Shown: positions 1 to 64,000 of the stretch, piece by piece
Position numbering within the stretch: position 1 is the first letter of the stretch
Layout of the letters: each line of letters begins with the position of its first letter
Assembly (NCBI GenBank): GCA_030390025.1
Contig: CM059432.1
Coordinates: 22,012,001-22,076,000 of the forward strand
Reading direction: 5' to 3'
Source of the DNA: Squalus acanthias
Taxonomy: Eukaryota
DNA: 64,000 nucleotides
Made by a program: the position numbers and the translations under genes
Notes under the pieces: model-generated
What the model saw: only the letters and a program-made list of their open reading frames with translations
What the model was told of the DNA's origin: nothing
Database searches by the model: none

Positions 1-75
1 GGTTCTCAACCCTTCCGCCAATGGGAACAGTTTCTCTCTATCTACTCTGGCTAGACCCCTCATGATTTTGAACAC

Positions 76-322
76 AAGTGGATGTAAAATATTCCATCAT
101 ACTATTTGGAGAAGAGCAGGGTATTCTCCTGGTATCCTGGCCAATGTACAACCGTCAATATCACCAAAAAAAAAATCTGCTCATTCATTCAGCTGCTGTT
201 TGTAGGACTTATGTTTGACTACATAACAGTGACTGCACTTCAGAAATAATTTGTCGGCTGTAAAATGCTTTGGAATGATCTGAGGAGGTGAAAGATGCTA
301 CAGAAATGCTAGTTATTTCTTC
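76..322 (+). mobile_element. SacSINE1-like (Deu-domain) SINE, 3' portion
   Basis: gtggatgtaaaatattccat...gaagagcaggg core and tgtaaaatgctttgg...gaaagatgctacagaaatgc tail match the fuller copies at 24254 and 51271. Confidence 0.65.
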
Positions 323-608
323 TCCTGTCATATGGAGGCAGTTAGATGTTTAATAGTCATTGCGATAGAAGTCAGTGTACCTGACTCTTGACTTTTACGA
401 CTTATTCTCCCCCCTCTTAGAGAGGCTTATTTATCTTCCAGTTGCCAGTTCTGCTGAAGTTCTGTTTCTAGGTCTGAAACATGAATTCACCTTTCTCTTT
501 ACAGATGTTGCTTTGCTGTGTATTACAGCTCCTTTGTTTCTTTATTTCTAATTTCCAATATTTTTTTTTCTTTATATCTCATACTGATTACCATTTGTAT
601 AGTTTTAT

Positions 609-1205
609 TACTTGTGGAGGAGTCCAAAACTAGAGGACACAAATATAAGATAGCCACGAATAAATCCAATAAGGAATGCAGGAAAAACTTCTTTACCCAG
701 AGAATAGTTAGAATGTGGAACTCGCTACAACGTGGAGTAGTTGAGGCGAATAGCATCGATGAACACATGAGGGAGAAAGGAATAGAAGGATATGCTGATA
801 GGATTCACAGAATCCCCACAGTGCAGATAGAGGCCATTTCGGCCCATCGAGCCTGCACCGACACATATCCCACCCTATCCCTGTAACCCCACGTATTTAA
901 TCCCCCTAACACTAAGGGTCAATTTATCATAGCCAAATCAACCTAACCCGCACATCTTTGGACTGTGGGAGGAAACCGGAGCACCCGGAGGAAACCCACG
1001 CAGACACGGGGAGAATGTGCAAACTCCACACAGACAGTCACCCGGGGCCGCATTCGAACCCTGGTGCCCCTGGCGCTGTGAGGCAACAGTGCTAACTACT
1101 ATGCCACCGTGTTAGGGTGGGAAGAGGCTCGTGTGGAGCATAAACACCAGCATAGATCAGTTGGGCCAAATGGCCTGTTTCTGTGCTGTAAGTTCGATGT
1201 AATAT
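609..1205 (+). mobile_element. CR1 LINE 3' fragment, interrupted by an HE1 SINE
   Basis: Encodes TRGHKYK...RKNFFTQRIVRMWNSL (CR1 ORF2 C-terminus); the 3' UTR resumes at 1111 and matches the uninterrupted copy at 35855-36253. Confidence 0.85.
803..1110 (-). mobile_element. HE1-type V-SINE (tRNA-derived, elasmobranch)
   Basis: V-SINE core tgtgggaggaaaccggagcacccggaggaaacccacgcagacacggggagaatgtgcaaactccacacagac; tRNA-like head on the minus strand (acggtggcatagtagttagcactgttgcctcacagcgcc...ggttcgaat). Confidence 0.85.
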
Positions 1206-1229
1206 GTTCCAATTCCACTGCATTCTATT

Positions 1230-1500
1230 GGTGGAGGAAATTGCAGCTCATCCAAGAGAACCAGTCTAATAGCCCAGAGGCAGTGGAGGGGTCGAAAGAG
1301 GTGGTGGAGAGGTGGACTTGGGTGTTGTCAGCGTACATATGGATGCTGACCCCCCCCCCCCATGTCTGTGGATGATGTTGTAAAGGAGCGGCATGTAGAT
1401 GAGGAAAAAGGATAGATCCTTGGGGGACTCCAGAGATAGGGGACAGGAAGGAAAGGTGTTGATGGGAGTTATGTTCAGAAAGGTAAGAATGGAACAATGG
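1230..1500 (-). mobile_element. L2-type LINE RT fragment
   Basis: Minus-strand translation SGVPQGSILFP...IHMYADNTQVHLS. Confidence 0.75.
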
Positions 1501-2109
1501 AAGCGAGGCGAGGAAGTAGAGTCAGAAATATTGTTAATCTTAGAATATTAAAGGAACTTGTTTCCAATCAGAAATGAAAATTACTTTTAAAAAATGTATT
1601 TCTGAATATTGAATTTGCAGTTGAAAATCCATTCTTGTCCACATTTGGTGCTCCGTCATCTTTAATTTTCCAGGAAGAATTGAAAAACAATTCCTTCCAA
1701 TCGGGTTTTAGATGCCCTTATTTGCATCTCTGTGTTTAGCTCAATAGTGATTCAGTGCGTTTCCCAGTTAGGCAATCAGTCATTAATTATCCCAATCCAA
1801 GTTGTCAGTGAAATGTCTAGCTGGAGACAAAATATGCAAATTTTATTCTGACAATGATTAGAGGGAGACATCGATGTTGATCTCCAGTCACCTCTAAAAG
1901 ACAAGCTATTCAAATTTGCAATCATTTAAACCACTGGAACTGCGGGAAAGGAAAACCAGGCAAAGGGTTATTTTGAAGTTAGATTTGCAAAAACTTGATA
2001 ATGACACTCTATTAACTTTACTGTTCAGGGTATTTAGCTTGTATTTTCATGCATTGCTATTGCAATGTCCCCATGCAAAGATAAGATCCCTGTTTCTAAG
2101 TCATACAGA

Positions 2110-2260
2110 TTATGTTTGATTCTCAGTCTCACCTGGAGTTGGGGTGGGCGTGCGGGCGACAATTGGCCTCAGTGCCCACTAAAATGGGAAAAGGAAAATT
2201 GGCCAAGGTTCCCATTCTTGATTGCTGGAAGTGCACTTGTGTGGATGCCAGGAGAGGGCA
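2110..2260 (+). repeat. Degraded SINE-like repeat, family unassigned (related copies ~45925-46190 and ~47590-47880)
   Basis: Shared core acaattggcctcagtgccc...aaaa...gccagggttccc in three places in the window. Confidence 0.45.
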
Positions 2261-2724
2261 GGATCATGTAGAGCACTGTGCTGGCGGGCTGGTCTGCATC
2301 CTTTGTGTCAACCCGCTTTTTACTTTACCAGGCTTTTGGGCCACCGGAGTCTGCTCTGCTTTGCTAAGTTTCCATGCTTCCCTTTCTACCTGCCCATCTC
2401 CTACCTCATTATTCTATTTACACACTCTCTGGGACTCATATTTGTCTTTTACTTCTCTTCTGCCCTTTAACCATAGGAACAGGAGTAGGCCATTCAGCCC
2501 CTCGAACCTGTTCCACCATTCAATTAGATCATGGCTGATCTATATCTTAACTCCATCTACCGCCTTGGTTCCGTAACCCTTAATACCCTTGCCTAACCAT
2601 CTCCTGTTCTGCATTTAAGCACTTTACAGGTCATTCTATTTCTTTTACTGTGAGCCTGGTTGTGTTTTCTTCTCCCGCCCCCTTGGTTTAATTCCTTTTT
2701 AAATGCTGTTCATCTGTAATATCT

Positions 2725-2855
2725 TCTAGTTCTGATGGAGGGTCTACACCTGAAATGACAACTTGTCTGCTCTCTCCACAGGTTCTGCCTGACCGGCATG
2801 AGTTTTCTGTTTTCATTTCCGATTTCCAGCATCTGAGGTATTTGACTTTTTGTTC
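2725..2855 (+). mobile_element. Penelope-like element terminal fragment with degenerate hammerhead core
   Basis: ctgatggagggtctacacctgaaa...ctctctccacag...gcctgacc...tttccagcatc; same repeat at ~445-560, 23116-23184, 30516-30676, 41825-41865 and 50918-51025. Confidence 0.55.
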
Positions 2856-4084
2856 AAGTTATTAGGAGAGCTCCTCTTAAATAATTTTTTCTAAAACATT
2901 AAATAAAATTTTGGTGGGCACAATCACGAGGGAAATGGCATCACGGGGTCATTTTATTTACTAAGATGGCGAGCCTCACACACTGGCATGGCATATCAGA
3001 AATTCAAACATGATTTTTTTCAGAATTAAAATTAATGATTGTAAAACCATGGGCAGCATGTGCCTGAACTTCGGATGTGCACCATAGGCATTGAGGCTCC
3101 CCACCCACAGAATGGACTCATAAAACAATTTCTTATACGCAGACATAGTTGGAAAGCTTTTCATACTAATATTTAGTGGTAATGTTATCCCTTTAAAGGT
3201 GAGAAGGCAATTCTCAGCTCTCCAAGCAGAAATATATCGACACACTCTGGTATTGAAATATCTCTTTGTGCTACTTTTAGCCTGCTGGTTAATGTGTTTT
3301 CATTTAATTCTCTGTGTGTTCTGTTTTATTTTAAGTCAGTAACCCATTTAAACAGGTTAACAGGTCTGTTAAATTATTGCAAACAGGAATTTGACACTAA
3401 CATGTTAACCATTCTTTTTAAAACTAACCCGCAGGGCGAATGCAATTTCTCTGCCCTGTTAACTTTCTTCTTTTAAAGGGGAAGTGCATTTATCTGAATT
3501 GCCAAATAATAATGCTCTAACGTAAATGGCAGAAATTGTGAATCATACGAGCATGCAAACAATGACGGACAGGAAAAGACCCTTTAGTCCATCCAGCCTG
3601 TCCCACACAATTGCAAGACCTTGTGTGTCACAATATATAGGCCTAGAAATTCATGAGCCCCTGCGGAGATGGCAATGCACTAGCAACCCGCGCCCGTTCG
3701 GAGGACTGCAGGAAGCACGCAAACTGCGTGCTGCCTGCTGATTAGCATGATTGCAGTATTCAGCCCAGCGCTGAACGCGCTGCTGAGTGGCTGAACACTC
3801 AACAGGGGGCCCAAGTTCCTGTGAGGCTAGCACCAATTAAAGCTAGCCTGGAGGAGATGGTGCTGGCCATTCTTGGTAGAGGCATGGCTGAGCCTGTGAC
3901 CAGTGGTGGGGCTAAATGAGTACAGGAGGCCGGTTTCCTCATACGTTATCCTCCTTCTCACATTCCACTTCCTCCTCATCCCACAATCTCTTCTGATTTA
4001 CAGTCTGCACATGGTGTAAGCACGCACATGTTGCTTTCTGCCCCTCCTCTTACCACAATCCTACACTTGTGCCTTTTTCATTTC

Positions 4085-5500
4085 AGATCCCCAAGAAATC
4101 CAACCTGCCCAGCAAATGGTTGCACAAGAAGAGGGAGAGGAGAGTGAAGAAGAAGAAGAAGAAACACCATCACTCGATCTGACACTCACAGCCACCAGCT
4201 CAGATTCTGGCACTGTACGGAGTTTAGAAGGTAGCTTAGAGGCAAGATCTGCACGCGGTGAGTCACCAGGCAAGAGTGACCTACAGCCAGGGCAGGGGGA
4301 AAGGGTAGTGCAGGTGCCAGCTCCCCAGAGAGCGAGGTCACACACAAGTCCTGCTGCAGAGGACACAGATGAGGACTTCGAAGGGGCGGCCTACAGAAGA
4401 ACGCTGATGGGTATGCACAAAAAAATGCCTGCCAGGAAGTCTGAGTGCAAATTCAAGGAGCATGGAGGAGTCTGGCTCCAACCTTGCACAGGGCTTTGCG
4501 CAGAGCTGGGAGCCCATGATTTCCAGCATGGAAGGGGTGGGCAGATCCATTAGCACACATGTAGACCCAATCATCATGCAGCATCTGATGGCTGATGCCT
4601 CAGCTTCCATTGCAGCACAAGCACAAGCCAACCTGCATTTGAGAGCTGCAGTGGAAGCTCAGACTTCTGTCATGCAAACTCAGACTGATGTCATGCAAGC
4701 TCAGCTTGCTGCCACGCAAGCTCAGACTTCTGCCATCAAGGCTGGGTTTACCAGTGTCGAAAGGGGCTTGCAGGTTGCCACAGCAGTCTAGCAATCTGTC
4801 CTCCAACAGATGGCTAGGATTGCTGAGGCACCGCCCCGGGGACAGTGGCAGTGGCTCTGTGGAGCAAGAACCTGCTGTCCTCTCTCAGGATGGCAGCATT
4901 CGTACTCCCACCACTGTCACTCTGCCAGTGACCTTGCTGCTGCCCGTCAGCCAGCCATTCCAGACTGCTGCCGCCCATGTCGAGGTGGTGCAGTCTAAAG
5001 CTGGACCTTCTAGGCCAAGAGCTGTTCAAGGTCACCCTGCAAGGCCACCTGCAGTCTCCCCCATGGAAAGTCAGCAGCCTTCCACCAGCCATGCTACAAC
5101 CAATGGGGTAGCACTGCGTAGGAGCACTAGGGTAGTCTAGGAATGCTGAGGCGCCGCCCCAGGGGAGTGTCAGTGGCTCCGTGGAGGACGAACATCTGTC
5201 CTTTCTCAGGATGACAGCATTGTCCTCCCACCGCTGCCGCTCTGCCAGTGCTCTTGCTGTTACCTGTCAGCCAGCTAGCCCAGACTGCTGCTGCCCATGC
5301 CGAGGTTGTGCAGTCTGCAGCCGGGCCTTCTAGGCTCTGAGCTGCTCGAGATGGTCCTGTATGGCCACCTGTAGTCTCCTCCACTGAGAGTCAGCAGCCT
5401 ACCACCACCCATGCTGCAGCCACTGGGGTAGTACTTCGTAGGACCACTAGGACAGGCAAAGGCACACTGAACACAGGCTCTAAGGGAATGCATAAGGGTG
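4085..5500 (+). pseudogene. Harbinger second-ORF (Myb/SANT-partner type) C-terminal remnant, frameshifted
   Basis: Acidic/low-complexity ORF pieces (QEEGEESEEEEEETPSLDLTLTATSSD...; AQTSVMQ heptads) after a splice acceptor (ttcatttcag ~4077-4086), convergent with the transposase inside the same TIRs. Confidence 0.55.
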
Positions 5501-5984
5501 ATTAGTTGACTTTGTTAAGTTCCATTGGATGGATTGATGGATAAAGTTGGATTGGAATGTTTCTTTTGTGGTGGTTTTTATGTCAGCCTAGTGGCCAAGT
5601 GGACGCTGTGATTGTCAGTAACAGAGGACAGGTATAGAATCATAGAATCATAGAATGGTTACAACACAGAAGGAGGCCATTCGGCCCGTCGATCCCGTGC
5701 CGGCTCTCTGCAAGAGCACTTCAGCTAGTCCCACTCCCCTGCCCTTTCCCCATAGCCCTGCAATTTTTTTTCCTTTAGGTACTTATCCAATTCTCTTTTG
5801 AAAGCCATGGTTGAATCTGCCTCCACCACCCTTTCAGGCAGTGCATTCCAGATCCAAACCACTCGCTGAGTAAAATGTTTTTCCTCATGTTGCGTTTGGC
5901 TCTTCTGCCAATCACCTTAAATCTGTGTCCTCTGGTTCTCGACCCTTCCTCCAGTGGGAACAGTTTCTCTCTATCTACTCTGTC

Positions 5985-8037
5985 ATGAAAACCCAAAAGG
6001 AAAAGTGATCCAATCATGGCTAACAAAAGAAATTAAAGCTAGTATTAAGTCAAAGGAGGAAGCTTATAAAGTTGCCAGAAAAAGCGGTCAGCCTGAGGAT
6101 TGGGATCTTTTTAGAAATCAGCAAAGGGGGACCAAGAAATTGATAAAGAAAGGGAAAATGGAATATGAGCACCAACTAGCGAAAAATATAAAAACGGATT
6201 GTAAAAGCTTCTATAGGTATGTGAAAAGGAAAAGACTGGCGAAGGTAAATGTAGGTCCTTTACAGTCAGAGATGGGAGAATTTATAATGGGGAATGAGGA
6301 AATGGCTGAGAAATTAAATAAAAACTTTGTTTCTGTCTTCACGGAGGAAGACACAAAAAACCTCCCAGAAATACGAGAAAACCAAGGGTGTGACGAGAAT
6401 GAGGAACTTAAAGAAATTACTATTAGTAAAAAAACAGTACTAGCAAAATTAATGACACTAAAAGTCGACAAATCCCAAGGACCAGATGACCTACATCCTA
6501 GGGTTTTGAAAGAGGTGGCCATTGGAATAGTGGACGCATTGGTTGTCATCTTCCAAAATTCTATAGATTCTGGAACGGTTCCTGCAGATTGGAGGATAGC
6601 AAATGTAACCACACTATTTAAGAAAGGAGGGAGAGAGAAAACGGGGAACTACAGACCTGTTAGCCTCACATCAGTAGTTGGGAAAATGCTGGAATCTATT
6701 ATAAAGGATGCAATAACTGGGCACTTAGAAACTAATAGTAAGATTGGGCAGAGTCAACATGGATTTATGAAAGGGAAATCCTGTTTGACAAACCTATTGG
6801 AGTTCTTTGAGGATGTAACTAGTGGAGTAGACAAAGGGGAACCAGTAGATGTGGTGTATCTGGATTTTCAGAAGGCCTTCGATAAGGTCCCACACAAGAG
6901 GTTGGTGAACAAAATTAGGGCACATGGAATTGGGGGTAATATACTAGCATGGATTGAGAATTGGTTAACAGACAGAAAACAAAGAGTAGGGATAAACGGG
7001 TCTTTTTCAGGATGGCAGGCTGTGACTAGTGGGGTACCGCAAGGATCGGTGCTTAGGCACCAGCTAGTCACAATCTATATCAATGATTTGGATGAGGGGA
7101 CTAAATGTAACATTTCCAAATTTGCTGATGATACAAAGCTAGGTGGCAGTGTCAGTTGTGAAGAGGATGTGATTAGGCTTCAAGGGGATCTCGACAGGCT
7201 CAGTGAGTGGGAGAGAACATGGCAGATGGAATATAATGTGGATAAATGTGAAGTTATCCACTTTGGTAGAAAAAACAGAACGGCAGAGTATTTCCTAAAT
7301 GGTGAAAGATTGGGCAATGCAGATGCTCAAAGGGACCTGGGTGTCCTTGTACATGAGTCACCGAAAGTGAATGTGCAGGTGCAGCAAGCCATTAGGAAGG
7401 CAAATGGTATGCTGGCCTTCATTACAATAGGATTTGAGTACAGGAGTAAAGAAGTCTTACTCTAATTATATAGGGCCTTAGTGAGACCACACCTGGATTA
7501 CTGTGTACAATTTTGGTCTCCTTACCTAAGGAAGGATATACTTGCCATAGAGGGAGTGCAACGAAGGTTCACGAGATTGATTCCTGGGATGGCGGGACTG
7601 TCGTATGAGAAGAGATTGCGTAAACTAGGCCTGTATTCTCTTGAATTCAGCAGAATGAGAGGGGATCTCATTGAAGCATACAAAATTATTACAGGGCTTG
7701 ATAGGGTGGATGCTGGGAGAATGTTTCCCTTAGCTGGGGAGTCTAGAACGAGGGGTCACAGCCTCAGGATAAAGGGTAGGCCATTCAGAACTGAGATGAG
7801 AAGAAATTTCTTCACACAGAGGGTGGTGAATCTTTGGAATTCTCTGCCCCAGAGGGCTGTGGAGGCTCAGTCATTGGGTATATTCAAAACAGAAGTCGAT
7901 AGATTTCTGACTAGTAAGGGCATCAAGGGATATGGCCGGTGAATGGAGTTGAGGCAGAAGATCAGCCATGATCTCATTGAATGGCTCGAAGGGCCGAATG
8001 GCCCACTCCTGTTCCTATTTCTTATGTTCTTATGTTC
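5985..8037 (+). mobile_element. 5'-truncated CR1 LINE, young; ORF2 RT broken by one in-frame stop (7463-7465)
   Basis: ORFs 5954-7465 and 7481-7942 are in one frame, with YRPVSLTS, YLDFQKAFDKV, GVPQGSVL and KFADDTKL; 3' tail (ttcttatg)n. Confidence 0.93.
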
Positions 8038-9255
8038 TAGACGCCTCATGATTTTAAACACCTCTATCAAATCTCCTCTTAATCTTCTCTGCTCTAAGGA
8101 GAACAACCCCAGCTTCTCCAGTCTATCCATGTAATTGAAGTCCCTCATCCCTGGAACCATTCTTGTAAATCTTTTCTACACCCTCTCTAAGGTCTTCACA
8201 TCCTTCCAGTTGAGGCCGAACCAATATTTTATAAATGTTCATCATAACTTCCTTGCTTTTTTACTCTCTGCCTCTATTCATGAAGCCCAGGATCACGTAT
8301 GCTTTTTTAACCGCTTTCTCAACCTGCCCTGCCACCTTCAATGATTTGTTCACATATACCCCTAGGTCACTCTGTTCATGCACCCCCTTTAGAATTGCAC
8401 CCTTTTGTTTATATTGCCTCTCCTTGTTCTTCCTACCAAAATGTATCACTTTGCACTTTTCTGCATTAAATTTCATCTGCCACGTGTCTGCCCATTCCAC
8501 CAGGCTATCTATGTCCTCTTGAAGTCTATCACTATTCTCCTCATTGTTCACTATACAGGAAACTCTTTATTAACCGGCACCGACGGGACCGGCGTGGTGC
8601 CGGTTAATCAAAAAGTCCGGATAACGGAGAGTTATATCTCCCAACGTACGAGAGCCCCGTACACATTGACATGCGCCTGCATGTAGAATTCGCAATATAT
8701 CGCGATTTGATTAATGAGGAGAAAACACAAAGTTTCGTTCAAACAGCTTTTATTTCAGCAGAATGCTGGCAGGTTTAAATTGGACACAAGCAGCCTGTAA
8801 AATGGCCGCCGCACCTCGTGACAGAACATTCTAGACTTTTCAACAGGCAGACAAGATGGCGTTCCAATAAACATTTGTGCAAGATCGATTACGATTCAGC
8901 ACAGTGAAGATAATACACGAGACATTATGGGTTTGCAGTATAAACATAGATACTGGAATCGGTCTCCCAGGTACAAAGGAAAGCCATTGTACCGAGTAAT
9001 CAAGGGCCCATCCAAAGGACATTAATATGTAAATCCCAACGACTCTACGATGAGAGAGCCGTTAGCAGGTAGTTATACAGGACACTTGGAAGCCCCAAAC
9101 CCCTCCAGGGAGAACACCGACCGATTTAACAATGGGAGAAATATTAACAGGCACTCAGACATTTATGAGTAGCCCCGAAACCCATTAAGAACGGAGATCA
9201 CCCATACAAGACATTTGGGCGCCAAACCCTAAACAAAAGAATGGACATTATAGTT

Positions 9256-9311
9256 GGGCGGGAAACGGAAGATTTTTGCACTATAATTGCAGGCTCCAAA
9301 CCGTCCATTCT
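9256..9311 (+). promoter_or_regulatory. Candidate LTR promoter: GC box, ETS-like CGGAAG, TATAA, Inr
   Basis: GGGCGGG 9256, CGGAAG 9266, TATAA 9282, CCATTCT 9305 followed by a pyrimidine run; an alternative TATATAA lies at 10019. Confidence 0.5.
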
Positions 9312-9519
9312 CTCTCTTGCTCTGGCATTCGCTCGCTTGCTCCTGTGTGTTATCCGGTCGATTCGTAACCTCGTGGCTGCTCCTGTGTACTCGTAGTTGG
9401 GCTTCTGCTTGCCCGTTGCCCTTTCTGAAAAGACTGTTGAACTTTCTGATCCGTTCGGATCTACCTCGTGTCGCGTAACGAAGACCTATGTTGGTAACTG
9501 GCAGCGGAACCGAAGGCCC

Positions 9520-9552
9520 GAGATGAGATGAGATGAGATGAGATGAGATGAG
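9520..9552 (+). repeat. (GAGAT)n microsatellite within the LTR (same length in the 3' LTR)
   Basis: gagatgagatgagatg... read directly in both LTRs. Confidence 0.9.
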
Positions 9553-10355
9553 AAGAGAGGAAGACCATATCCATCGCCACGGTCAGTAAATCCCGACCGC
9601 GCCTGTAGGTCGATCAGCCAAGTTTTCCTCGCCAGGAAGATTTCTATTTTGAACTTTTAACAAAACATATTGCATCGACGATAATGGGACTGTGTCTAAG
9701 GAGACTGGTACGTGAAACCAACCAACAGAGATCTTCATCACAGCAGACGGTCCAGCCTACTAGCCGGAGCAGCAGAAGCAAGTAAACAAGTGGGACCAGG
9801 AGATCTCCTGACCGACACGTGGGTGCTGCGGTGAAAAACATCCGATCAGCTATTCGGAATTTCTCCGAGTTATCACGAGTGGTGAGCATGAGTCTCGAGA
9901 TCCTACGAAGCTAGTTTAGGATAGATATTGATAGGGGAGGGTTTAAGGATTAAGGATATTTGTAATGTGTGCCCCTATTTACTTTGTGCCGTTCGTTCCT
10001 CGTTTCCCTAAGATCGACTATATAACTGTTTGTAAGATTGTACTGTCATTAATCTGTGCTTATGACATGTATTTCATAATTTTAAGTATCATGCAATAAA
10101 GATTTTCCATTTCGTACCATTCAAACCAAGTCTACATGAGTTTTATCTCCATTACTGCTCTCGCATCTAAGTCCAGTGTCTAGAACCGTAAGGGAGAGTG
10201 ATTCGAACCACTCACAGGTGTGTCTAGTGTTCCCAGACTGGCTGGAGACCAGAACAGGCAACCAGGCCTAGACCCGCACTGACATACAGGCTGCACAGAG
10301 CCGCGTGAACCTCACAGGCTGCGAGACACGCAGGGTCAGGAATCCCTTACAGAAA

Positions 10356-12167
10356 ATGGCGACCGCGGCAGGACACTGGCAGCGAGAGGGTAGTGTGTTA
10401 GATTTTGGAATGACTGTACGAAATGTTATGCAGGAAAAGATAGCGGATTATGTGTTTGGAAAGGTTAATCTAACCAAGAAATGGATAAGTGAATTGTTAG
10501 CGGATAAGAGCCCACTAGAGGCAGCTGAAAGGTGGACAGATAGTAAAGAACATAGAAAGACACTTGAGAAAGCAGTCTGGCTTATGTGCTACAAAAGGCA
10601 GGTTCAGATTTCAAACCAGACCATTACAGCGCTAGTAGCTCGAATCAGTCATTTAGAGGGAGAAATGGAGGAGAAGGTTTCTGGAGGGGAGGTGCTCATT
10701 AAGAATTTAAATGAGTTACACCAGGAAAGCCAGGAAGTCTCCAGTCACCTTAAAACAAGGATAGATTATCTCGAGTGCCAGGTCACTGAGGCAAAATTGA
10801 ATGAGAGCAGGTTAAAGGAAAGATGTAACCGCCAAGCTGCCCAGATAAGAACTCAAGAAGAGAGCTTAATGGGGGTTAGGTCGGCATATAAGTTGGCCCT
10901 TGAGGATAAGTTTCAGGGAGCCGACCATAGCGCCTGCCAAAGGGAGATAGAGAACCTCAAAAAGGCCGTGAACAATGCGAACGGCATGGTGTGCCTTATC
11001 AATCCGTCGGCGCACCAGCCGCTAGTAAATGAGAGATTTAGAAAATCCCCACCAAGTAAAGCAGAAGAAGTAGTAGCCACTGCGCCCTCCGCGCCACCCA
11101 GCTATTCAGAAACCTGGGTTAGGGAGGAAGCAATGGAAGAAACAAAAGAGCCCATTGAAAAGGAAGTAGAAAAGGGATCGCTGTATCCAGTAACGGGTAT
11201 TAAAAGGGGCCCAAGCAGAAACGGTGGGGAAGAACCGGGAGATCTCCTCGGACAGCTGGTGTTGCCTCACAGTTCACATCAGCTGAGAGCTATGATAAAT
11301 CACGTACGGAAGCTGACCGAGATAGACGACCCTTCCGTACATTTCAGAGAAGTTGAGCAAGCCGCAGCCATTAACGGCTGCGATGATGGGGAGACAGCAA
11401 AAATGCTGCTGTTCTCATTAGACAGCTCGGTCCTTCAGTGTCTCTCAGGCGAGAGCAAGAGGGGAAACAAGAGTTATGAGGAATTAAAGAATGAGGTCCT
11501 AGAAGTGTTGGGGGCGAACGACGGAGGTCCGTTTGCTAGAGTGGGACAGACAGTGCAGATGGAGGGAGAACCCCCGAAGGTTTTTGCCGACAGGCTGTGG
11601 CCAGTATATGAGCGCAGCTGTCTAGGTGCGCCCGAGCGCGAAGATGTGGAAGGCGCCGCTTTAACTCATTGGCTTAGGTGCATAATAGCCAACAGTTTAC
11701 CAGCCGTTAGAGAGCAGGCAAAAGCATGGTTTGATCCCAATGACCTCAACCTTACGGAAGAGTCGGTCTTGAATCGACTCACGTTAGGTTATCGTAATAT
11801 AAGGGGTATGACGACACGTCCCTTTAAGGGAAGAGTACATGAGGTACGACCCGCAGCCCCGTATCAAAGAGAGTGGCATCAGGAGGGTAATCGCGCCCCA
11901 CAGGCAAGTAATGCTTGTTACGGGTGTGGGAAGACAGGGCACTGGCGCAAGCATTGCAGGAACCCTTGGAAGGATTCCAAGGATAAAAATCCCGCGGTCC
12001 GAGCCCAGGCGCCTGTCCCGGCTAAGGAAGCCAAGGCACCCACCCCTCCCGACGACCTCGAAGCAGTGTTAGGAGCCATGCGCAAGCTAGTCTTGAATGC
12101 GCGTGGACAGGTGGCGGTCGCAACCGGCCCCGTAGGTGCCGCAGGACCGTCTAATAGTGCCCCATGA
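10356..12167 (+). CDS. gag: Gag polyprotein (603 aa from ATG 10356): coiled coil, PSAPPSY late domain, CA-like region, one CCHC knuckle
   Basis: First ATG after the LTR in strong context (AAAATGG); CYGCGKTGHWRKHC at 11916-11957; lies between PBS and pol. Confidence 0.92.
   Translation: MATAAGHWQREGSVLDFGMTVRNVMQEKIADYVFGKVNLTKKWISELLADKSPLEAAERWTDSKEHRKTLEKAVWLMCYKRQVQISNQTITALVARISHLEGEMEEKVSGGEVLIKNLNELHQESQEVSSHLKTRIDYLECQVTEAKLNESRLKERCNRQAAQIRTQEESLMGVRSAYKLALEDKFQGADHSACQREIENLKKAVNNANGMVCLINPSAHQPLVNERFRKSPPSKAEEVVATAPSAPPSYSETWVREEAMEETKEPIEKEVEKGSLYPVTGIKRGPSRNGGEEPGDLLGQLVLPHSSHQLRAMINHVRKLTEIDDPSVHFREVEQAAAINGCDDGETAKMLLFSLDSSVLQCLSGESKRGNKSYEELKNEVLEVLGANDGGPFARVGQTVQMEGEPPKVFADRLWPVYERSCLGAPEREDVEGAALTHWLRCIIANSLPAVREQAKAWFDPNDLNLTEESVLNRLTLGYRNIRGMTTRPFKGRVHEVRPAAPYQREWHQEGNRAPQASNACYGCGKTGHWRKHCRNPWKDSKDKNPAVRAQAPVPAKEAKAPTPPDDLEAVLGAMRKLVLNARGQVAVATGPVGAAGPSNSAP
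10357..10374 (+). promoter_or_regulatory. Primer binding site, tRNA-Arg(TCG)
   Basis: TGGCGACCGCGGCAGGAC is the reverse complement of GTCCTGCCGCGGTCG-CCA, the 3' end of vertebrate tRNA-Arg(TCG) as I recall it; 5 nt after the LTR. Confidence 0.85.
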
Positions 12168-15100
12168 CTAGAACCAGCACAGCCCGTCTACCTGTGTCCG
12201 CTTAGCTATGATGCGTGGAGGCGACCTGTGGTGGAGATGGAGGTAGAGAAACAGAAGGGCAGTTATTTGTTGGACACGGGAGCTTCTTGCACCATAATCC
12301 ATACAGATGACCCTTTTGACTCGCCGCTATCTACCAAGGTCCCATTCACGTTGGCAGGGTTCACAGGAAAAGAACAGGCTGGCACGTTTTCCCTTCCGCT
12401 ATCCATTCGTTTAGGAACACTTCGCCTTAAGTGGAAGTGTATACTGATGGCATGGCAAAAGGGGGGTGGAAGAGGTATTCTCGGGTCCGATCTCCTAGCG
12501 GGACACGGGATCCTCGTGGACCTCAGAAATCACTGTCTCTGGGGGGCTAAAGGTGAAAAAGGCGAGGTAATAGTGATTCCGGGGGAGGAAGAAACAGGGG
12601 TCCTGTGTACCGTACAGCCATCCGGAGGCTACGACCTCAGGCTTATGGTCGCAGATGTCCCAACGGACATGCAAACGTACGTGTCAGATAATATGCACGC
12701 GTTTGCAACCCACAAGCACGATTGTGGGAGAGTGGTCGGGTTTGAGGTCAGCGTAGATGGGGACCCCATGACCCGACCCCAAAAGCAGTATAACTTCCCC
12801 AAAGAAGCAGAACCCGATATGGAGACAGCAATGTCTTCCTTGGTGCAGCAGGGCGTGTTAAGGCCGATAGCCACACACGTGAACTCCCCATTATGGCCGG
12901 TTAGGAAGCCGGATAATTCGTGGAGAGCCACGGTGGACTACAGAGTCCTTAACAGTAACATTTCCGCCTGCGCGCCCACAGTAGCAGCAGTTGCTGACCT
13001 AATAGGGAGCATCCCAGCGTCCGCGACCACGTTCACGGTGCTGGATATCTCGAACGGTTTTTGGTCCATCCCGCTGCGGCGAGAGGACCAGTACAAGTTT
13101 GCCTTTACGTTCAAAGGGCAACAGTACACGTGGAACTGTCTGCCACAGGGTTTCCACAATAGCCCCAGTATTTTTCATCAGTGTATGGCAGGAAGTTTAA
13201 AGGAGTTTAGTCAGCCCAATCAGATAGTACAGTATGTGGATGATTTGCTCCTATTTACGGACTCAAGGGAGGAGCACGGACCACTACTGGACGAGTTATT
13301 GGAACTGTTAGCGAGAAAGGGTTTTAAAATAAATCCTAAGAAAGCACGTATCGGTCAGCGGGAAGTAAAATTCCTGGGACTGACCATACGCGCTGGGGAA
13401 AGAGCCATAGACAAAGCAAGGAGGGAGTCGGTGCAAGAATTACCGATTCCCAACAACGTAAGGGGTGTGAGGTCCTTCTTGGGACTGACCGGTTACTGCA
13501 GGGATTTTATCGAAGATTATGCGGCCACAGCGGCGCCGCTCCTCCGACTCCTCCATAAGGGGGTGGAGTGGCTTTGGGACGAGGGCTGCCAAGCAGCCTT
13601 CGAGAAGTTAAAAAGGGATCTGCAGACCGCGCCAGCCTTAGGGGCCATAGATGGGGGGAAGGAGTTTTTCCTGGAGGTAGCTGCCAGCGGAGACAGCTTA
13701 AGCGCCGTGCTGCTCCAAGAGCGTCACGGCAAGCTGAGGCCGGTTGTCTATTCATCCAGGGTATTAACGGATGTGGAGAGAAGTTTCTCCAATTGCGAAA
13801 GGCACCTTTTAGCCACGCATTGGGCTGTGAAAAGATCAGCGATCTTCACAGGGCTCTCTCCCATCACTCTCCTCACACATCACACACCAACTAAGATGCT
13901 TCTGGATGGGAGGATTAAAGACGGGACCGTAAGCAGCGCACGCATTGCGCGTTGGACCCTTCTTCTCTCCCAGTTGGATCTTAGAGTAAAGGGTCTTTGC
14001 GAGCCCAGGCTTGCGGCCAATTTGGTATACCCCGGTACAGCCCACCGGTGTTCGGTGGAAGGGGTGTGGGACGTCAACATAGGTTTACGGGCCGGGATAC
14101 ATCCCACTGGGCGCGAGATTTATGTTGATGGGTCTAGCACAGTGTCTGCTGGCGAGCGACTCACAGGGTGTGGAGTTTATGACCCTGCGGCAGACCTTGC
14201 CCTGGCGATCAAGCTCCCTAGCACTATGAGCGCGCAGCAAGCTGAGCTGTCTGCCGTGGTGTACGTTGTGACCCACCCAGACATTTTCCCAACCCCATAC
14301 ACGATTTGCTCGGACAGTATGTTCACCTGCAATTCGTGTACGGAATACCTGGCCATTTGGTCCCGCCGCGGATACACCTCCGCGGACGGGCGACCTTTAA
14401 CGGTGAAGCCCTTGCTGGAAAAGATCTTAGCAGCAGCAGTAGGGGAGGAAGGAGAGATTTTCATCCATAAGGTGAAAGCTCACTCCTCCACAGAGCCCCG
14501 TGGGGAGGGCAACCGGCAGGCGGATGCGCTAGCCAGGGAGGGTGCCCGCGACGGCACTTTCTGGAACCCCTACAGGACCGGACCCATAGCAGCGGTCCGA
14601 GGCGGGGACGGGAATACCGGGAACACCAGGGTAGCATTGCCCCTAGACCTCAAGACCGTCCAAGCCCAGGATCCCGCCCTAAAAGCAGTCCTAAAAACGA
14701 TTGCTGAGGGGAGGCAGGTAGAAGGTCCGTACAGTACGGCAACCCTCTCAGTTAAGGAAGGCATGCTGTTCCGCGAGGAGCAGTGGGTTGTGCCGCAGCA
14801 GCACAGGAGGGAATTCCTCCAGTTGGCTCACGAGGGACCAGGGGCAGGGCACCCCGGGCCCGAGGTTACCTGGCAACGGGTAGAGCAGGCGGGATGGTGG
14901 CCAGGGCTCAGGGAACAAGTCCGCGAGTTCTGTGCAAACTGTCTTGTGTGCGCCGCAAACAACCCAGACCCCCAGAAAAGGAAGGTGCCCATGGGACACG
15001 TAAGAAGGGTAGAGGGACCATGGCAGTCGATACAGATCGACTATATAGGACCCCTGCCCACCACCCAGGGAGGTTATAAGTACTGCCTCGTCCTGGTGGA

Positions 15101-16652
15101 TGTGTTTTCCAAGTGGGTGGAAGCCTTCCCTTGTCGAACAGCTACAGCACTGGGTACAGCAAAAATCTTGGTCCGGGAAGTGTTCTCGCGGTGGGGACTC
15201 CCCCGTTTTGTGGAGTCAGACCAAGGGAGTCATTTCACCGGCCAGGTGATGCAGAACACCCTCATGCTTTTGGGCATTGAAGGGAAGTGGCACGTAGCAC
15301 ACAATCCCCAGTCATCCGGGATTGTAGAACGTATGAACCGGACCCTGAAGGAGAAATTGAGGAAAGAGACTAGGAACTCGCCCCAAAAATGGGCGGAAGT
15401 TCTGCCTTTAGTCCTCATGGGGGTCCGGGCCAGTCAGTCAAAAAGTACGGGGTACTCCCCGCACGAGGTAATGACTGGGAGGCTCATGCGAACCCCCACC
15501 CATGTGCTAGCGCCGGTGCTCACTGAGGGTCAGCTCCAAGAGATAAGCAGGGACAAGTTCGCCCAGACTCTCTTGGAGCGCCTGAAGCAAGTTTATGAGC
15601 AGGCGGCTGGGAACATGGGAAGGCAGCATCAGGGCAATCGCTTGTTGCTGGAACCCCGCAAAACGCGGGAGTGGGAAGTAGGAGACCAGGTCATGGTCAG
15701 AAACTACGCCAGAGTGGGGAGTCTGGAACCACTATATATGGGACCCTACAACATTGTAGACAAGGCGAGTCCCATGGTTTACGCCGTAAAAGTACCTCGG
15801 CGCACTAAGTGGTTCCACATAAACCAATGCAGACTGTACCAGCCGGGTGCGCAGGGGAAAACTACAGGGGTAAATCCCGCCAATGGGAAAGCACAGCCCC
15901 AGGTAGGACCACAAGGCACACAGGCAGGCATAGCAGCTTGCATCAGGGGAAGGGACATCCCGGACGATCATGCAGCGTTTTTCTGGAGTTGGGGGTTAGA
16001 TGAGGAAGAACCCAGGGTACCCTGGTCAGATGAGGATAGTGCAGATGAGCATAGTGATGATGACGGGTGGTTCCTGAGGAACGGTCTGGGGGGAATGGGG
16101 CCTATAGGTAGAGATCCACACAGGGTGGACACACAAGCTGCAGGTCCCGAGGACAGAAGGGAGGAGCTAGAGGAGGCAGGGCCAGCCGCTATAGGAGCAC
16201 AGAGAGTACCGATGTGGCTCCCAGAGATGTGGCCGCCCGCTTTGAACGTCCAGTCCTCAGGGGAGGCAGAGATCACGAGTGAAGGGCCGCTTGCTGGGCC
16301 GAGCAGGGCGGAGCCACGAACTGCCAGCCCCGAGGTTAGGGAGGCGGAGTCAGCGGAGGCGGAGCCGGCGACTGTGATGGAACCCCAGGTCATCCCGTTG
16401 GAGGTCTCGGAACCCGGTCCGTCCGTCACGGAACCCCCGCCCATAGCAACTCCCCGTAGGTCAAGTAGAGAACCCCAGCCCAGGAGGATGTGGTCATGTC
16501 CCCAGACTGCCCCAAGGCGTAGACTTCAGGTTAAGATAACCCGGGTACAGACCGGCCACATCGCAGCAGTAACAGGCTGCGGCAGATCAGAGGGAAGGGT
16601 CAGTGCCCTCCCACCGTCGGGAAGAGCTCGCAGCAGCCTTCTCAGAATTTAA
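12168..16652 (+). CDS. pol: Pol (protease, RT, degenerate RNase H tether, RNase H, integrase, C-terminal extension), in frame with gag
   Basis: LLDTGAS (12273), LPQGFHNSP, YVDD (13233), YVDGS/AELSA/SDS/KAH/NRQAD RNase H, HHCC + D,D,E integrase (IQIDYIG, ESDQGSHF, VERMNR), GPY motif; frame is open from the codon after the gag stop. Confidence 0.96.
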   Translation, partial: LEPAQPVYLCPLSYDAWRRPVVEMEVEKQKGSYLLDTGASCTIIHTDDPFDSPLSTKVPFTLAGFTGKEQAGTFSLPLSIRLGTLRLKWKCILMAWQKGGGRGILGSDLLAGHGILVDLRNHCLWGAKGEKGEVIVIPGEEETGVLCTVQPSGGYDLRLMVADVPTDMQTYVSDNMHAFATHKHDCGRVVGFEVSVDGDPMTRPQKQYNFPKEAEPDMETAMSSLVQQGVLRPIATHVNSPLWPVRKPDNSWRATVDYRVLNSNISACAPTVAAVADLIGSIPASATTFTVLDISNGFWSIPLRREDQYKFAFTFKGQQYTWNCLPQGFHNSPSIFHQCMAGSLKEFSQPNQIVQYVDDLLLFTDSREEHGPLLDELLELLARKGFKINPKKARIGQREVKFLGLTIRAGERAIDKARRESVQELPIPNNVRGVRSFLGLTGYCRDFIEDYAATAAPLLRLLHKGVEWLWDEGCQAAFEKLKRDLQTAPALGAIDGGKEFFLEVAASGDSLSAVLLQERHGKLRPVVYSSRVLTDVERSFSNCERHLLATHWAVKRSAIFTGLSPITLLTHHTPTKMLLDGRIKDGTVSSARIARWTLLLSQLDLRVKGLCEPRLAANLVYPGTAHRCSVEGVWDVNIGLRAGIHPTGREIYVDGSSTVSAGERLTGCGVYDPAADLALAIKLPSTMSAQQAELSAVVYVVTHPDIFPTPYTICSDSMFTCNSCTEYLAIWSRRGYTSADGRPLTVKPLLEKILAAAVGEEGEIFIHKVKAHSSTEPRGEGNRQADALAREGARDGTFWNPYRTGPIAAVRGGDGNTGNTRVALPLDLKTVQAQDPALKAVLKTIAEGRQVEGPYSTATLSVKEGMLFREEQWVVPQQHRREFLQLAHEGPGAGHPGPEVTWQRVEQAGWWPGLREQVREFCANCLVCAANNPDPQKRKVPMGHVRRVEGPWQSIQIDYIGPLPTTQGGYKYCLVLVDVFSKWVEAFPCRTATALGTAKILVREVFSRWGLPRFVESDQGSHFTGQVMQNTLMLLGIEGKWHVAHNPQSSGIVERMNRTLKEKLRKETRNSPQKWAEVLPLVLMGVRASQSKSTGYSPHEVMTGRLMRTPTHVLAPVLTEGQLQEISRDKFAQTLLERLKQVYEQAAGNMGRQHQGNRLLLEPRKTREWEVGDQVMVRNYARVGSLEPLYMGPYNIVDKASPMVYAVKVPRRTKWFHINQCRLYQPGAQGKTTGVNPANGKAQPQVGPQGTQAGIAACIRGRDIPDDHAAFFWSWGLDEEEPRVPWSDEDSADEHSDDDGWFLRNGLGGMGPIGRDPHRVDTQAAGPEDRREELEEAGPAAIGAQRVPMWLPEMWPPALNVQSSGEAEITSEGPLAGPSRAEPRTASPEVREAESAEAEPATVMEPQVIPLEVSEPGPSVTEPPPIATPRRSSREPQPRRMWSCPQTAPRRRLQVKITRVQTGHIAAVTGCGRSEGRVSALPPSGRARSSLLRI

Positions 16653-16903
16653 AGGGGCCGCCCTGAGAACGGGCGGCACTGTAAAGTTATAGTTCTAAGT
16701 TTTAAGTTTATAGTTCAAGGTTAAGGTTGTAATTTTAATAAGGCTAAGTTTGTAGTGTTTTTAACAGAAAACGATAAATGATGGGAGTTTTAAGGTTAGG
16801 TTTAGAGGAAGTTTATTCAGCAAACGTTGAAGTTTACGTGAGGCGAGGTCAGGGGACCCGCTCACCCTTCACAAAAGCCAGAGACTCTTGCGAGGCTGGC
16901 TAC

Positions 16904-16923
16904 CTCATTCTATCTGATCACAG
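16904..16923 (+). promoter_or_regulatory. Candidate env splice acceptor
   Basis: ctcattctatctgatcacag|g, 13 nt upstream of the signal-peptide ATG at 16937; alternative acceptor tttttaacag ~16767. Confidence 0.45.
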
Positions 16924-16936
16924 GAACCAAGGAAGG

Positions 16937-19288
16937 ATGGAACGAATTCTAGTATTGCTCGTGGCAATCGGATGTGGATTGGCCTATCGAGGCCACACCA
17001 AGGATGTCGTGGTGTTTGGATGTTCCGGGGACACGGCCCCCATCGCGGTGGATGGGACCGGAAGACGGAAGGCAGAGGGGACCAGCACCTATTTCCACAA
17101 GGGAAGGTGGCCAGGATGGCTGGGAACGAACTCAACGGAGTATTCTAGCACATCGGGGTTTGCCTACCAAGAGACTTCTTTACTGTGCCCCAAAGTAAGG
17201 ATCATCGCACCCAGGATCAGCGTCACCGTCGGCAAACGGATTTGTTTGACTTGTAGTGGGAAGGTCCCATTGAGCCGATGGTGGTGGCTGCGAAAGCTGA
17301 GCAAAACTATGAGAAACTCTTCGGTCGAGTGGGAACGACTGGGTAATAATACCCATCGGACAATTACGGGGACAGACGGACAAGTGAAAGTCTGTTGGGA
17401 CAAATGGTGGGAACCGGATGAGGGAATTTATGTATGTATGTGGGGGTCAAAGTACGTTTGCCCCAAAGGCATCTCCATATTTTTTATTAATCAATGGCAG
17501 GATAACGGACAGGGGATGAGGTGGGATGCGAGCACCAGGGGGTGCGGAGCCCCATTCTCCCCGATCCCAGTAAATGCCACTGAACTCATTACGCGCCCAC
17601 GCAAAGCCCCGCCCACGATTCCGGTGGTTCTAGCTGAGGAAGAAGGGTGCCCTAAAACTAGTAAGGGACCCGGGAATGGTTTGGTACTGGTCCCCACAGA
17701 CCAGATACTCTTTCAGGGGGTACATTACGCGGTGGCCTCGGTGATTTTAAATCTCACTGAGGTACGGTTACCAGAGTGGTGCCCCAAAAAGACGGAACAG
17801 TTGTATCAGGTCCTGTTGACCAAGATGTTCAGACAATTTTACGAGTTTGATTTTGCAGAAATTGATAAGACAAGTTTGTATACCGCACCGCAGGAAGTTT
17901 TGGATCAAGTAGGGAGGCAAAGAAGGGGTTTGGTGAACGATGCGTTCACTGCTTTTAACACAGGGACATCTGTGGTCAACGCTCTCGACAGTGTGGAGCT
18001 GCAGACCCAGATTAATGGTTTAAAAACACAGTTAAAAGACATTCTAACAGATGAGAATAAAGTGGTAGGGTCAGGTCTACACGAGGACCAAGCCATGACT
18101 CTCCATTTAAAGGAAATTATAGCAGAGCTGGAGAAACATGCGCGTACGGTAAATGCCCTGATCAGGGAAGATCGGAATGCATCCGATCAAGCTGCGCAGA
18201 ACGAGGTGTGCGTGCTTTACGGGGCGTGGTTACTGGGCGAGGGCCGCAGTAATTTGGAGGATTTAAAACAAGGTTTGGTTCCGTCCTGGATAAGTAACAA
18301 ACACCTACGGGCGCTCCACCCTTTTCAGAACGCATTAAGTCCGTGCCAGCTCAGGCTAGCTTCAGAAGCTTACCCAGTCCCCGTGGACTGCGGACGATCA
18401 AACCATACTATTATGGGAATAGTATTACGCATGCCGGTTTTGGGCGACACAGCAAAGCCCGCCCCGGTATATCGGGTAGAGAACATTGGTGTCATTCAGG
18501 GGGGAGCCCACATTCGTTACGCAGCGGTTCCACCTTACGTCATCCGCTGGGAGCAAACGATGACAGGTACAGATCTCTCTGGTTGTCGTGGCAGGGGAGC
18601 ACACATAATACTGTGCCCCCAGCACTTGAATGCCTTTTTAACACCACAGTGCGGGTTCAGAACGGCTGGCGCCAAGTCCATGAATTGCACCATGGAGGCA
18701 ATGGCACAAGATCATGTGCCTCCGCAGGTAGCATACATCGGGGGTGGAACATATTGTGTTACCACTGCAGCGCAACACTACCAGCATGGAAACCGTAGCC
18801 GGTGTCCGGTGAGTGACAGCAGTTTCTGTTTTAAACCCAGGGCTGAAGTTCAAGTAGCACAACAGCGAATTATCCCAATCCCTGAACCATCCACTGTTCA
18901 TCTCACAGTAAAAGAGAATTTCACCGACTTGCAGCGATTTGTCGCGCATTTTGGATACCTCATTCCCCCTCTCCCTGAACACTTAACCAAACTTCTGAAA
19001 GCCGTCGCGGTATCACAGAAACATTTTTATACATTAGAGCAGAAAACTGTCGAAATAGGAACAGACATTTTGGACATAGTAGTTCCACCGTGGTGGAATC
19101 TGTTCACTAATATTGAAGTGCCTTCATGGATCAGAATAGCCTCCCACATTTTAGTCGTATGTCAAGTGTTTATTGTAGTGTACCTATTGGTCATACATTG
19201 TAAAAGAGACAAACGCCTCACCAAGCATGAAAACACGGGAGAGTGGCGAGAACGTTACGTGCGCGTGCACGATGAGAGCACCGTGTAA
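16937..19288 (+). CDS. env: Envelope glycoprotein (783 aa from MERILVLL): signal peptide, Ig-like domain, furin site, F-protein-like fusion subunit, TM anchor
   Basis: Signal peptide MERILVLLVAIGCGLA; RQRR/GLVNDAF at 17915-17926; heptad repeats; Cys-rich ectodomain; TM IASHILVVCQVFIVVYLLVIHC; many N-x-S/T sequons. Confidence 0.9.
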   Translation: MERILVLLVAIGCGLAYRGHTKDVVVFGCSGDTAPIAVDGTGRRKAEGTSTYFHKGRWPGWLGTNSTEYSSTSGFAYQETSLLCPKVRIIAPRISVTVGKRICLTCSGKVPLSRWWWLRKLSKTMRNSSVEWERLGNNTHRTITGTDGQVKVCWDKWWEPDEGIYVCMWGSKYVCPKGISIFFINQWQDNGQGMRWDASTRGCGAPFSPIPVNATELITRPRKAPPTIPVVLAEEEGCPKTSKGPGNGLVLVPTDQILFQGVHYAVASVILNLTEVRLPEWCPKKTEQLYQVLLTKMFRQFYEFDFAEIDKTSLYTAPQEVLDQVGRQRRGLVNDAFTAFNTGTSVVNALDSVELQTQINGLKTQLKDILTDENKVVGSGLHEDQAMTLHLKEIIAELEKHARTVNALIREDRNASDQAAQNEVCVLYGAWLLGEGRSNLEDLKQGLVPSWISNKHLRALHPFQNALSPCQLRLASEAYPVPVDCGRSNHTIMGIVLRMPVLGDTAKPAPVYRVENIGVIQGGAHIRYAAVPPYVIRWEQTMTGTDLSGCRGRGAHIILCPQHLNAFLTPQCGFRTAGAKSMNCTMEAMAQDHVPPQVAYIGGGTYCVTTAAQHYQHGNRSRCPVSDSSFCFKPRAEVQVAQQRIIPIPEPSTVHLTVKENFTDLQRFVAHFGYLIPPLPEHLTKLLKAVAVSQKHFYTLEQKTVEIGTDILDIVVPPWWNLFTNIEVPSWIRIASHILVVCQVFIVVYLLVIHCKRDKRLTKHENTGEWRERYVRVHDESTV

Positions 19289-19717
19289 TCGGAAAATGGC
19301 GTCACTCCCGCTCGCCGCGTGCGCCGCGGAAGTTTGTACTCATATAAGATTTTCAGAGATTGTAAATACGTTGGGAACTCGACATGTTTCAGAGTTGGGG
19401 TTTTGATTATTTTAGTGATGGTGTTGATTGTTTGGTTTTGGGTTTTGTTTTTTCCTTTCCCTGAATAAAAGACAAATATACAGGTGATACGAGGGGTATC
19501 GGCCTGGTTACACCGGGAAGGAAAACGAGTGGTGTAAGTTTAAGGGCAAATAATGCCTACGGTGATATAAAATGTGATTTTCTTGGGAAATAAGGACGAC
19601 ACAGAGACCCTAGCTAAGTTAAAAATTATGGGATTAATTTACTGGATTCGGAGAGAAATCGAGATAATATTGCTCACCACTATGATTCTTGATACGATAA
19701 GCGGAGTTATTCGCATC

Positions 19718-19729
19718 AACAGGAGGGAC
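19718..19729 (+). promoter_or_regulatory. Polypurine tract (short)
   Basis: aacaggagggac immediately before the 3' LTR TG. Confidence 0.7.
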
Positions 19730-21399
19730 TGTAGAATTCGCAATATATCGCGATTTGATTAATGAGGAGAAAACACAAAGTTTCGTTCAAACAGCTTTTA
19801 TTTCAGCAGAATGCTGGCAGGTTTAAATTGGACACAAGCAGCCTGTAAAATGGCCGCCGCACCTCGTGACAGAACATTCTAGACTTTTCAACAGGCAGAC
19901 AAGATGGCGTTCCAATAAACATTTGTGCAAGATCGATTACGATTCAGCACAGTGAAGATAATACACGAGACATTATGGGTTTGCAGTATAAACATAGATA
20001 CTGGAATCGGTCTCCCAGGTACAAAGGAAAGCCATTGTACCGAGTAATCAAGGGCCCATCCAAAGGACATTAATATGTAAATCCCAACGACTCTACGATG
20101 AGAGAGCCGTTAGCAGGTAGTTATACAGGACACTTGGAAGCCCCAAACCCCTCCAGGGAGAACACCGACCGATTTAACAATGGGAGAAATATTAACAGGC
20201 ACTCAGACATTTATGAGTAGCCCCGAAACCCATTAAGAACGGAGATCACCCATACAAGACATTTGGGCGCCAAACCCTAAACAAAAGAATGGACATTATA
20301 GTTGGGCGGGAAACGGAAGATTTTTGCACTATAATTGCAGGCTCCAAACCGTCCATTCTCTCTCTTGCTCTGGCATTCGCTCGCTTGCTCCTGTGTGTTA
20401 TCCGGTCGATTCGTAACCTCGTGGCTGCTCCTGTGTACTCGTAGTTGGGCTTCTGCTTGCCCGTTGCCCTTTCTGAAAAGACTGTTGAACTTTCTGATCC
20501 GTTCGGATCTACCTCGTGTCGCGTAACGAAGACCTATGTTGGTAACTGGCAGTGGAACCGAAGGCCCGAGATGAGATGAGATGAGATGAGATGAGATGAG
20601 AAGAGAGGAAGACCATATCCATCGCCACGGTCAGTAAATCCCGACCGCGCCTGTAGGTCGATCAGCCAAGTTTTCCTCGCCAGGAAGATTTCTATTTTGA
20701 ACTTTTAACAAAACATATTGCATCGACGATAACGGGACTGTGTCTAAGGAGACTGGTACGTGAAACCAACCAACAGAGATCTTCATCACAGCAGACGGTC
20801 CAGCCTACTAGCCGGAGCAGCAGAAGCAAGTAAACAAGTGGGACCAGGAGATCTCCTGACCGACACGTGGGTGCTGCGGTGAAAAACATCCGATCAGCTA
20901 TTCGGAATTTCTCCGAGTTATCACGAGTGGTGAGCATGAGTCTCGAGATCCTACGAAGCTAGTTTAGGATAGATATTGATAGGGGAGGGTTTAAGGATTA
21001 AGGATATTTGTAATGTGTGCCCCTATTTACTTTGTGCCGTTCGTTCCTCGTTTCCCTAAGATCGACTATATAACTGTTTGTAAGATTGTACTGTCATTAA
21101 TCTGTGCTTATGACATGTATTTCATAATTTTAAGTATCATGCAATAAAGATTTTCCATTTCGTACCATTCAAACCAAGTCTACATGAGTTTTATCTCCAT
21201 TACTGCTCTCGCATCTAAGTCCAGTGTCTAGAACCGTAAGGGAGAGTGATTCGAACCACTCACAGGTGTGTCTAGTGTTCCCAGACTGGCTGGAGACCAG
21301 AACAGGCAACTAGGCCTAGACCCGCACTGACATACAGGCTGCACAGAGCCGCGTGAACCTCACAGGCTGCGAGACACGCAGGGTCAGGAATCCCTTACA
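19730..21399 (+). repeat. 3' LTR (1670 bp)
   Basis: Direct repeat of 8682-10351, followed by TSD TGCA. Confidence 0.97.
21143..21148 (+). terminator. Poly(A) signal in the 3' LTR (10095-10100 in the 5' LTR)
   Basis: AATAAA after an AT-rich tract, ~250 nt before the LTR end. Confidence 0.65.
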
Positions 21400-23479
21400 T
21401 GCATTCGGAGCTCCGTCTCCCCGGGGACCGCCAGCTGACCATCTGTCGTGTCCGCTGCCTACCCGGGCTGCACATTCCCCTCCCAATCTACACGCTCCGA
21501 TACAAGGCAAATGCCTCGGGGTTTTTTTTAAAGTTAATTCTAAATGAGAGATGAAGGAAAACCCTGGTTACCTACTCAAGAATTTTGCCGGTTAAGAGAG
21601 ATTTCCGGATATTTGGGTGCCGGTTAATAAAGAGTTTCCTGTATTTCCAAGTTTTGTGTCATCTGCAAATTTTGAAATTGTGCCCTGTACATCCAAGTCT
21701 AAGTCATTAATATATATCAAGAAAAGCAGTGGTCCTAGTATTGACTCCTGAGGAACACCACTGTATACTTTCCTCCAGTCCGAAAAACAACCGTTCACCC
21801 CTACTCTCTGTTTCCTGTCACTTAGCCAATTTCATATCCATGTCACTATCCCTTTTATTCCATGGGCTTCAACTTAGCTGGCAAGCCTATTATGTGGCAC
21901 TTTATCAAACGCCTTTTGGAAGTCCATGTATACCCCGTCAACCACATTGCCCTCATCAACCCTCTCTGTTACCTCATCAAAAAACTCAATCAATTTAGTT
22001 AAACATGATTTGCCTTTAGCAAATCCATGCTGGCTTTCCTTAATTAATCAATGCTTGTCCAAGTGACTGTTACTTTTGTCCCGGATTATTGTTTCTAAAA
22101 GCTTCCCCACTACCGAGGTTAAATTGACTGGCCTGTAGTTGTTGGGTTTTTTGAACAATGGCGTAACGTTTGCAAGTCTCCAGTCCTCTGGCACTATCCC
22201 CATATCTAAGGAGGGTTGGAAGATTATGGCCAGTACCTTCGCAATTTCCACTTTTACTTCCCTCAGCATCCTAGGATGCATCCCATCTGGTCCTGGTGAC
22301 TTATCTACTTTAAGTACAGCCAGCCTTTCTAGTACCTCCTCTATCAATTTATATCCCATCCAGTATCTCAACTACCTCTTCTTTCACTATGACTTTGGCA
22401 GCATCTTCTTCCTTGGTAAAGACAGTTGCAACGTATTCATTTAGTACCTCAGCCATACCCTCTGCCTCCATGTGTAGGTCTCCATTTTGGTCCCTAATCG
22501 GCCCCACCCCTCCTCTTACTACCCGTTTACTATTTATATGCCTATAGAAGACTTTTGGATTCCCTTTTTTCTTAGCAGACAATCTATTCTCATATTCTCT
22601 CTTTGCCCCTCTTATTTCATTTTTGACTTCCCCTCTGAACTTTCTGTATTCAGCCTTATTCTCAACCTGACATCTGTCATACGCTCCCTTTTTCTGCTTC
22701 ATCTTGCTCTCTATCTCTTTCGTCATCCAGGGAGCTCTGAATTTGGTTGCCCTCATGGGAATGTACCTCGACTGTACCAGAACCATCTCCTTTTAAAGGG
22801 AGCCCATTGTCCGATTAAAGTTTTGCTTGCCAATCTTGGATTCCAATTTACCCGGGCCAGATCCATTCTCAACCCACTGAAATTGGCTTTCCGCCAATTA
22901 AGTATTTTTACTCTAGATTGCTCCCTGTCCTTTTCCATAGCTAGTTTAAACCTTATGAGACTGTGATCACTGTTCCCTAAATGTTCCCCTACTGACACTT
23001 GCTCTGCTTTACCCACCTCATTCCCCAGACCCAGTTCCAGCAATGCCTTCTTCCTCATTGGGTCAGAAACTTACTGATCAAGAAAATCCTCCTGAACACA
23101 CTTCAAAAATTCTTCAGTGTGTTTCTCTCTCCACAGTTGCTGCCTGACCTGCTGAGTATTTCCAGCATTTTCTGTTTCTATTTCTGAAATTCTTCCCCCT
23201 CTCTGCCCTTTACACTATTACTATCCCAGTCTATATTAGGATAGTTGAAGTCCCCCATTATCACTACTCTATAGTTCCTGCACCTCTCTGTAATTTCCCT
23301 GCAAATTTGCTCCTCTATATCCTTTCCACTAGTTGGCGGCCTATAGAACACACCTAGTAGTGTAATGGCACCTCTATTGTTTCTCAACTCTAACCAAATA
23401 GATTCTCCAGGACCTAGCCTCCAGGTAAGGTGTGGGACTATTATTGATAGGGGAATTGGGGTTGTGTTCACTCGTACCA

Positions 23480-25045
23480 TAGTTGTATGAGAAGATCATG
23501 CACAGCCCGAGCAGAAATGGGCTGTCTGGATGGCCTCCTGCCTTCCGCTTCCTCCTCTTCTGCTTCCTCCTCCTCCTCTTCCTTAGCTGGTCACCATATG
23601 CCTAGTGGCAATGGCTGTGCCCTCATGATGGTAAGGCTATCGAGCATGCTGCAGACCACGACAAATCTTGAGACACGTTTTGGTGAGTACTGCATGGCTC
23701 ATCAGAGCGGTCCAGGAAGTGGAAGCATTGTTTAAGGACATCAATGGTCTGCTCTATCCGATTACGTGTAGCAGCATGGCTCTCATTGTAAGCATTCTGC
23801 CCACGTGTGGTTGGGTTGCAAACCCTCTGGTTTGTCTTGATGGCTCAAGGACTGAGGGCACAGTGGACTGGCACAGAATAAAAGCATCATGACTGCTCCC
23901 AGGATACCAGGATGTGCTGAGCGTGGTCGCACAACAACTGCATATTCAGCAAGTGGTAACCTTTGTGGTTGCGGTACATCTCAGCATTTAGATGCGGCGC
24001 CTGCAAAGCCACAGGTGTGCAGTTGATGGCACCTTGCACCATGGGGATGCCCGGTATCCTGGCAAAGCCAAATGCACCCTCTGCCTGCTTCTCTCTGGTC
24101 AGAGAGAAGGCAATAAAGTTCCCTCTCCTGGCATAAAGAGCATCTGTCACCTCTCTTATGCAGCAGTGGTTGGAGAACGGGAGATGTTACAGATGTCGCT
24201 TGCTCCAACCTGGAGGATCTTGACATGTAGAAATTCAGGACCACAGTCACCTTCAGCCATGGCTCAGTTGGTAGCACCATCACCTCTGAGTCAGAAGGTT
24301 GTGGGTTCACATCCCACTCCAAAGACTTGAGCACAAAAATCAAAGCTGACACTTCAGTGCAGCACTGAGGGAATCTGATAGAGCAGACCATTGATGTCCT
24401 GTAACAACGCTTCCACTGCACTGTCGGAGGTGCCGTCCTTCAGATGAGACATTAAACCAAGGTCCCGTCTGTCCCTCTCAGGTGGATGCAAAAGATGCCA
24501 TGGCACTATTCGAAGAAGAGCAGGGGTGTTATCCCCAGTGTCCTGGCCAACAGTTATCCCTCAATCAACATCACTAAAACAGATTATCTGATCATTGCTT
24601 TTTGTGGGAGCTTGCTGTGTGCAAACTGGCTGCTGCATTTCCCACATTACAACAGTGTCTACACTTCAAAAGTACTTCATTGGCTGTAAAGCACTTTGGG
24701 ACGTCCGGTGGTCGTGAAAGGCGCTATAGAAATGCAAGTCTTTCTTTTTTATTTTTCAGCAGCCACTGGCAGCGCTGTTGTTGCCCTGGTGTGAAGCTGC
24801 AGGTCTGGTTGCAAGAGGTGGCAGAATTCCGTGAGCACCTCCTTCTTCAAGTGCCTCACACACTGCTCCTGGCTCAGATTGAGATAAGAGAATTGCTCTC
24901 GGAAGACCCGAGGTGGGTAAGGCCTGCTGCTGAGAGCCCTTCTCCCCCTCCTTTCCTCCCTCTGCAAGCAACTTGTCCTCTTCTTTGCTGCCTTTGCTCC
25001 ATCTCCCTGTCATTCTGCAGGCCAAGGGGGATGACTGGGAGCAAC
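23480..25045 (-). pseudogene. Harbinger (HARBI1-like DDE) transposase remnant, interrupted by a SINE
   Basis: RPYPPRVFREQFSYLNLSQEQC, ALPVA/VTVVLNFY, TDALYAR, MVQGAINCTPVAL, RNHKGYH; homologous to the ORF at 44169. Confidence 0.85.
24254..24757 (+). mobile_element. SacSINE1-like Deu-domain SINE, full length
   Basis: tRNA-like head (tggctcagttggtagca...gggttcacatccc), Deu-like core (gatgagacattaaacc...aaagatgccatggcactatt) and L2-like tail gcgctatagaaatgcaagt. Confidence 0.8.
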
Positions 25046-26740
25046 TGGTCTGACCAGAATCCGTAAAGTCAGAAGCAAGGCCTTCTCCCTTTGCAGCACC
25101 ACGCCCTGTCACCTCACCAACTGTAAACAACTCTAGAAAGCTGCAAACACTTCCACAAACTTACACAGAGCCAGTAGAAATTAATCAGCGAGTGACCTGA
25201 GAGTGGTTGATGATCCCTTTAAATATCGCTGGTAGAGGGTCCTTGCAACTGCTGAACACATGTTCAGCTGTGCGAGGTTAACACAGGACATTACTCCAGC
25301 TTTGAGTATGAAAATGGCTGCGCTGGCGTCAAATCAGCATTGCACACTGATTAACGTCACAACCAGCCTACTCTACATACTTCTGGCGCATGCTCCCAGT
25401 GCCGCCGCTACCACCCTCACCAAGATGGCGTCCGGCGTGGCATGCATCAGAATTGTACGTACGGCTTGGACGCCATTTTCAACCCAAAAGAGCGCCAAAA
25501 CAACGCGCGATATTCAATCGTATTTCTAGGCCATACACTTCCCTTTGTTTTTTTTTTCATAAACTGCTCAATTTTGTCAGTTAATAAATGACAATGAGCA
25601 CAGGTCCTATAATAGGCACTTACTGTCAAGCCCATCAGCTATGTACTATTTTCAGACAATGAAAGGCTCGTAAAGTGATCAATCTTGAACTGCTCTTTTT
25701 TCCCTTAAAGCTCGGCTTTGCCATTGGGAATGGTATGAGATCATCTTATGGTCAAGCAAATCCCCTTGACAGGCCCGCTGACATCTCTCATTTAATCACT
25801 GTGACAGATAAAGTCCAAAGTCTGAGAGGATGGATAAATCTGTGTAGGACATGTCATGCTGAATAATTTTGGATTTTCTTTGTGATAAAATAGAAATCAC
25901 AACTGACACAAAATCCATGTAAAATGACACTCTCCTTCAGTCACCAGTACTTATTTGGGTCAAGGTACCTCACTTAACAGAGTCTAGTACTTGCTGGTCA
26001 TTCATCCCTGTCACGTTCAGGATATTTTTGGTCATTTTTCCACAGAAAGAATTCGGAAATGAGTTACGTTTAAGTGGTGCGTTTTAAAGTGAATTCTCAC
26101 AAGTCTAAAATTCTCCTCACAGCCATGTACTGCAGCCAATGAGTCAAAGGGAGGTTTACATTCTAGTGAGCTAAATATGAAGATATGTTCACACAGCAAC
26201 TGGGGACCATAGTTGATAAGTTATCTTGTTTCTGGCTTCCGAAAAGCATCCACTCTTATTATCATTGGGATGATCTGTTCATTTGAGCCCAGCATGGACT
26301 GTCTACTGAGAATGCAACTTTTAGGAGGAGAGTTGTTGGTTTCATTGTAAGGCCTAATGGCAAATCACTAAACAGGGAAAAAGTCCAGAAGACTTCTCGA
26401 GCCCATCCACTTCCTATGGTTAGAAGTAAAATAAATGGAGCAAAAAATCTATGGTCAAAGATAATCCAATTAGGTCTGGGAAGAGAGCCCGGCCTGGCAA
26501 CAAAAAACCCACTCATCATAAATTCGGAGCTAGTCAGAAAAAGAAGGCTGGCCAGGATGGTTTGTTAGCTCTCTAACATGGGATAGTGTTGCATGGTTCA
26601 TTAGTTTTTTTTATTTATGAGGAAGGATTTCAATGTTAAGTGAAGTAAGTTTTGACTACAACTGTTACTCTATATATTCACTTATTGTTTGTAAAATAGC
26701 TTAATGAGTCACATTTGGCCTCATCTCATTAAAATGTTTT

Positions 26741-29290
26741 CATAAGAAATAGGAGCAGAACTAGGCCATTCGGCCCCTTGAGCCTGCCCCGCCATTCAAT
26801 AAGATCATGGCTGATCTGATCTTGGCCTCATCTCCAATTTTCTGCCTGTTCCCCATAATCCTTGACTCCCCTGTAGTTCAAATGTCTGTCTATCTCAGCC
26901 TTGAATATATTCAAATGACTCGGCCTCCACAGCTCTCTGGGGTAGAGAATTCCAAAGATTCACGACCCTCTGAGAGAAGAAATTCCACCTCATTGCGGTC
27001 TTAAATGGGCAACCCCTTATTCTGAAACTATGACCCCTAGTTCTAGATTCCCCCATGAGGGGAAACATCCTCTCAGCATCTACCCTGTCAAGCCCCCTCA
27101 GAATCTTATATGTTTCAATAAGATCACCTCTCATTCTTCTAAACTCCAATGAGTATAGGCCCAATCTGCTCAACCTTTCCTCATAAGACAACCCTTTCAT
27201 CCCAGGAATCAACCTAGTGAACCTTCTCTGAGCTGCCTCCAATGCAAGTATATCCCTCCTTAAATAAGGAGACCAAAACTGTATGCAGTACTCTTGGTGT
27301 GGTCTCACCAGCGCCCTGTACAGTTGTAGCAAGACTTCCCTACTTTTATACTCCATCCACCTTGCAATAAAGGCCAACATTCCATTTGTCTTTCTAATTA
27401 CTTGCTGTACCTGCATGCTAACTTTTTGTGTTTCATGTACAAGGACACCCAGATCATCTGTACTGCAGCATTCTGTAGTCTCTCTCTATTTAAATAATAT
27501 TTTGCTTTTCTATTCTTCCAACCAAAGTGGATAACCTCACATTTTCCCACATTATACGCCATTTGCCAAATTTTTGCCCACTCACTTAACCTATCTATAT
27601 CCCTTTGCAGACTGTCCTCCTCACAACTTGCTTTCCCACCTATCTTTGTATCATCAGCAAATTTGGCTACAGTATACTCGGTCTCTTCATCCAAGTCATT
27701 AATATAGATTGTAAATAGTTGAGGCCCCAGCACTGATCCCTGTGGCACCCCACTAGTTACAGTTTGCCAACCTGAAAATGACCCATTTATCCCGACTCTC
27801 TGTTTTCTGTTAGTTAGCCAATCCTCTATCCATGCTAATATATTACCCCCAACACCATGAGCTCTTATCTTGTACAGTAAACTTTTATGTGGCACCTTAT
27901 CAAATGCCTTTTGGAAATCCAAATACACTACATCTACTGGTTCCCCTTTATCCACCCTGCTCGTTACATCCTCAAAGAATTCTAATAAATTTGTCAAACA
28001 TGATTTCCCTCTCATTAAACCATGTTGACTCTGCTTGATTGTATTATGATTTTCTAAATGTCCTGCTATTACTTCTTTAATAATGGATTCCAGCATTTTC
28101 TGAATGACAGATGTTAGGCTAACTGGCCTATAGTTTCCTGCTTTCTGTCTCTCTCCTTTCTTGAATAGGGGTGTTACATTTGCGGTTTTCCAATCCGCTG
28201 GGACCTTTCCAAAATCTAGGGAATTTTGGAAGATTACAACCAATGCATCACTATCTCTGCAGCCACTTCTTAAAATAGGATGCAGGCCATCAGGTGCAGG
28301 GGACTTGTCAGCCTTTAGTCCCATTAGTCTGTCTAGTATGTTTTCCCTAGTGATAGTGATTGTTTTAAGTTCCTCCCTCCCTTTTGCCCTTTGATTTTCC
28401 ACTAATATTGGAATGCTTTTAGTGTCTTCTACCGTGAAGACAGGTACAAAATATTTGTTCAAAGTGTCTGCTATTTCCTTGATTCCCATTATTAATTCCC
28501 CAGTCTCATCCTCTAAGGGACCAACTTTTACTTTAGCTATTCTCTTCCTTTTTATATACTTGTAGAAGCTCTTATTGTCTGTTTTTATATTTCTTGCTAG
28601 TTTACTCTCCATCTATTTTCTCCTACTTTATTTTGTTTTAGTCGTCCTTTGAAAGTTTCTAAAAATTTCCCAATCTTCTGGCCTACCACTAATCTTCGCA
28701 ACATGGTATGCCTTTTCTTTCAATTTGATATCCTCCTTAACTTCCTCAGTTAGCCACGGATGGTTCATCCTTCTCGTAGAGTCTTTCTTTCTCACTGGAA
28801 TATATCTTGATTGAGAGTTATGAAATATCTCCGTTAAAGTCTGCCACTGCTTATTTACCATCTTGCCCTTTAATCGATTTTCCTAGTCCACTTTAGCCAA
28901 CTCTGTCTTCATACCCTTGTAATTGCCTTTATTTAAGTTTAAGACACTAGTTTCAGAACCAAGTTTCTCACCCTTAAACTGAATGTGAAATTCTATCATG
29001 TTATGATTACTCTTTCCAAGAGGGTGCTTTACTATGAGATCATTAATTAATCCTGTCTCATTACACATTGCCAGATCTGAAATAGCCTGTTCCCTGATTG
29101 GTTCCACAATGTATTGTTCGAAGAAACTGTCTGAATACACTCTATGAACTCGTCCTCAAGGCTATCTTTGCCAATTTGATTTGTCCAATTTATATGAAGT
29201 GTAAAATTGCCCACGATTATTGCAGCACCTTTCTTACAAGCCCCCATTATTTATTGATTTATACACTGTCCTACAGTGTAGCTGCTGTTA
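26741..29290 (-). mobile_element. CR1 LINE ORF2 (endonuclease end + RT), frameshifted
   Basis: ORFs 27398-28612 and 26895-27416 with YLDFQKAFDKV and KFADDTKIGG; tail cataagaaataggagc at ~26741. Confidence 0.92.
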
Positions 29291-29640
29291 GTTTCAGTCT
29301 GCCTATTGCATAATTGGAGAAGTGCATGTGAGGACACATGTGAAAGACACAAGGACACAAGGATTTTAACTTGGGGCAGAAATCGCATGCAGGGGCCCAA
29401 GGAGTCGGTGAAATATCTGGCAAACTGCTGCATTAGGCCCAAAAGATTTTAACGCACTTGTTTACATATGTCGATACTGACTCCTACCTGAAGCCAGCAG
29501 GAATAATGTCATAAAGGCAAGCGGGAGTCTGCATTGGTGCACGTCAGGCCCAAGGGCGGGAACCCACGGAAGCGGTCCTTGACAAGTCTCATAAATCAAC
29601 ACAAACTCTAAAAAGTTAAGAGATTTGGTACAGAAATCAT

Positions 29641-30466
29641 GGCCGCGATCTTACCTGAGGAGGCGCGTTGGGGGCAGGACTGCTGGTTTCCGGGTTCTAG
29701 TCCCGCCCCCAGCGGCGTCTGACGAACAGACGCTATTTTCCCTTGATTGGCCTTGTTAAGCCCGCCCTGCGAGCTTGCCGGCCAATTAAGGGAAAGCCGG
29801 TGTCAGATGACATCATGACGCTTCATCTGCCGGTTTTCTTAAAGGGACAGGCCCGATAATTTTTTGACAGATGGATTGTCAGTGTTTGACAGCATTGAGG
29901 TACTGTCCAAAGGTGAGCCCTTGCACCCAGACTCACCAATGACTCTCTGATGGCAGTTGAATGTGAGATTGCAGAAGCCATCTGTCAATTCTCCCGATCA
30001 GATGAGGCTTCACAGAAACATCAAATCTTGTCACCTGCAGATACATATAAACAGAATAAAAATATTTCTCAATACATTCTCTCACCTGTCATACTTACCT
30101 GTGCACCATTGCACCCATCGCACTACCTCTGCAGCTGTCATTTGCGCACTTACACTGCAGTAGACCCACAGCTCACCTCGCTGACCCTGGCAGGGTTCCT
30201 GCCGTCGGGAAGCCCACATCAGCAGGTGGAAAATGGTGAAAAGCCTCTTAACTGCCTGGTAACTACCTGTTAACAGGCAGTTAATTAGCTCTAATCCCCT
30301 TCCTGCCGCTAGGAGACGGGTCCCTGGGCGAGTCGGGGACCTGCCTCCCGGGAAGATGGTTAGGAGGTAGGTTGGGAGCGGGATTGGGTCCCGCTCCCAA
30401 TTTTTTTCATTTTCCCAGCAGTCTCGCCTCCAAACCTACCTCCTCAGGGCTGGTAAAATCCAGCCC
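29641..30466. mobile_element. Harbinger-type MITE
   Basis: Imperfect TIR ggccgcgatcttacc / ggtaaaatccagccc, 3-bp TSD CAT; interior similar to the elements at 31230, 53510 and 63005. Confidence 0.7.
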
Positions 30467-30515
30467 CATGAGTTGCTATTTTTTTCAAATATAAACCAAT
30501 ATAGATATATTGACA

Positions 30516-30676
30516 ATAAAAACAGAAAATGCTGGAAATACTCAGCAGGTCAGGCAGCATCTGTGGAGAGAGAAACAGAGTTAACATTTCAGGTCAATAA
30601 CCCTTCATCGGGTGAGTATTTCCAGCATTTTCTGTTTTTATTTCAGATTTCCAGCATCCGCAGTATTTTGCATTTG
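30516..30676. mobile_element. Penelope-like inverted terminal fragment with 16-bp TSD
   Basis: Flanked by tatagatatattgaca twice (30500-30515, 30677-30692); internal inverted repeat aaaacagaaaatgctggaaatactca / tgagtatttccagcattttctgtttt. Confidence 0.7.
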
Positions 30677-30821
30677 TATAGATATATTGACAGTTGGAAA
30701 AACCTAATTAATGGCTTAGTTAAGTTCTAACAGGTCGGAGCTCTTTACAAGAACTATAATACTGCATCTGAAAATGCTTTGCAAAAAACTTCTAAAAAAA
30801 TCCTAACTGTTTTAAGCCTTC

Positions 30822-32570
30822 AATGTAGGGGGCATGATTAAGAAGTTTGAAGTTGATACAAAAGTTGGCCGTTTGGTTGATAGTGAGGAAGAAAGCTGTC
30901 GACTGCAGGTAGATATCAATGACTAGTCAGGTGGGCAGAAAAGTGGCAAATGGAATTCAATCTGGAGAAGTGTCAGGTAATGCATTTGGGGAGGGCTAAC
31001 AAGGAAAGGGAATACACAATAAATGGCAGGATACTGAGAAGTGTAGAGGAACAGAGGGACCTTGGAGTGCATGTCCACAGATCCCTGAAGGTAGCAAGAC
31101 AGATAGATAAGGTGGGATACTTTCCTTTATTAGCTGAGGCATAGAATATAAGAGCAGGGAGGTTATGCTTGAACTGTACAAAACACTAGTTAAGCCGCAG
31201 CTAGAACTGCGTACAGTTCTAGTCACCACGGGCTGGATTTTGCCAATGGGGAGCTTTTGGAGGCGGGACTCCCACTTTTCGGGTTTCAGTCCCGCCTCCA
31301 TCAACTTCTGGCCGACCCACGCTATTTTCCCTTGATTAACCTTGTTAAGCCCGCCCAGCGGGCTTAGCAGGTCAATTAAGGGAAAGCCGGTTACAGAGAA
31401 CGTCAACGTATGACGTTTCATCTGTCAAAAATTTTTGACAGATGAATTGTCATCGTTTGACAGTTCTGTGAAGCTGTCAAACACTGACATTCTCTGTAGT
31501 TTGATGAGTTCCTGAATTCAAGAGCTCATCAAACCTCTTTCTTTTGTAGAAATTAGATGGTTGTTGCATTGGAGAATGCAACGGCCATCTGTCATCTCTA
31601 CCGCGGAGGTGCGAGACTCTCCGCATACACATCGACTGAAGCCTGCAGGAAGAAACAAAGGTAAGTACACTTTTTCTAACACTTTGCACTTACCTCAGAT
31701 ACTCACCTCTCCACACTTGCACCCATCACTCATCTTCACAGCACATTTTTGGACCTCTCCTACCCCCGCAGACCCACTACTCACCTTAGTGACCCTAACG
31801 GGTTTCGGAGTCTTCGGGAAGCCCGCACTTGTGTGGGCAAAATGGTGATAATCCTATTTTCTGCCTGTTAACTAGCTGTTAACAGGCAGTTAAGTGGATG
31901 TAATCCCTTTCCTGCCTCCAAGGAGACAGAACCCGGCGCGGGATGGTTACCCGCCTCCTGGCAAGATGGCATGGAGGCGGGTTGGGGGCGGGTTGGGCAC
32001 CCGCCCCCAAATTCTGCCATTTTCCTGCCAGTCCCGCCTCCAAACCCGCCTCCCCAGGGCTGGCAAAATCGCCCCCCAGATTACAGGAAAGATGTGATTG
32101 CACCAGAGAGGATACAGAGCAGATTTACGAGGATGTTGCCAGGACTGGAGAATTTTAGCTATGAGGAAACATTGGAACAGAGGTGGCTGAGGGGAAACTT
32201 GGTTGAGGTGTATAAAATTATGAGGGACCTAGATAGAGTGGATAGGAAGGAACTATTTCCCCTAGCAGAGAGGTCAATAACCAGGGGGCATAGATTTGAA
32301 GTAATTGGTAGAAGGATTAGAGGGGCGTTGAGAACTTTTTTCAGTCAGACGGTGGTGGGGGTCTGGAACTCACTGCCTGAAAGGGTGGTAGAGGCAGAAA
32401 CCCTCATCGCATTTAAAAAGTACTTGGATATGCACTTGAAGTGCCGTAACCTACAAGGCTACTGACCAAGAGCTGGAAAGTGAGATTAGGCTGGATCGCT
32501 CTTTTTCGGCCGGCACAGACACGATGGGCTGAGTGTCTCCTTCTGCGCCATAAATTTCTATGATTCTATG
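30822..32570 (+). mobile_element. CR1 LINE 3' part, interrupted by a MITE
   Basis: MEFNLEKCQVMHLG...RDLGV and TRGHRF...WNSLP; tail (ttctatga)n. Confidence 0.85.
31230..32076. mobile_element. Harbinger-type MITE inserted in CR1
   Basis: gggctggattttgcca ... tggcaaaatcgcccc termini; the CR1 frame resumes after it. Confidence 0.7.
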
Positions 32571-32944
32571 AGTATCACCACATTGTGATGCATCTCAGTT
32601 TAAGCCACTCTGGGAGGGCTGCTCCCTCTGGATCTGGGTCACCTCAGATCATCAATACCAATTCCAGCCTCCAGCGGTGGGGTGTGTGGTGGGGAACACA
32701 TAGCGACCCACCTCTAGTTTCTCCCGGGCGGCCCCATACATACGTACGCCCCTTGTCTCAGGAGAGCACCCTCCCCACACAGATCCCCCTCACCTCTTGA
32801 GCTATCAGCCGGCCATGCATCAGCACATCCTCGCATCTCACTGGCTGATTCTGGAGGCAGTGTGGGGTGGATCGGTGGCCCCGCTGTTACATCACTCGTA
32901 GGCCGGCCTCGCTCTGCTTTTGACCGTTAATCTTTCTGGAACAC

Positions 32945-34030
32945 AACCTCCTCCAGCCCTACAACCCTCTGAGATCTCTGTGCTCCTCCAATTTGGGCCT
33001 CTTGCATATTCCTGATCATAATCACTCCACCATTGGCAGCCGTGCCTTCAGCTGCCTTGGCCCTAGGTGCTGGAATTCCCTCCCCAAGATCCTTTGGGGT
33101 AAAAATTCAGTTGGTTGCGCCTCCCGTTAGCGCCTTAAGAGGGCGCTAATGGGGCGCAAAGCCGCTAACGCCCGGGCGCAGCGATGTTTGCGCCGCTCGG
33201 GAACTTAACTAGACATTGTGCGGCGGCGCTAAACCTTACCGCCGCGACCACCTGCGCGCGCAGATTGTGACGTCATTCCATGGTGCAACGCCCTTGTGGC
33301 GCCCCGGAACGGAAATTGAGTGGCGCCCCCTGCCTTACCGCCTGGCGCATCCAACGACCGGAAGACTGGAACGCTATCAATCGCTGTGGGGCTGGGGGGG
33401 GGCGCTATTTAAAGGGGGCCTCCTCCTGTCTTTTTCTGTGGTTGACATTTTTGCACCACTCGTTCTGAGAGAGAGAGAGAGATTCGGAGAGAGAGAAAGA
33501 GAGACTTCTGCATTGAGTCAACGCTTTGTGAGGTAGTTTTGCCTACTGATCCTAACAGTTGGCCCCCCCCCCGCTTTAAGAACTGGCCAGCGCCAGTGTG
33601 TCTGTGTTCCCTCGCTAACTGGCAGCAGCTGCGCTGCGCTGGCGCACTGAGTTAGCGCCTCACTGCTCGGCCTTTGCGCCTTAAGACAGGTGTGCAGCGC
33701 CTGATTTAGCGCTCCACTCACCTCTCGGGGCGGTAAAAGTGAAGTTTCCAGTCAGTGGCGATAATTAGCGCCAGGCGCTAATATTTATGTCCAGACGATA
33801 TTTGTGCCCCAAACGGGGCGCGACCTAATTTTTCCCCCTTTGTCTCTCCACTTCTCTCTCCTCCTTTAAGACGCTCCTTAAAACCTACCTTTGACGAGGG
33901 TTTTGGTCACCAGTCCTAATATCTTCTTATGTTACTCGGTGTCAAATTTTTGTTTGAAAACGCTCGTGTGAAGTGTCTTGGGATATTTTACTGCATTAAA
34001 GGCGTTATATAAATGCAAGGTGTTGTTGTT
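32945..34030 (+). mobile_element. L2 LINE 3' end containing a GC-rich MITE (~33096-33837)
   Basis: ctccagccctacaaccct...ggaattccctccc | ...ttaaaacctacct...gcgttatataaatgcaag(gtt)n; insert bounded by ggggtaaaaatt / aatttttcccc. Confidence 0.7.
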
Positions 34031-34299
34031 GATAACTTGCTGAGAGACTCAAGGCTGACTCGCCGTGCTGCTTTTTTATTTAAGTTAATATGGAGGACGA
34101 GGTGTCAGGCAACAGGTTGGCTGTCTTCCCCCACTCCTTTTGTAGTGCTCGAGGCCCTGCTTCTGCCCTCGCACTCTTTCATCCAACTGTCGAGAGTACC
34201 ACAGTGCACACTCCAGAACACACACTTCTCTCTTGCCTTAAGCTCACCGGTTCTTACTTGCAGCTTCCCCTTTTGAACCAAGGCTTCTATGGCCACTGT

Positions 34300-34630
34300 T
34301 GTTTACTCTAGTGTTAGTCGACTGTTCAGCGGCCCAGTCTCCTCATTTTGCCCCCTCTCCCAATCTACTTTCGGCCATCTGCCATTGCTACCCTCTCCGC
34401 CAATTCACGGCCTATGACTGGTGCTTCGCACTGGCGCCATCTTTATGCTGTTTACGTTGTTTTCACTTCAAAAATCACAGGATGTATGTGCGGCTTGGAA
34501 GACTGGAAATGCACATTCTTGGGGAATTAAACTGAGATTTCGGAGTTCCATCGCGAGATCATGAGTGACGCTTTATTTCACTCAGAAATCACGTGTCTCG
34601 CAATAGATTCATGCGAGAGTTGACAATATT
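34300..34630. promoter_or_regulatory. Candidate housekeeping-type promoter / first-exon region
   Basis: Non-repeat, CpG-containing stretch with YY1-like CGCCATCTT, ATCGCGAGA (CGCG motif), TCACGTG E-box and TGACG; minus-strand donor-like GTAAGA/GTGAGC ~34242-34258. Confidence 0.35.
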
Positions 34631-35854
34631 GCGTACGGATTTAGGGTAGAGGGGAAGGGTGGGGAAGCCTTGTGTAGGGGAGGTACAAGGTATCCTTGTG
34701 GTAGCAAAAAGAGCACTCCTTGGCACTGGTGGCACTTAAAATGATCTGCTGGCAAACTCTTGGATGTTTGACTGTAATAGGTTAATGTAGGCTTCCACAT
34801 TGTTCAGCCAGGCTCAGGTTTGACTTTTCCCTCCAGGGCTCTCCCAAGGCCCCAAGATGAATCATCCCCTTAAAGCAGCCAGACGCCTTTAAGGCCTGCA
34901 TCAACACTTCAGTTTCCTGTACCCTCATGAATGCGCCCAATTGGAGGATCAGCACTCACCTCTGTAATGCCCATGACATGCTACTTAACCCTGAGAGGAA
35001 ATCAGGGCACACAGAAGTGACTTCATTTTCATGGGCCCTAGGGAAATTAGCCCTTATTACAGGCATGGAACTACAGACCCCCAACCAACATATAAATAGG
35101 GGACTCACTTACCTTGGCAAACTTCATACAGGGTATGGAATTTTTCTCATCTGTGAAACTGTCCTCTCAACTTCAAAAACCACATTCACCTATTTTGTCG
35201 CACCTCTTCCCAGGCAGACTGGTCTGCATTTTGCTAAGGAGGGTACTGTCATATCCAAAATAAGCTCATCCCCTTGCCAGCACTCCCATCAACGTGCTTT
35301 CTAGGGCTCTGTTGCTGCAGGAAGCTGTCCGGCCTCCGCCATGGGAATTGTTGAGCTTCTGGCACTTTTCTCGAACATTTGCCATCATTTCCAAAATCAA
35401 AACAAGCTTTTTCCTCCACAATAGGAAGTCAGGTACAGCTTTAAGGTGATGCACCTGCACTTTTAACCCTCTGTGCAACAAATGCCGTGTCCCCCGCCCC
35501 CGCAACCGCAACCTCATGGCTCCCATCATACACGGTCATCTGGGAGTACAACACCAATATGCTAATGAGGAATCCTCCTAAAAACCCGGACAGCTCCTCC
35601 CCCTGCATTGATGATGCCAACTATGCTGCACAAAGTGTCTTGTTCCAGGAATGCACCAGGTGTGCAATTTTCTGGCCCTTAGTGTATATGTGGAATGGTC
35701 TAGTCAGAGAAGGAAGGGAAGTGTAGAACATTATAGATCTTAAGAAGGTGATGTGTACATTTTTGGTATACAGGCTTTTTAAAGGTAATCAAAAATGTAT
35801 TTGGGTAATAAGCCTTTGAGCTTTGGGACTGTGCCCATGGATGGAAACAATCTG

Positions 35855-36253
35855 GGTGAGGGGTGACCTAATAGAGGTCTTTAAAATTATGAAAGGTTTT
35901 GATAGAGTGGATACAGAGAGAATGTTTCCACTTGTGGGGAAGAGCATAACTAGAGGCCATCAATATAAGATAGTCACCAAGAAACCCAATAGGGAATTCA
36001 GAAGAAACTTCTTTACCCAGAGAGTGGTGAGAATGTGGAACTCGCTACCACAGGGATTGCTTGAAGCGAATAATATAGATGCATTTAAGTGGAGGCTAGA
36101 CAAGCAGATGAGGGAGAAGGGAATAGAGGGTTATGCTGATAGAGTTAGATGAGAAAGACGGGAAGAGGCTCGAGTGGAGCATAAACGCCGGCATGGACTG
36201 GTTGGGCCTGATGGCCTGTTTCTGTGCCGTATATCCTATGTAATCCTATGTAA
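35855..36253 (+). mobile_element. CR1 LINE 3' fragment
   Basis: RGDLIEVFKIMKGFD...TRGHQYK...WNSLP; tail (atcctatgta)n. Confidence 0.9.
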
Positions 36254-37302
36254 TCTTTTTTGGTCCCATACCATGCTAGGTTCTGAAGGACACTGGGACC
36301 TCTCAGCGGGGTGGAGTTGTTTAGTTAAATGTGTCTCGTGATGCATCACGGGTAACCATAGTCTCTTCAAGTTTGCTTCATTGCCTTAGGAGTTGGAGAG
36401 GAATTTCCCAAGCCTTTTCCTGAAATTGGCCATCGATGTTTTTTCTCTGGTTTTTGTCCACTTCTATAAAAATGCTTAGTTAATATTACTAACGATGGGG
36501 GAGGATGGTGCACAAGACTGCACCGTTTCTTTGATAGTATCACCATTGGTGGGCCTGATGGTCTTTTCTCTGTATGTATATAAGATTCACAACCATCTGC
36601 ACTAACTAACCCCCCTCCCCGTTACCACATAAACAGGCCAAGAAGCAGTTTCTTATCCCAAACAAAGGATTAATTTCATTGCCGGTCCAGACAGGCGCTT
36701 CACCAAAATGAGGGGGAATAGGACATCCCTTCAGTTCTCACTGATCTGTAGCAGGAATTTCAGAGTAAATTGGCTAGCCAATCTGCAATTGCTATATTAG
36801 CCGTGAATATGATAGCAGCAAATAACTTTGATGCTACTGTCACCTTCCAGCCAAGATATTGTGATTCTACAAGAATAAATCAGCCGCCCTTACCATATTG
36901 CACAGAGGAGGTCATGAGAGCTTGCTTAAGGGGCACTTGGTTTCCTAAAACAGAGCAACAACAATTTTATACCATTACTGGGTTACGAAAGATATCATGC
37001 TTTATTGATTGCACACATCAAGATATGGACATCTATCCCTAAGGCTTCTGCATAAATTTCAATTCATGAATTTCTAATAGGCGGAGTGCAATGCCAAAAA
37101 TGTCATCATGCATGTGTATGCTGATTACCATAGCTTCATGCATAACTCTTCATTCTGACTGAATCTTTGAGAGAAATGAAAGACTGCAGGGTTGGCTGAT
37201 GAGCTGGATATGGCTTCAAGAAGTAGCTGACAACTTCCATATATAAATCTCCGTATTCTATTGGGCACAGATAAAATAAAGCTCACATATATGCTCGTAC
37301 AT

Positions 37303-38100
37303 TAACAACAACTTGAATTTATATAGCGCCTTTGATATGGTAAGACGTCCCAAAGGGGCTTCACAAGAGCGTTATCAGACAAAATTTGACACCGAGCCAT
37401 ATAAGGAGATATTAGGACAGGTGGCCCAAATTTTGGTCAAAGGGTAAGTTTTAAAGAGCGTCTTAAAGGAGGAGAGAGACGTAGAGAGGCCGAGAGGCTT
37501 TGAGAGGGAATTCTAAAGCCTCGGGCCCAGGCAGCTGAACACACGGCCATCAATGGTGGAGCGATGAAAATTGAGGATGCGCAAGAGGCCAGAAATGGAG
37601 AAGTGCAGAGATCTTGGAGGGTTGTAGGGCTGGAGGAAGTTACAGAGATGGGGAGGTGCGCGGCCATGGAGGGATTTGAAAACAAGGATGAGAATTTTAA
37701 ATTGATGCATTGCTGGACAGGGAGCCAATGTAGGTCAGCAAACACAGGGTGAATGGATGGGTGAACGGGACTTGGTGCAAGTTAGGATACGGGCAGCAGA
37801 GTTTAGTTTATGAGTTACAGGGGGTGGAAGATGAGAGGGTGGCCAGGAGTCAAGTCTAGAGGTAACAAAGGAGTGTCTTAAAGGAGGAAAGAGAGGTAGA
37901 GAGGCGGAGAGGTTTAGGGAAGTATTTACAGAGTTAAGGCTGAGGCAGCTAATGGCATGGTCACCAATGGTGGAGCGATGAAACTCGGGGACGGGCAAGA
38001 GGCCAGAATTGGAGCAGCGCAGATGTTTCGGGGGGTTGTTTGGCTAGAGGAGGTTACAGAGTGAGGGAGGGGTGAGGCCACGAAGGGATTTGAAAACAAG
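37303..38100 (-). mobile_element. L2 LINE 3' end with internal duplication (~37455-37690 / ~37870-38100)
   Basis: LHWLPVQQ...FKILILVFKSLHGRAPPHL motif; tail aacaacaacttgaatttatatagcgcc. Confidence 0.8.
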
Positions 38101-39051
38101 GATGATACAGTATAGAATACAACATTTGCATGTTGAGGCAGGCTACATGTCCAGTGTTGAGATAGGGAGGACGGTTCTCATCAGTATATGTGTGAGAAAG
38201 CTTACAAAACATCTCCATTGTGCTTCTCATGTACAACATTGCTACTCAGAGTTGCATCATTGTGATCTTCCAGGAGGAAGATCACGTGCCATAGTCATGG
38301 AAGCAGATCAGAAATGACAGCTTGGTGATGGAGGTCATGGGACCACTGCAGTCAGTTAAATGAGAAAAAAAATGAATCTCTGCATGCCTGCCAATAATAG
38401 CAAAACTCTGATCAAATATTACTGATTCTCGTGTCAAACCCTGCTCTGCTGCAAACTATTCCAAGCTATAATTAGAACGCTCAAGATGATTACTTGAAAG
38501 AACCATATTGTCCAAGTACAATTTTTCCCATTCCACAATAAGGACCTTTCCAATTATCAAAGATGTCCATGAACCATGAGAAAGCACAACCAGAAAATGA
38601 AGGAACTCAATACATAACTAACCAGGGAAATAAATTACACAAGTCTATGGATTGTACAGTAATTCAATGTGCAATGTTTACTTTGAGAATTGTGTGGTCC
38701 TTCCCTTTGTTGTTCATAACCTTCTAATGTGGCTTCTAATAGCGTATTACTGAATGTGCACCATAGAAAGAAGCAAAGAGAAGCACACCACCAGGGTCTG
38801 TATTGCATGGATCTGGAAGGACAGACAATATTGAGAAAGCTGTCATTGCATGGGAGGTTATAGGAGCTTCTTCACAAATGGAACAAATTGTAAGCTGGTC
38901 AAATTCACAAATAACACAAAAAATAGGAACATTAATTTTATAAACTTGTGCTGCCAGAAAAATTAATGGGAATTTGGGTGTGGAGGTCAGTAGTCTCTGC
39001 AGGATTTTCTGCCCTTGAATTTCTGATAGGTGTTGACAGCATGCAAAGTAC

Positions 39052-39678
39052 ATAAATACTGTGGCTACAAGAGCAGGTCAGAGGCTAGGTATTCTGAGGT
39101 GAGTGACTTACCTCCTGACTCCCCAAAGCCTTTCCACCATCTACAAGGCACAAGTCAGGAGTGTGATGAATACTCGCCACTTGCCTCGATGAGTGCAACT
39201 CCAACAACACTCAAGACGCTCGACACCATCCAGGACAAAGCAGCCCAATTAATTGGCACCCCATCCACCACCTTAAACATTCACTCCCTCCACCACCGGC
39301 ACACCGTGGCTGCAGTGTGTACCATCTACAAGATGCACTGCAGCAACTCGCCAAGGCTTCTTCGGCAGCACCTCTCAAACCCGCGACCTCTACCGCCTAG
39401 AAGGACAAGTGCAGCAGGCACATGGGAACACCATCACCTCCAAGTTCCCCTCCAAGTTATACACCATCCTGACTTGGAAATATATCTGTGTTCCTTCATT
39501 GTCACTGGGTCAAAATCCTGGAACTCCCTACCTAACAGCACTATGGGAGTACCTTCACCACACGGACTGCAGCGGTTCAAGAAGGCGGCTCACCACCATC
39601 TTCTCAAGGGAATTAGGGATGGGCAATAAATGCTGGCCTTGCCAGCAACGCCCACATCCCATGAACAAATAAAAAAAA
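39052..39678 (+). mobile_element. Non-LTR retrotransposon 3' end (RTE-X-like, clade uncertain); further copies ~41232-41445 (+) and ~61190-61515 (-)
   Basis: TIYKAQVRSV...LDTIQDKAAQLI...LHHRHTVAAVCTIYK...SWNSLP post-RT motif; tail gggcaataaatgctggccttgccagc + A-run. Confidence 0.7.
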
Positions 39679-40310
39679 TCTCCAGGCTGGGTGGTTAAAT
39701 TTGTAAAGTCTACTTTATGAAGAGCACTAGATACAGCAAAAAGAGGATTTCCAAAAGGATGTAGATTGGTTATACAATTGTGCAGCAATTTGGAAAATGA
39801 AATATATCAATGATAAAGAAAGAACTTGCATTTATATAGCACCTTTCACCACCTCAGGATACCAATGGAAATAAAAATTGGGAGAAGTCAAAATTAGTCC
39901 CAGTGAATTGAAGTAGGTTTGGTTTTGGTTGTTTAAATTATTTTCATAACCTGCTGTGTAATGTGAAAAGTCATAAAATTGCACGAAAACTTTGGTTTGA
40001 AATTACTTATATTAATGATTATATCAGGGATGAGGGACTTCAGTTATGTTTATGTAAATTCAGTGAAATTTACTTGGTGTTTCTCATTACGGTCGATACT
40101 GCAGAAACATCAAATGTGTAGTTTTCATTTACCCTTAGATCTTTCTATTCTTTTGCAGTCTTGCTTTGATTTTTAAATTATGTTGTAATTCATCGCACGG
40201 AAATCTTTGTATACTACAAAACAAAAAGACTGAAAAATGTTGTTAGGCTCTTGGTGATATTGAGACCTTAAACTAAGGTAAATGCAATAACATTTGCAAA
40301 CAGTGGGCAA

Positions 40311-40370
40311 TGTCATGTGATCGAATGCCACACGATCAAACATCACATGATCAAATGTCAGGTGATCAAA
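40311..40370. repeat. 15-bp tandem repeat x4 (consensus tgtcacgtgatcaaa)
   Basis: tgtcatgtgatcgaa tgccacacgatcaaa catcacatgatcaaa tgtcaggtgatcaaa. Confidence 0.8.
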
Positions 40371-41904
40371 CCTCCAGGAATACATCCAACCAGGGTTGGC
40401 AAGCTGAGATGGAAGTGTAAAGAATAATTTTTGAAGTCAGTTTCCCACAAAATGATGGTTAAAAATGACTACAATTGGAAATTACAATGGGACAAAATGA
40501 TGACAGATGCATTTTGGAGCGAAGCTCAAGTATATCTATGAACCTTATTTAACAATGCTATTATGTCTTGGTACGTGGCATGAATTTTGAGAGTTTATCA
40601 CCAGGGGCTACGTTTCTGAAATATATGTGCAGTCATTTTTTACATCATAATGACTCATTCTAGTCATTAACAAGGAACTTTTTTTACTGTGCCCTTATTC
40701 TGTAAACTGTTTATTAATGTTTTAGTCCTGACACACCAATTACCCTCTTGTAGTTGGTTAGGTTAATCACTGAATAACACTCAACCTCTAAAACTTTTTT
40801 TAATGCTTACTGCAAAAAAATGATTCAGGTTCAGGCAGCCCTGTCATCCTAAAAACTATTACAGAATATTGATGAAAAGTCTTAGTGACAATTTCTACGA
40901 GGTTATTTCTTCTGCCCGAATCTGAACATGGATCTAACAGCAATATACCAGGGCTAAGTAACTTTTATTTTCAGGTTTTGAATTCAGTTTTAGAGCATGC
41001 AACATTCTGATATTTGTGACTGAAAAGACCAACACAGATAGTGCAAGAGAACTTCCTAACATTGTTAGAAAATGTTGTTAAATTTGTCCTCCGTACTAGA
41101 CTAACAGGGATTCCATTTATAAATGGGATAGATTCAGAACAGATCTAGCAGCTCAAAACTGGGCATCCATGAGGCACTGTGGGCCATCAGCAGCAGCAGA
41201 ATTGTATTCCACCACAACTTGTAACGTCATGGTTGGACTTGGAAATATATCGCTGTTCCTTCATCGTCACTGGGTCAGAATCCTGGAACTCCCTCCCTAA
41301 CAGCACTGTGGGAGTACCTTCACCACACGGACTGCAGCAGTTCAAGAAGGCAGGTCACCACCACCTTCTCAAGGGCAATTAGGGATGAGCAATATGTTCT
41401 GGCCTTGCCAGCGACGCCCACATCCCAGGAATTAATTTAAAAAATAGACCTACCTAGGCCTGCCCCATATTGCAAGTCCAGCTGCAGAACCATTTGCTCT
41501 ATTTCTTATAGTTCAGCCTATTCATACTGTGAGATGTATTTCAGCTTTTCCAGAACAACTGTGCAAGATCATGCATATTCTGGCTTCGAGGTAAAATGCT
41601 AGGCAAGTGTTATACCATAAGAGTTATACCACAAGAGTTATACCATAGGCCACAAACTGCAGCCAATTAACACCACAGCATGGCACTGCCAGTGACTGTT
41701 ATTGCCACAATTTTGACTGGTGGGCACAACTCATATATCACCCAAATTCTGGTCAGGTTTATGACATTCATAAAATCTAGGCTAAAATATGTCGTATAAC
41801 TATTTATAACTGAAGGAAACCAACCCTGCCTGACCTGCTGAGTATTTCCAGTATTTTCTGTTTTAATGACAAAAATAAACCTCCTAATGACTGATATATC
41901 TATC

Positions 41905-42220
41905 CTTATCTCTGTAACCTTCTCCAGCCCTACAAACCTCTGAGAACTCTGCGTTTTCTGTGCATCCCTCCCTCCCTTTGCCCCACTATTGGTGGCTGCA
42001 TCGTCAGCCTTCTAGGCCCTAAGCTCTGAAATTCCCTCCCAAAACCTCTCCACCTCCCTCTCTTCATTTAAGACCTTCTTTAAAATCTACCTCATTGTCC
42101 AAGCTTTTAGTCGCTCCTCCTAATATCTGCTTCTTTGGCTGAGTGTCCATTTTCATCTGATTACGCTTCTGTGAAGTGTCTTCTACATTACAAGTGCTAT
42201 ATAAATAAAAATTGTTGTAG
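41905..42220 (+). mobile_element. L2 LINE 3' end
   Basis: Same 3' sequence as 32945-34030. Confidence 0.7.
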
Positions 42221-43846
42221 TGTAACCACTTCTCGTAAATAGATGAAATACCAATGTTGGTGCAATAGTGTGTATAGATTAGTTGTGTACAATTTGTATT
42301 TTTCAGATGTTATATAATAAAAGCAAGCAATTATATTCTGTAAAACACCAATGAAATTCAATGCTCAAAGAGCGCCTGATCTCAATTTTCCTAATTCTGT
42401 GAAATGTGTGATGCCTTGATTATCCTAATTATGTTGTGAGCAAAGGCTACACTCACTGGATGTAATATTGATGTTGGTAGTTTCATTTGAGTTAATTGAC
42501 TCTCAGATAAAATACTGACAGCAGACTGTTGGATACTTATAGAAATCAATTTCTGACCTGCTACATTAAAATAGAAGCAATTTTCCCATTTGGGTCAAAG
42601 ATTAGCAAATCTAACTGCACCCTTACACAGACACAGAAAAGGTGTCAACGCAGAGAGACTGAAGAGGGAGAACATATTATGCTCTTCATTTTGAGAATAA
42701 ACAACACTGAGCATTTGATAAACCTACAAGACAATAGATCCAAAAGCTCACTAGCATTCAAAATAAGTTATCGAGTGACTTTTGCTTTGATATTTTTTGG
42801 TGAATTTTTATGCTTATCAAGGTGAGACTGTTAAGATTGAAAATGGAGTGTCAGCATCGAGCACTTGCAGGTTTGGTATAGTAGTTAAATGCCGAGTAAA
42901 GCTGCCTGTACTCTGACCTGACAATGGCTCTCAATCCCAGAAAAGACACTTTCCGTTTCTTACACCTGTGGCCTCTATAACTGACATTGCTAATTGAAGG
43001 GAAGTTTTGTATCGTGCCCATTCAGAACTGGATTGGGACAGGCAAATTTTTTTTAATTTAAATTTATCTTTACATTTACATATACATACATGTTTAAATC
43101 CCTAATTTGTTTTCTTCATTGCCGCCTAGGCTTTATAACCTAGTGAATGGTAGAGTAGTGTTTTTGGTACTGGTTTAGCACTTCTGAGGTCATATGCTCA
43201 AATTCCACCATGGGAAATTATGAAATTCATAAACCAAATCTGGTATAATCTGTAGGACAGCACCAGAAAAAAAAATTGCTCCGCAAGCTATCAGAGGCTG
43301 AACATGTTTTCATACACGACGGGGGCGACTTTCTGACCCCCGAGGAGGCGGATTTGGAGGCGGGATAGGCGGGAAAATCAGAAAAAATGAGGGCAGGTTC
43401 GGAACCCGCCTCCAACCCACCTCCGCGCAATTTTGCCGGAGGCGGTTTTGCAGGGTGGGAAACAGTCCCGCCTCCAGCTGGCCAGAGAGGTTGTTAAGAG
43501 GCTTAAATGGTCGTTAAGGGCCTCTCTAATCCTATTTTGAGAGGCCCTTGTGATTTTTCGGCCATTTCAGCATGTTCCACGATCCTCCTAAACCACGCCA
43601 GCTAAACCTGGCGGGTTGACAAGTGGGTGGCCTCCTCACAGCTGCAGCTCCACCATTAAATCGGAGATTTCATCAAGGATTAGTTGCAGGTGGCAGAACT
43701 TTGCTTTAAAAGGTCTTTCAGCACTTTTAGCAGGCCTTCCGAAGTCGGAGATGCTGCAGCTTGTATCTATCAACGTGGGACCTCCTTGGAAGACCCGCTC
43801 CCCGCTTGGAATGAGCGCTTCCCCAACGGAGGCATCTGCAAGCAGC

Positions 43847-45087
43847 ATGGGAACCATTAATTTCCTTTCATCATAGAGCCTCAGATTCAGATGAGGAGCA
43901 TCCATGGCAGCAGCAGAACCAGGCAGCTCAGCAGCAACAGCAGCAGGAGCCCCAACCTCCTGCTCAGCCACCTGATGCTGCACAGGGCAGAAGGCGCCAG
44001 CGCATCGAGGCACCTCACCGCAGGAGATACCCCCCACAGAGGGTTTACAGACAGAGGATGAGCAACCTCAACAAGAGTAAGCAGCAGTGCCAAAGGAGGC
44101 TGAGACTTTCAGGAGAGGTTGTCCGAGAGATCTGCGGCCTGCTGCAGCAAGACCTGGTGCCCAGATGAATGGGTGGACACCCCTTACCAGTGGCCGTCAA
44201 AGTCACCACCGCACTCAACTTCTTTGCCTTAGGCTCCTTCAAGGGATTATCAGCAGACATCAGCGGCATCTCCCAGTCGGCCGCCCACAGTTGCATCACG
44301 CAAGTTACCGATGCCCTTTTCGCAAAGGCGCACAATTACATCCAGTTCACAAGGGATCAAGCAAGTATAACTGCCCGTTTGGTTGGCTTTGCAAATATGG
44401 CAGGCATGCCAATGGTGCAGGGCGTAATAGACTGCACACATGTGGCCCTTAGGGCACTCCATCACAACCCAGCTATCTTTGTCAACCGAAAGGGCTTCCA
44501 CTCCCTCAACGTACAGCTGGTGTGTAACCACAAGGAGTTCTTGCATGTTTGCGTCAAGTTCTGTGGTAGTTGCCATGACTCTTTCATCCTGCGGCACTCT
44601 AGTGTTCCTCCATTCTTCAATCCGCCAAACCAACTTAACGGATGGCTCCTTGGTGACAAAGGCTACCCCCTGAACAAGCGGCTAATGACGCCGATCAGGA
44701 GGCCAGCTAACGAGGCTGAAGAGCGCTACAACGCCAGCTACACTTCGACCAGGTCCATCATCGAGCAAACCATTGGGTTGTTGAAGATGCGCTTCCGTTG
44801 CCTTGACCGATCAGGTGGAGCCCTGCTGTATACATCATACAGGGTCTCCAGAATGGTCTGCTGTGCACTGCACAACATCGCACAGCGTCGTGGCTTGCAG
44901 CTTCCTGATGAGCAAATGGCTCAGTTCCAGCCCTCCTCAGATGAGGATGAGGAGGAGGAGCAGGAGGAGGAGGAGGAGCAGGAGGAGGTCAGAGCGCCTG
45001 GTGTATCGACCAGCGGCAGCGGCAGCACGCAAGCACATGGCTGCCCGGGATGCAAGGGATGAACTTATCCTGGCCAGATTTGCATAG
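43847..45087 (+). pseudogene. Harbinger transposase (HARBI1-like); DDE core open in 44169-45062, ends disrupted
   Basis: [57 protein letters not shown]. Confidence 0.9.
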
Positions 45088-45329
45088 GTTGCCCAAGTTG
45101 GCACATGTCCTTGGCTCCATCCTAAGACATCATTGACAATGGACATGACTCTCTTGCCTCCTTTCACTCAGGCCACCCACCTGACAATGCAAGTGTGGCA
45201 GAGCCCCAATGTGGAGCTGCCTAAGGTGAAAGAACAGATGCCATAATGCCAACATTTTGGCATCAAAACATTTTAATGCTTCCAACAGGGATGGCATTTC
45301 ATCAATACACAGAAACATTCTCCCAATCT

Positions 45330-45512
45330 GCACACAGATCTGGAGGTTATACCCCTTGCCAGCTGTACCCACACAGCCTTGGTTTCTTTGGGAGGCCTCT
45401 TCCTCCCAGATGATTGGAAGAGCACCTCCCTGCTAGCTCTCACCCCCTCAAGCAACATTTGCAGCGCCTCATCCGAGAGCCTCGGGGAGACCCTTGTCTT
45501 GGAATTGGACAT
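45330..45512 (-). pseudogene. Harbinger Myb/SANT-like DNA-binding protein N-terminus, truncated
   Basis: PRLSDEALQMLLEGVRASREVLF...KAVWVQLARGITSRS. Confidence 0.75.
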
Positions 45513-46190
45513 AGTGGTTTCTCAGAATATGTTGCAGGTGGTGCAGCATAGGCAGACATCCTGTGGAATGAGCCAAGGCAGCAAGAAGCCATAAAATCAG
45601 GCTGGAAAAGTGATGTCAGCAGAGGCGAGTTTCAGTCCCAAAACACTAATTGACCAAGGGCATCCCACACCTCTGAAATCAAGTGGTCAATCGGGGAAAA
45701 TCGCAATTTTTTGAAAACTATCAATGGAGGTGGGTTTCAAACCCACGCAAACCAAACCCGCCTCCATCTCGCCTCCAGTGGGAAAATCGCCCCTGAAGAT
45801 TAACAAGGAAGGTTTGGCAAAGTATTCCAGTGATGCACCAATAACATAAGACAACCCGTGCTCACTTTAACATCCACCTCTTGTTATCCTAATAATCTAG
45901 TGGGTTAATGCAATGCTTCGTGTGATACAAAGCCATACAAACTAGCAAGGTCACTAATTCAATCTCTGCACTGCATTGAGTTCGGTGACCTCAATCAGAT
46001 CAGCAGTGCAGGTGAGACAATTGGTCTCCGCACCCTCTGTGCTCAAAAGTAGGTGAAGTCACTAAACATCCTGGGTTCCCTCTCCTCGTCACTGTCCAGC
46101 TGGACAGTGCATGTAAGGACATTGGATGAGGACAGGATTAGATTCGGTTCTGATGTTTCCACCAGTATGAATAGTATGTCAATACTTACA

Positions 46191-46600
46191 GTCAGCTGTA
46201 GTTGGTAACATTCTAGCCTCTGAGTCAGAAGGCTGTGGGTTCAAGTCTCACGCCAGAGAGTTGAGTGCAAAAATCTAGGCTAATATTCCAGTGGAGTACT
46301 GCACTGTCAGAGGCACTGTCTTTCAGATGAGACATTAAACCTCTCAGGTGGATGTAAAAGATCCCATGGCACAATTTGGAAGAAGAGCAGGGGAGTTATC
46401 CCTGGTGTCCTTAGTCAATATCACTTAAATAAACAGATTAGCAGGTCATTATCACATTACTGTATGTGGGAGCTTGCTGTGTGAAAATTGACAGCTGCAT
46501 GTCCTGCATTACCACAGTGACTACACTTCAAAAGTACTTCATTGGCTGTAAAGCGCTTTGAGATGTCCTAAGGTCATGAAAGGCGCTGTATAAATGCAAG
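46191..46600 (+). mobile_element. SacSINE1-like SINE
   Basis: Collinear with 24254-24757. Confidence 0.8.
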
Positions 46601-48902
46601 CGGCAGCATGGACTGGTTGGGCCGAATGGCCTGTTTCTGTGCCATATATCCTGTGTAAAAAGTCTTGCTTTTTCTTTTCAGTCTAGGCTCACACATGAAG
46701 AATGGCCACTTGGGATAGGTATCAGAAGGTCGTTAGCATCCATGAATCCATTTACCAGCCGAAGTCATAGCCCTTAGGAGATAAAAGAACCTTTCAGTAA
46801 TATATACAAGAATTTATATTTGACCTATTGAAGGAAAAATACATTTTGTGAAACTACAATGTCTTGTCATTGGATCCAAGCTTTCTATGTCATAAGCCAA
46901 TTCATATCATTGATTTTAAATCACACAGCATGGTCTTTATCTTTGAATGACAGGAGAAAAGTTATCAAAGGAATGGACAGTTCCAACGGAATGAAAAATC
47001 AATTTTAAAGGACAACTCACCATGTTGCAAATATTAGAAAAGGTAATAGCTACCTTATGTAAATATACGATAGAAATGCAATGTGGGTTCAAATGACTAG
47101 CATAGAAATACCAGAGCTTCAGTCTCACTATTTCTACATACTCTGATCCCTTCAAATGCATACTGCCTTGCAATTTACTTACAGCTTTCTATTATTCTGC
47201 ATGGAGTTATAATATACTCCTATCTAGAGTTACCTTTCTTCACAGTTGAAGAAACAGTTACCTCTTTTGTAAGCCTTATGGATAGTTCTTTGCTTTTCAT
47301 AAAGAATGGCCCACAGCTAAAAAAGTTTGATTGAAAGGCTGGAGTATCATTAGGTGAAATAATCTGGACTGTGATTGCACATTGAACCTTGCATTGAGAA
47401 ATGCCAGCAGCAATTTCAAGCTCCGGTTCCAGTGACTAGCTAATGTAATAGTTAGGTCTCTCTCTTCACTTCAGTCCAGTTTCAATACTCCCTGATATTT
47501 AAGCATATCTATGTTTAATGCAGTGTACTGTCCTTTTAGAAATCTTCCACATTGCTTTGCTGCTGCGATGTCTCAGTGGATCTATTCAGTGGATAGCTGA
47601 GCCATTGAGACCAGGAAGTTCACAAGTTCAATCTTTGATCTGTGCTGGGTTAGTTGATCTTAGCTGGGGGAGATTAGGCACACTACAAGTGGCCTCAATG
47701 CCTTTGGGTTAAGGAGGGAAAGTCAACCAGGGTTGCCACCCTTGTCATCCCTGGTGAAAATGGATAGTGGGTGCTGACAAGATGGCCCCATAAGCAAATA
47801 GTCTGCCAACAACCACACACCAGAGCGTGACTGATAGCCATTGAACCCTAAGCCAGCAGGTTAATCACTCCTTCAGGAGGGTAGAAAGGTGTGGGGATTA
47901 ATTATGGTAGTGTAGTGGTTATGTTATTGGACTAATAATCAAAGGCATGGACTTATAATCCAGTATGAACGTGAGTTCAAATCCCACCAGGGTAATTGCA
48001 GAATTTGATGACAGTTTTTTTTAAATTCTGCTAATATAAAGCTGGTATCAGTAAATGTGACCACAAAGTTGTCAGATTGTCATTAAACCCCATTTGTTCA
48101 CCTTATGCATGGCTCAAATGTGGCGGTAGCAGCCTGAAAATGATTTATGCCCCGCTTACGCCAGGACTCCAGTCCTCAGCGTCTTCCAAGCAGCCTGCCA
48201 TTGGGTGGGCGGAGCACCCGCCTGTTTTATTTAATATGCAAATCAGGTTTCTATGACGTACGTGATTGCCATTTTAGGACAGAAGTGGGCAGAGCTTGCG
48301 CCGGGCAGGCTCCGCCCTGTTTCAGCTGGAGATCCAACCAAAGAGGAGGCCAAAGGTAAGTTTTTAATTATTTCTGTGGAGCCAGAGGAGCAAGAGTGCT
48401 CCTGTGGGCTGTACAAAAACTGCCTGGGCCGCTTCCACAACACGCCCCCCTCACCCGGCAAACGGAACTTCCCCAACCTATCTTGTTCTGGCTGGACCAG
48501 CCTCTGGGCCACGCGATATAAATGTAACCTTCCTCTTTTTTTGAACACAGCAATGGTGACACTTAGTAAAATCTATTAAAACTCTATTTGTCTCCACACA
48601 GATTGCAATTCTAGCCCATATTCAATTTGTCCTTCTGTGTAGAACTTCTTCTATGTACAGTGCGATAAGCTAGTGTCCATAGTGACAGATTCAAATAGAA
48701 AATGGTTTCGGAATTTTTCCAGAGTGTATTTACAAATTAAATCAATTAGCTTTACTGTCACTATGGTAATGCAAGGAAAAAGAATGTGAAAAGAATTAAT
48801 GAAGTCAATTCTGTTTTCCTTTTTCTGCAACACTTAAGTTCAGATTTTCCTCTCTAAGACTTGTGAATAAAATGTTATATTGAATTTACTGGTAGCATTG
48901 CA

Positions 48903-49243
48903 TGGGTACAGTATTGTAATGGTTATATTACTGGACTAGTAATCCAAAGGCTTAGACTAATAATCTAGTGAATGTGAGTTCAAATATCACAGTTTGAGAA
49001 GTTGAATTAAGTTTAAAATCTGGAAATAAAAAGCTGGTTTCAGTGAAAATGTCATTAAAAACTCAACTGGTTCACTAGTATCCTTTAGGGAAGGAAACCA
49101 GTTGTCTTTACCCAGATGGGTGATATAAGTCCCACACCAATGTGGTTGTCTCTTACGGGCCCTCTGAATTGCCTAGTAAGACACTCAGATGTATCAAACC
49201 ACTATCAGGGCAATTAGGGATGGGCAATAGATGCCAGCTTTGT
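48903..49243 (+). mobile_element. tRNA-derived SINE with tail shared with the 39052 LINE (partial copies ~47906-48100, ~43150-43260)
   Basis: Head ggttatattactggactagtaatcc...gtgagttcaaat; tail agggcaattagggatgggcaatagatgcc. Confidence 0.6.
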
Positions 49244-51270
49244 AAAATTCACACTGGTTGATTACCCGTACGCAATGCCACAGTCTGCATGCACTTCCTG
49301 TTTGCACAACTTGACTCTCTGTTGCCACGTTTCTGTCACACTGTAGCACCGCCGATGGCAAGAGGGCATAACTGCAGTGTGACAAGTTTACATGGACAGT
49401 TTCCATACTAAAGGCGGACATAGAAATTTCTAATGGGAATATAAAATATTTAAAATAATGAATGACTTTAAAATGGAGACTGAATTATGTCTACACTTCC
49501 CGGTCCAATGATCCACCGCCCTTTAACCCCACTTCACCTGAACACTGCTCTTGGTCTGTGCAAAGACAGAGGAATACATCAAAGTTGCTCTCTATGTAGT
49601 GCACTCCTAATTTGAGAACATAGTCAGTCCTGCAGCTGCACACTTTGAACCTTAGTTGACACTTCAGAAGCTAACCACCATTGAGTCTTCACAGTCAACT
49701 GACCTTACAGCCTCCCTACCCAAATAATACATACATTTATACAAGTCCCTCCCTGCTACCTCTTACCGTCCCTTCTCTACTCTATATTTTCCCACTGTAC
49801 ACCCACGTCGCAGATTTATACACCTTTTCTCTTCCTTCACTTTTTTTTAAGTTGTCTCAGTTCGGTCTCATACTTTTGCCTGTCTTCTCCACTTGTAAGG
49901 TTTTGGCTTCTCCACTATAATTTTCTTCATTCACAGTGCTCCTACTCAGTTCATTTTTAACTCTTTTTTTTCTCTAGTATTGTGCTGCATCTTAGGCCAG
50001 GCCTCCATCCCGAACACTGACTGCTTAGTGCCAATTCCCTGCTGTATACTTCCAGATTGAGCCTTTACAGCTCCCCCCACACCCTGTTTGGCCTCTCCCT
50101 GGTCTCCCCTAGTTTTTTTGCACCAACAAACATATATTTATTTAATTATATAATTTTTAATTTCATATATTTTCATTTTAATTTAATTCACCTACCTATT
50201 AATCCTTAATCACTTCCAATTAATCATAGTTTTAACATTTTACTTAGTTATACAACTAATAATTTTTGTATCTTACTCTAATATTTCATTGATTTTCATT
50301 CATATCATTTACACAACTGATAACGTCAATTATAATTTTAATTCTTCAATTATTCAGATTTGGCAAATCGTCATTTCAGCCTTCCTTTTTTTTATTCTAC
50401 ATAACATGTAATTATTTCTACAATGTTCCTCAATAGGGGTGTGTTAGGGTTTTCAAGATAGGAGCATCGGGGATGAATGTTAGCATTGCACGGGACTCAA
50501 TGTAGTGGACAGGAACAGTGTGAACCGCTCCATCAAAGGGTACACAATAATGACAAACTGCTACTTCCAACTCATCGTGGGCAACACCATGGAAAGTTGA
50601 CTTGTTAAACATTGAAATTCCATGAAGAGCAGATGTTAATTGAAGGGCCTGTGATTTACCTGAATCCTCGCACGGTCCAAGCAATGTTCTAATTGTGCCC
50701 ATTTCACATGGACGTTCAAGGCCAACCAGGAGCTTGTCTGTTGACAAACGATACCTTAAAGCGGCATTGTTACCAATGTGCCAAAGTATGACTTCAAGCC
50801 GGAAATCTTCAACTTTACAATGTTGCTGCACTTAGCGATCGTGGCAATTCTTCCCCCATTGCTTTTACAAGTAAATTCTCACCTACCCATTACAACTCAA
50901 CATTCATTAAATTTACAATAGCAAAATACTGCGGATGCTGGAAATCCGAAATAACAACAGAAAACGCTGGAAAAACTCAGCAGGCCAGGCAGCATCCGTG
51001 GAGAGAGAAACAGAGTTAACGTTAATTCATTAAATTTACCTCACCAAATGACTTACTGCTTCCATTTGTTTCTTTTCCCCATGTGGTGTTTGTTCTGATA
51101 TAACAGAGATTTTGTAGATTATTGCCACTCTTTTTTTAAACATTGTTCGCATGCTTTGATTCTTTTCACTGCACTGTAAAAATTGCCTATCCCTTGTAGT
51201 ATACAATAAATATATTAAAGTGGGATTCTGCATAGATTACAGCATGATCCAGTCTCTTGAATTTGGGAAT

Positions 51271-51730
51271 GTCAGCTGTGGCTCGGTGGTAGCACTCTCA
51301 CCTCTGATTCAGAAAGTTATGGGTTTCAAATCCCACACCATAGACTTGAGCACATAATCAAGACTGACACTGCAGTGCAATACTGCGTGAGTGTTGCAAC
51401 GTTGGAGGTGCCGTCTTATGGATGAGACATTAAACCGAGGCCCTATCTGCCCTCTCAGGTGGATGTAAAAGATCCCATGGCACTATTTTGAAGACGAGCA
51501 GGGGTGCTCTCCCAGTGTCTTGGCTAATATTTATCCCTCAACCTTCATCCCTAAAACAGATTATCTGGTCATTATCACATTGCTGTTTGTGGGAGCTTGC
51601 AAAAATTGTCTGCCATGTTTTCTACATTACAACTGTGACAACAACAAAAAATGTCTTCATTGGCTGTAAAGCACTTTGGGACATTCTGAGATCATGAAAG
51701 GTGTTATATAAACACAAGTCTCTTTTCTTT
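51271..51730 (+). mobile_element. SacSINE1-like SINE, full length
   Basis: Head gtggctcggtggtagcactctcacctctg, Deu-like core and L2-like tail. Confidence 0.8.
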
Positions 51731-52871
51731 CTCAAGAGTAAAAGTGGATTGTCACAGCTAATCCTTTTTAGAAGAAAAGAACTGTGAACTCTAAAGGCAA
51801 TGGAATGGATATTCAACATATCAAGCATTGCATTCCACACAATCATTCAAAGACAGCCCCCTGCCAACACTATCCAAAGATATGCTAGGTCATGTGTAAT
51901 GCGACCGAGGTGACTCTCGAATCAATAATTGCTGTAGGGTTTCATTTTCTCTTAATGCTCTGATTATGCATTAAATGAGAGTTGTTTTTCCTCCCTTTTA
52001 TAATGCATCTGTAGGAACGTACAAGGTTTACCCACTGTGCACCTGGGTGGTCAAATTCAATGGAACTAATGTACCGCTGGGCAGTCAATCAGAATCCACC
52101 TGCAATATAACAAAAATCGATGCCAAGGGAGCACTTAGGCTTAGAGCAAATGAGCAAACTGGATGTAGAAGTACACAAATCACAAGAAGCACTTTGAAAC
52201 TAGAGGAACACTCACCTTCTTCTGTTGGACTGAAACACCACATAAGCTATAAGCATCAGATGCACTTATACTTCAAATTCTATCACTTGGAATATATATT
52301 GTTATTCTTTAAATGTCCTGCAAAGGATATCTTTTTGTCCAGAAGTACACGTAACTGACAGTGGGAAGTAACTGGGCTCAACTAATCATGTAGAGCAACT
52401 AGCAGTTCCATTATGTTAAGTATGTGCAATGTACTTTTTACGGCGTGTAATTGCAGTGCAAAGTAGGAGATTTTTGCAATGACACAAATCAGATGTTGTG
52501 CCAGGCTGCTAAGGGTCATGTGCTGGTGGTATCAGCTGCTGAGCCCACGTTGTGGTAATAAAAGCTTTGCATTATTTGTTCCCAGCAGTGCTCTGCCAAA
52601 CCTTTGGGATCCTGCCTGTCCTCTGCAAAACTTGCACACGCGTCTGCTCGAAGTAAAATAGCTCAACTTCCTTCATCAGCCCAAACTGAGGAAGGCTCTG
52701 CATTTTTACGCTGATTAGCTTTGTTGATTATTTTTGCTTTAATTTCCATTAAGACTTTTAAGCATCGAAGGAAAACTCAAAGTTTCAGTTAATAACAGAA
52801 GAAAGTTTCATTGCCACTTGTCCATAATTTAGCATGGCGAGGAATATATATTCCCCGATGATCAATTCCGT

Positions 52872-53150
52872 TTATACAATTTTACTGCACAGAAAGAGGC
52901 CATTTAGCCCATCATGCCTTTGCCGTCTCTTTGAAAGAGCTATCCGATTAGACCCACCACCCCCACTCCCTGCTCTTGCCCCATAACCCTGCAAATATTT
53001 TTCCTTCAAGCATATATCCAATTCACTTTTGAAAGCTACTATTGAATCTGCTTCCACCACCCTTTCAGGCACTGCATTCCAGATCATTATACCTTGTTGT
53101 GTAAATAAAAGTTCCCCTAATTTTCCCCCTAGTTCTTTTTGCCAATTATC
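52872..53150 (-). mobile_element. CR1 LINE 3' fragment
   Basis: WNAVPERVVEADS...YLQGYG plus CR1 3' UTR. Confidence 0.8.
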
Positions 53151-54445
53151 TATTCATAGGTTTATATGAGTGAAAATAGAAAGATGAGTAGTTATGTGGA
53201 TTTGAATAACAATATTGTGCAATAGTCCAAATTTAATTTAAAAAATAGCAGATCTCCTCACGATGAGCTGCAGGTTATGGTGTTGCAATGTGGGGAATAC
53301 AGGGTGTGAAAAATGGGATGGGCTGCACAAGTCTACCAAAGGAATCCGGAAAAAAATGTGGAAGAGACCTTAGTGTTTTTTTTATCTTAGTTCCTGAATA
53401 TAACTAAATAAATAGCCGCTGAAATTCCATGCGGATTCTCCCAGTGTACTGCTTGGGAAATCACTCCCCCAGCCACCCAAAAAAAAAACAGCCAATAGGC
53501 TGAATCTTAGAACGCAAATTTAATTCTGGAGGTGGGATGGGGGCGGGACAGCTGGTTTCCGGGTTCCAGTCCCGCCCCCAGCTGCCTCCGCTCTGCAGAT
53601 GTGATTTTCCCTTGATTGGCCTTGTTCCTGCGGGCTTACCAGCCAATTAACAGGAAGCGGGTCTGATGACATCATTTGATGATGCCGGTTTCCTTAAAGG
53701 GACCATGCACAATTTTATTTTGACAGTTGATTTGCCAGTGTTTGACAGCATTGAGGTGCTGAAGACGCTGACAATCACTGCACAAAGGTGAACGCTTGTA
53801 CCCAGGCTCTCCAATGACTCCCTCCATATGCTTACGGAAGGTGTCACAGCACATAGGGAGATTCTCTTCCCTTCCAAGGGCGGAAGAGACCTCCCCAGGA
53901 CACCATCTTACCTTGCACCTCCACCCAACCCTCTCTATCAACTTTATCACATCCCCATCTCACTAGCCACCCCTCACACTCACCCTCATCCTACTGCAAG
54001 CATACCAACAAGTCTGAGCGAGCGGACCTGCGGGAGGAATGGAGTTGGAGACCGGGGATAAAGGTAGCGCGGAGCAAAGACCTGGGAGTCTGAGTGAGCA
54101 GACTACCTGCGGGAGGAACGGAGTTGGAGACCGGGGATAAAGGCAGCACGGAGCAGAGGCCTGGGAGTCTGAGTGAGCGGACTACCTGCGAGGGAGACAG
54201 TCGGCAAGCAACACAACAAAGGAGTGACGTCAGAATTCAACGGTGTCGCTGGCACAAGGGAGCTGAGAGGTGAGTATAGGGTGAGTATTTGTGGTAAGTT
54301 TTTTTTGTTCTGTTTTCAGTATATTTCTGCTAAGTAGTTCATAGCCTATCTAATAGAGGGAGGTGCTGATTGGTGGGTAGCTGTTGAGTGTTTCTTGTTA
54401 AGTTTATTTCTGCTAAAATACCTCCATAGTCTGGTAAATAGAGGC

Positions 54446-55369
54446 ATGGCAGGGCAGCTCAGTCCCGTGATTTGCACATCCTGTGCCATGTGGGATATCC
54501 TGGACGCTTCTTGCGGCCTGGACGACCACGTGTGCAGGAAGTGTTGCCAACTGCAGCAACTCGAGCTCCGGGTTTCGGAGCTTGAGCGGCAGCTGGAGTC
54601 ACTACAGTGCATCCGCAAGGCTGAGAAATACTTGGAAAGTATGTTTCTAGAAGTGGTCACCCTGCAGCCTCAGAATGTGCAGGCAGAGAGGGAATGGGCG
54701 ACCACCAGACAGAGAAGGACCAGGCAGGTAGGGCAGGAATCCCCAGAGCGCATCTCGCTCACTAATGGTTCACAGTTCTGGAAACTGGTGGGGGTGATGG
54801 TTCCTCTTGGGAGAGCAGCCAGAGCCAAGGACATGGCACAACGGGTGGCTCAGCTGTACAGGGGGGGAGGAAGAAGAGTGGAAGAGCAATAGTGATAGGG
54901 GATTCATTGGTTAGGGGAACAGATAGGCGTTTCTGTGGATGCAGACGTGACTCCAGGATAGTATGTTGCCTCTCTGGTGCCAGGGTCAAGGATGTCACTG
55001 AACGGCTGCAGGACACTCTGAGGGGGGAGCGTGAACAGCCAGAGATCGTTGTCCATATCGGTACCAACGACATAGGCAGAAAGAAGGATGAGGTCCTGCA
55101 GGCACATTATAGGAAACTAGGAAAGAGATTAAAAAGCAGGATTACTCCCAGTGCCACGTGCTAGTGCTTACAGGAATAGGAGGATAGAACAGATAAAGGT
55201 GTGGCTGGAGAGATGGTGCAGGAGGGAGGGCTTTAGATTCCTGAGGCATTGGGACCATTTCTGGGGAAGGTGGGACCTGGACAAGCTCGACGGGTTACAC
55301 CTCAACAGAGCCGGGACCAATATTCTCATGGGGAGGTTTGCTAGTGCTGTTGGGGAGGGTTTAAACTAG
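54446..55369 (+). pseudogene. CR1 ORF1: zinc finger, leucine zipper and SGNH esterase, frameshifted
   Basis: CTSC...CRKC, LELRVSELERQLESL, IGDSLVRG, VHIGTND, DGLHLN. Confidence 0.85.
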
Positions 55370-55529
55370 CTTGGCAGGGGGATGGGCACCAGCATGTAGG
55401 AATGGAGGGGAGGAATGGGGTGCATGGAAGAGTGAGTGTGTGGATGGTACTGGAGGGGAAGGTAGTGCTGGAGGCAGAAGCAGTACCATTTTAGATAGGA
55501 GAAGACTGAGAAAGACTACGAAAAATTCA

Positions 55530-57620
55530 AAAATGGGTTTAGAATGCATGTACGTAAACGCACAAAGTGTGGCAATATGATGTGGCAATAACGAAAATGT
55601 GGCTTAAAATGGTGAGGACTGGGCACTTAATATTCAAGGGTACAAGGTGTTCAGAAAAGATAGGGAAGGGAAAAAGGGAGGTGGGGTGACAGTGCTGATT
55701 AAGGAAGACATTGCAGTGTTGGAAAGGGAGGATGTTCTTGAGGGGACAAGGACAGAATCCATTTGGTTAGAGTTGAGGAGCAAAAAGGGTATGATCACGC
55801 TATTGGGGGTATTCTACAGGCCTCCAAATAGTAAGAGGGAGGTAGAGGAGCAAATCTGCAGGGAAATTGCAGAGATACGCAAGAGCTATAGAGTGGTGAT
55901 ATTGGGGGACTTTAATTACCCAAATATCGATTGGGATAATGCTAGGGTAAAGGGAAAGGAGGGGGAGGAATTTCTGAAATGTGTTCAGGAGAATTTTCTT
56001 GACCAGTATGTTCTTGGCCCAACTAGGAAGGAGGCATTGCAGGATCTGGTGCTGGAGAATGAGGTGGGCCAGGTCGACCAAGTGTCTGTGGGAGAATATT
56101 TGGGTGCGAGTGATCATCGTATCATAAGATTTAGGTTAGCAATGGAGTGGAGCAAGGAACAATCTAGAGTGGAACTTCTAAACTGGAATAGGGCTAACTT
56201 CAATGGGATGCAAAAAGATCTAGCCAGGGTAAAATGGAACCAAAGACTGACAGGAAAAACTGTAACGGAACAATGGGTGATCTTTAAGGAGGAGATGTTC
56301 CAAGTACAGGCTAGGTACATTCCAACAAGAGGGAAGGGTAAGGGAACCAAAGCAAGGGCTCCTTGGATGACGAGAGAGATAGAGAAGATGATGAAACAAA
56401 AAAAGGTGTATGATGAATGTCAGGTGATTTCTTCAAGGGAGAACCAGACCAAATACAATAAGTTGAGAGGGGAAGTGAAGATAAAAATACGATTGGCAAA
56501 GAGAGAATATGAGAGTAAAATGGCGGTTAACATAAAAGGGAACCCAAAAATCTTCTACCGGCATGTAAACAATAAGCGGGTAGTAAGAAGTGGGGTGGGG
56601 CCTATTAGGGACAAAATAGGTGATATATGCTTAGAGGCGCAGGGCAAGGCTAGAATACTGAATGAGTACTTTGTATCGGTGTTTACTAAGGAGGTGGATG
56701 CTGACAAAATATCGGTAGAAGTGGAAAAGGTAGAAACAATGGAAGGGGTGAAAACTGATAGACAGAATGAACTAGAAAGACTAGGTATGCTTAGAGTGCA
56801 TAAGTCGCCCTGTCCAGATGGCTTGCATCCCAAGTTGCGAAGGGAATTGGGGGAGGAGATAGCAGAAGGGCTTGCCATAATTTTCCAATCTTCCCTAGAT
56901 GCGGGGGAGGTGCCTGAGGATTGGAAAGTGGCAAATGTGACACCATTGTTCGAGAAAGGATGTAAGGACAATCCTAGTAGGTCAGTTTAACATCAGTGGT
57001 GGGTAAAGTTTTAGAAACAATAATCAAGGAAATAATTAATGGGCACTTGGAGAGGTTTAAACTAATTAAGGAGTGCCAACACGGATTTGTAAAAGGCAGA
57101 TCATGTTTGACTAATCTAATTGAATTCTTTGATGAAGTAACAGGGAGGATTGATGAAGGGAATGCAATGGATGTTGTCTATATGGATTTTAGGAAGGCAT
57201 TTGACAAAGTACCATATAGAGGCTGGTTGACAAAATTGAGGCTCATGGAATAGGTGGGTCAGTGGCAGCTTGGATAAGGAATTGGCTTAAGGACAGAAAA
57301 CAGCGAGTTGTGGTAAATGGCTGTTTTTCAGACTGGAGGATGGTATACAGTGGTGATCCCCAAGGGTCAGTGCTGGGGCCACTGCTTTTTTTGATATATA
57401 TAAATTACCTGGATATTGGAATACAGAGTAGAATTTCTAAATTTGCTGGATTTGGAGAAGCTGGATTTGTTTTCATTAGAGCAAAGGAGGTTGAGGGGAG
57501 ATTTGATAGAGGTGTACAAGATTATGATGGGTTTGGATAGGCTAGACGGGGAAAGGCTGTTCCCACTAGTTGATGGTACAAGGACTAGGGGACACAAATT
57601 TAAGGTTTTGGGCAAGTGAT
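55530..57620 (+). pseudogene. CR1 ORF2 (APE endonuclease + partial RT), frameshifted and deleted after KFA
   Basis: YVNAQS, GVFYRPP, LGDFNYP, SDH, YMDFRKAFDKV, PQGSVLGP; jumps from ISKFA to LEKLDLFSLE at ~57447. Confidence 0.88.
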
Positions 57621-60600
57621 ACAGGGGGATGTGAGGAAAAACTTTTTTATGCAGCGAGTGGTGAGGACCTGGAACTCACTGCCGACGAAAGTGGTGGAAG
57701 CGGACACATTCAATGTTTTCAAGGGGAGACTGGATAGGCACTTGAGGGAAATAAACTTGCAGGACTACGGGGATAGAGCAGAGGAATGGGACTGACTGGA
57801 TTGCTCTACAGAGAGCCGGCACGGATTCGATGGGCCGAATGGCCTCCTTCTGTGCCGTTATGACTCTATAACTATGTAACTAACAACACACAAGGGTAGG
57901 CACTTGAGAGGTTTAGCCAATGTCCATGTGAAGTTTCTGGTAATGTGTTGTCATACATTGAAATTCCTTTTTCAAAAAGTGCCCCTTATTGGACAGATCT
58001 GAACGCACCTTAAGAAGTGTCTTACTCAGTTCCAATGATTGTTCAGTCATAATTCCCCCCCCTGCCCCCCCCCACCCCCCGCTATAGTGATGAGTGTGCA
58101 TGGAATGGCTTGGACATTAAAGGGATGCTTCACGGTGCTGGTGTGGGATGGTATCAACCTGACGCATCATGTGGCAGCCAGGGTTCACAGCGTCAAGTGA
58201 AGAAAATCTAGGCCATGGTGATGCCATCGCTGGCCTCCCAGCCAGCAATTTTGTCAGGGGCTGATGCCCTGTGTCCAGTGCAGCATCAGGTGATGGCGGC
58301 GAAGGTTGGTGACGAGGTTGGTGATGTTGGTGTTGGGGCTGATCGTGGAAGGATTCAGAGGACCAAGGTCTGATTGTTTCATTGGCTCCGATGTTGCTGG
58401 AATAGATGGCAGCTGCAGGTGAGATGACAGAAGCGATCTGTCACTGGTGAGAGAGGTTCTCCCAATGAGGTGGCACTGGACATATAGTTGGATCTAAAAA
58501 CTTGTAAGCTAAAGAAATCTCTATATGTATTAAAAATGCAGTAACCAACATTTTCTGTGCTCTGAAACTCACCATCTGCAACATGGCATCCTTGACACCA
58601 CTTCTGCAGCTGTCAGCTTTTCACAACCATCAGAGCAGACTCACAACACACCAGGGTGAGCTGGCATGTTCCCCGAACAGCGGGTAACCAGTGGGGGAGA
58701 AGATAAAATTACAAGTAAGCCTCAAAATACTCTTAAATTGGCTCTTAACAAGCCATTTAAGTAGCTGAATTATCTCCCCCGCCGCATGGTGTCGGGTCAG
58801 TTCTGTGCTGACAGACCCGACACCTGGGAGACTCGTGTGGAGGCGGGTTGACAACGAGTTTCCTACCTGCTGACAATCTTTGCGATTTTGACAGCGAACC
58901 CGCCTCCAAACCCGCCCCCTCAGTGCGATTAAATTTGCGTCCATAACCTCCCAAAAATGGGTGTGTTGGGATCATGTCAGAGGTTAAAATTCAAAATATC
59001 TGAAACAGGAACTCAACCTGCCTCGAACCTGCCCACTTCCGGCTTTAATGGAGGTGGGACGAGGGGTGGGCGACCAATCGCCTTGTAGGTGGCAGGTTGT
59101 CCATTTAAATATTTTAATGAGGCTGTATGCCTTCATTTGCGCAGTGGTTCTATTTTTAACCACAGGCGGCTGGGTTTCCCAGGCCTCAGGAAACCCGGCA
59201 GGTGAAAGGAGGTGAGAAGGGAAGAATCCATGAGATAAGTGCCTTTACAGCACTGCTTGTGGGCCAGGAGGAGCAGGAGTGTTTCCGCCAGGCCCAACAA
59301 GCTACCGAGTAAACCCACCTCCTGCGATCTGTCTGTTCCCCCTCCCCACCATTGGACACCTCCAGGGCCACAATCGGATCCCCCGACCACAAGCAGACCC
59401 CCATCCACGTCCCCCCCCCAACCCCCCCCACCGACCACCATCTGCTCGCCCCGCCCATCATCGGCCTCCCCGCCACAATCTGCCCCCCACAACCCCGTGA
59501 TCGGAATCACCCTTGCGATCGGAAGTGCCCCCCGCGATCGGAACCCCCCCTACACTATCGTACCCCCCGACAATCTCTCCCATTCCCCCAACTCGACCTA
59601 CCTGCTCTCAGCCCAGCTTGGCTGCAGCCTTGTGCTCTAGGATTTCCCAGCCGACAAGCCTCAAGCCTGTCAGTCAGGCTTGCTGTAGGCAGGAAACCTA
59701 CAGAAAAAATTTACAGACCTCCGGGTTTCCCGACCTCAAAACAGCGCCCCTGCACGGAGCGCACCTCCGAGCTAAAATCCAGGCCATTCTGTTTTCTTTG
59801 CCTATTGCAAATAAATAAATGTGTTCACTCAGATACCGCAATGTCCTAAATGAATTTCTGGGGATAAACAAACAGTGCAGAATGTGTTTTTATTAAAAAC
59901 GTGAGAGCAGGAATGGAAAGAAAGAGCTAGGGGTAGAATCTGAGAATGATTCATCGCCCTATTCCTGCCGCTGCTGTGGTCATGGCAACCCTGCCTCGGG
60001 GCCGACTGCTGGAGCGCCCCTCTGAGCCCGACGCTAGGCCCATTTAAAATGCGAATCAGGTTGGCATTTTAGGAGAGCACTGGGTGGAGCACGCGCTGCA
60101 CATGTTCCATCTAGTATCAGCTGGAGGTCCAGCCGAAGAGGATACCACAGGGATGGCTGGGACCAGTAGGAATGCTCCTCCGGCTCCACAAAACCAGGTT
60201 CCCCTTCCCGATAGACTCCGCCCCACCCCACCTCCCTCCCCACCGTGTTCTAACTTCACTTGGCAACTTACAACTGAAGTTAAAACGCTCATTTTGTTAA
60301 ACGATCAAAATTAACACAAACACTTTCACCATCACAATAACACAACAACATGCTATTGAATCAATGATGAGTTCTAACATGCAGTGCTCTCTCCTGGGAG
60401 TCATTAGGGAATGGATTGATAATATTTAGGTTGCTACATAAGCAATAAAAACATCAATAGTTGAGAAAAGAACCTGCTGCCTAGATAATGTTTCCATAAT
60501 GAGAACGAACAAAAACATCTTTGGCATGTTGGAATATTAATATTTAATTTGGAATTACACTTGAATCAAGTATACATTTATTGAGAAGCCGTGTAGCTTA

Positions 60601-61569
60601 TATAATGCTGTCCTGTCACCTGTGAGATTTAAATTGGAAACCAATAGTGACAGATGAGTTGATGACTCTGACGCCTTTTAAGGGAACTAAATTAAATGAG
60701 TTTGGGTAGTTTCAATTCAGTTCCCAGTGGATATAACTCTATGAAGCAGCTAGAATTACTTGCTTTCTACTTTGGTCTGTGAAGTAAAAGCATTGTTCTC
60801 TTTTGGGAATTTATTCAGAGGTTATGTATAACTTGATTTCAATTGGAGGGAAATGTATTTTGTTTTGCAAATAGTTCTAAACGTGATTTGGTTTAGACTT
60901 ATTTTTCAAAGCTTTCAAATATTTTTCACACAATTACATGTTGAGTCTATATTGGTGGATCAATAAGAATAAATTACTGATTTGCAAGCAGTGGGTTTGA
61001 ACTAATACAGTCAGCTCACTAGTTGTTGAGATAACCACATAATGAAGTTGTCCTTATGCATTCTGGTGTTCCCCCATAACAAGAGCTCCCCGATGCATTG
61101 GGGGCACGTGTTGCATGACGGCACAGTTGCAGAGTTGGACGTGGGTTTGAGCCATCAAATCTCCATATGGAGAGCGAGGCTTCAGTCAGTTTTTTTTAAT
61201 TCATTCCTGGGATGTGGGCATTGCTGGCAAGGCCAGCATTTATTGCCCATCCCTAATTGCCCTTGAGAAGGTGGTGGTGAGCTGCCTTCTTAAACCGCTG
61301 CAGTCCGTGTGGTGAAGGTACTCCCACAGTGCTGTTAGGGAGGGAGTTCCAGGATTTTGACCCAGCGACGATGAAGGAATGGCGATATATTTCCAAATCA
61401 GGATGGCGTGTAACTTGGAGGGGAACATGCAGTTGATGGTATTCCCATGCGCCTGCTGCCCTTGTCCTTCTAGGTGGTAGAGGTCGTGGGCTTGGGAGGT
61501 GCTGCCGAATGGCCCTGGAGCAAAGTAGGCCTGAAATGGTGGGTCTCCAATAACAATCAAAAACAGAAA

Positions 61570-61985
61570 GACATGCATTTATATAGCACCTTTCATGACC
61601 TCAGGACGTCACAAAGTGCTTTACAGCCAAATACGTACTTTTTTGAAATGTAGTCATTGTTTTAATGTAGGAAACGTGACAACCAATTATACACACAACA
61701 AGGTTCCACAAACAGAAATGAGGCAATGACCAGCTAATCTGTTTTCATGTGTTGCTTGAGGGATGAATATTGGCCAGGACACCAGGGAGAATTTCCCTGC
61801 GCATCTTCAAAATATTGCCATGGATCTTTTACGTCCAGCTGATAGGACAGACAGGGCCTCAGTTTATTGTCTTAACCGAAGGACAGCACCTCCAACAATG
61901 CAGCACTCCCTCAGTGATGCACTGGAGTGTGAGCCTTGACTATGTGCTAAACTTTCTGACTCTCATGCAAGAGTGCTTCCTCTGG
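61570..61985 (-). mobile_element. SacSINE1-like SINE
   Basis: Reverse complement of the 24254/51271 family (catttatatagcacctttcatgacctcaggacgtc...ccatggatcttttacgtcc). Confidence 0.78.
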
Positions 61986-63004
61986 GTCATGGCTTATATG
62001 TTTTCCGGATGGATACTGGGGAAGTACTGGCAACAAAACAAAATCTGCTCAATTTCCTTTCCTCTTTAAAATCTGCTGCTTGTGACAATATCATAAATCC
62101 ACTTGCTCACATGACAGATTCCATGCATTGTGATTTGTCAGTTGTCATTTTACAGCACAACCTCCAGTGATGTGAGTTGCAATTCTCCATTGTTGCATAA
62201 TGTATGTAGTAAAATCCAGCATCTAGTAGATCCGTCACAGCTTAAAGTGTCACACTTGACAGTGACAAATGTGCAACATGCATATTACACTTACACCTGA
62301 TGGACACAGAAGTCCTATTTATAAAACAGCATTAAATCAAAAGTTAACTGCGAAGGACTCTACCAATTAAATAAGATCAATTATTTTCTAGTCAGTTAAA
62401 ATTCATGGCCTTAAAGGGATAGGTCAGCTTAAACACAGGTCCCCCTTAGCAGCAGACAGTTTTCCTCAAGGCAGTGCCTTTACACACAATAGGAAAAGTC
62501 TTTTAAGATGTAACCATTCCCCTCCACATTAGATGCCAAATGGTATAACACGCCTGTTATTATAAAGCAGAGGCCCAGATTTTGCTGGGGCCAGGCATCT
62601 CGCAGCATGCCCTATTAGTTAGAGTTATTCGTTCACGTTTAGGTTTTATCATTATTTGCCCCCAAAGTTGCTGGAAGTGCGAGCTGATAACGGCGCGGCG
62701 AGGGCAACAGGGCATCTGGGGCTGTCGTGAACAACAGGACCAACAGTGTATCTCCTTAACCAATTAGATTAACGAATTGAGAAAAAAATAGAGGAAGGAC
62801 TGAGAAGGAGGGTGAATTAGAGTGGGTGAATTCACTGTCAACTCAGGTACAGAAAGACAAATAAAGAGAGGAAAACAAAGATTGGATTAAGGGAGAAAGA
62901 AAAAAGAGACAGAAAGGAAAAGTAAGAAAAAAATTAAAAATTAAATATCTGACATTTTTAAAATCTCCAACAACAATTCACAACCTGAAGAAATGAGGGT
63001 CTAT

Positions 63005-63876
63005 GGCTGCGATTTTGTGATCGGTGCCGGGATGGGTGCGGGACAGCTGGTTTCTGGGTTCCGGTCCCACCCCCAGCCACCTCCGCTCCACAGACATGAT
63101 TTTCCCTTGATTGACCTTGTTAAGCTTGCCCTGCGGGCTTAACGGCCAATTAACAGGAAGCAGGTCTGATGACCTAATTTGATGATGCGTCATCTGCCGG
63201 TTTCCTTAAAGGGACCACACACAATTTTATTTTGACAGTTGATTTCTCAGTGTTTAACAGCATTGAGGTGCTGAAAACACTGACAATCACTGCACAAAGG
63301 TGAACTCTTTCACACAGGCTCGCCAATGACTCCCTCCATATGCTGGAATAGATGGCAGCTGCAGGTGAGGTGACAGAAGCGATCTGTCACTGGTGATAGA
63401 GGTTCTCCCAATGAGGTGACACTGGACGTATAGTTGGATCTAAAAACTTGTAAGCTAAAGAAATCTGAAAATGTTTTAAAAATGCAGTAACCAACATTTT
63501 CTTTGCTCTGAAACTCACCATGTGCAACATTGGATCCTTCACACCACTTCTGCAGCTGTCATCTTTCCACAAACATTACACCAGACTCACAACATGCCAC
63601 ACTTACCTGGCGTGGAGTCCGGACGTTGGGAAACCCGACCCAGAAGCAGGAAAATCCCAAAACAGGCTGAAAACTACTGACAAGTACCTGGTAATAGGCA
63701 GGTAATTGCCTTTAATCTGTTTCCCGCTGCTAGGTGTCGGATCCATTTGCAAATCGGGGACCCGACACTTGGGAAAGCTGTTTGGAGGCGGGTTGACGGC
63801 GGGTTCGGGACTCGCTGTCAATCAATAGCACTTTAACCTCTGACATGCCTCTCTGAGCGCTGGCAAAATCGCGGCC
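63005..63876. mobile_element. Harbinger-type MITE inserted in another MITE-like repeat (~62572 to window end)
   Basis: TIR ggctgcgattttg / caaaatcgcggcc with 3-bp TSD TAT on both sides. Confidence 0.8.
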
Positions 63877-64000
63877 TATGCTTTTAATTGTTCACTTTCT
63901 GGGCCAGAGAGGTTGATTGGCAGTCATTAACAATTATCACATCGTTAAAAGGGTACTTACGCTATTAATTACCAGACTTAACTTTCTGAGGCAAGTTTAA

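Follow-up and report, generated by a model that had tools for sequence, protein, structure and literature searches.

Squalus acanthias carries a very young, many-copy endogenous retrovirus family that probably combines a canonical-retrovirus Pol with an F-fold envelope

The DNA analyzed in this study, a window of 64,000 nucleotides from Squalus acanthias (assembly GCA_030390025.1, contig CM059432.1, positions 22,012,001 to 22,076,000), harbors an apparently complete provirus of 12,718 bp, which raises the questions of which retroviral lineage it represents and how its kind has spread. An earlier sequence-only reading had described it as an intact, very recent, lokiretrovirus-like provirus or a new sister lineage. 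The reading favored here, to which we assign a probability of roughly three in four, is that the provirus is one copy of a very young, high-copy family of elasmobranch endogenous retroviruses (ERVs), with a Pol of canonical-retrovirus type, an envelope protein (Env) with the F fold of paramyxo- and pneumoviruses, and env-dependent spread. Positions below are those of the window, and all features lie on the + strand.

The provirus is bounded by two LTRs of 1670 bp, the 5' LTR (8682..10351, TG...CA) and the 3' LTR (19730..21399), which in a self-comparison at offset 11048 differ at exactly three sites (9505, 9685 and 10263) with zero gaps. A TATA-like word at 10019 and AATAAA at 10095 were located in the 5' LTR by motif scan only. 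The word TGCA stands on both flanks (8678..8681 and 21400..21403), and this target-site duplication is considered real because all five uninterrupted paralogous copies of the flanking repeat carry a single TGCA at the junction. The 18-nt primer-binding site (10357..10374) is complementary to the 3' end of the host tRNA-Arg(TCG): a pattern of primer site plus T-arm gave 398 matches in the genome versus 0 for the reversed control, and ARAGORN called tRNA-Arg(tcg) at the three loci examined. A polypurine tract (19718..19729) adjoins the 3' LTR, and the identical 12-letter purine tract precedes the LTR at 13 of 30 LTR loci, namely 3' LTRs and one tandem junction. As read from the sequence, the host tRNA-Arg(TCG) primes reverse transcription, and integration leaves 4-bp duplications. 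The LTRs, target-site duplication, primer site and polypurine tract had all been named in the sequence-only reading, down to the three LTR substitutions, and they held in every detail.

Between the LTRs, gag (10356..12167) is counted from the first in-frame ATG (the next lies at 10410) and ends at a single TGA (12165-12167, context TGA CTA G), behind which pol (12168..16652) continues in the same frame. Gag has a coiled-coil stretch at its N-terminus, and motifs recognized in the gene comprise PSAP (11085-11096), a major-homology-like motif (11556-11609) and one CCHC knuckle (11916-11957). In pol, the protease DTG motif (12267-12287) is followed by the RT (12900-13388), tether (13575-13973), RNase H (14115-14546) and integrase, the last with zinc (14790-14966), core (15018-15308) and SH3-like (15711-15839) domains; an acidic and proline-rich tail of about 270 residues without a family match (15840..16652) forms the C-terminus. 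Pfam assigned RT_RNaseH_2/RT_RNaseH to Pol residues 450-582 and RNase_H to residues 630-773, and the protease, RT, RNase H and integrase HHCC and D,D,E motifs are all present, so that the open frames, catalytic motifs and tether plus second RNase H reported earlier are confirmed. Since pol lies in the gag frame behind a single TGA, readthrough is expected: Gag, with its PSAP late motif, capsid-like motif and one zinc knuckle, ends at the UGA, and protease, RT, tether, RNase H and integrase would be made by reading through it. The RNA fold downstream of the gag UGA was no better than that of shuffles (z -1.1).

The env gene (16778..19288) is an open frame encoding 836 residues, and its product is probably translated from a spliced mRNA. 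A predicted hydrophobic signal-like stretch (16946-16984) is followed by the furin-type motif RQRR (17915-17926), directly after it a fusion peptide (17927-17986), a second heptad region (18983-19075) upstream of the membrane anchor (19127-19201), and a tail of 28 residues. At the sequence level, neither Gag nor Env gave anything above threshold in Pfam, Env had no match to the F family PF00523 even at E values up to 10, and a profile built from 35 Env relatives matched no solved structure, F proteins included. A search of the genome with the Pfam F family also gave no match, but this was a strict first pass in which the controls were equally silent, and it carries no weight. A weak Pfam Ig_3 hint (E 0.51) was also recorded for Env.

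Structure comparison gave a different picture. In a Foldseek search with the Env model, each of the rows listed, down to rank 49, was a paramyxo- or pneumovirus F protein (best E 2.4e-12), with 252 matches at E <= 0.001. Over model residues 298-705, a VIA-align re-check against F proteins gave Z values of 12.9 to 11.3. In a search independent of Foldseek, nine F chains scored Z 10.2-12.2 and foamy-virus Env scored 8.6 and 7.6, while unrelated chains did not exceed Z 5.0. The mean pLDDT of the model is only 57.9, with confident residues restricted to about 290-360 and 470-700; the N-terminal part is poorly modelled and reached a pLDDT of only 34 when modelled alone. The Env core (about 17648-18901) is therefore predicted, by comparison of modelled structures, to have the paramyxo/pneumovirus F fold, foamy-virus Env being a weaker match. 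As a class I fusion protein, Env would expose its fusion peptide after the furin-type cut, ahead of the F-fold core, and receptor binding probably falls to an additional N-terminal portion of about 230 residues.

An F-fold Env is also what would be expected if the provirus were a lokiretrovirus, or an exclusive sister lineage of lokiretroviruses, new to cartilaginous fish. Such an assignment would likewise suit the LTR-gag-pol-env layout, the tether plus second RNase H and the H2C2 integrase zinc domain, as well as the Gag coiled coil, which recalls the coiled-coil proteins of some lokiretroviruses (PMC7947760). In addition, the integrase scores 224-257 bits against the lokiretrovirus type versus 127 bits against that of snakehead retrovirus (SnRV), the frog and coelacanth group reaching 260-330 bits. 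The combination of tether and second RNase H is, however, common to canonical retroviruses as well, and the RT+tether phylogenies point away from lokiretroviruses. In a quick tree of 64 rows and 419 columns (SH-aLRT support), from which P0211, being short, and P0203, lacking an RT, were excluded beforehand, the four lokiretrovirus-type rows came out as one clade (SH-aLRT 97), and a second clade (SH-aLRT 99) held the remaining 42 dual-RNase-H rows, among them the provirus. P0209 was recognized as a lokiretrovirus because its RT strings are those of a Loki row in the published supplement, and the others by the same motif type. A reduced tree of 44 rows and 414 columns (SH-aLRT/UFBoot), for which 20 rows were dropped (the foamy-linked piece on its long branch, rows nearly duplicating others, short ones and part of the outgroup), split the provirus from three lokiretrovirus rows plus Ty3/Gypsy at 100/100, and a forced union of the provirus with lokiretroviruses was rejected by the AU test (p 1.7e-5). 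Moreover, the RT words of the provirus match the SnRV row of the published alignment and differ from its Loki rows, BLASTP found no similarity between its Gag and a lokiretrovirus-type Gag-Pol, and lokiretroviruses were recorded in none of six chondrichthyan genomes in Fig. S1 of PMC7947760. Judged from its sequence, the provirus is not a lokiretrovirus, and we regard this assignment as highly improbable; of the earlier description as lokiretrovirus-like, the F-fold Env and the dual RNase H stand, while membership and an exclusive sister relation fall with the RT+tether trees and the AU test.

The same phylogenies suggest where the provirus does belong. On the sequence evidence, it groups with the canonical retroviruses and shares a basal grade, itself poorly resolved, with ERVs of frogs and coelacanth, beside SnRV and class I. 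The frog/coelacanth/shark group is weakly supported (SH-aLRT 80 in the quick tree; 18.6/38 in the reduced tree), and SnRV (P0013, whose RT string is that of the SnRV row printed in the supplement of Wang and Han) joins two fish rows and the class I viruses rather than the provirus (SH-aLRT 94; 96.8/92), so that 'SnRV-like' denotes a grade rather than a proven clade. RT and integrase phylogenies had been proposed as the check on the earlier assignment; the RT places the provirus on the canonical-retrovirus side, and the integrase tree is weak at its base (67.5/58), in a set that has no labelled CGIN1 and in which many relatives are named 'NYNRIN-like' in their sources.

Another lineage with an F-like core in Env is that of the foamy viruses, and a 2023 paper in J Virol reportedly deals with endogenous foamy viruses of cartilaginous fish. 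The provirus could accordingly be a foamy-like (spuma-related) ERV of a kind already reported, which would accord with the prototype foamy virus integrase as the best solved relative of its integrase (E 1.4e-33) and with the presence of 11 matches to foamy-Env remnants (PF03408) in the genome. PF03408, however, finds those 11 remnants elsewhere in the genome and has no match in the Env of the provirus, and the foamy Env core, similar as it is to the Env model (Z 8.6; PMC11468914), is surpassed by the F proteins of paramyxo- and pneumoviruses (Z 10.2-12.9). With its RT-RNase H region, the provirus scores higher against murine leukaemia virus RT (239 bits) than against foamy protease-RT (215 bits). 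In foamy viruses, Pol is translated from a separate mRNA, whereas gag and pol of the provirus share one frame across a stop. The pol piece linked to a foamy Env in this genome did not group with the provirus, its branch being long and unsure; this broken row was the sole foamy-linked RT in trees that contained no labelled spuma or class II references. Taken together, a foamy affiliation is very unlikely, and the canonical basal grade remains the preferred placement.

The nearest Env relatives, at 59-75% identity, are found in skate, sawshark and catshark genomes, which supports the elasmobranch host named in the sequence-only reading; its original basis, HE1/SacSINE1-like repeats, was not confirmed, as an Rfam scan of the 64-kb window returned no SINE or other family at threshold. 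A search of the genome for mitochondrial COX1 turned up nuclear fragments only. The nearest Pols (43-45% identity) come from frogs and coelacanth, and the nearest named exogenous virus is SnRV, whose Pol is 34% identical (E 2e-89); SnRV Env was not among the 50 Env sequence relatives listed. One frog protein belonging to the Pol group of the provirus extends into the N-terminal part of the Env family (51% identity, E 3e-29), indicating that env and pol are linked in relatives too. In public genomes of sharks, rays and frogs, the env relatives carry the label 'uncharacterized protein' and could now be named. The chondrichthyan orders screened by Wang and Han are the orders in which env relatives are now found.

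The provirus is not singular in its own genome, where the copy-number check proposed earlier yielded dozens of copies. Every pol match scored (37) and every env match scored (54) spans the full length and is free of stops, at 99-100% identity. Ten out of ten LTR pairs have 0-4 mismatches, two of them being identical, and nine out of ten carry 4-bp duplications. The earlier verdict of an intact and young provirus is thereby upheld. A collapse of the assembly, named there as what might feign such LTR identity, does not account for it, because the LTRs of the provirus differ at three sites and nine LTR pairs lie at other loci, eight of them flanked by a separate 4-bp duplication. Contigs in which 8677 is joined to 21400 occurred in three of four runs, at a flank that is a repeat whose paralogs give the identical junction. 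Some derivatives have lost pol: the two examined lack all of it except for the C-terminal tail, which stays in frame, and keep gag and env open.

A family of this kind may have multiplied only within germ cells by retrotransposition, with env intact merely through youth and no infectious cycle. Copies that are 99-100% identical are what such a history would leave, and at this identity intact frames alone prove little; the pol-deleted copies, moreover, were copied in trans. The pattern of change in env is harder to reconcile with it. Among four copies only, with the full-length copy chosen from the other LTR subfamily, 22 sites of env vary, 19 of them synonymously and 3 nonsynonymously, and as synonymous sites make up 0.23 of env, the binomial P for 19/22 is 5.7e-10. 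This excess is unexpected under neutral decay after insertion and argues for env-dependent spread. Retention of open env and gag in both pol-deleted copies and the 54 open env matches also speak against multiplication confined to germ cells, which we consider unlikely. Env-dependent spread is therefore preferred: most likely, the family reinfected the germ line again and again in an env-dependent manner, up to the very recent past, and carried along the pol-deleted derivatives that keep gag and env.

With Repbase, Dfam and subscription journals outside the search, no paper was found on an F-type Env in the SnRV-like lineage, and no description was found of this provirus family or of any young intact ERV family in cartilaginous fish. 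Cartilaginous fish were previously known for old retroviral fossils only (elephant shark, 54-75 million years), with which the present family contrasts: its copies with open gag, pol and env number in the dozens, some of its LTR pairs are identical, and env bears a selection signature. The F-type fold, already present in lokiretroviruses and foamy viruses, occurs here with an ordinary-retrovirus Pol, so that it would be common to three deep branches of retroviruses, a point relevant to the origin of retroviral envelopes and to the frequency of envelope swaps. As a tentative extension, which we hold to be possible but doubtful, the F-type Env may be carried by the whole basal canonical lineage (sharks, rays, frogs and probably coelacanth) as the original envelope of retroviruses, which the gamma-type Env would have displaced later, and the family may still be circulating or endogenizing, near-identical across several host species.

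Compared with known systems, the provirus resembles lokiretroviruses (PMC7947760) in its gene order, tether, second RNase H and H2C2-type integrase, and their Env likewise has a furin-type site, a fusion peptide and a likeness to F proteins. It differs from them in an RT+tether phylogeny that excludes membership, in an F likeness of Env that lies in structure only and not in a PF00523 sequence match, in about 230 extra N-terminal Env residues, and in gag and pol split by a stop, the Xenopus lokiretrovirus having a single Spc7-Gag-Pol polyprotein (same source).

With paramyxo- and pneumovirus F proteins, the Env model shares the arrangement of fusion-core domains over about 290-350 aligned residues (Z 10.2-12.9), as well as a cleavage site directly before the fusion peptide, a long heptad region, and a second heptad before the anchor. 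The foamy-virus fusion core (PDB 8RM0/8RM1; PMC11468914) matches the model in the same arrangement at lower Z (8.6). Sequence identity to either is 7-15%. Unlike F proteins, Env is encoded by a retrovirus and has a long N-terminal extension that they lack; paramyxoviruses use a separate attachment protein, whereas attachment is presumably built into the Env of the provirus.

SnRV-like ERVs have been described from coelacanth, frogs, zebrafish and, as CmiERV lineage I, the elephant shark (PMC4422223; PMC4977317), and the hosts of the nearest provirus relatives (coelacanth, Xenopus and other frogs) are thus known hosts of this group. In the RT tree, SnRV and the provirus both fall on the side of the canonical retroviruses, adjoining class I, and they have RT words in common. 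SnRV, too, has a single in-frame stop between gag and pol (PMC13517186), and the one-frame gag/stop/pol layout is that of gamma- and epsilonretroviruses as well. The stop context is UGA CUA G in the provirus versus UAG GGC in SnRV (PMC13517186), and the integrases of the two are far apart. The elephant-shark copies were dated to 54-75 million years (PMC4422223; PMC4977317), whereas the LTRs of the present family are near-identical.

In age and intactness, the closest parallel is with the 'invading' ERVs (ERVi), recognized by identical LTRs, intact genes and insertional polymorphism in a survey of 2004 vertebrate genomes, in which 13 cartilaginous fishes were screened and 37 host orders were given, none of them chondrichthyan (PMC10435555). 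The provirus itself has three LTR mismatches and intact genes; its family, like the ERVi of that source, combines open gag, pol and env with near-identical LTRs, identical in two of the ten pairs.

Comparison of the window against itself at an offset of 11048 located the 5' LTR at 8682-10351 and the 3' LTR at 19730-21399, each 1670 bp long, with mismatches only at 9505, 9685 and 10263 and no gaps. The LTRs begin with TG and end with CA, TGCA lies on either flank, and a purine tract is located immediately 5' of the 3' LTR. Five bases intervene between the 5' LTR and an 18-nt primer site (10357-10374). When the complement of this 18-nt word was combined with an obligatory tRNA T-arm, the pattern had 398 matches in the host genome and its reversed control had 0, and ARAGORN identified tRNA-Arg with anticodon tcg at all three loci examined, indicating that the primer site is real and naming its primer. 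The genome has hundreds of tRNA-Arg(TCG) copies that match the site. At 38.99-42.22 Mb of contig G000:C26 (loci L040-L044), units of ~1.6 kb are repeated in long tandem arrays, and in both array loci scanned the unit carries one gene each for tRNA-Arg(TCG) and tRNA-Ser(GCT).

The gag frame ends at a TGA (12165-12167), the pol frame follows directly in the same frame to 16652, and env occupies 16778-19288; all three are open. Pfam domains in Pol comprise protease, RT, an RNase H-like tether, a second RNase H, and the zinc, core and SH3-like domains of integrase, and a motif check found the catalytic words of the enzymes all in place. The sequence-only reading, which had described the LTR pair, a TGCA duplication, the primer site, the purine tract and uninterrupted gag, pol and env with catalytic motifs, was thus right in every checkable particular. 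The pol frame extends ~270 residues beyond the integrase SH3-like domain (15840-16652) as an acidic, proline-rich tail for which a search for family matches returned none; this tail may serve a separate function, because it is retained by the pol-deleted derivatives described below.

The nearest Pol is an assembled protein with 87% identity, followed at 43-45% by Pols from the frogs Pyxicephalus, Rhinophrynus, Aquarana and Xenopus and from coelacanth, then by P0013 (34%) and class I-type endogenous retroviruses (ERVs; 30-32%). Two H-x-T/S-type words, pairs of which are typical of 2H phosphoesterases, lie upstream of RT in two fish ERV Pols (P0022 and P0025), where the segment may therefore be a captured domain. 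The RT string of P0013 is that of the snakehead retrovirus (SnRV) row printed in the supplement of Wang and Han (PMC7947760), identifying P0013 as SnRV Pol, and the conserved RT blocks read differently in the Loki rows printed there. That supplement contains none of the words that typify the window element and its relatives from frogs and coelacanth, which places this group outside the data sets of Wang and Han.

Lokiretrovirus-type Pols for phylogenetic analysis were obtained by an integrase-region search, and one of them, from a killifish, has 16- and 25-residue RT strings in common with a printed Loki row. RT+tether trees were rooted on Ty3/Gypsy rows and contained no labelled spuma, ERV-L or class II references. 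In a quick 64-row tree (LG+C20 PMSF, SH-aLRT), the dual-RNase-H rows formed a clade (support 100) in which four lokiretrovirus-type rows (97) were separate from the other 42 (99). The window element and its 87% relative fell into a 13-row group (support 80) with the rows from frogs, coelacanth and Xenopus; this group adjoins a clade (94) that contains SnRV, class I viruses and two fish rows. A bootstrapped 44-row tree, in which the 13 rows were not recovered as a single clade, gave 100/100 support to a split in which lokiretroviruses fall on the outgroup side and the window element on the side of all other rows. An AU test, with the constrained tree taken from a fast search, rejected a joint clade of these rows and lokiretroviruses (delta lnL 49.7, p 1.7e-5). 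Of the RT and integrase phylogenies that the sequence-only reading had proposed, the former separates the element from lokiretroviruses and the latter agrees in outline, with weak basal support. The RT+tether trees and the AU test together place the element with canonical retroviruses; judged by its Pol sequence, it is a canonical retrovirus of the basal neighbourhood termed SnRV-like, and its proposed membership of the lokiretroviruses is rejected. In earlier reports, the SnRV-like clade is the major ERV category of coelacanth and has further members in Xenopus, zebrafish and lamprey (PMC4977317, PMC4131045, PMC4422223); in elephant shark it corresponds to lineage I (PMC4422223).

Env matched no Pfam family. 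Scanning all 1.84 billion representatives gave 50 relatives, and the named ones come from skate (75% identity), sawshark (59-74%) and catshark (67%), from sevengill and horn sharks, smooth-hound and bamboo shark (28-38%), and from the frogs Pelodytes, Mantella and Xenopus (19-21%). Thirty-five of these 50 relatives were aligned and share a conserved basic cleavage site followed by a glycine-/asparagine-rich segment and a long heptad region, as well as conserved cysteines, a second heptad region and a membrane anchor. The AlphaFold model built from this alignment had a mean pLDDT of 57.9 and was confident only at residues ~290-360 and 470-700. With the core as query, Foldseek gave 252 matches with E <= 0.001, and those listed were paramyxovirus/pneumovirus fusion proteins (F) only (best E 2.4e-12). 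A second structural aligner gave Z scores of 12.9-11.3 over model residues 298-705, and a search independent of Foldseek retrieved nine F chains at Z 10.2-12.2 and more at Z 7.0 to 6.2, with no unrelated chain above 5.0. Foamy-virus Env, reported to have the F core in common (PMC11468914), scored lower than these nine chains, at Z 8.6 (prefusion, rmsd 5.6, 293 residues) and 7.6. Protein-language look-alikes of Env were clusters of insect Gypsy/baculovirus F, paramyxovirus F0 and coronavirus S2. The modelled Env core is thus of F-type fold, and the sequence-only reading was correct on the type of envelope, even if the virus itself falls outside the lokiretroviruses. A frog Pol of the same group runs into the N-terminus of the window's Env family within one annotated protein (51% identity, E 3e-29), so Pol and Env travel together in frogs too.

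Broken foamy-type Env remnants (Pfam PF03408, 11 matches in the genome) lie beside degraded pol at loci L031-L038 (e.g. G000:C20:14482918-14494400) and represent another retroviral lineage of this genome, older than that of the provirus.

The provirus is one of many, since the LTR recurs throughout the assembly holding the window (3.71 Gb, 3882 contigs). Of 3914 first-look candidates, 46 LTR matches were scored, many of them paired at spacings of ~11.1 kb or ~7.7 kb. All scored env (54/54) and pol (37/37) matches were full-length, stop-free and 99-100% identical to the window proteins, these counts being lower bounds rather than copy numbers. Thirty extracted LTR loci yielded two solo LTRs, each flanked by its own duplication, and 10 pairs with 0, 0, 1, 1, 1, 2, 2, 2, 3 and 4 mismatches; perfect 4-bp duplications, all different, flank nine pairs, and the tenth is a tandem arrangement. 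At L027/L028 (G000:C2:118708479-118724345), one LTR is preceded by the polypurine tract and followed by the primer site, which there has one extra base, so two tandem proviruses seem to share an LTR. The LTRs fall into at least two subfamilies (1670-1676 bp and 1715-1727 bp, ~96% alike), both with near-identical pairs. The provirus is young, as proposed from sequence alone, and with three mismatches the window copy ranks among the older copies examined. Three mismatches in 1670 bp would correspond to ~4 million years at 2.2e-10 per site per year, the slow rate assumed by Han for elephant shark (PMC4422223), or to ~0.4 million years at a mammal-like rate, both rates being assumptions for this host.

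The shorter spacing belongs to derivatives of 7.6-7.8 kb, with at least five such LTR pairs in the genome. Both copies examined (L048, G000:C3:73363100-73372500; L049, G000:C10:92664900-92674550) lack the region equivalent to window 12200-15819, protease through integrase, with identical breakpoints. In its place are ~240 bases that encode a coiled-coil repeat and read in frame into the retained pol tail; gag, this tail and env are all open, and the LTRs of one copy are identical. Enzymes acting in trans must have reverse transcribed and integrated such copies. Among four env genes (those of the window copy, the two pol-deleted copies and one full-length provirus belonging to the other LTR subfamily), 19 of 22 variable sites were synonymous and three nonsynonymous, synonymous sites making up 23% of env (binomial P 5.7e-10; crude dN/dS ~0.05). 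Since changes after insertion would be mainly nonsynonymous, this pattern argues that most env differences among these copies date from infection cycles in which Env was required, and the pol-deleted form points the same way.

The provirus lies within a member of a repeat family. Flank-to-flank contigs bridged its position in three of four sequencing runs; the flank itself is repetitive, with at least 40 genome matches, and all five paralogs examined give the same junction, so these contigs do not demonstrate an empty allele. Other mobile elements lie at 5921-7465 (+), 27398-28612 (-), 44169-45062 (+) and 55608-56990 (+), the neighbouring frames being two LINE-type reverse transcriptases, one Harbinger/PIF-type DDE transposase and one LINE endonuclease. 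Sequencing runs under six organism codes contained at least half of the 31-letter words sampled from flank and provirus; among them, runs X6, X12, X13 and X16-X19 stand for five codes beyond the first. None of the runs listed for the stretch is recorded as RNA, and four small ones, present as contigs, may be RNA. Contigs of organism B, the second code, were ~99% like the provirus (e.g. 8 differences in 905 bases), so the family is nearly unchanged in several labelled organisms.

Lokiretroviruses were found in none of the six chondrichthyan genomes screened by Wang and Han (supplement Fig. S1, PMC7947760), in agreement with the placement of the element outside them. A 2023 survey of 2004 vertebrates by the same authors, 13 cartilaginous fishes among them, gives 37 host orders, none chondrichthyan (PMC10435555), and a 2021 preprint on anamniote envelopes is reported to deal with gamma-type Env only. 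In the literature searched, repeat libraries being outside the search, we found no description of an F-type Env in SnRV-like viruses and no report of a young intact ERV family in elasmobranchs. The sequence-only interpretation was half right, its F-type Env and youth holding and its lokiretrovirus placement failing. This is a young elasmobranch retrovirus family, probably infectious until recently, in which the Pol of an ordinary retrovirus is paired with an F-type envelope.

Follow-up and report, generated by a model that had tools for sequence, protein, structure and literature searches.

The making of retroviral Pol by readthrough of a stop codon is an already known mechanism, and opal junctions are among those described, since UGA lies between gag and pol in SSSV (UGAAGA), ZFERV (UGACGA), and RMEV (UGAAGU), all from aquatic hosts (PMC13517186), and TGA is found at the same place in XtERV-S (PMC8278194), so that both fish and frogs have retroviruses of this kind. 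The original prediction for the present locus, which had called opal suppression an unusual mode for a retrovirus, was therefore overstated. UGA followed by CUA is listed for alphaviruses and a triatovirus, and for no retrovirus, in the accessible part of a 2026 review (PMC13517186). UGA-CUAG is leaky in mammalian cells, where 12 nt past the stop are enough, and the readthrough extension of AQP4 is conserved as far as cartilaginous fishes; the same work bears out the earlier likening of this site to AQP4 and MDH1 (PMC4132726). A UGA-CUA signal at a retroviral gag-pol junction was undescribed in the literature searched, the coverage of which stopped short of most subscription journals and repeat databases.

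The locus lies in the window (the whole 64-kb stretch of DNA that was analysed), where gag and pol occupy one frame on either side of a stop codon:

10356..12167, + strand: gag, 603 aa from the ATG at 10356, with one CCHC knuckle (zf-CCHC E 0.043) and a TGA at its end
12165..12171, + strand: TGA-CTAG, the in-frame stop (TGA 12165-12167) in a type II readthrough context (class: PMC13517186, PMC4132726)
12168..16652, + strand: pol frame, 1494 open codons up to the TAA ending at 16652

The junction reads CCA TGA CTA GAA, and the sequence together with a check of the open reading frames upheld what had been predicted, a TGA at 12165-12167 and a frame running open to 16652. Between about 11900 and 12500, the gag frame has no other stop. 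In sequence the site fits the type II class, defined by UGA followed by CUA or CGG: here UGA is followed at once by CUA, and the frame past the stop is open and coding-constrained over 1494 codons that include all Pol domains. These are arranged as protease, RT, tether, RNase H, and integrase with SH3, followed by a tail of ~270 aa. The protease catalytic Asp is pol codon 36 (at 12273), the first in-frame ATG of pol is codon 24 (12237), and the Pfam RVP alignment begins at pol codon 17, ahead of this Met; the pol residues before codon 24 are similar to those of coelacanth and other relatives. A GTG at 12228 had been dismissed as an artefactual start, rightly so, being an implausible start in a eukaryote. 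The provirus-internal region in the window contains 114 TGA trinucleotides, with TGACTA occurring once, as the gag stop, and the chance expectation from base composition, calculated post hoc, is 0.013 for CTA and 0.004 for CTAG.

The junction is part of a complete provirus (8682-21399, + strand) in which gag, pol, and env are all open, and which has the following further features:

8682..10351, + strand: 5' LTR, 1670 bp, with TG...CA ends
10357..10374, + strand: putative primer-binding site, 5 nt past the 5' LTR and overlapping the gag ATG
16778..19288, + strand: env ORF, 836 aa counted from 16778, with a signal-peptide-like start at 16937, an Ig-like domain, a furin-like site, and an F-type fusion part
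19718..19729, + strand: purine-rich tract adjoining the 3' LTR
19730..21399, + strand: 3' LTR, from pairwise LTR comparison

The putative primer-binding site (10357..10374) presumably matches tRNA-Arg, and no tRNA gene with which it could be compared was found within the window. The two LTRs differ by 3 mismatches and 0 gaps over 1670 bp (99.8% identical), and a 4-bp target-site duplication, TGCA, is present on both sides of the provirus. It is a young copy; LTR divergence at an assumed shark rate (PMC4422223) puts its insertion at some 4 million years ago, which is a loose estimate. Feature-based matches of Env to F-type clusters scored 0.93-0.95, and a Pfam search of Env returned no Fusion_gly match. 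Among named sequences, those of a skate and a sawshark are the best relatives of its Gag and Env, which makes a cartilaginous fish the probable host, and more than half of the sequence words of the provirus are present in 20 of the 24 sequencing runs listed, which come from six organisms.

The position of the stop, as read from the ends of Gag proteins, is conserved, which points to a real feature of the lineage. Fourteen Gag relatives were picked from 30 + 1 search matches and their cluster members, and a C-terminal motif is kept in seven of them, the remaining seven being fragments or too distant. In all seven motif-bearing relatives, which represent three lineages at 35-50% identity, Gag ends 12-13 residues past the motif (12 in the window), and the first and last residues of the skate Gag, which is 51% identical, fall in the same alignment columns as those of the Gag of the window. 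A protease motif after the knuckle was found in none of the 14. None of the 40 variant rows listed, of 989, falls at 12165-12171. The run of a second organism contains divergent contigs whose loose ends fall immediately ahead of 12164 and past 12197-12199 (among the 24 of 439 loose ends listed), a weak hint of a pattern as if the stop region alone were common. Among metagenome contigs, 3 of 70 stretches are relatives, at 23-25% identity and so too distant to be informative, and the 5 pattern matches in viral contigs include no relative.

Pol is most probably made by type II stop-codon readthrough (probability about 0.85), a reading drawn from the sequence and supported by the lone in-frame stop in a provirus with three open ORFs and 99.8% identical LTRs. 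Translation of the unspliced viral RNA would start at the gag ATG, and most ribosomes would terminate at the UGA at 12165, releasing the 603-aa Gag. To judge from other UGA-CUAG sites, a few per cent of ribosomes would insert the amino acid of a near-cognate tRNA at the UGA, and their continued translation through protease, RT, RNase H, and integrase would give a Gag-Pol of ~2098 aa, the predicted length, which agrees with the count of 603 + 1 + 1494 = 2098 codons. The CUAG context would be the main signal, and a 3' hairpin may assist:

12174..12234, + strand: predicted stem-loop, beginning 6 nt past the stop codon

Support for this hairpin is weak, as its z is -1.65, with 11 of 200 shuffles equally stable, and folds downstream over four windows range in z from -0.95 to -2.36 and are absent from the best 15 of 156 windows. 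The stop codon is unpaired in the predicted fold.

Several other routes to Pol can be set against readthrough. If, as in foamy viruses, a spliced message of its own were the template for Pol, the acceptor would lie near 12205 or at 12171-12182, and a candidate 3' splice site is in fact present as a pyrimidine-rich AG at 12205 (pyrimidines at 10 of 14 positions, the best among 13 in the vicinity). An apparently F-like Env, as in foamy viruses (PMC11468914), would also fit this route. However, no ATG precedes codon 24, which is itself within the protease domain, protease residues that look conserved are encoded upstream of 12205, and gag and pol share one frame, unlike in spumaviruses, where pol starts separately in a different frame (PMC8278194); a spliced pol message is thus considered unlikely. 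Neither a pol-splice joint nor an env splice was seen among 15 of 35 joints listed for the contigs of four runs, the RNA status of which is guessed. Re-initiation or internal entry at the ATG at 12237 could also yield a separate Pol, and a relative of 81% identity (P0002) has a Met at the same place. The first Met lies inside the RVP match, which begins at codon 17, and a separate start would therefore clip the protease, its product being without the first part of the profile. The 23 codons between the stop and this ATG are moreover open and similar to those of relatives, and such a start appears quite improbable.

The codon UGA is also that of selenocysteine, and specific recoding, whether as selenocysteine or by A-to-I editing in a share of transcripts, would be compatible with a hairpin downstream of the UGA. 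Yet an Rfam search of 8600-21500 gave no SECIS family match at E<=1, all 7 matches being unrelated and far below cut-off, the predicted fold leaves the stop free of pairing, and the CUA context is sufficient to explain the site, so that recoding of this kind is hardly to be expected. A private nonsense mutation within a normally fused gag-pol ORF, with a sense codon in sibling copies, had been named in the original prediction as an outcome that would refute it; this reading could draw on a coelacanth gene model (P0005) that fuses Gag-like and Pol sequence and on several lokiretrovirus sequences without a stop at the junction (PMC7947760). It is very unlikely because homologous Gag ends coincide in 7/7 motif-bearing relatives, and P0005 is an automatic gene model; this reading was accordingly discarded. 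Ribosomal frameshifting is common elsewhere among retroviruses (PMC13517186), but here gag and pol are in one frame, and a simple frameshift is therefore unable to join them, barring two compensating shifts. Stops at 12133 and 12169 close one of the other two frames near the junction, and stops at 12152, 12155, and 12203 close the second; no XXXYYYZ in -1 phase occurs upstream of the stop in a scan of 11701-12320. The absence of a slippery heptamer had been noted at the outset, and that of a usable one was borne out, the two in this interval being out of phase (11820) or downstream (12311), and the likelihood of frameshifting is close to nil. Readthrough of the UGA is the best reading because frameshifting and a separate start are disfavoured and UGA-CUAG is of proven leakiness in mammalian cells. 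Other routes to Pol may exist among relatives, for example in a related clade (P0013, P0014, P0016, and P0017) with a conserved Met 31 residues ahead of the protease Asp.

Membership of the provirus in the lokiretroviruses was the first guess and was rejected on its RT motifs, which are unlike those of the Loki rows, and on a tree. In the RT tree, built by a quick method from 58 rows with the snakehead retrovirus (SnRV) itself left out, the window falls, with 98% support, in a group comprising 30 rows, the branching of which gives it no firm place. The one Loki-type row (P0024), recognised by motif and 35% identical in RT, lies outside it, and P0011, which bears the SnRV-type motif, is in the same group as the window. 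By eye, the RT motifs of the window are close to the SnRV row, and its RT is at most 53% identical to those of all relatives other than P0002. The most fitting label for the provirus is that of a probable class III ERV (clade Huo, PMC6001957) resembling SnRV, a name that reflects motif likeness in the sequence. SnRV and the clade Huo or class III ERVs, which include CmiERV lineage I of the elephant shark, are among its closest known counterparts, and SnRV-like ERVs have been described from sharks (PMC4422223). In the elephant-shark ERV supplement, 2 of 3 TGACTA places are shown, and neither is at a gag-pol junction.

The stop context itself recurs in lokiretroviruses, of which none was reported in six cartilaginous-fish genomes screened (PMC7947760). 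Junctions were read by eye for 15 of the 24 elements in the supplement of that paper, where motifs spanning line breaks may escape, and 7 of the 15 have TGA-CTA where gag ends (PMC7947760). It is extended to CTAG in Ofa, Pyo, Sau, and Cne and to CTAA in Bsp, Dcl, and Lro, and the frame runs on into annotated Pol in 6 of the 7, Bsp having a later one-base shift. Among the others, Pfl has CGA-CTA, resembling sense variants of alphaviruses (PMC13517186), Tfu has X followed by Leu-Ser at the junction position, Ame, Str, Xla, and Xtr have a junction without a stop, Npa shows a mark that could not be resolved, and the motif of Lch lies out of frame. The distance from the stop to the protease Asp is 35 codons in the window vs. 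about 65 or more in lokiretroviruses, and the likeness is therefore one of stop context, which does not imply homology of both stops. Readthrough, stop codon, and frameshift go unmentioned in the main text of the lokiretrovirus paper as far as available (PMC7947760), and the same terms were absent from the accessible part of the Odin paper in a term search, so the TGA-CTA junction of lokiretroviruses is apparently unremarked in print. It is conceivable, though doubtful, that UGA-CUA readthrough is an old route to Pol in early-branching retroviruses, shared by descent between the lineage of the window and the lokiretroviruses as a sister lineage, and that it may be ancestral, in which case UAG readthrough, frameshifting, and spliced pol would have arisen later; that the same strong context arose more than once, independently, is likelier.

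What appears to be new is the UGA-CUA(G) context at gag-pol, common to this provirus and lokiretroviruses. It would add a signal in the style of alphaviruses and cellular type II genes to the means by which retroviruses set the Gag:Pol ratio, in a lineage for which no description of Pol expression was found, and it has a bearing on the evolution of Pol expression near the root of the retroviruses. ERV screens and gene callers that take the stop as damage, or place the start of Pol at an internal Met, would misannotate such elements.

Compared with the known systems, the window shares with lokiretroviruses a tether and second RNase H in Pol, which are common to all retroviruses; an F-like Env may be a further likeness. 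Foamy Gag proteins are not known to have a CCHC knuckle. The window Gag differs from them in having one, and its pol continues in the gag frame with the first Met inside the protease, whereas foamy pol has its own start in another frame. As in gamma- and epsilonretroviruses, a lone in-frame stop separates the NC knuckle from the protease D[TS]G, but the window RT falls outside the gamma/epsilon-type branch of the quick tree, and MoMLV (UAG-GGA with a pseudoknot) and WDSV (UAG-GAU) have type III UAG sites. The stop of the window is UGA and so is not of type III (UAG with GGV/GUA/GAU), and no pseudoknot is evident. The SnRV junction is likewise different (UAG-GGC, PMC13517186). SSSV, ZFERV, RMEV, and XtERV-S have in common with the window an opal stop, one frame, and presumed suppression, although none of the SSSV, ZFERV, and RMEV contexts is UGA-CUA and their lineages and Env types differ. 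The stop context is identical in the alphavirus nsP3-nsP4 junction (UGA-CUA) and in AQP4, OPRL1, OPRK1, MAPK10, and MDH1 (UGA-CUAG); alphaviruses add an extended 3' stem-loop, which the cellular type II genes do not need, and in the window, unlike at these other type II sites, the signal would join Gag to Pol.

The N-terminal part of the env reading frame (16778-19288) may carry an Ig-like domain ahead of its F-type fusion part, a lead from sequence comparison, as the corresponding stretch gives feature matches of 0.87-0.89 to Ig clusters and a Pfam match to Ig_3 (E 0.038). The features concerned here and below are as follows:

17105-17536, possible Ig-like domain in the N-terminal part of env, ahead of the F-type fusion part
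15840-16649, pol tail of about 270 amino acids, acidic and proline-rich, downstream of the integrase SH3 domain
5921-7465, 27398-28612, 55608-56990 and 44169-45062, broken LINE-type reverse transcriptase or endonuclease pieces and one DDE transposase piece

A weak Ig match also lies within the run-on tail of the gene model of a frog relative (P0006). The Env with F-type features, assigned by feature-based matches, is paired with a snakehead retrovirus-like Pol, and a literature search for snakehead retrovirus with a paramyxo-type fusion glycoprotein in an endogenous retrovirus found no report. A Pfam search with the pol tail returned no match. The LINE-type and transposase pieces are ordinary repeats.

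In the stretch 10352-10374, gag has its start codon within what is putatively the primer-binding site, 5 nt past the LTR, which itself contains many short upstream ATGs, and the Met-Ala-Thr start is shared by the skate Gag and the related protein P0114. In one clade of related proteins (P0013, P0014, P0016, and P0017), a Met is kept 31 residues ahead of the protease Asp, a hint that Pol could have a separate start there.

Phe-Phe or Phe-Leu-Gly at the end of gag recalls −1 slippery sites. Such residues end gag in the amphibian lokiretrovirus fused proteins Xla, Xtr, and Npa, in passages of the published supplement (PMC7947760), and on this resemblance the amphibian lineage may therefore mix readthrough, fusion, and frameshifting.

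What the first reader, a model, noticed from the sequence alone, without database searches (positions are those of the whole stretch)
17650..19288. Env is an F-protein-type class I fusogen, not a retroviral SU/TM
Seen: after the furin site RQRR (17915-17926) the membrane-anchored subunit is 453 aa. It has a small-residue fusion peptide (GLVNDAFTAFNTGTSVVNA), a long HR1, a Cys-rich domain (DLSGC...LCP...QCG...NCT...YIGGGTYCV...CPV...FCF), HR2, a Trp-rich pre-TM segment, a TM helix and a tail with YVRV. No CX6CC or immunosuppressive motif was found. Known: gamma-type TM subunits are much shorter, whereas this layout matches paramyxo/pneumovirus F1 and the related baculovirus-F/errantivirus Env. 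Inference: fusogen exchange between viral groups; an intact ORF like this could be fusogenic or co-optable.
Basis: partly seen in the sequence, partly recalled or inferred. Interest (0 to 1): 0.8.

Follow-up and report, generated by a model that had tools for sequence, protein, structure and literature searches.

The report
F-type envelope in young shark retrovirus
This is the envelope gene of a very young, many-copy endogenous retrovirus, likely of a shark or ray; its fusion part is a distant sequence relative of the fusion (F) protein of measles-type viruses and likely works like it, which matters because the virus groups with ordinary retroviruses and not with the lokiretroviruses known for such envelopes.

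Summary
An open env frame (16778-19288) has RQRR at 17915-17926 and a 453-aa membrane-anchored subunit with no CX6CC and no TLV_coat match. It lies in a provirus with open gag, pol and env frames, LTRs differing at 3 of 1670 bases, a 4-bp target duplication and a tRNA-Arg primer site; 1,443 genomic sites match one env 26-mer exactly. Sequence supports F kinship: residues 303-677 align in register with a paramyxovirus F (score 131; 0 of 500 shuffles reach it), and a language-model search ranks Fusion_gly and Baculo_F first. The fold itself is not shown: both AlphaFold models failed (pLDDT 33 and 31). F-type envelopes are already known in lokiretroviruses, foamy viruses and errantiviruses. This element's RT, however, falls with canonical retroviruses (loki grouping rejected, p=0.004), nearest frog and coelacanth ERVs, and snakehead retrovirus Env also scores as F-like. 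At about 21% identity, old inheritance fits better than a recent swap. It is not a co-opted gene. The scan found this family before at other loci of this genome.

The parts
8682..10351 (+). 5' LTR, 1670 bp, TGTA...TACA; target duplication TGCA at 8678-8681
10357..10374 (+). Primer-binding site, 18 nt, complementary to host tRNA-Arg(TCG) plus CCA; overlaps the first ATG of the gag frame
10356..12167 (+). gag frame (603 aa from first ATG), long helical N-terminal half, one CCHC knuckle, ends in TGA in frame with pol
12168..16652 (+). pol: protease, RT (LPQG, YVDD), tether, RNase H, integrase; likely made by read-through of the gag stop (inferred)
16778..19288 (+). env frame, 836 codons; likely start at ATG 16937, which is followed by a hydrophobic signal-like stretch (inferred)
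17198..17437 (+). Possible Ig-like domain in the surface part (aa 141-220); below the Pfam cut-off
   Evidence: E 0.21-0.51; E 0.016
17648..17914 (+). F2-like segment (aa 291-379): strand, Cys335 and helix align with paramyxovirus F2 and with SnRV Env
17915..17926 (+). Furin-type site RQRR, in register with the F and SnRV cleavage sites
17927..17983 (+). Candidate fusion peptide, weakly hydrophobic
17987..18247 (+). HR1 region (aa 404-490)
18398..18829 (+). Cys-rich F1 head region (aa 541-684); aa 541-650 is what the paramyxovirus F profile matches
18950..19081 (+). HR2 region (aa 725-768), followed by a Trp-containing pre-membrane segment
19136..19201 (+). Transmembrane helix (aa 787-808); short tail with YVRV at 19256-19267
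19721..19729 (+). Short purine-rich tract before the 3' LTR
19730..21399 (+). 3' LTR, differs from the 5' LTR at 3 of 1670 bases; TGCA follows at 21400-21403

Best explanation
This is the env gene of a very young endogenous retrovirus whose fusion part is a distant sequence relative of paramyxovirus F, and it likely works as an F-type class I fusogen likely inherited within a deep branch of ordinary retroviruses rather than newly captured. Shown: open frame, cleavage motif, 453-aa anchored subunit, in-register similarity to F on both sides of the cleavage site, provirus anatomy, RT placement outside lokiretroviruses, purifying selection on env between older subfamilies. Inferred from F biology (PMC11468914 and general knowledge): a signal peptide from Met54 routes Env to the surface; furin cuts after RQRR; the F2-like piece stays bound to the anchored subunit, likely through Cys335; the trimer is triggered by receptor or low pH, HR1 extends, the N-terminal peptide inserts, and HR2 folds back to merge membranes. 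The roughly 220 residues in front of the F core, with a possible Ig-like domain, would supply attachment (least supported step). Selection on env suggests the family spread at least partly by re-infection (inferred).
For: Local alignment with L072 F over 375 residues, 131 against max 87 of 500 shuffles; two more F proteins at 107 (0 of 500 each). 5 of 24 F proteins score 92-131, against max 73 for 24 unrelated Pol pieces and max 71 for the reversed Env. A profile of the 24 F proteins scores Env 11.1 bits on aa 541-650, 0 of 500 shuffles reach that (max 4.0); the two gamma-type control Envs score similarly but only on HR2/TM, and shuffles of the one control shuffled reach 12.2. ESM Atlas: Fusion_gly 0.94, Baculo_F 0.94, Gypsy env 0.91, 10 of 10 best family hits in one clan. 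Invariant Cys and LxxP columns across this Env, two older copies, SnRV Env and three F proteins. RT tree of 37 rows: canonical retrovirus clade 100/99 holds the query, loki clade 100/99 apart; AU test rejects query group + loki, p=0.004. SnRV Env has no TLV_coat match, aligns collinearly with this Env (85; 1 of 500 shuffles) and gets Baculo_F 0.94 / Fusion_gly 0.91 in the Atlas. dN/dS 0.11-0.15 in 9 distant and 0.24-0.47 in 6 close pairs among six older copies.
Against: No Pfam Fusion_gly or Baculo_F hit at E<=1 and no PDB sequence hit to F. hhalign of the Env alignment against the F alignment gave E 0.29 and 19 of 44 shuffles reached its score. 19 of 24 F proteins score no higher than 77. Both AlphaFold models failed (pLDDT 33.3, 31.3) and Foldseek found nothing at E<=0.001. 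Atlas recognition scores (1652, 1611) are below the level at which a high score is strong. The SnRV link is modest: BLASTP not significant, hhalign E 0.13, HMM score -2.3 within shuffles, surface parts not alike (211 of 500 shuffles). The fusion peptide is weakly hydrophobic. The env genes of the closest RT relatives (frog, coelacanth, turtle) could not be fetched, so inheritance within the branch is inferred. The tree lacks alpha, beta, delta, lenti and Odin rows and holds one foamy-like row; the AU groups were fixed after seeing the tree.
Confidence: 0.75

Rival explanations
1. It is simply a lokiretrovirus, the first in a cartilaginous fish.
For: F-like Env, RXKR-type site and dual RNase H match the loki definition (PMC7947760). 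Tether (39% vs 28%) and integrase (42% vs 35%) are closer to the two best loki rows than to SnRV. Loki Env passages in the paper's supplement show the same motif order by eye.
Against: RT is 32-38% identical to five loki rows, 46% to SnRV, 52-54% to frog and coelacanth Pols; it has LPQG where the loki rows have CPFG/TPFG; AU p=0.004.
Confidence: 0.07
2. The lineage captured F from a negative-strand RNA virus, or from a lokiretrovirus, replacing an ordinary env.
For: The best pairwise score is to a paramyxovirus F (131), higher than to SnRV Env (85). Neighbouring ERV families in the RT tree carry gamma-type env, so env swaps have happened in this part of the tree.
Against: Only about 21% identity to the best F; relatives in a sawshark and a skate and older subfamilies with saturated dS make any capture old; SnRV, foamy and loki envelopes are F-like too, so several captures would be needed.
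Confidence: 0.13
3. The likeness to F is only a shared class I layout (helices, Cys, length) of an unrelated or highly diverged retroviral TM.
For: No significant Pfam, hhalign or fold match.
Against: The F profile matches the beta-rich, Cys-bearing region and not the coiled coils; similarity runs across the cleavage site into F2; local shuffles that keep composition do not reach the score.
Confidence: 0.04
4. A host-domesticated, syncytin-like fusion gene.
For: Open frame and low dN/dS.
Against: It sits in a provirus with near-identical LTRs and a target duplication, and 1,443 sites share an env 26-mer; the low dN/dS is between viral subfamilies, not between host orthologues.
Confidence: 0.01

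Closest known systems
Snakehead retrovirus (SnRV), exogenous fish retrovirus, unclassified Orthoretrovirinae (PMC12193657; record L087)
   Same: In-frame gag-stop-pol, helical Gag with one CCHC knuckle, RT 46% identical, Env without TLV_coat match and with a long C-terminal subunit (509 aa) that aligns collinearly with this one. Arg primer site: shown here; for SnRV the Arg label is recalled (Hart 1996, not readable).
   Different: Not resolved as sister in the RT tree (AU p=0.31); integrase and tether are more distant; LTR 1670 vs 518 bp; short tail, signal peptide inside the env frame; no 3' accessory ORF of 150 aa or more; surface parts not detectably alike.
Lokiretroviruses (Wang and Han, PMC7947760)
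   Same: Env related to paramyxo/pneumovirus F, RXKR-type site, tether plus RNase H, integrase close.
   Different: RT outside the loki clade; CCHC Gag and tRNA-Arg PBS not compared with loki; the paper found loki in none of 6 chondrichthyan genomes (my reading of the two number columns in its supplement).
Foamy virus Env (PMC11468914)
   Same: Retroviral Env with an F-like core ('class Ib').
   Different: In foamy Env the receptor-binding domain is inserted between the subunits; here the extra 220 residues lie in front of the F core. Gag here has a zinc knuckle and pol is in frame with gag; RT does not group with the foamy-like row.
Paramyxovirus F (PF00523), e.g. L072
   Same: F2/F1 layout, cleavage site position, Cys pattern, C-terminal subunit length.
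   Different: About 21% identity; less hydrophobic fusion peptide; N-terminal extension instead of a separate attachment protein.
Errantivirus / baculovirus F-type Env (PF12259, PF07253; 10.1101/2023.10.26.564294)
   Same: F-type Env on an LTR element; Atlas score 0.91-0.94.
   Different: Those are Ty3/gypsy elements of invertebrates; this Pol has dual RNase H and a retroviral RT. No direct sequence comparison was possible.

Membership tests
F-type (class Ib) fusogens | Sequence kinship with paramyxo/pneumovirus F across F2 and F1 | tested here: met
   not seen by Pfam or hhalign
F-type (class Ib) fusogens | Three-domain F fold | tested here: inconclusive
   AlphaFold pLDDT 33 and 31; Foldseek no E<=0.001; 7 of the top 10 PDB rows are foamy, hMPV or RSV fusogens at E 0.26-1.5, four of them chains of one entry
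F-type (class Ib) fusogens | Hydrophobic fusion peptide right behind the cleavage site | tested here: inconclusive
   in register but mean hydropathy 0.51 vs 0.93-1.48
F-type (class Ib) fusogens | Trimer, cleavage-dependent membrane fusion | not testable with these tools
   needs experiment
Gamma-type retroviral Env | CX6CC, immunosuppressive domain, TLV_coat match, TM subunit near 200 aa | tested here: not met
   controls from the same genome meet it
Lokiretroviruses | RT in the loki clade, sister to canonical retroviruses | tested here: not met
Lokiretroviruses | F-like Env with RXKR site; tether plus RNase H | tested here: met
Lokiretroviruses | Integrase close to loki/CGIN1 | tested here: inconclusive
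   42% to loki; loki rows join frog and coelacanth rows at 92/90, query unresolved; CGIN1 itself not in the tree
SnRV-like retroviruses (clade Huo of Xu et al., via PMC8922424) | RT/Pol groups with SnRV | tested here: inconclusive
   polytomy; AU p=0.31 does not reject
SnRV-like retroviruses (clade Huo of Xu et al., via PMC8922424) | In-frame gag stop, coiled-coil Gag with one knuckle, Arg primer | tested here: met
   (Gag similarity 4 of 300 shuffles); Arg label for SnRV recalled
Foamy viruses | RT in the foamy clade; Gag without zinc knuckle; pol not in frame with gag (last two recalled, knuckle also in PMC2717909) | tested here: not met
   (one foamy-like row only)
ERV4 (PMC4299795) | 5-bp target duplication, no Gag knuckle, no GPY/F-like motif | tested here: not met
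   4-bp duplication, CCHC knuckle and GPY present

The most novel reading that the evidence does not exclude
The F-type envelope is the ancestral retroviral envelope: kept in lokiretroviruses, foamy viruses, snakehead retrovirus and this shark-frog-coelacanth branch, and replaced later by gamma- and beta-type Env. Lokiretroviruses may even have taken their integrase-env block from this branch. Here it drives one of the largest very recent env-retaining expansions in a vertebrate genome, with its own front-mounted Ig-like attachment head.
Probability: 0.3. Interest if true: 0.75.

Novelty: new variant of a known kind. Interest (0 to 1): 0.5.

Why it matters
Wang and Han listed four scenarios for the origin of retroviral env and later preferred independent origins, on the ground that canonical and loki envelopes share no similarity (PMC7947760, PMC9040795). 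The foamy Env structure then tied a canonical retrovirus to F, and its authors read that as setting foamy viruses apart from orthoretroviruses (PMC11468914). An F-type Env on a non-loki, non-foamy retrovirus, and probably on the cultivable snakehead retrovirus that is filed under Orthoretrovirinae, weakens both readings and makes the question testable by one structure. I found no paper saying so in ten searches, but subscription journals, the original SnRV paper and bioRxiv supplements were not readable. The general idea that a retroviral Env can be F-like is known.

Tried and rejected
Pfam and PDB sequence searches of Env: blank. PF00523 over the own genome: nothing, uninformative by the tool's own note. 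AlphaFold with 6 and 31 rows failed; the Foldseek runs on the second model are not evidence. hhalign Env vs F no better than shuffles. The 50%-representative search and the complex predictor were not available, so no deep alignment and no trimer model. Viral-contig scan with the RT and metagenome scan with the Env alignment found no relatives. Third homolog search gave one more sawshark protein only. Expression: no RNA holder listed; contigs of three runs of uncertain kind cover the stretch, no env splice joint listed; no conclusion drawn. The foamy-like locus L088 gave no env frame like this one. Ig-like domain shared with SnRV: seen by eye, not supported (V-set E 0.064 on the SnRV piece). 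My first lead, lokiretrovirus, was dropped. Ovex1 (PMC2717909: SnRV-related Pol, 873-aa ORF3 without CX6CC) is a lead only; no sequence compared. Hart 1996 is not held.

Full report
Setting. The finding lies in an LTR element at 8682-21399. The LTRs are 1670 bp, begin TGTA, end TACA, differ at 3 positions and are flanked by a TGCA duplication. With the two rates used in the cited papers (2.2e-9 and 2.2e-10) that is 0.4 to 4 million years. An 18-nt primer site matches the 3' end of a host tRNA-Arg(TCG) gene plus CCA. gag ends in TGA in frame with pol; pol holds protease, RT, tether, RNase H and integrase. The host is likely a cartilaginous fish: named Env homologs come from a sawshark and a skate (4 of 5 hits named) and the genome is 3.7 Gb.

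Observation. All listed features are present. The 453-aa subunit equals paramyxovirus F1 in size (431-457 aa in 24 of 24) and is twice the 207 aa of a gamma-type control from the same genome. TLV_coat misses this Env and finds both control Envs. The fusion peptide is less hydrophobic than those of F, and heptad signals are modest.

Is it F? Standard searches are blank. The ESM Atlas puts Fusion_gly and Baculo_F first at 0.94, with a recognition score that makes this weak alone. I fetched 32 IMG/VR loci with a fusion-peptide pattern and kept 24 with a 480-700 aa frame and the motif at residue 90-190; 8 were dropped. Env aa 303-677 align with L072 F aa 30-404 without rearrangement, from the F2 strand and Cys through the cleavage site to the Cys-rich head; 0 of 500 local shuffles reach the score. 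This is the best of 24; 5 of 24 score 92-131, above every one of 24 unrelated Pol pieces (max 73) and 24 reversed-Env scores (max 71), and 19 score 77 or less. The F profile matches aa 541-650, the beta-rich region, where composition does not explain it. Against this, hhalign did no better than shuffles (19 of 44), both AlphaFold models failed and Foldseek gave no E<=0.001 (the top PDB rows were mostly foamy, hMPV and RSV fusogens, not significant). So kinship with F is supported by sequence; the fold is inferred.

Which virus? The obvious label is lokiretrovirus (PMC7947760: main text parts 1-3 of 4 read, supplement passages seen, file cut when stored). Reading the supplement's RT rows labelled my hits: P0029 is SnRV, confirmed by fetching its record, and the eel-type Pols P0036, P0038, P0047, P0050, P0065 carry the loki motifs (matched by eye). 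The query RT is 52-54% identical to frog and coelacanth Pols, 46% to SnRV and 32-38% to loki. A tree of all 121 rows and a careful tree of 36 of them plus one foamy-like row place it inside the canonical clade (100/99), in a group with frog and coelacanth ERVs (82/90); forcing that group with loki is rejected (p=0.004), forcing it with SnRV is not (p=0.31). Tether and integrase are nearer to loki than to SnRV, and in a 34-row integrase tree the loki rows join coelacanth and frog rows at 92/90, with the query unresolved. The Odin paper reports Odin integrase as sister to loki (PMC9040795, passages), which I could not include. SnRV-like ERVs in sharks are known (PMC4422223, part 1 of 2 read; PMC4977317 and PMC8922424, passages). 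ERV4 features are not met (PMC4299795, passages).

SnRV Env. It has no TLV_coat match, a 509-aa C-terminal subunit, a collinear alignment with this Env from Cys291 to the Cys-rich head (1 of 500 shuffles; hhalign E 0.13; BLASTP and HMM scores not significant) and the same Atlas neighbours. It is probably F-type too. The SnRV paper seen (PMC12193657, passages) does not discuss this in the passages shown; the foamy Env structure paper has no mention of snakehead or loki in its main text (PMC11468914, passages). Also seen as passages: 10.1101/2023.10.26.564294, 10.1101/2024.03.17.585361, PMC13709493, PMC2717909. bioRxiv supplements were closed and may hold vertebrate F-type env data; the first preprint says its vertebrate analysis will be reported elsewhere.

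Family and selection. All 150 scored copies (of 7,457 candidates) are identical over 170 aa, and 116 of these 150 have an open frame of 783 aa or more; they are the best matches, so this overstates intactness. One env 26-mer occurs at 1,443 sites, one RT 26-mer at 895 (variants at either site would shift the counts). Two tandem loci fetched lack most of pol but keep gag and env. Older subfamilies at 54-70% identity exist; among six copies chosen for long open frames dN/dS is 0.11-0.15 in 9 distant pairs and 0.24-0.47 in 6 close pairs, and dS to the window copy is saturated. Env has been kept under selection over a long time, as expected if the virus needs it.

Verdict. Real feature; F-type reading likely right; 'exchange' not shown and less economical than old inheritance; co-option not indicated. 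F-like retroviral envelopes are known, so the addition is the branch on which this one sits. I reached the SnRV-side reading, before seeing that earlier agents of this scan reported the same family and reading at other loci; those notes are not independent support.

Noticed in passing
window 10352-10374: Only 5 bases separate the 5' LTR from the primer site, and the first ATG of the gag frame overlaps it; leader and packaging signals would have to lie in the long LTR or gag starts further down.
   Followed up: partly
L049 (G000:C11:50287000-50296999), L050 (G000:C11:61700000-61709999): Tandem copies about 7.75 kb apart that share an LTR and lack most of pol but keep gag and env; a contig joint in one run starts at the same place (12199). 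Env sites outnumber RT sites 1,443 to 895.
   Followed up: partly
window 17198-17437: Possible Ig-like domain in front of the F core (Pfam Ig_3 E 0.016, below cut-off); SnRV Env has a weak V-set match near its start.
   Followed up: partly
window 14790-15500 (integrase): Loki integrases group with coelacanth and frog members of this element's RT group (92/90), hinting at an integrase (and perhaps env) transfer.
   Followed up: partly
window about 15950-16652: pol continues about 240 low-complexity residues beyond the integrase C-terminal domain.
   Followed up: no
L043-L047, L037-L042: Other young ERV families in this genome with in-frame gag-pol and gamma-type env; one sits among zinc-finger gene frames (C29).
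   Followed up: partly
L051-L054, L088: Foamy-like protease at 49 places in the genome, mostly in broken frames.
   Followed up: partly
G000:C26:39.0-42.2 Mb (L014-L016): Long tandem arrays (about 1.62 kb unit) of tRNA-Arg(TCG) and tRNA-Ser(GCT) genes; 422 exact sites of the primer tRNA end in the genome.
   Followed up: no
window 5921-7942, 26895-28612, 55608-56990, 44169-45062: LINE-type RT and endonuclease frames and a DDE_Tnp_4 (Harbinger-like) transposase fragment; ordinary repeats.
   Followed up: partly
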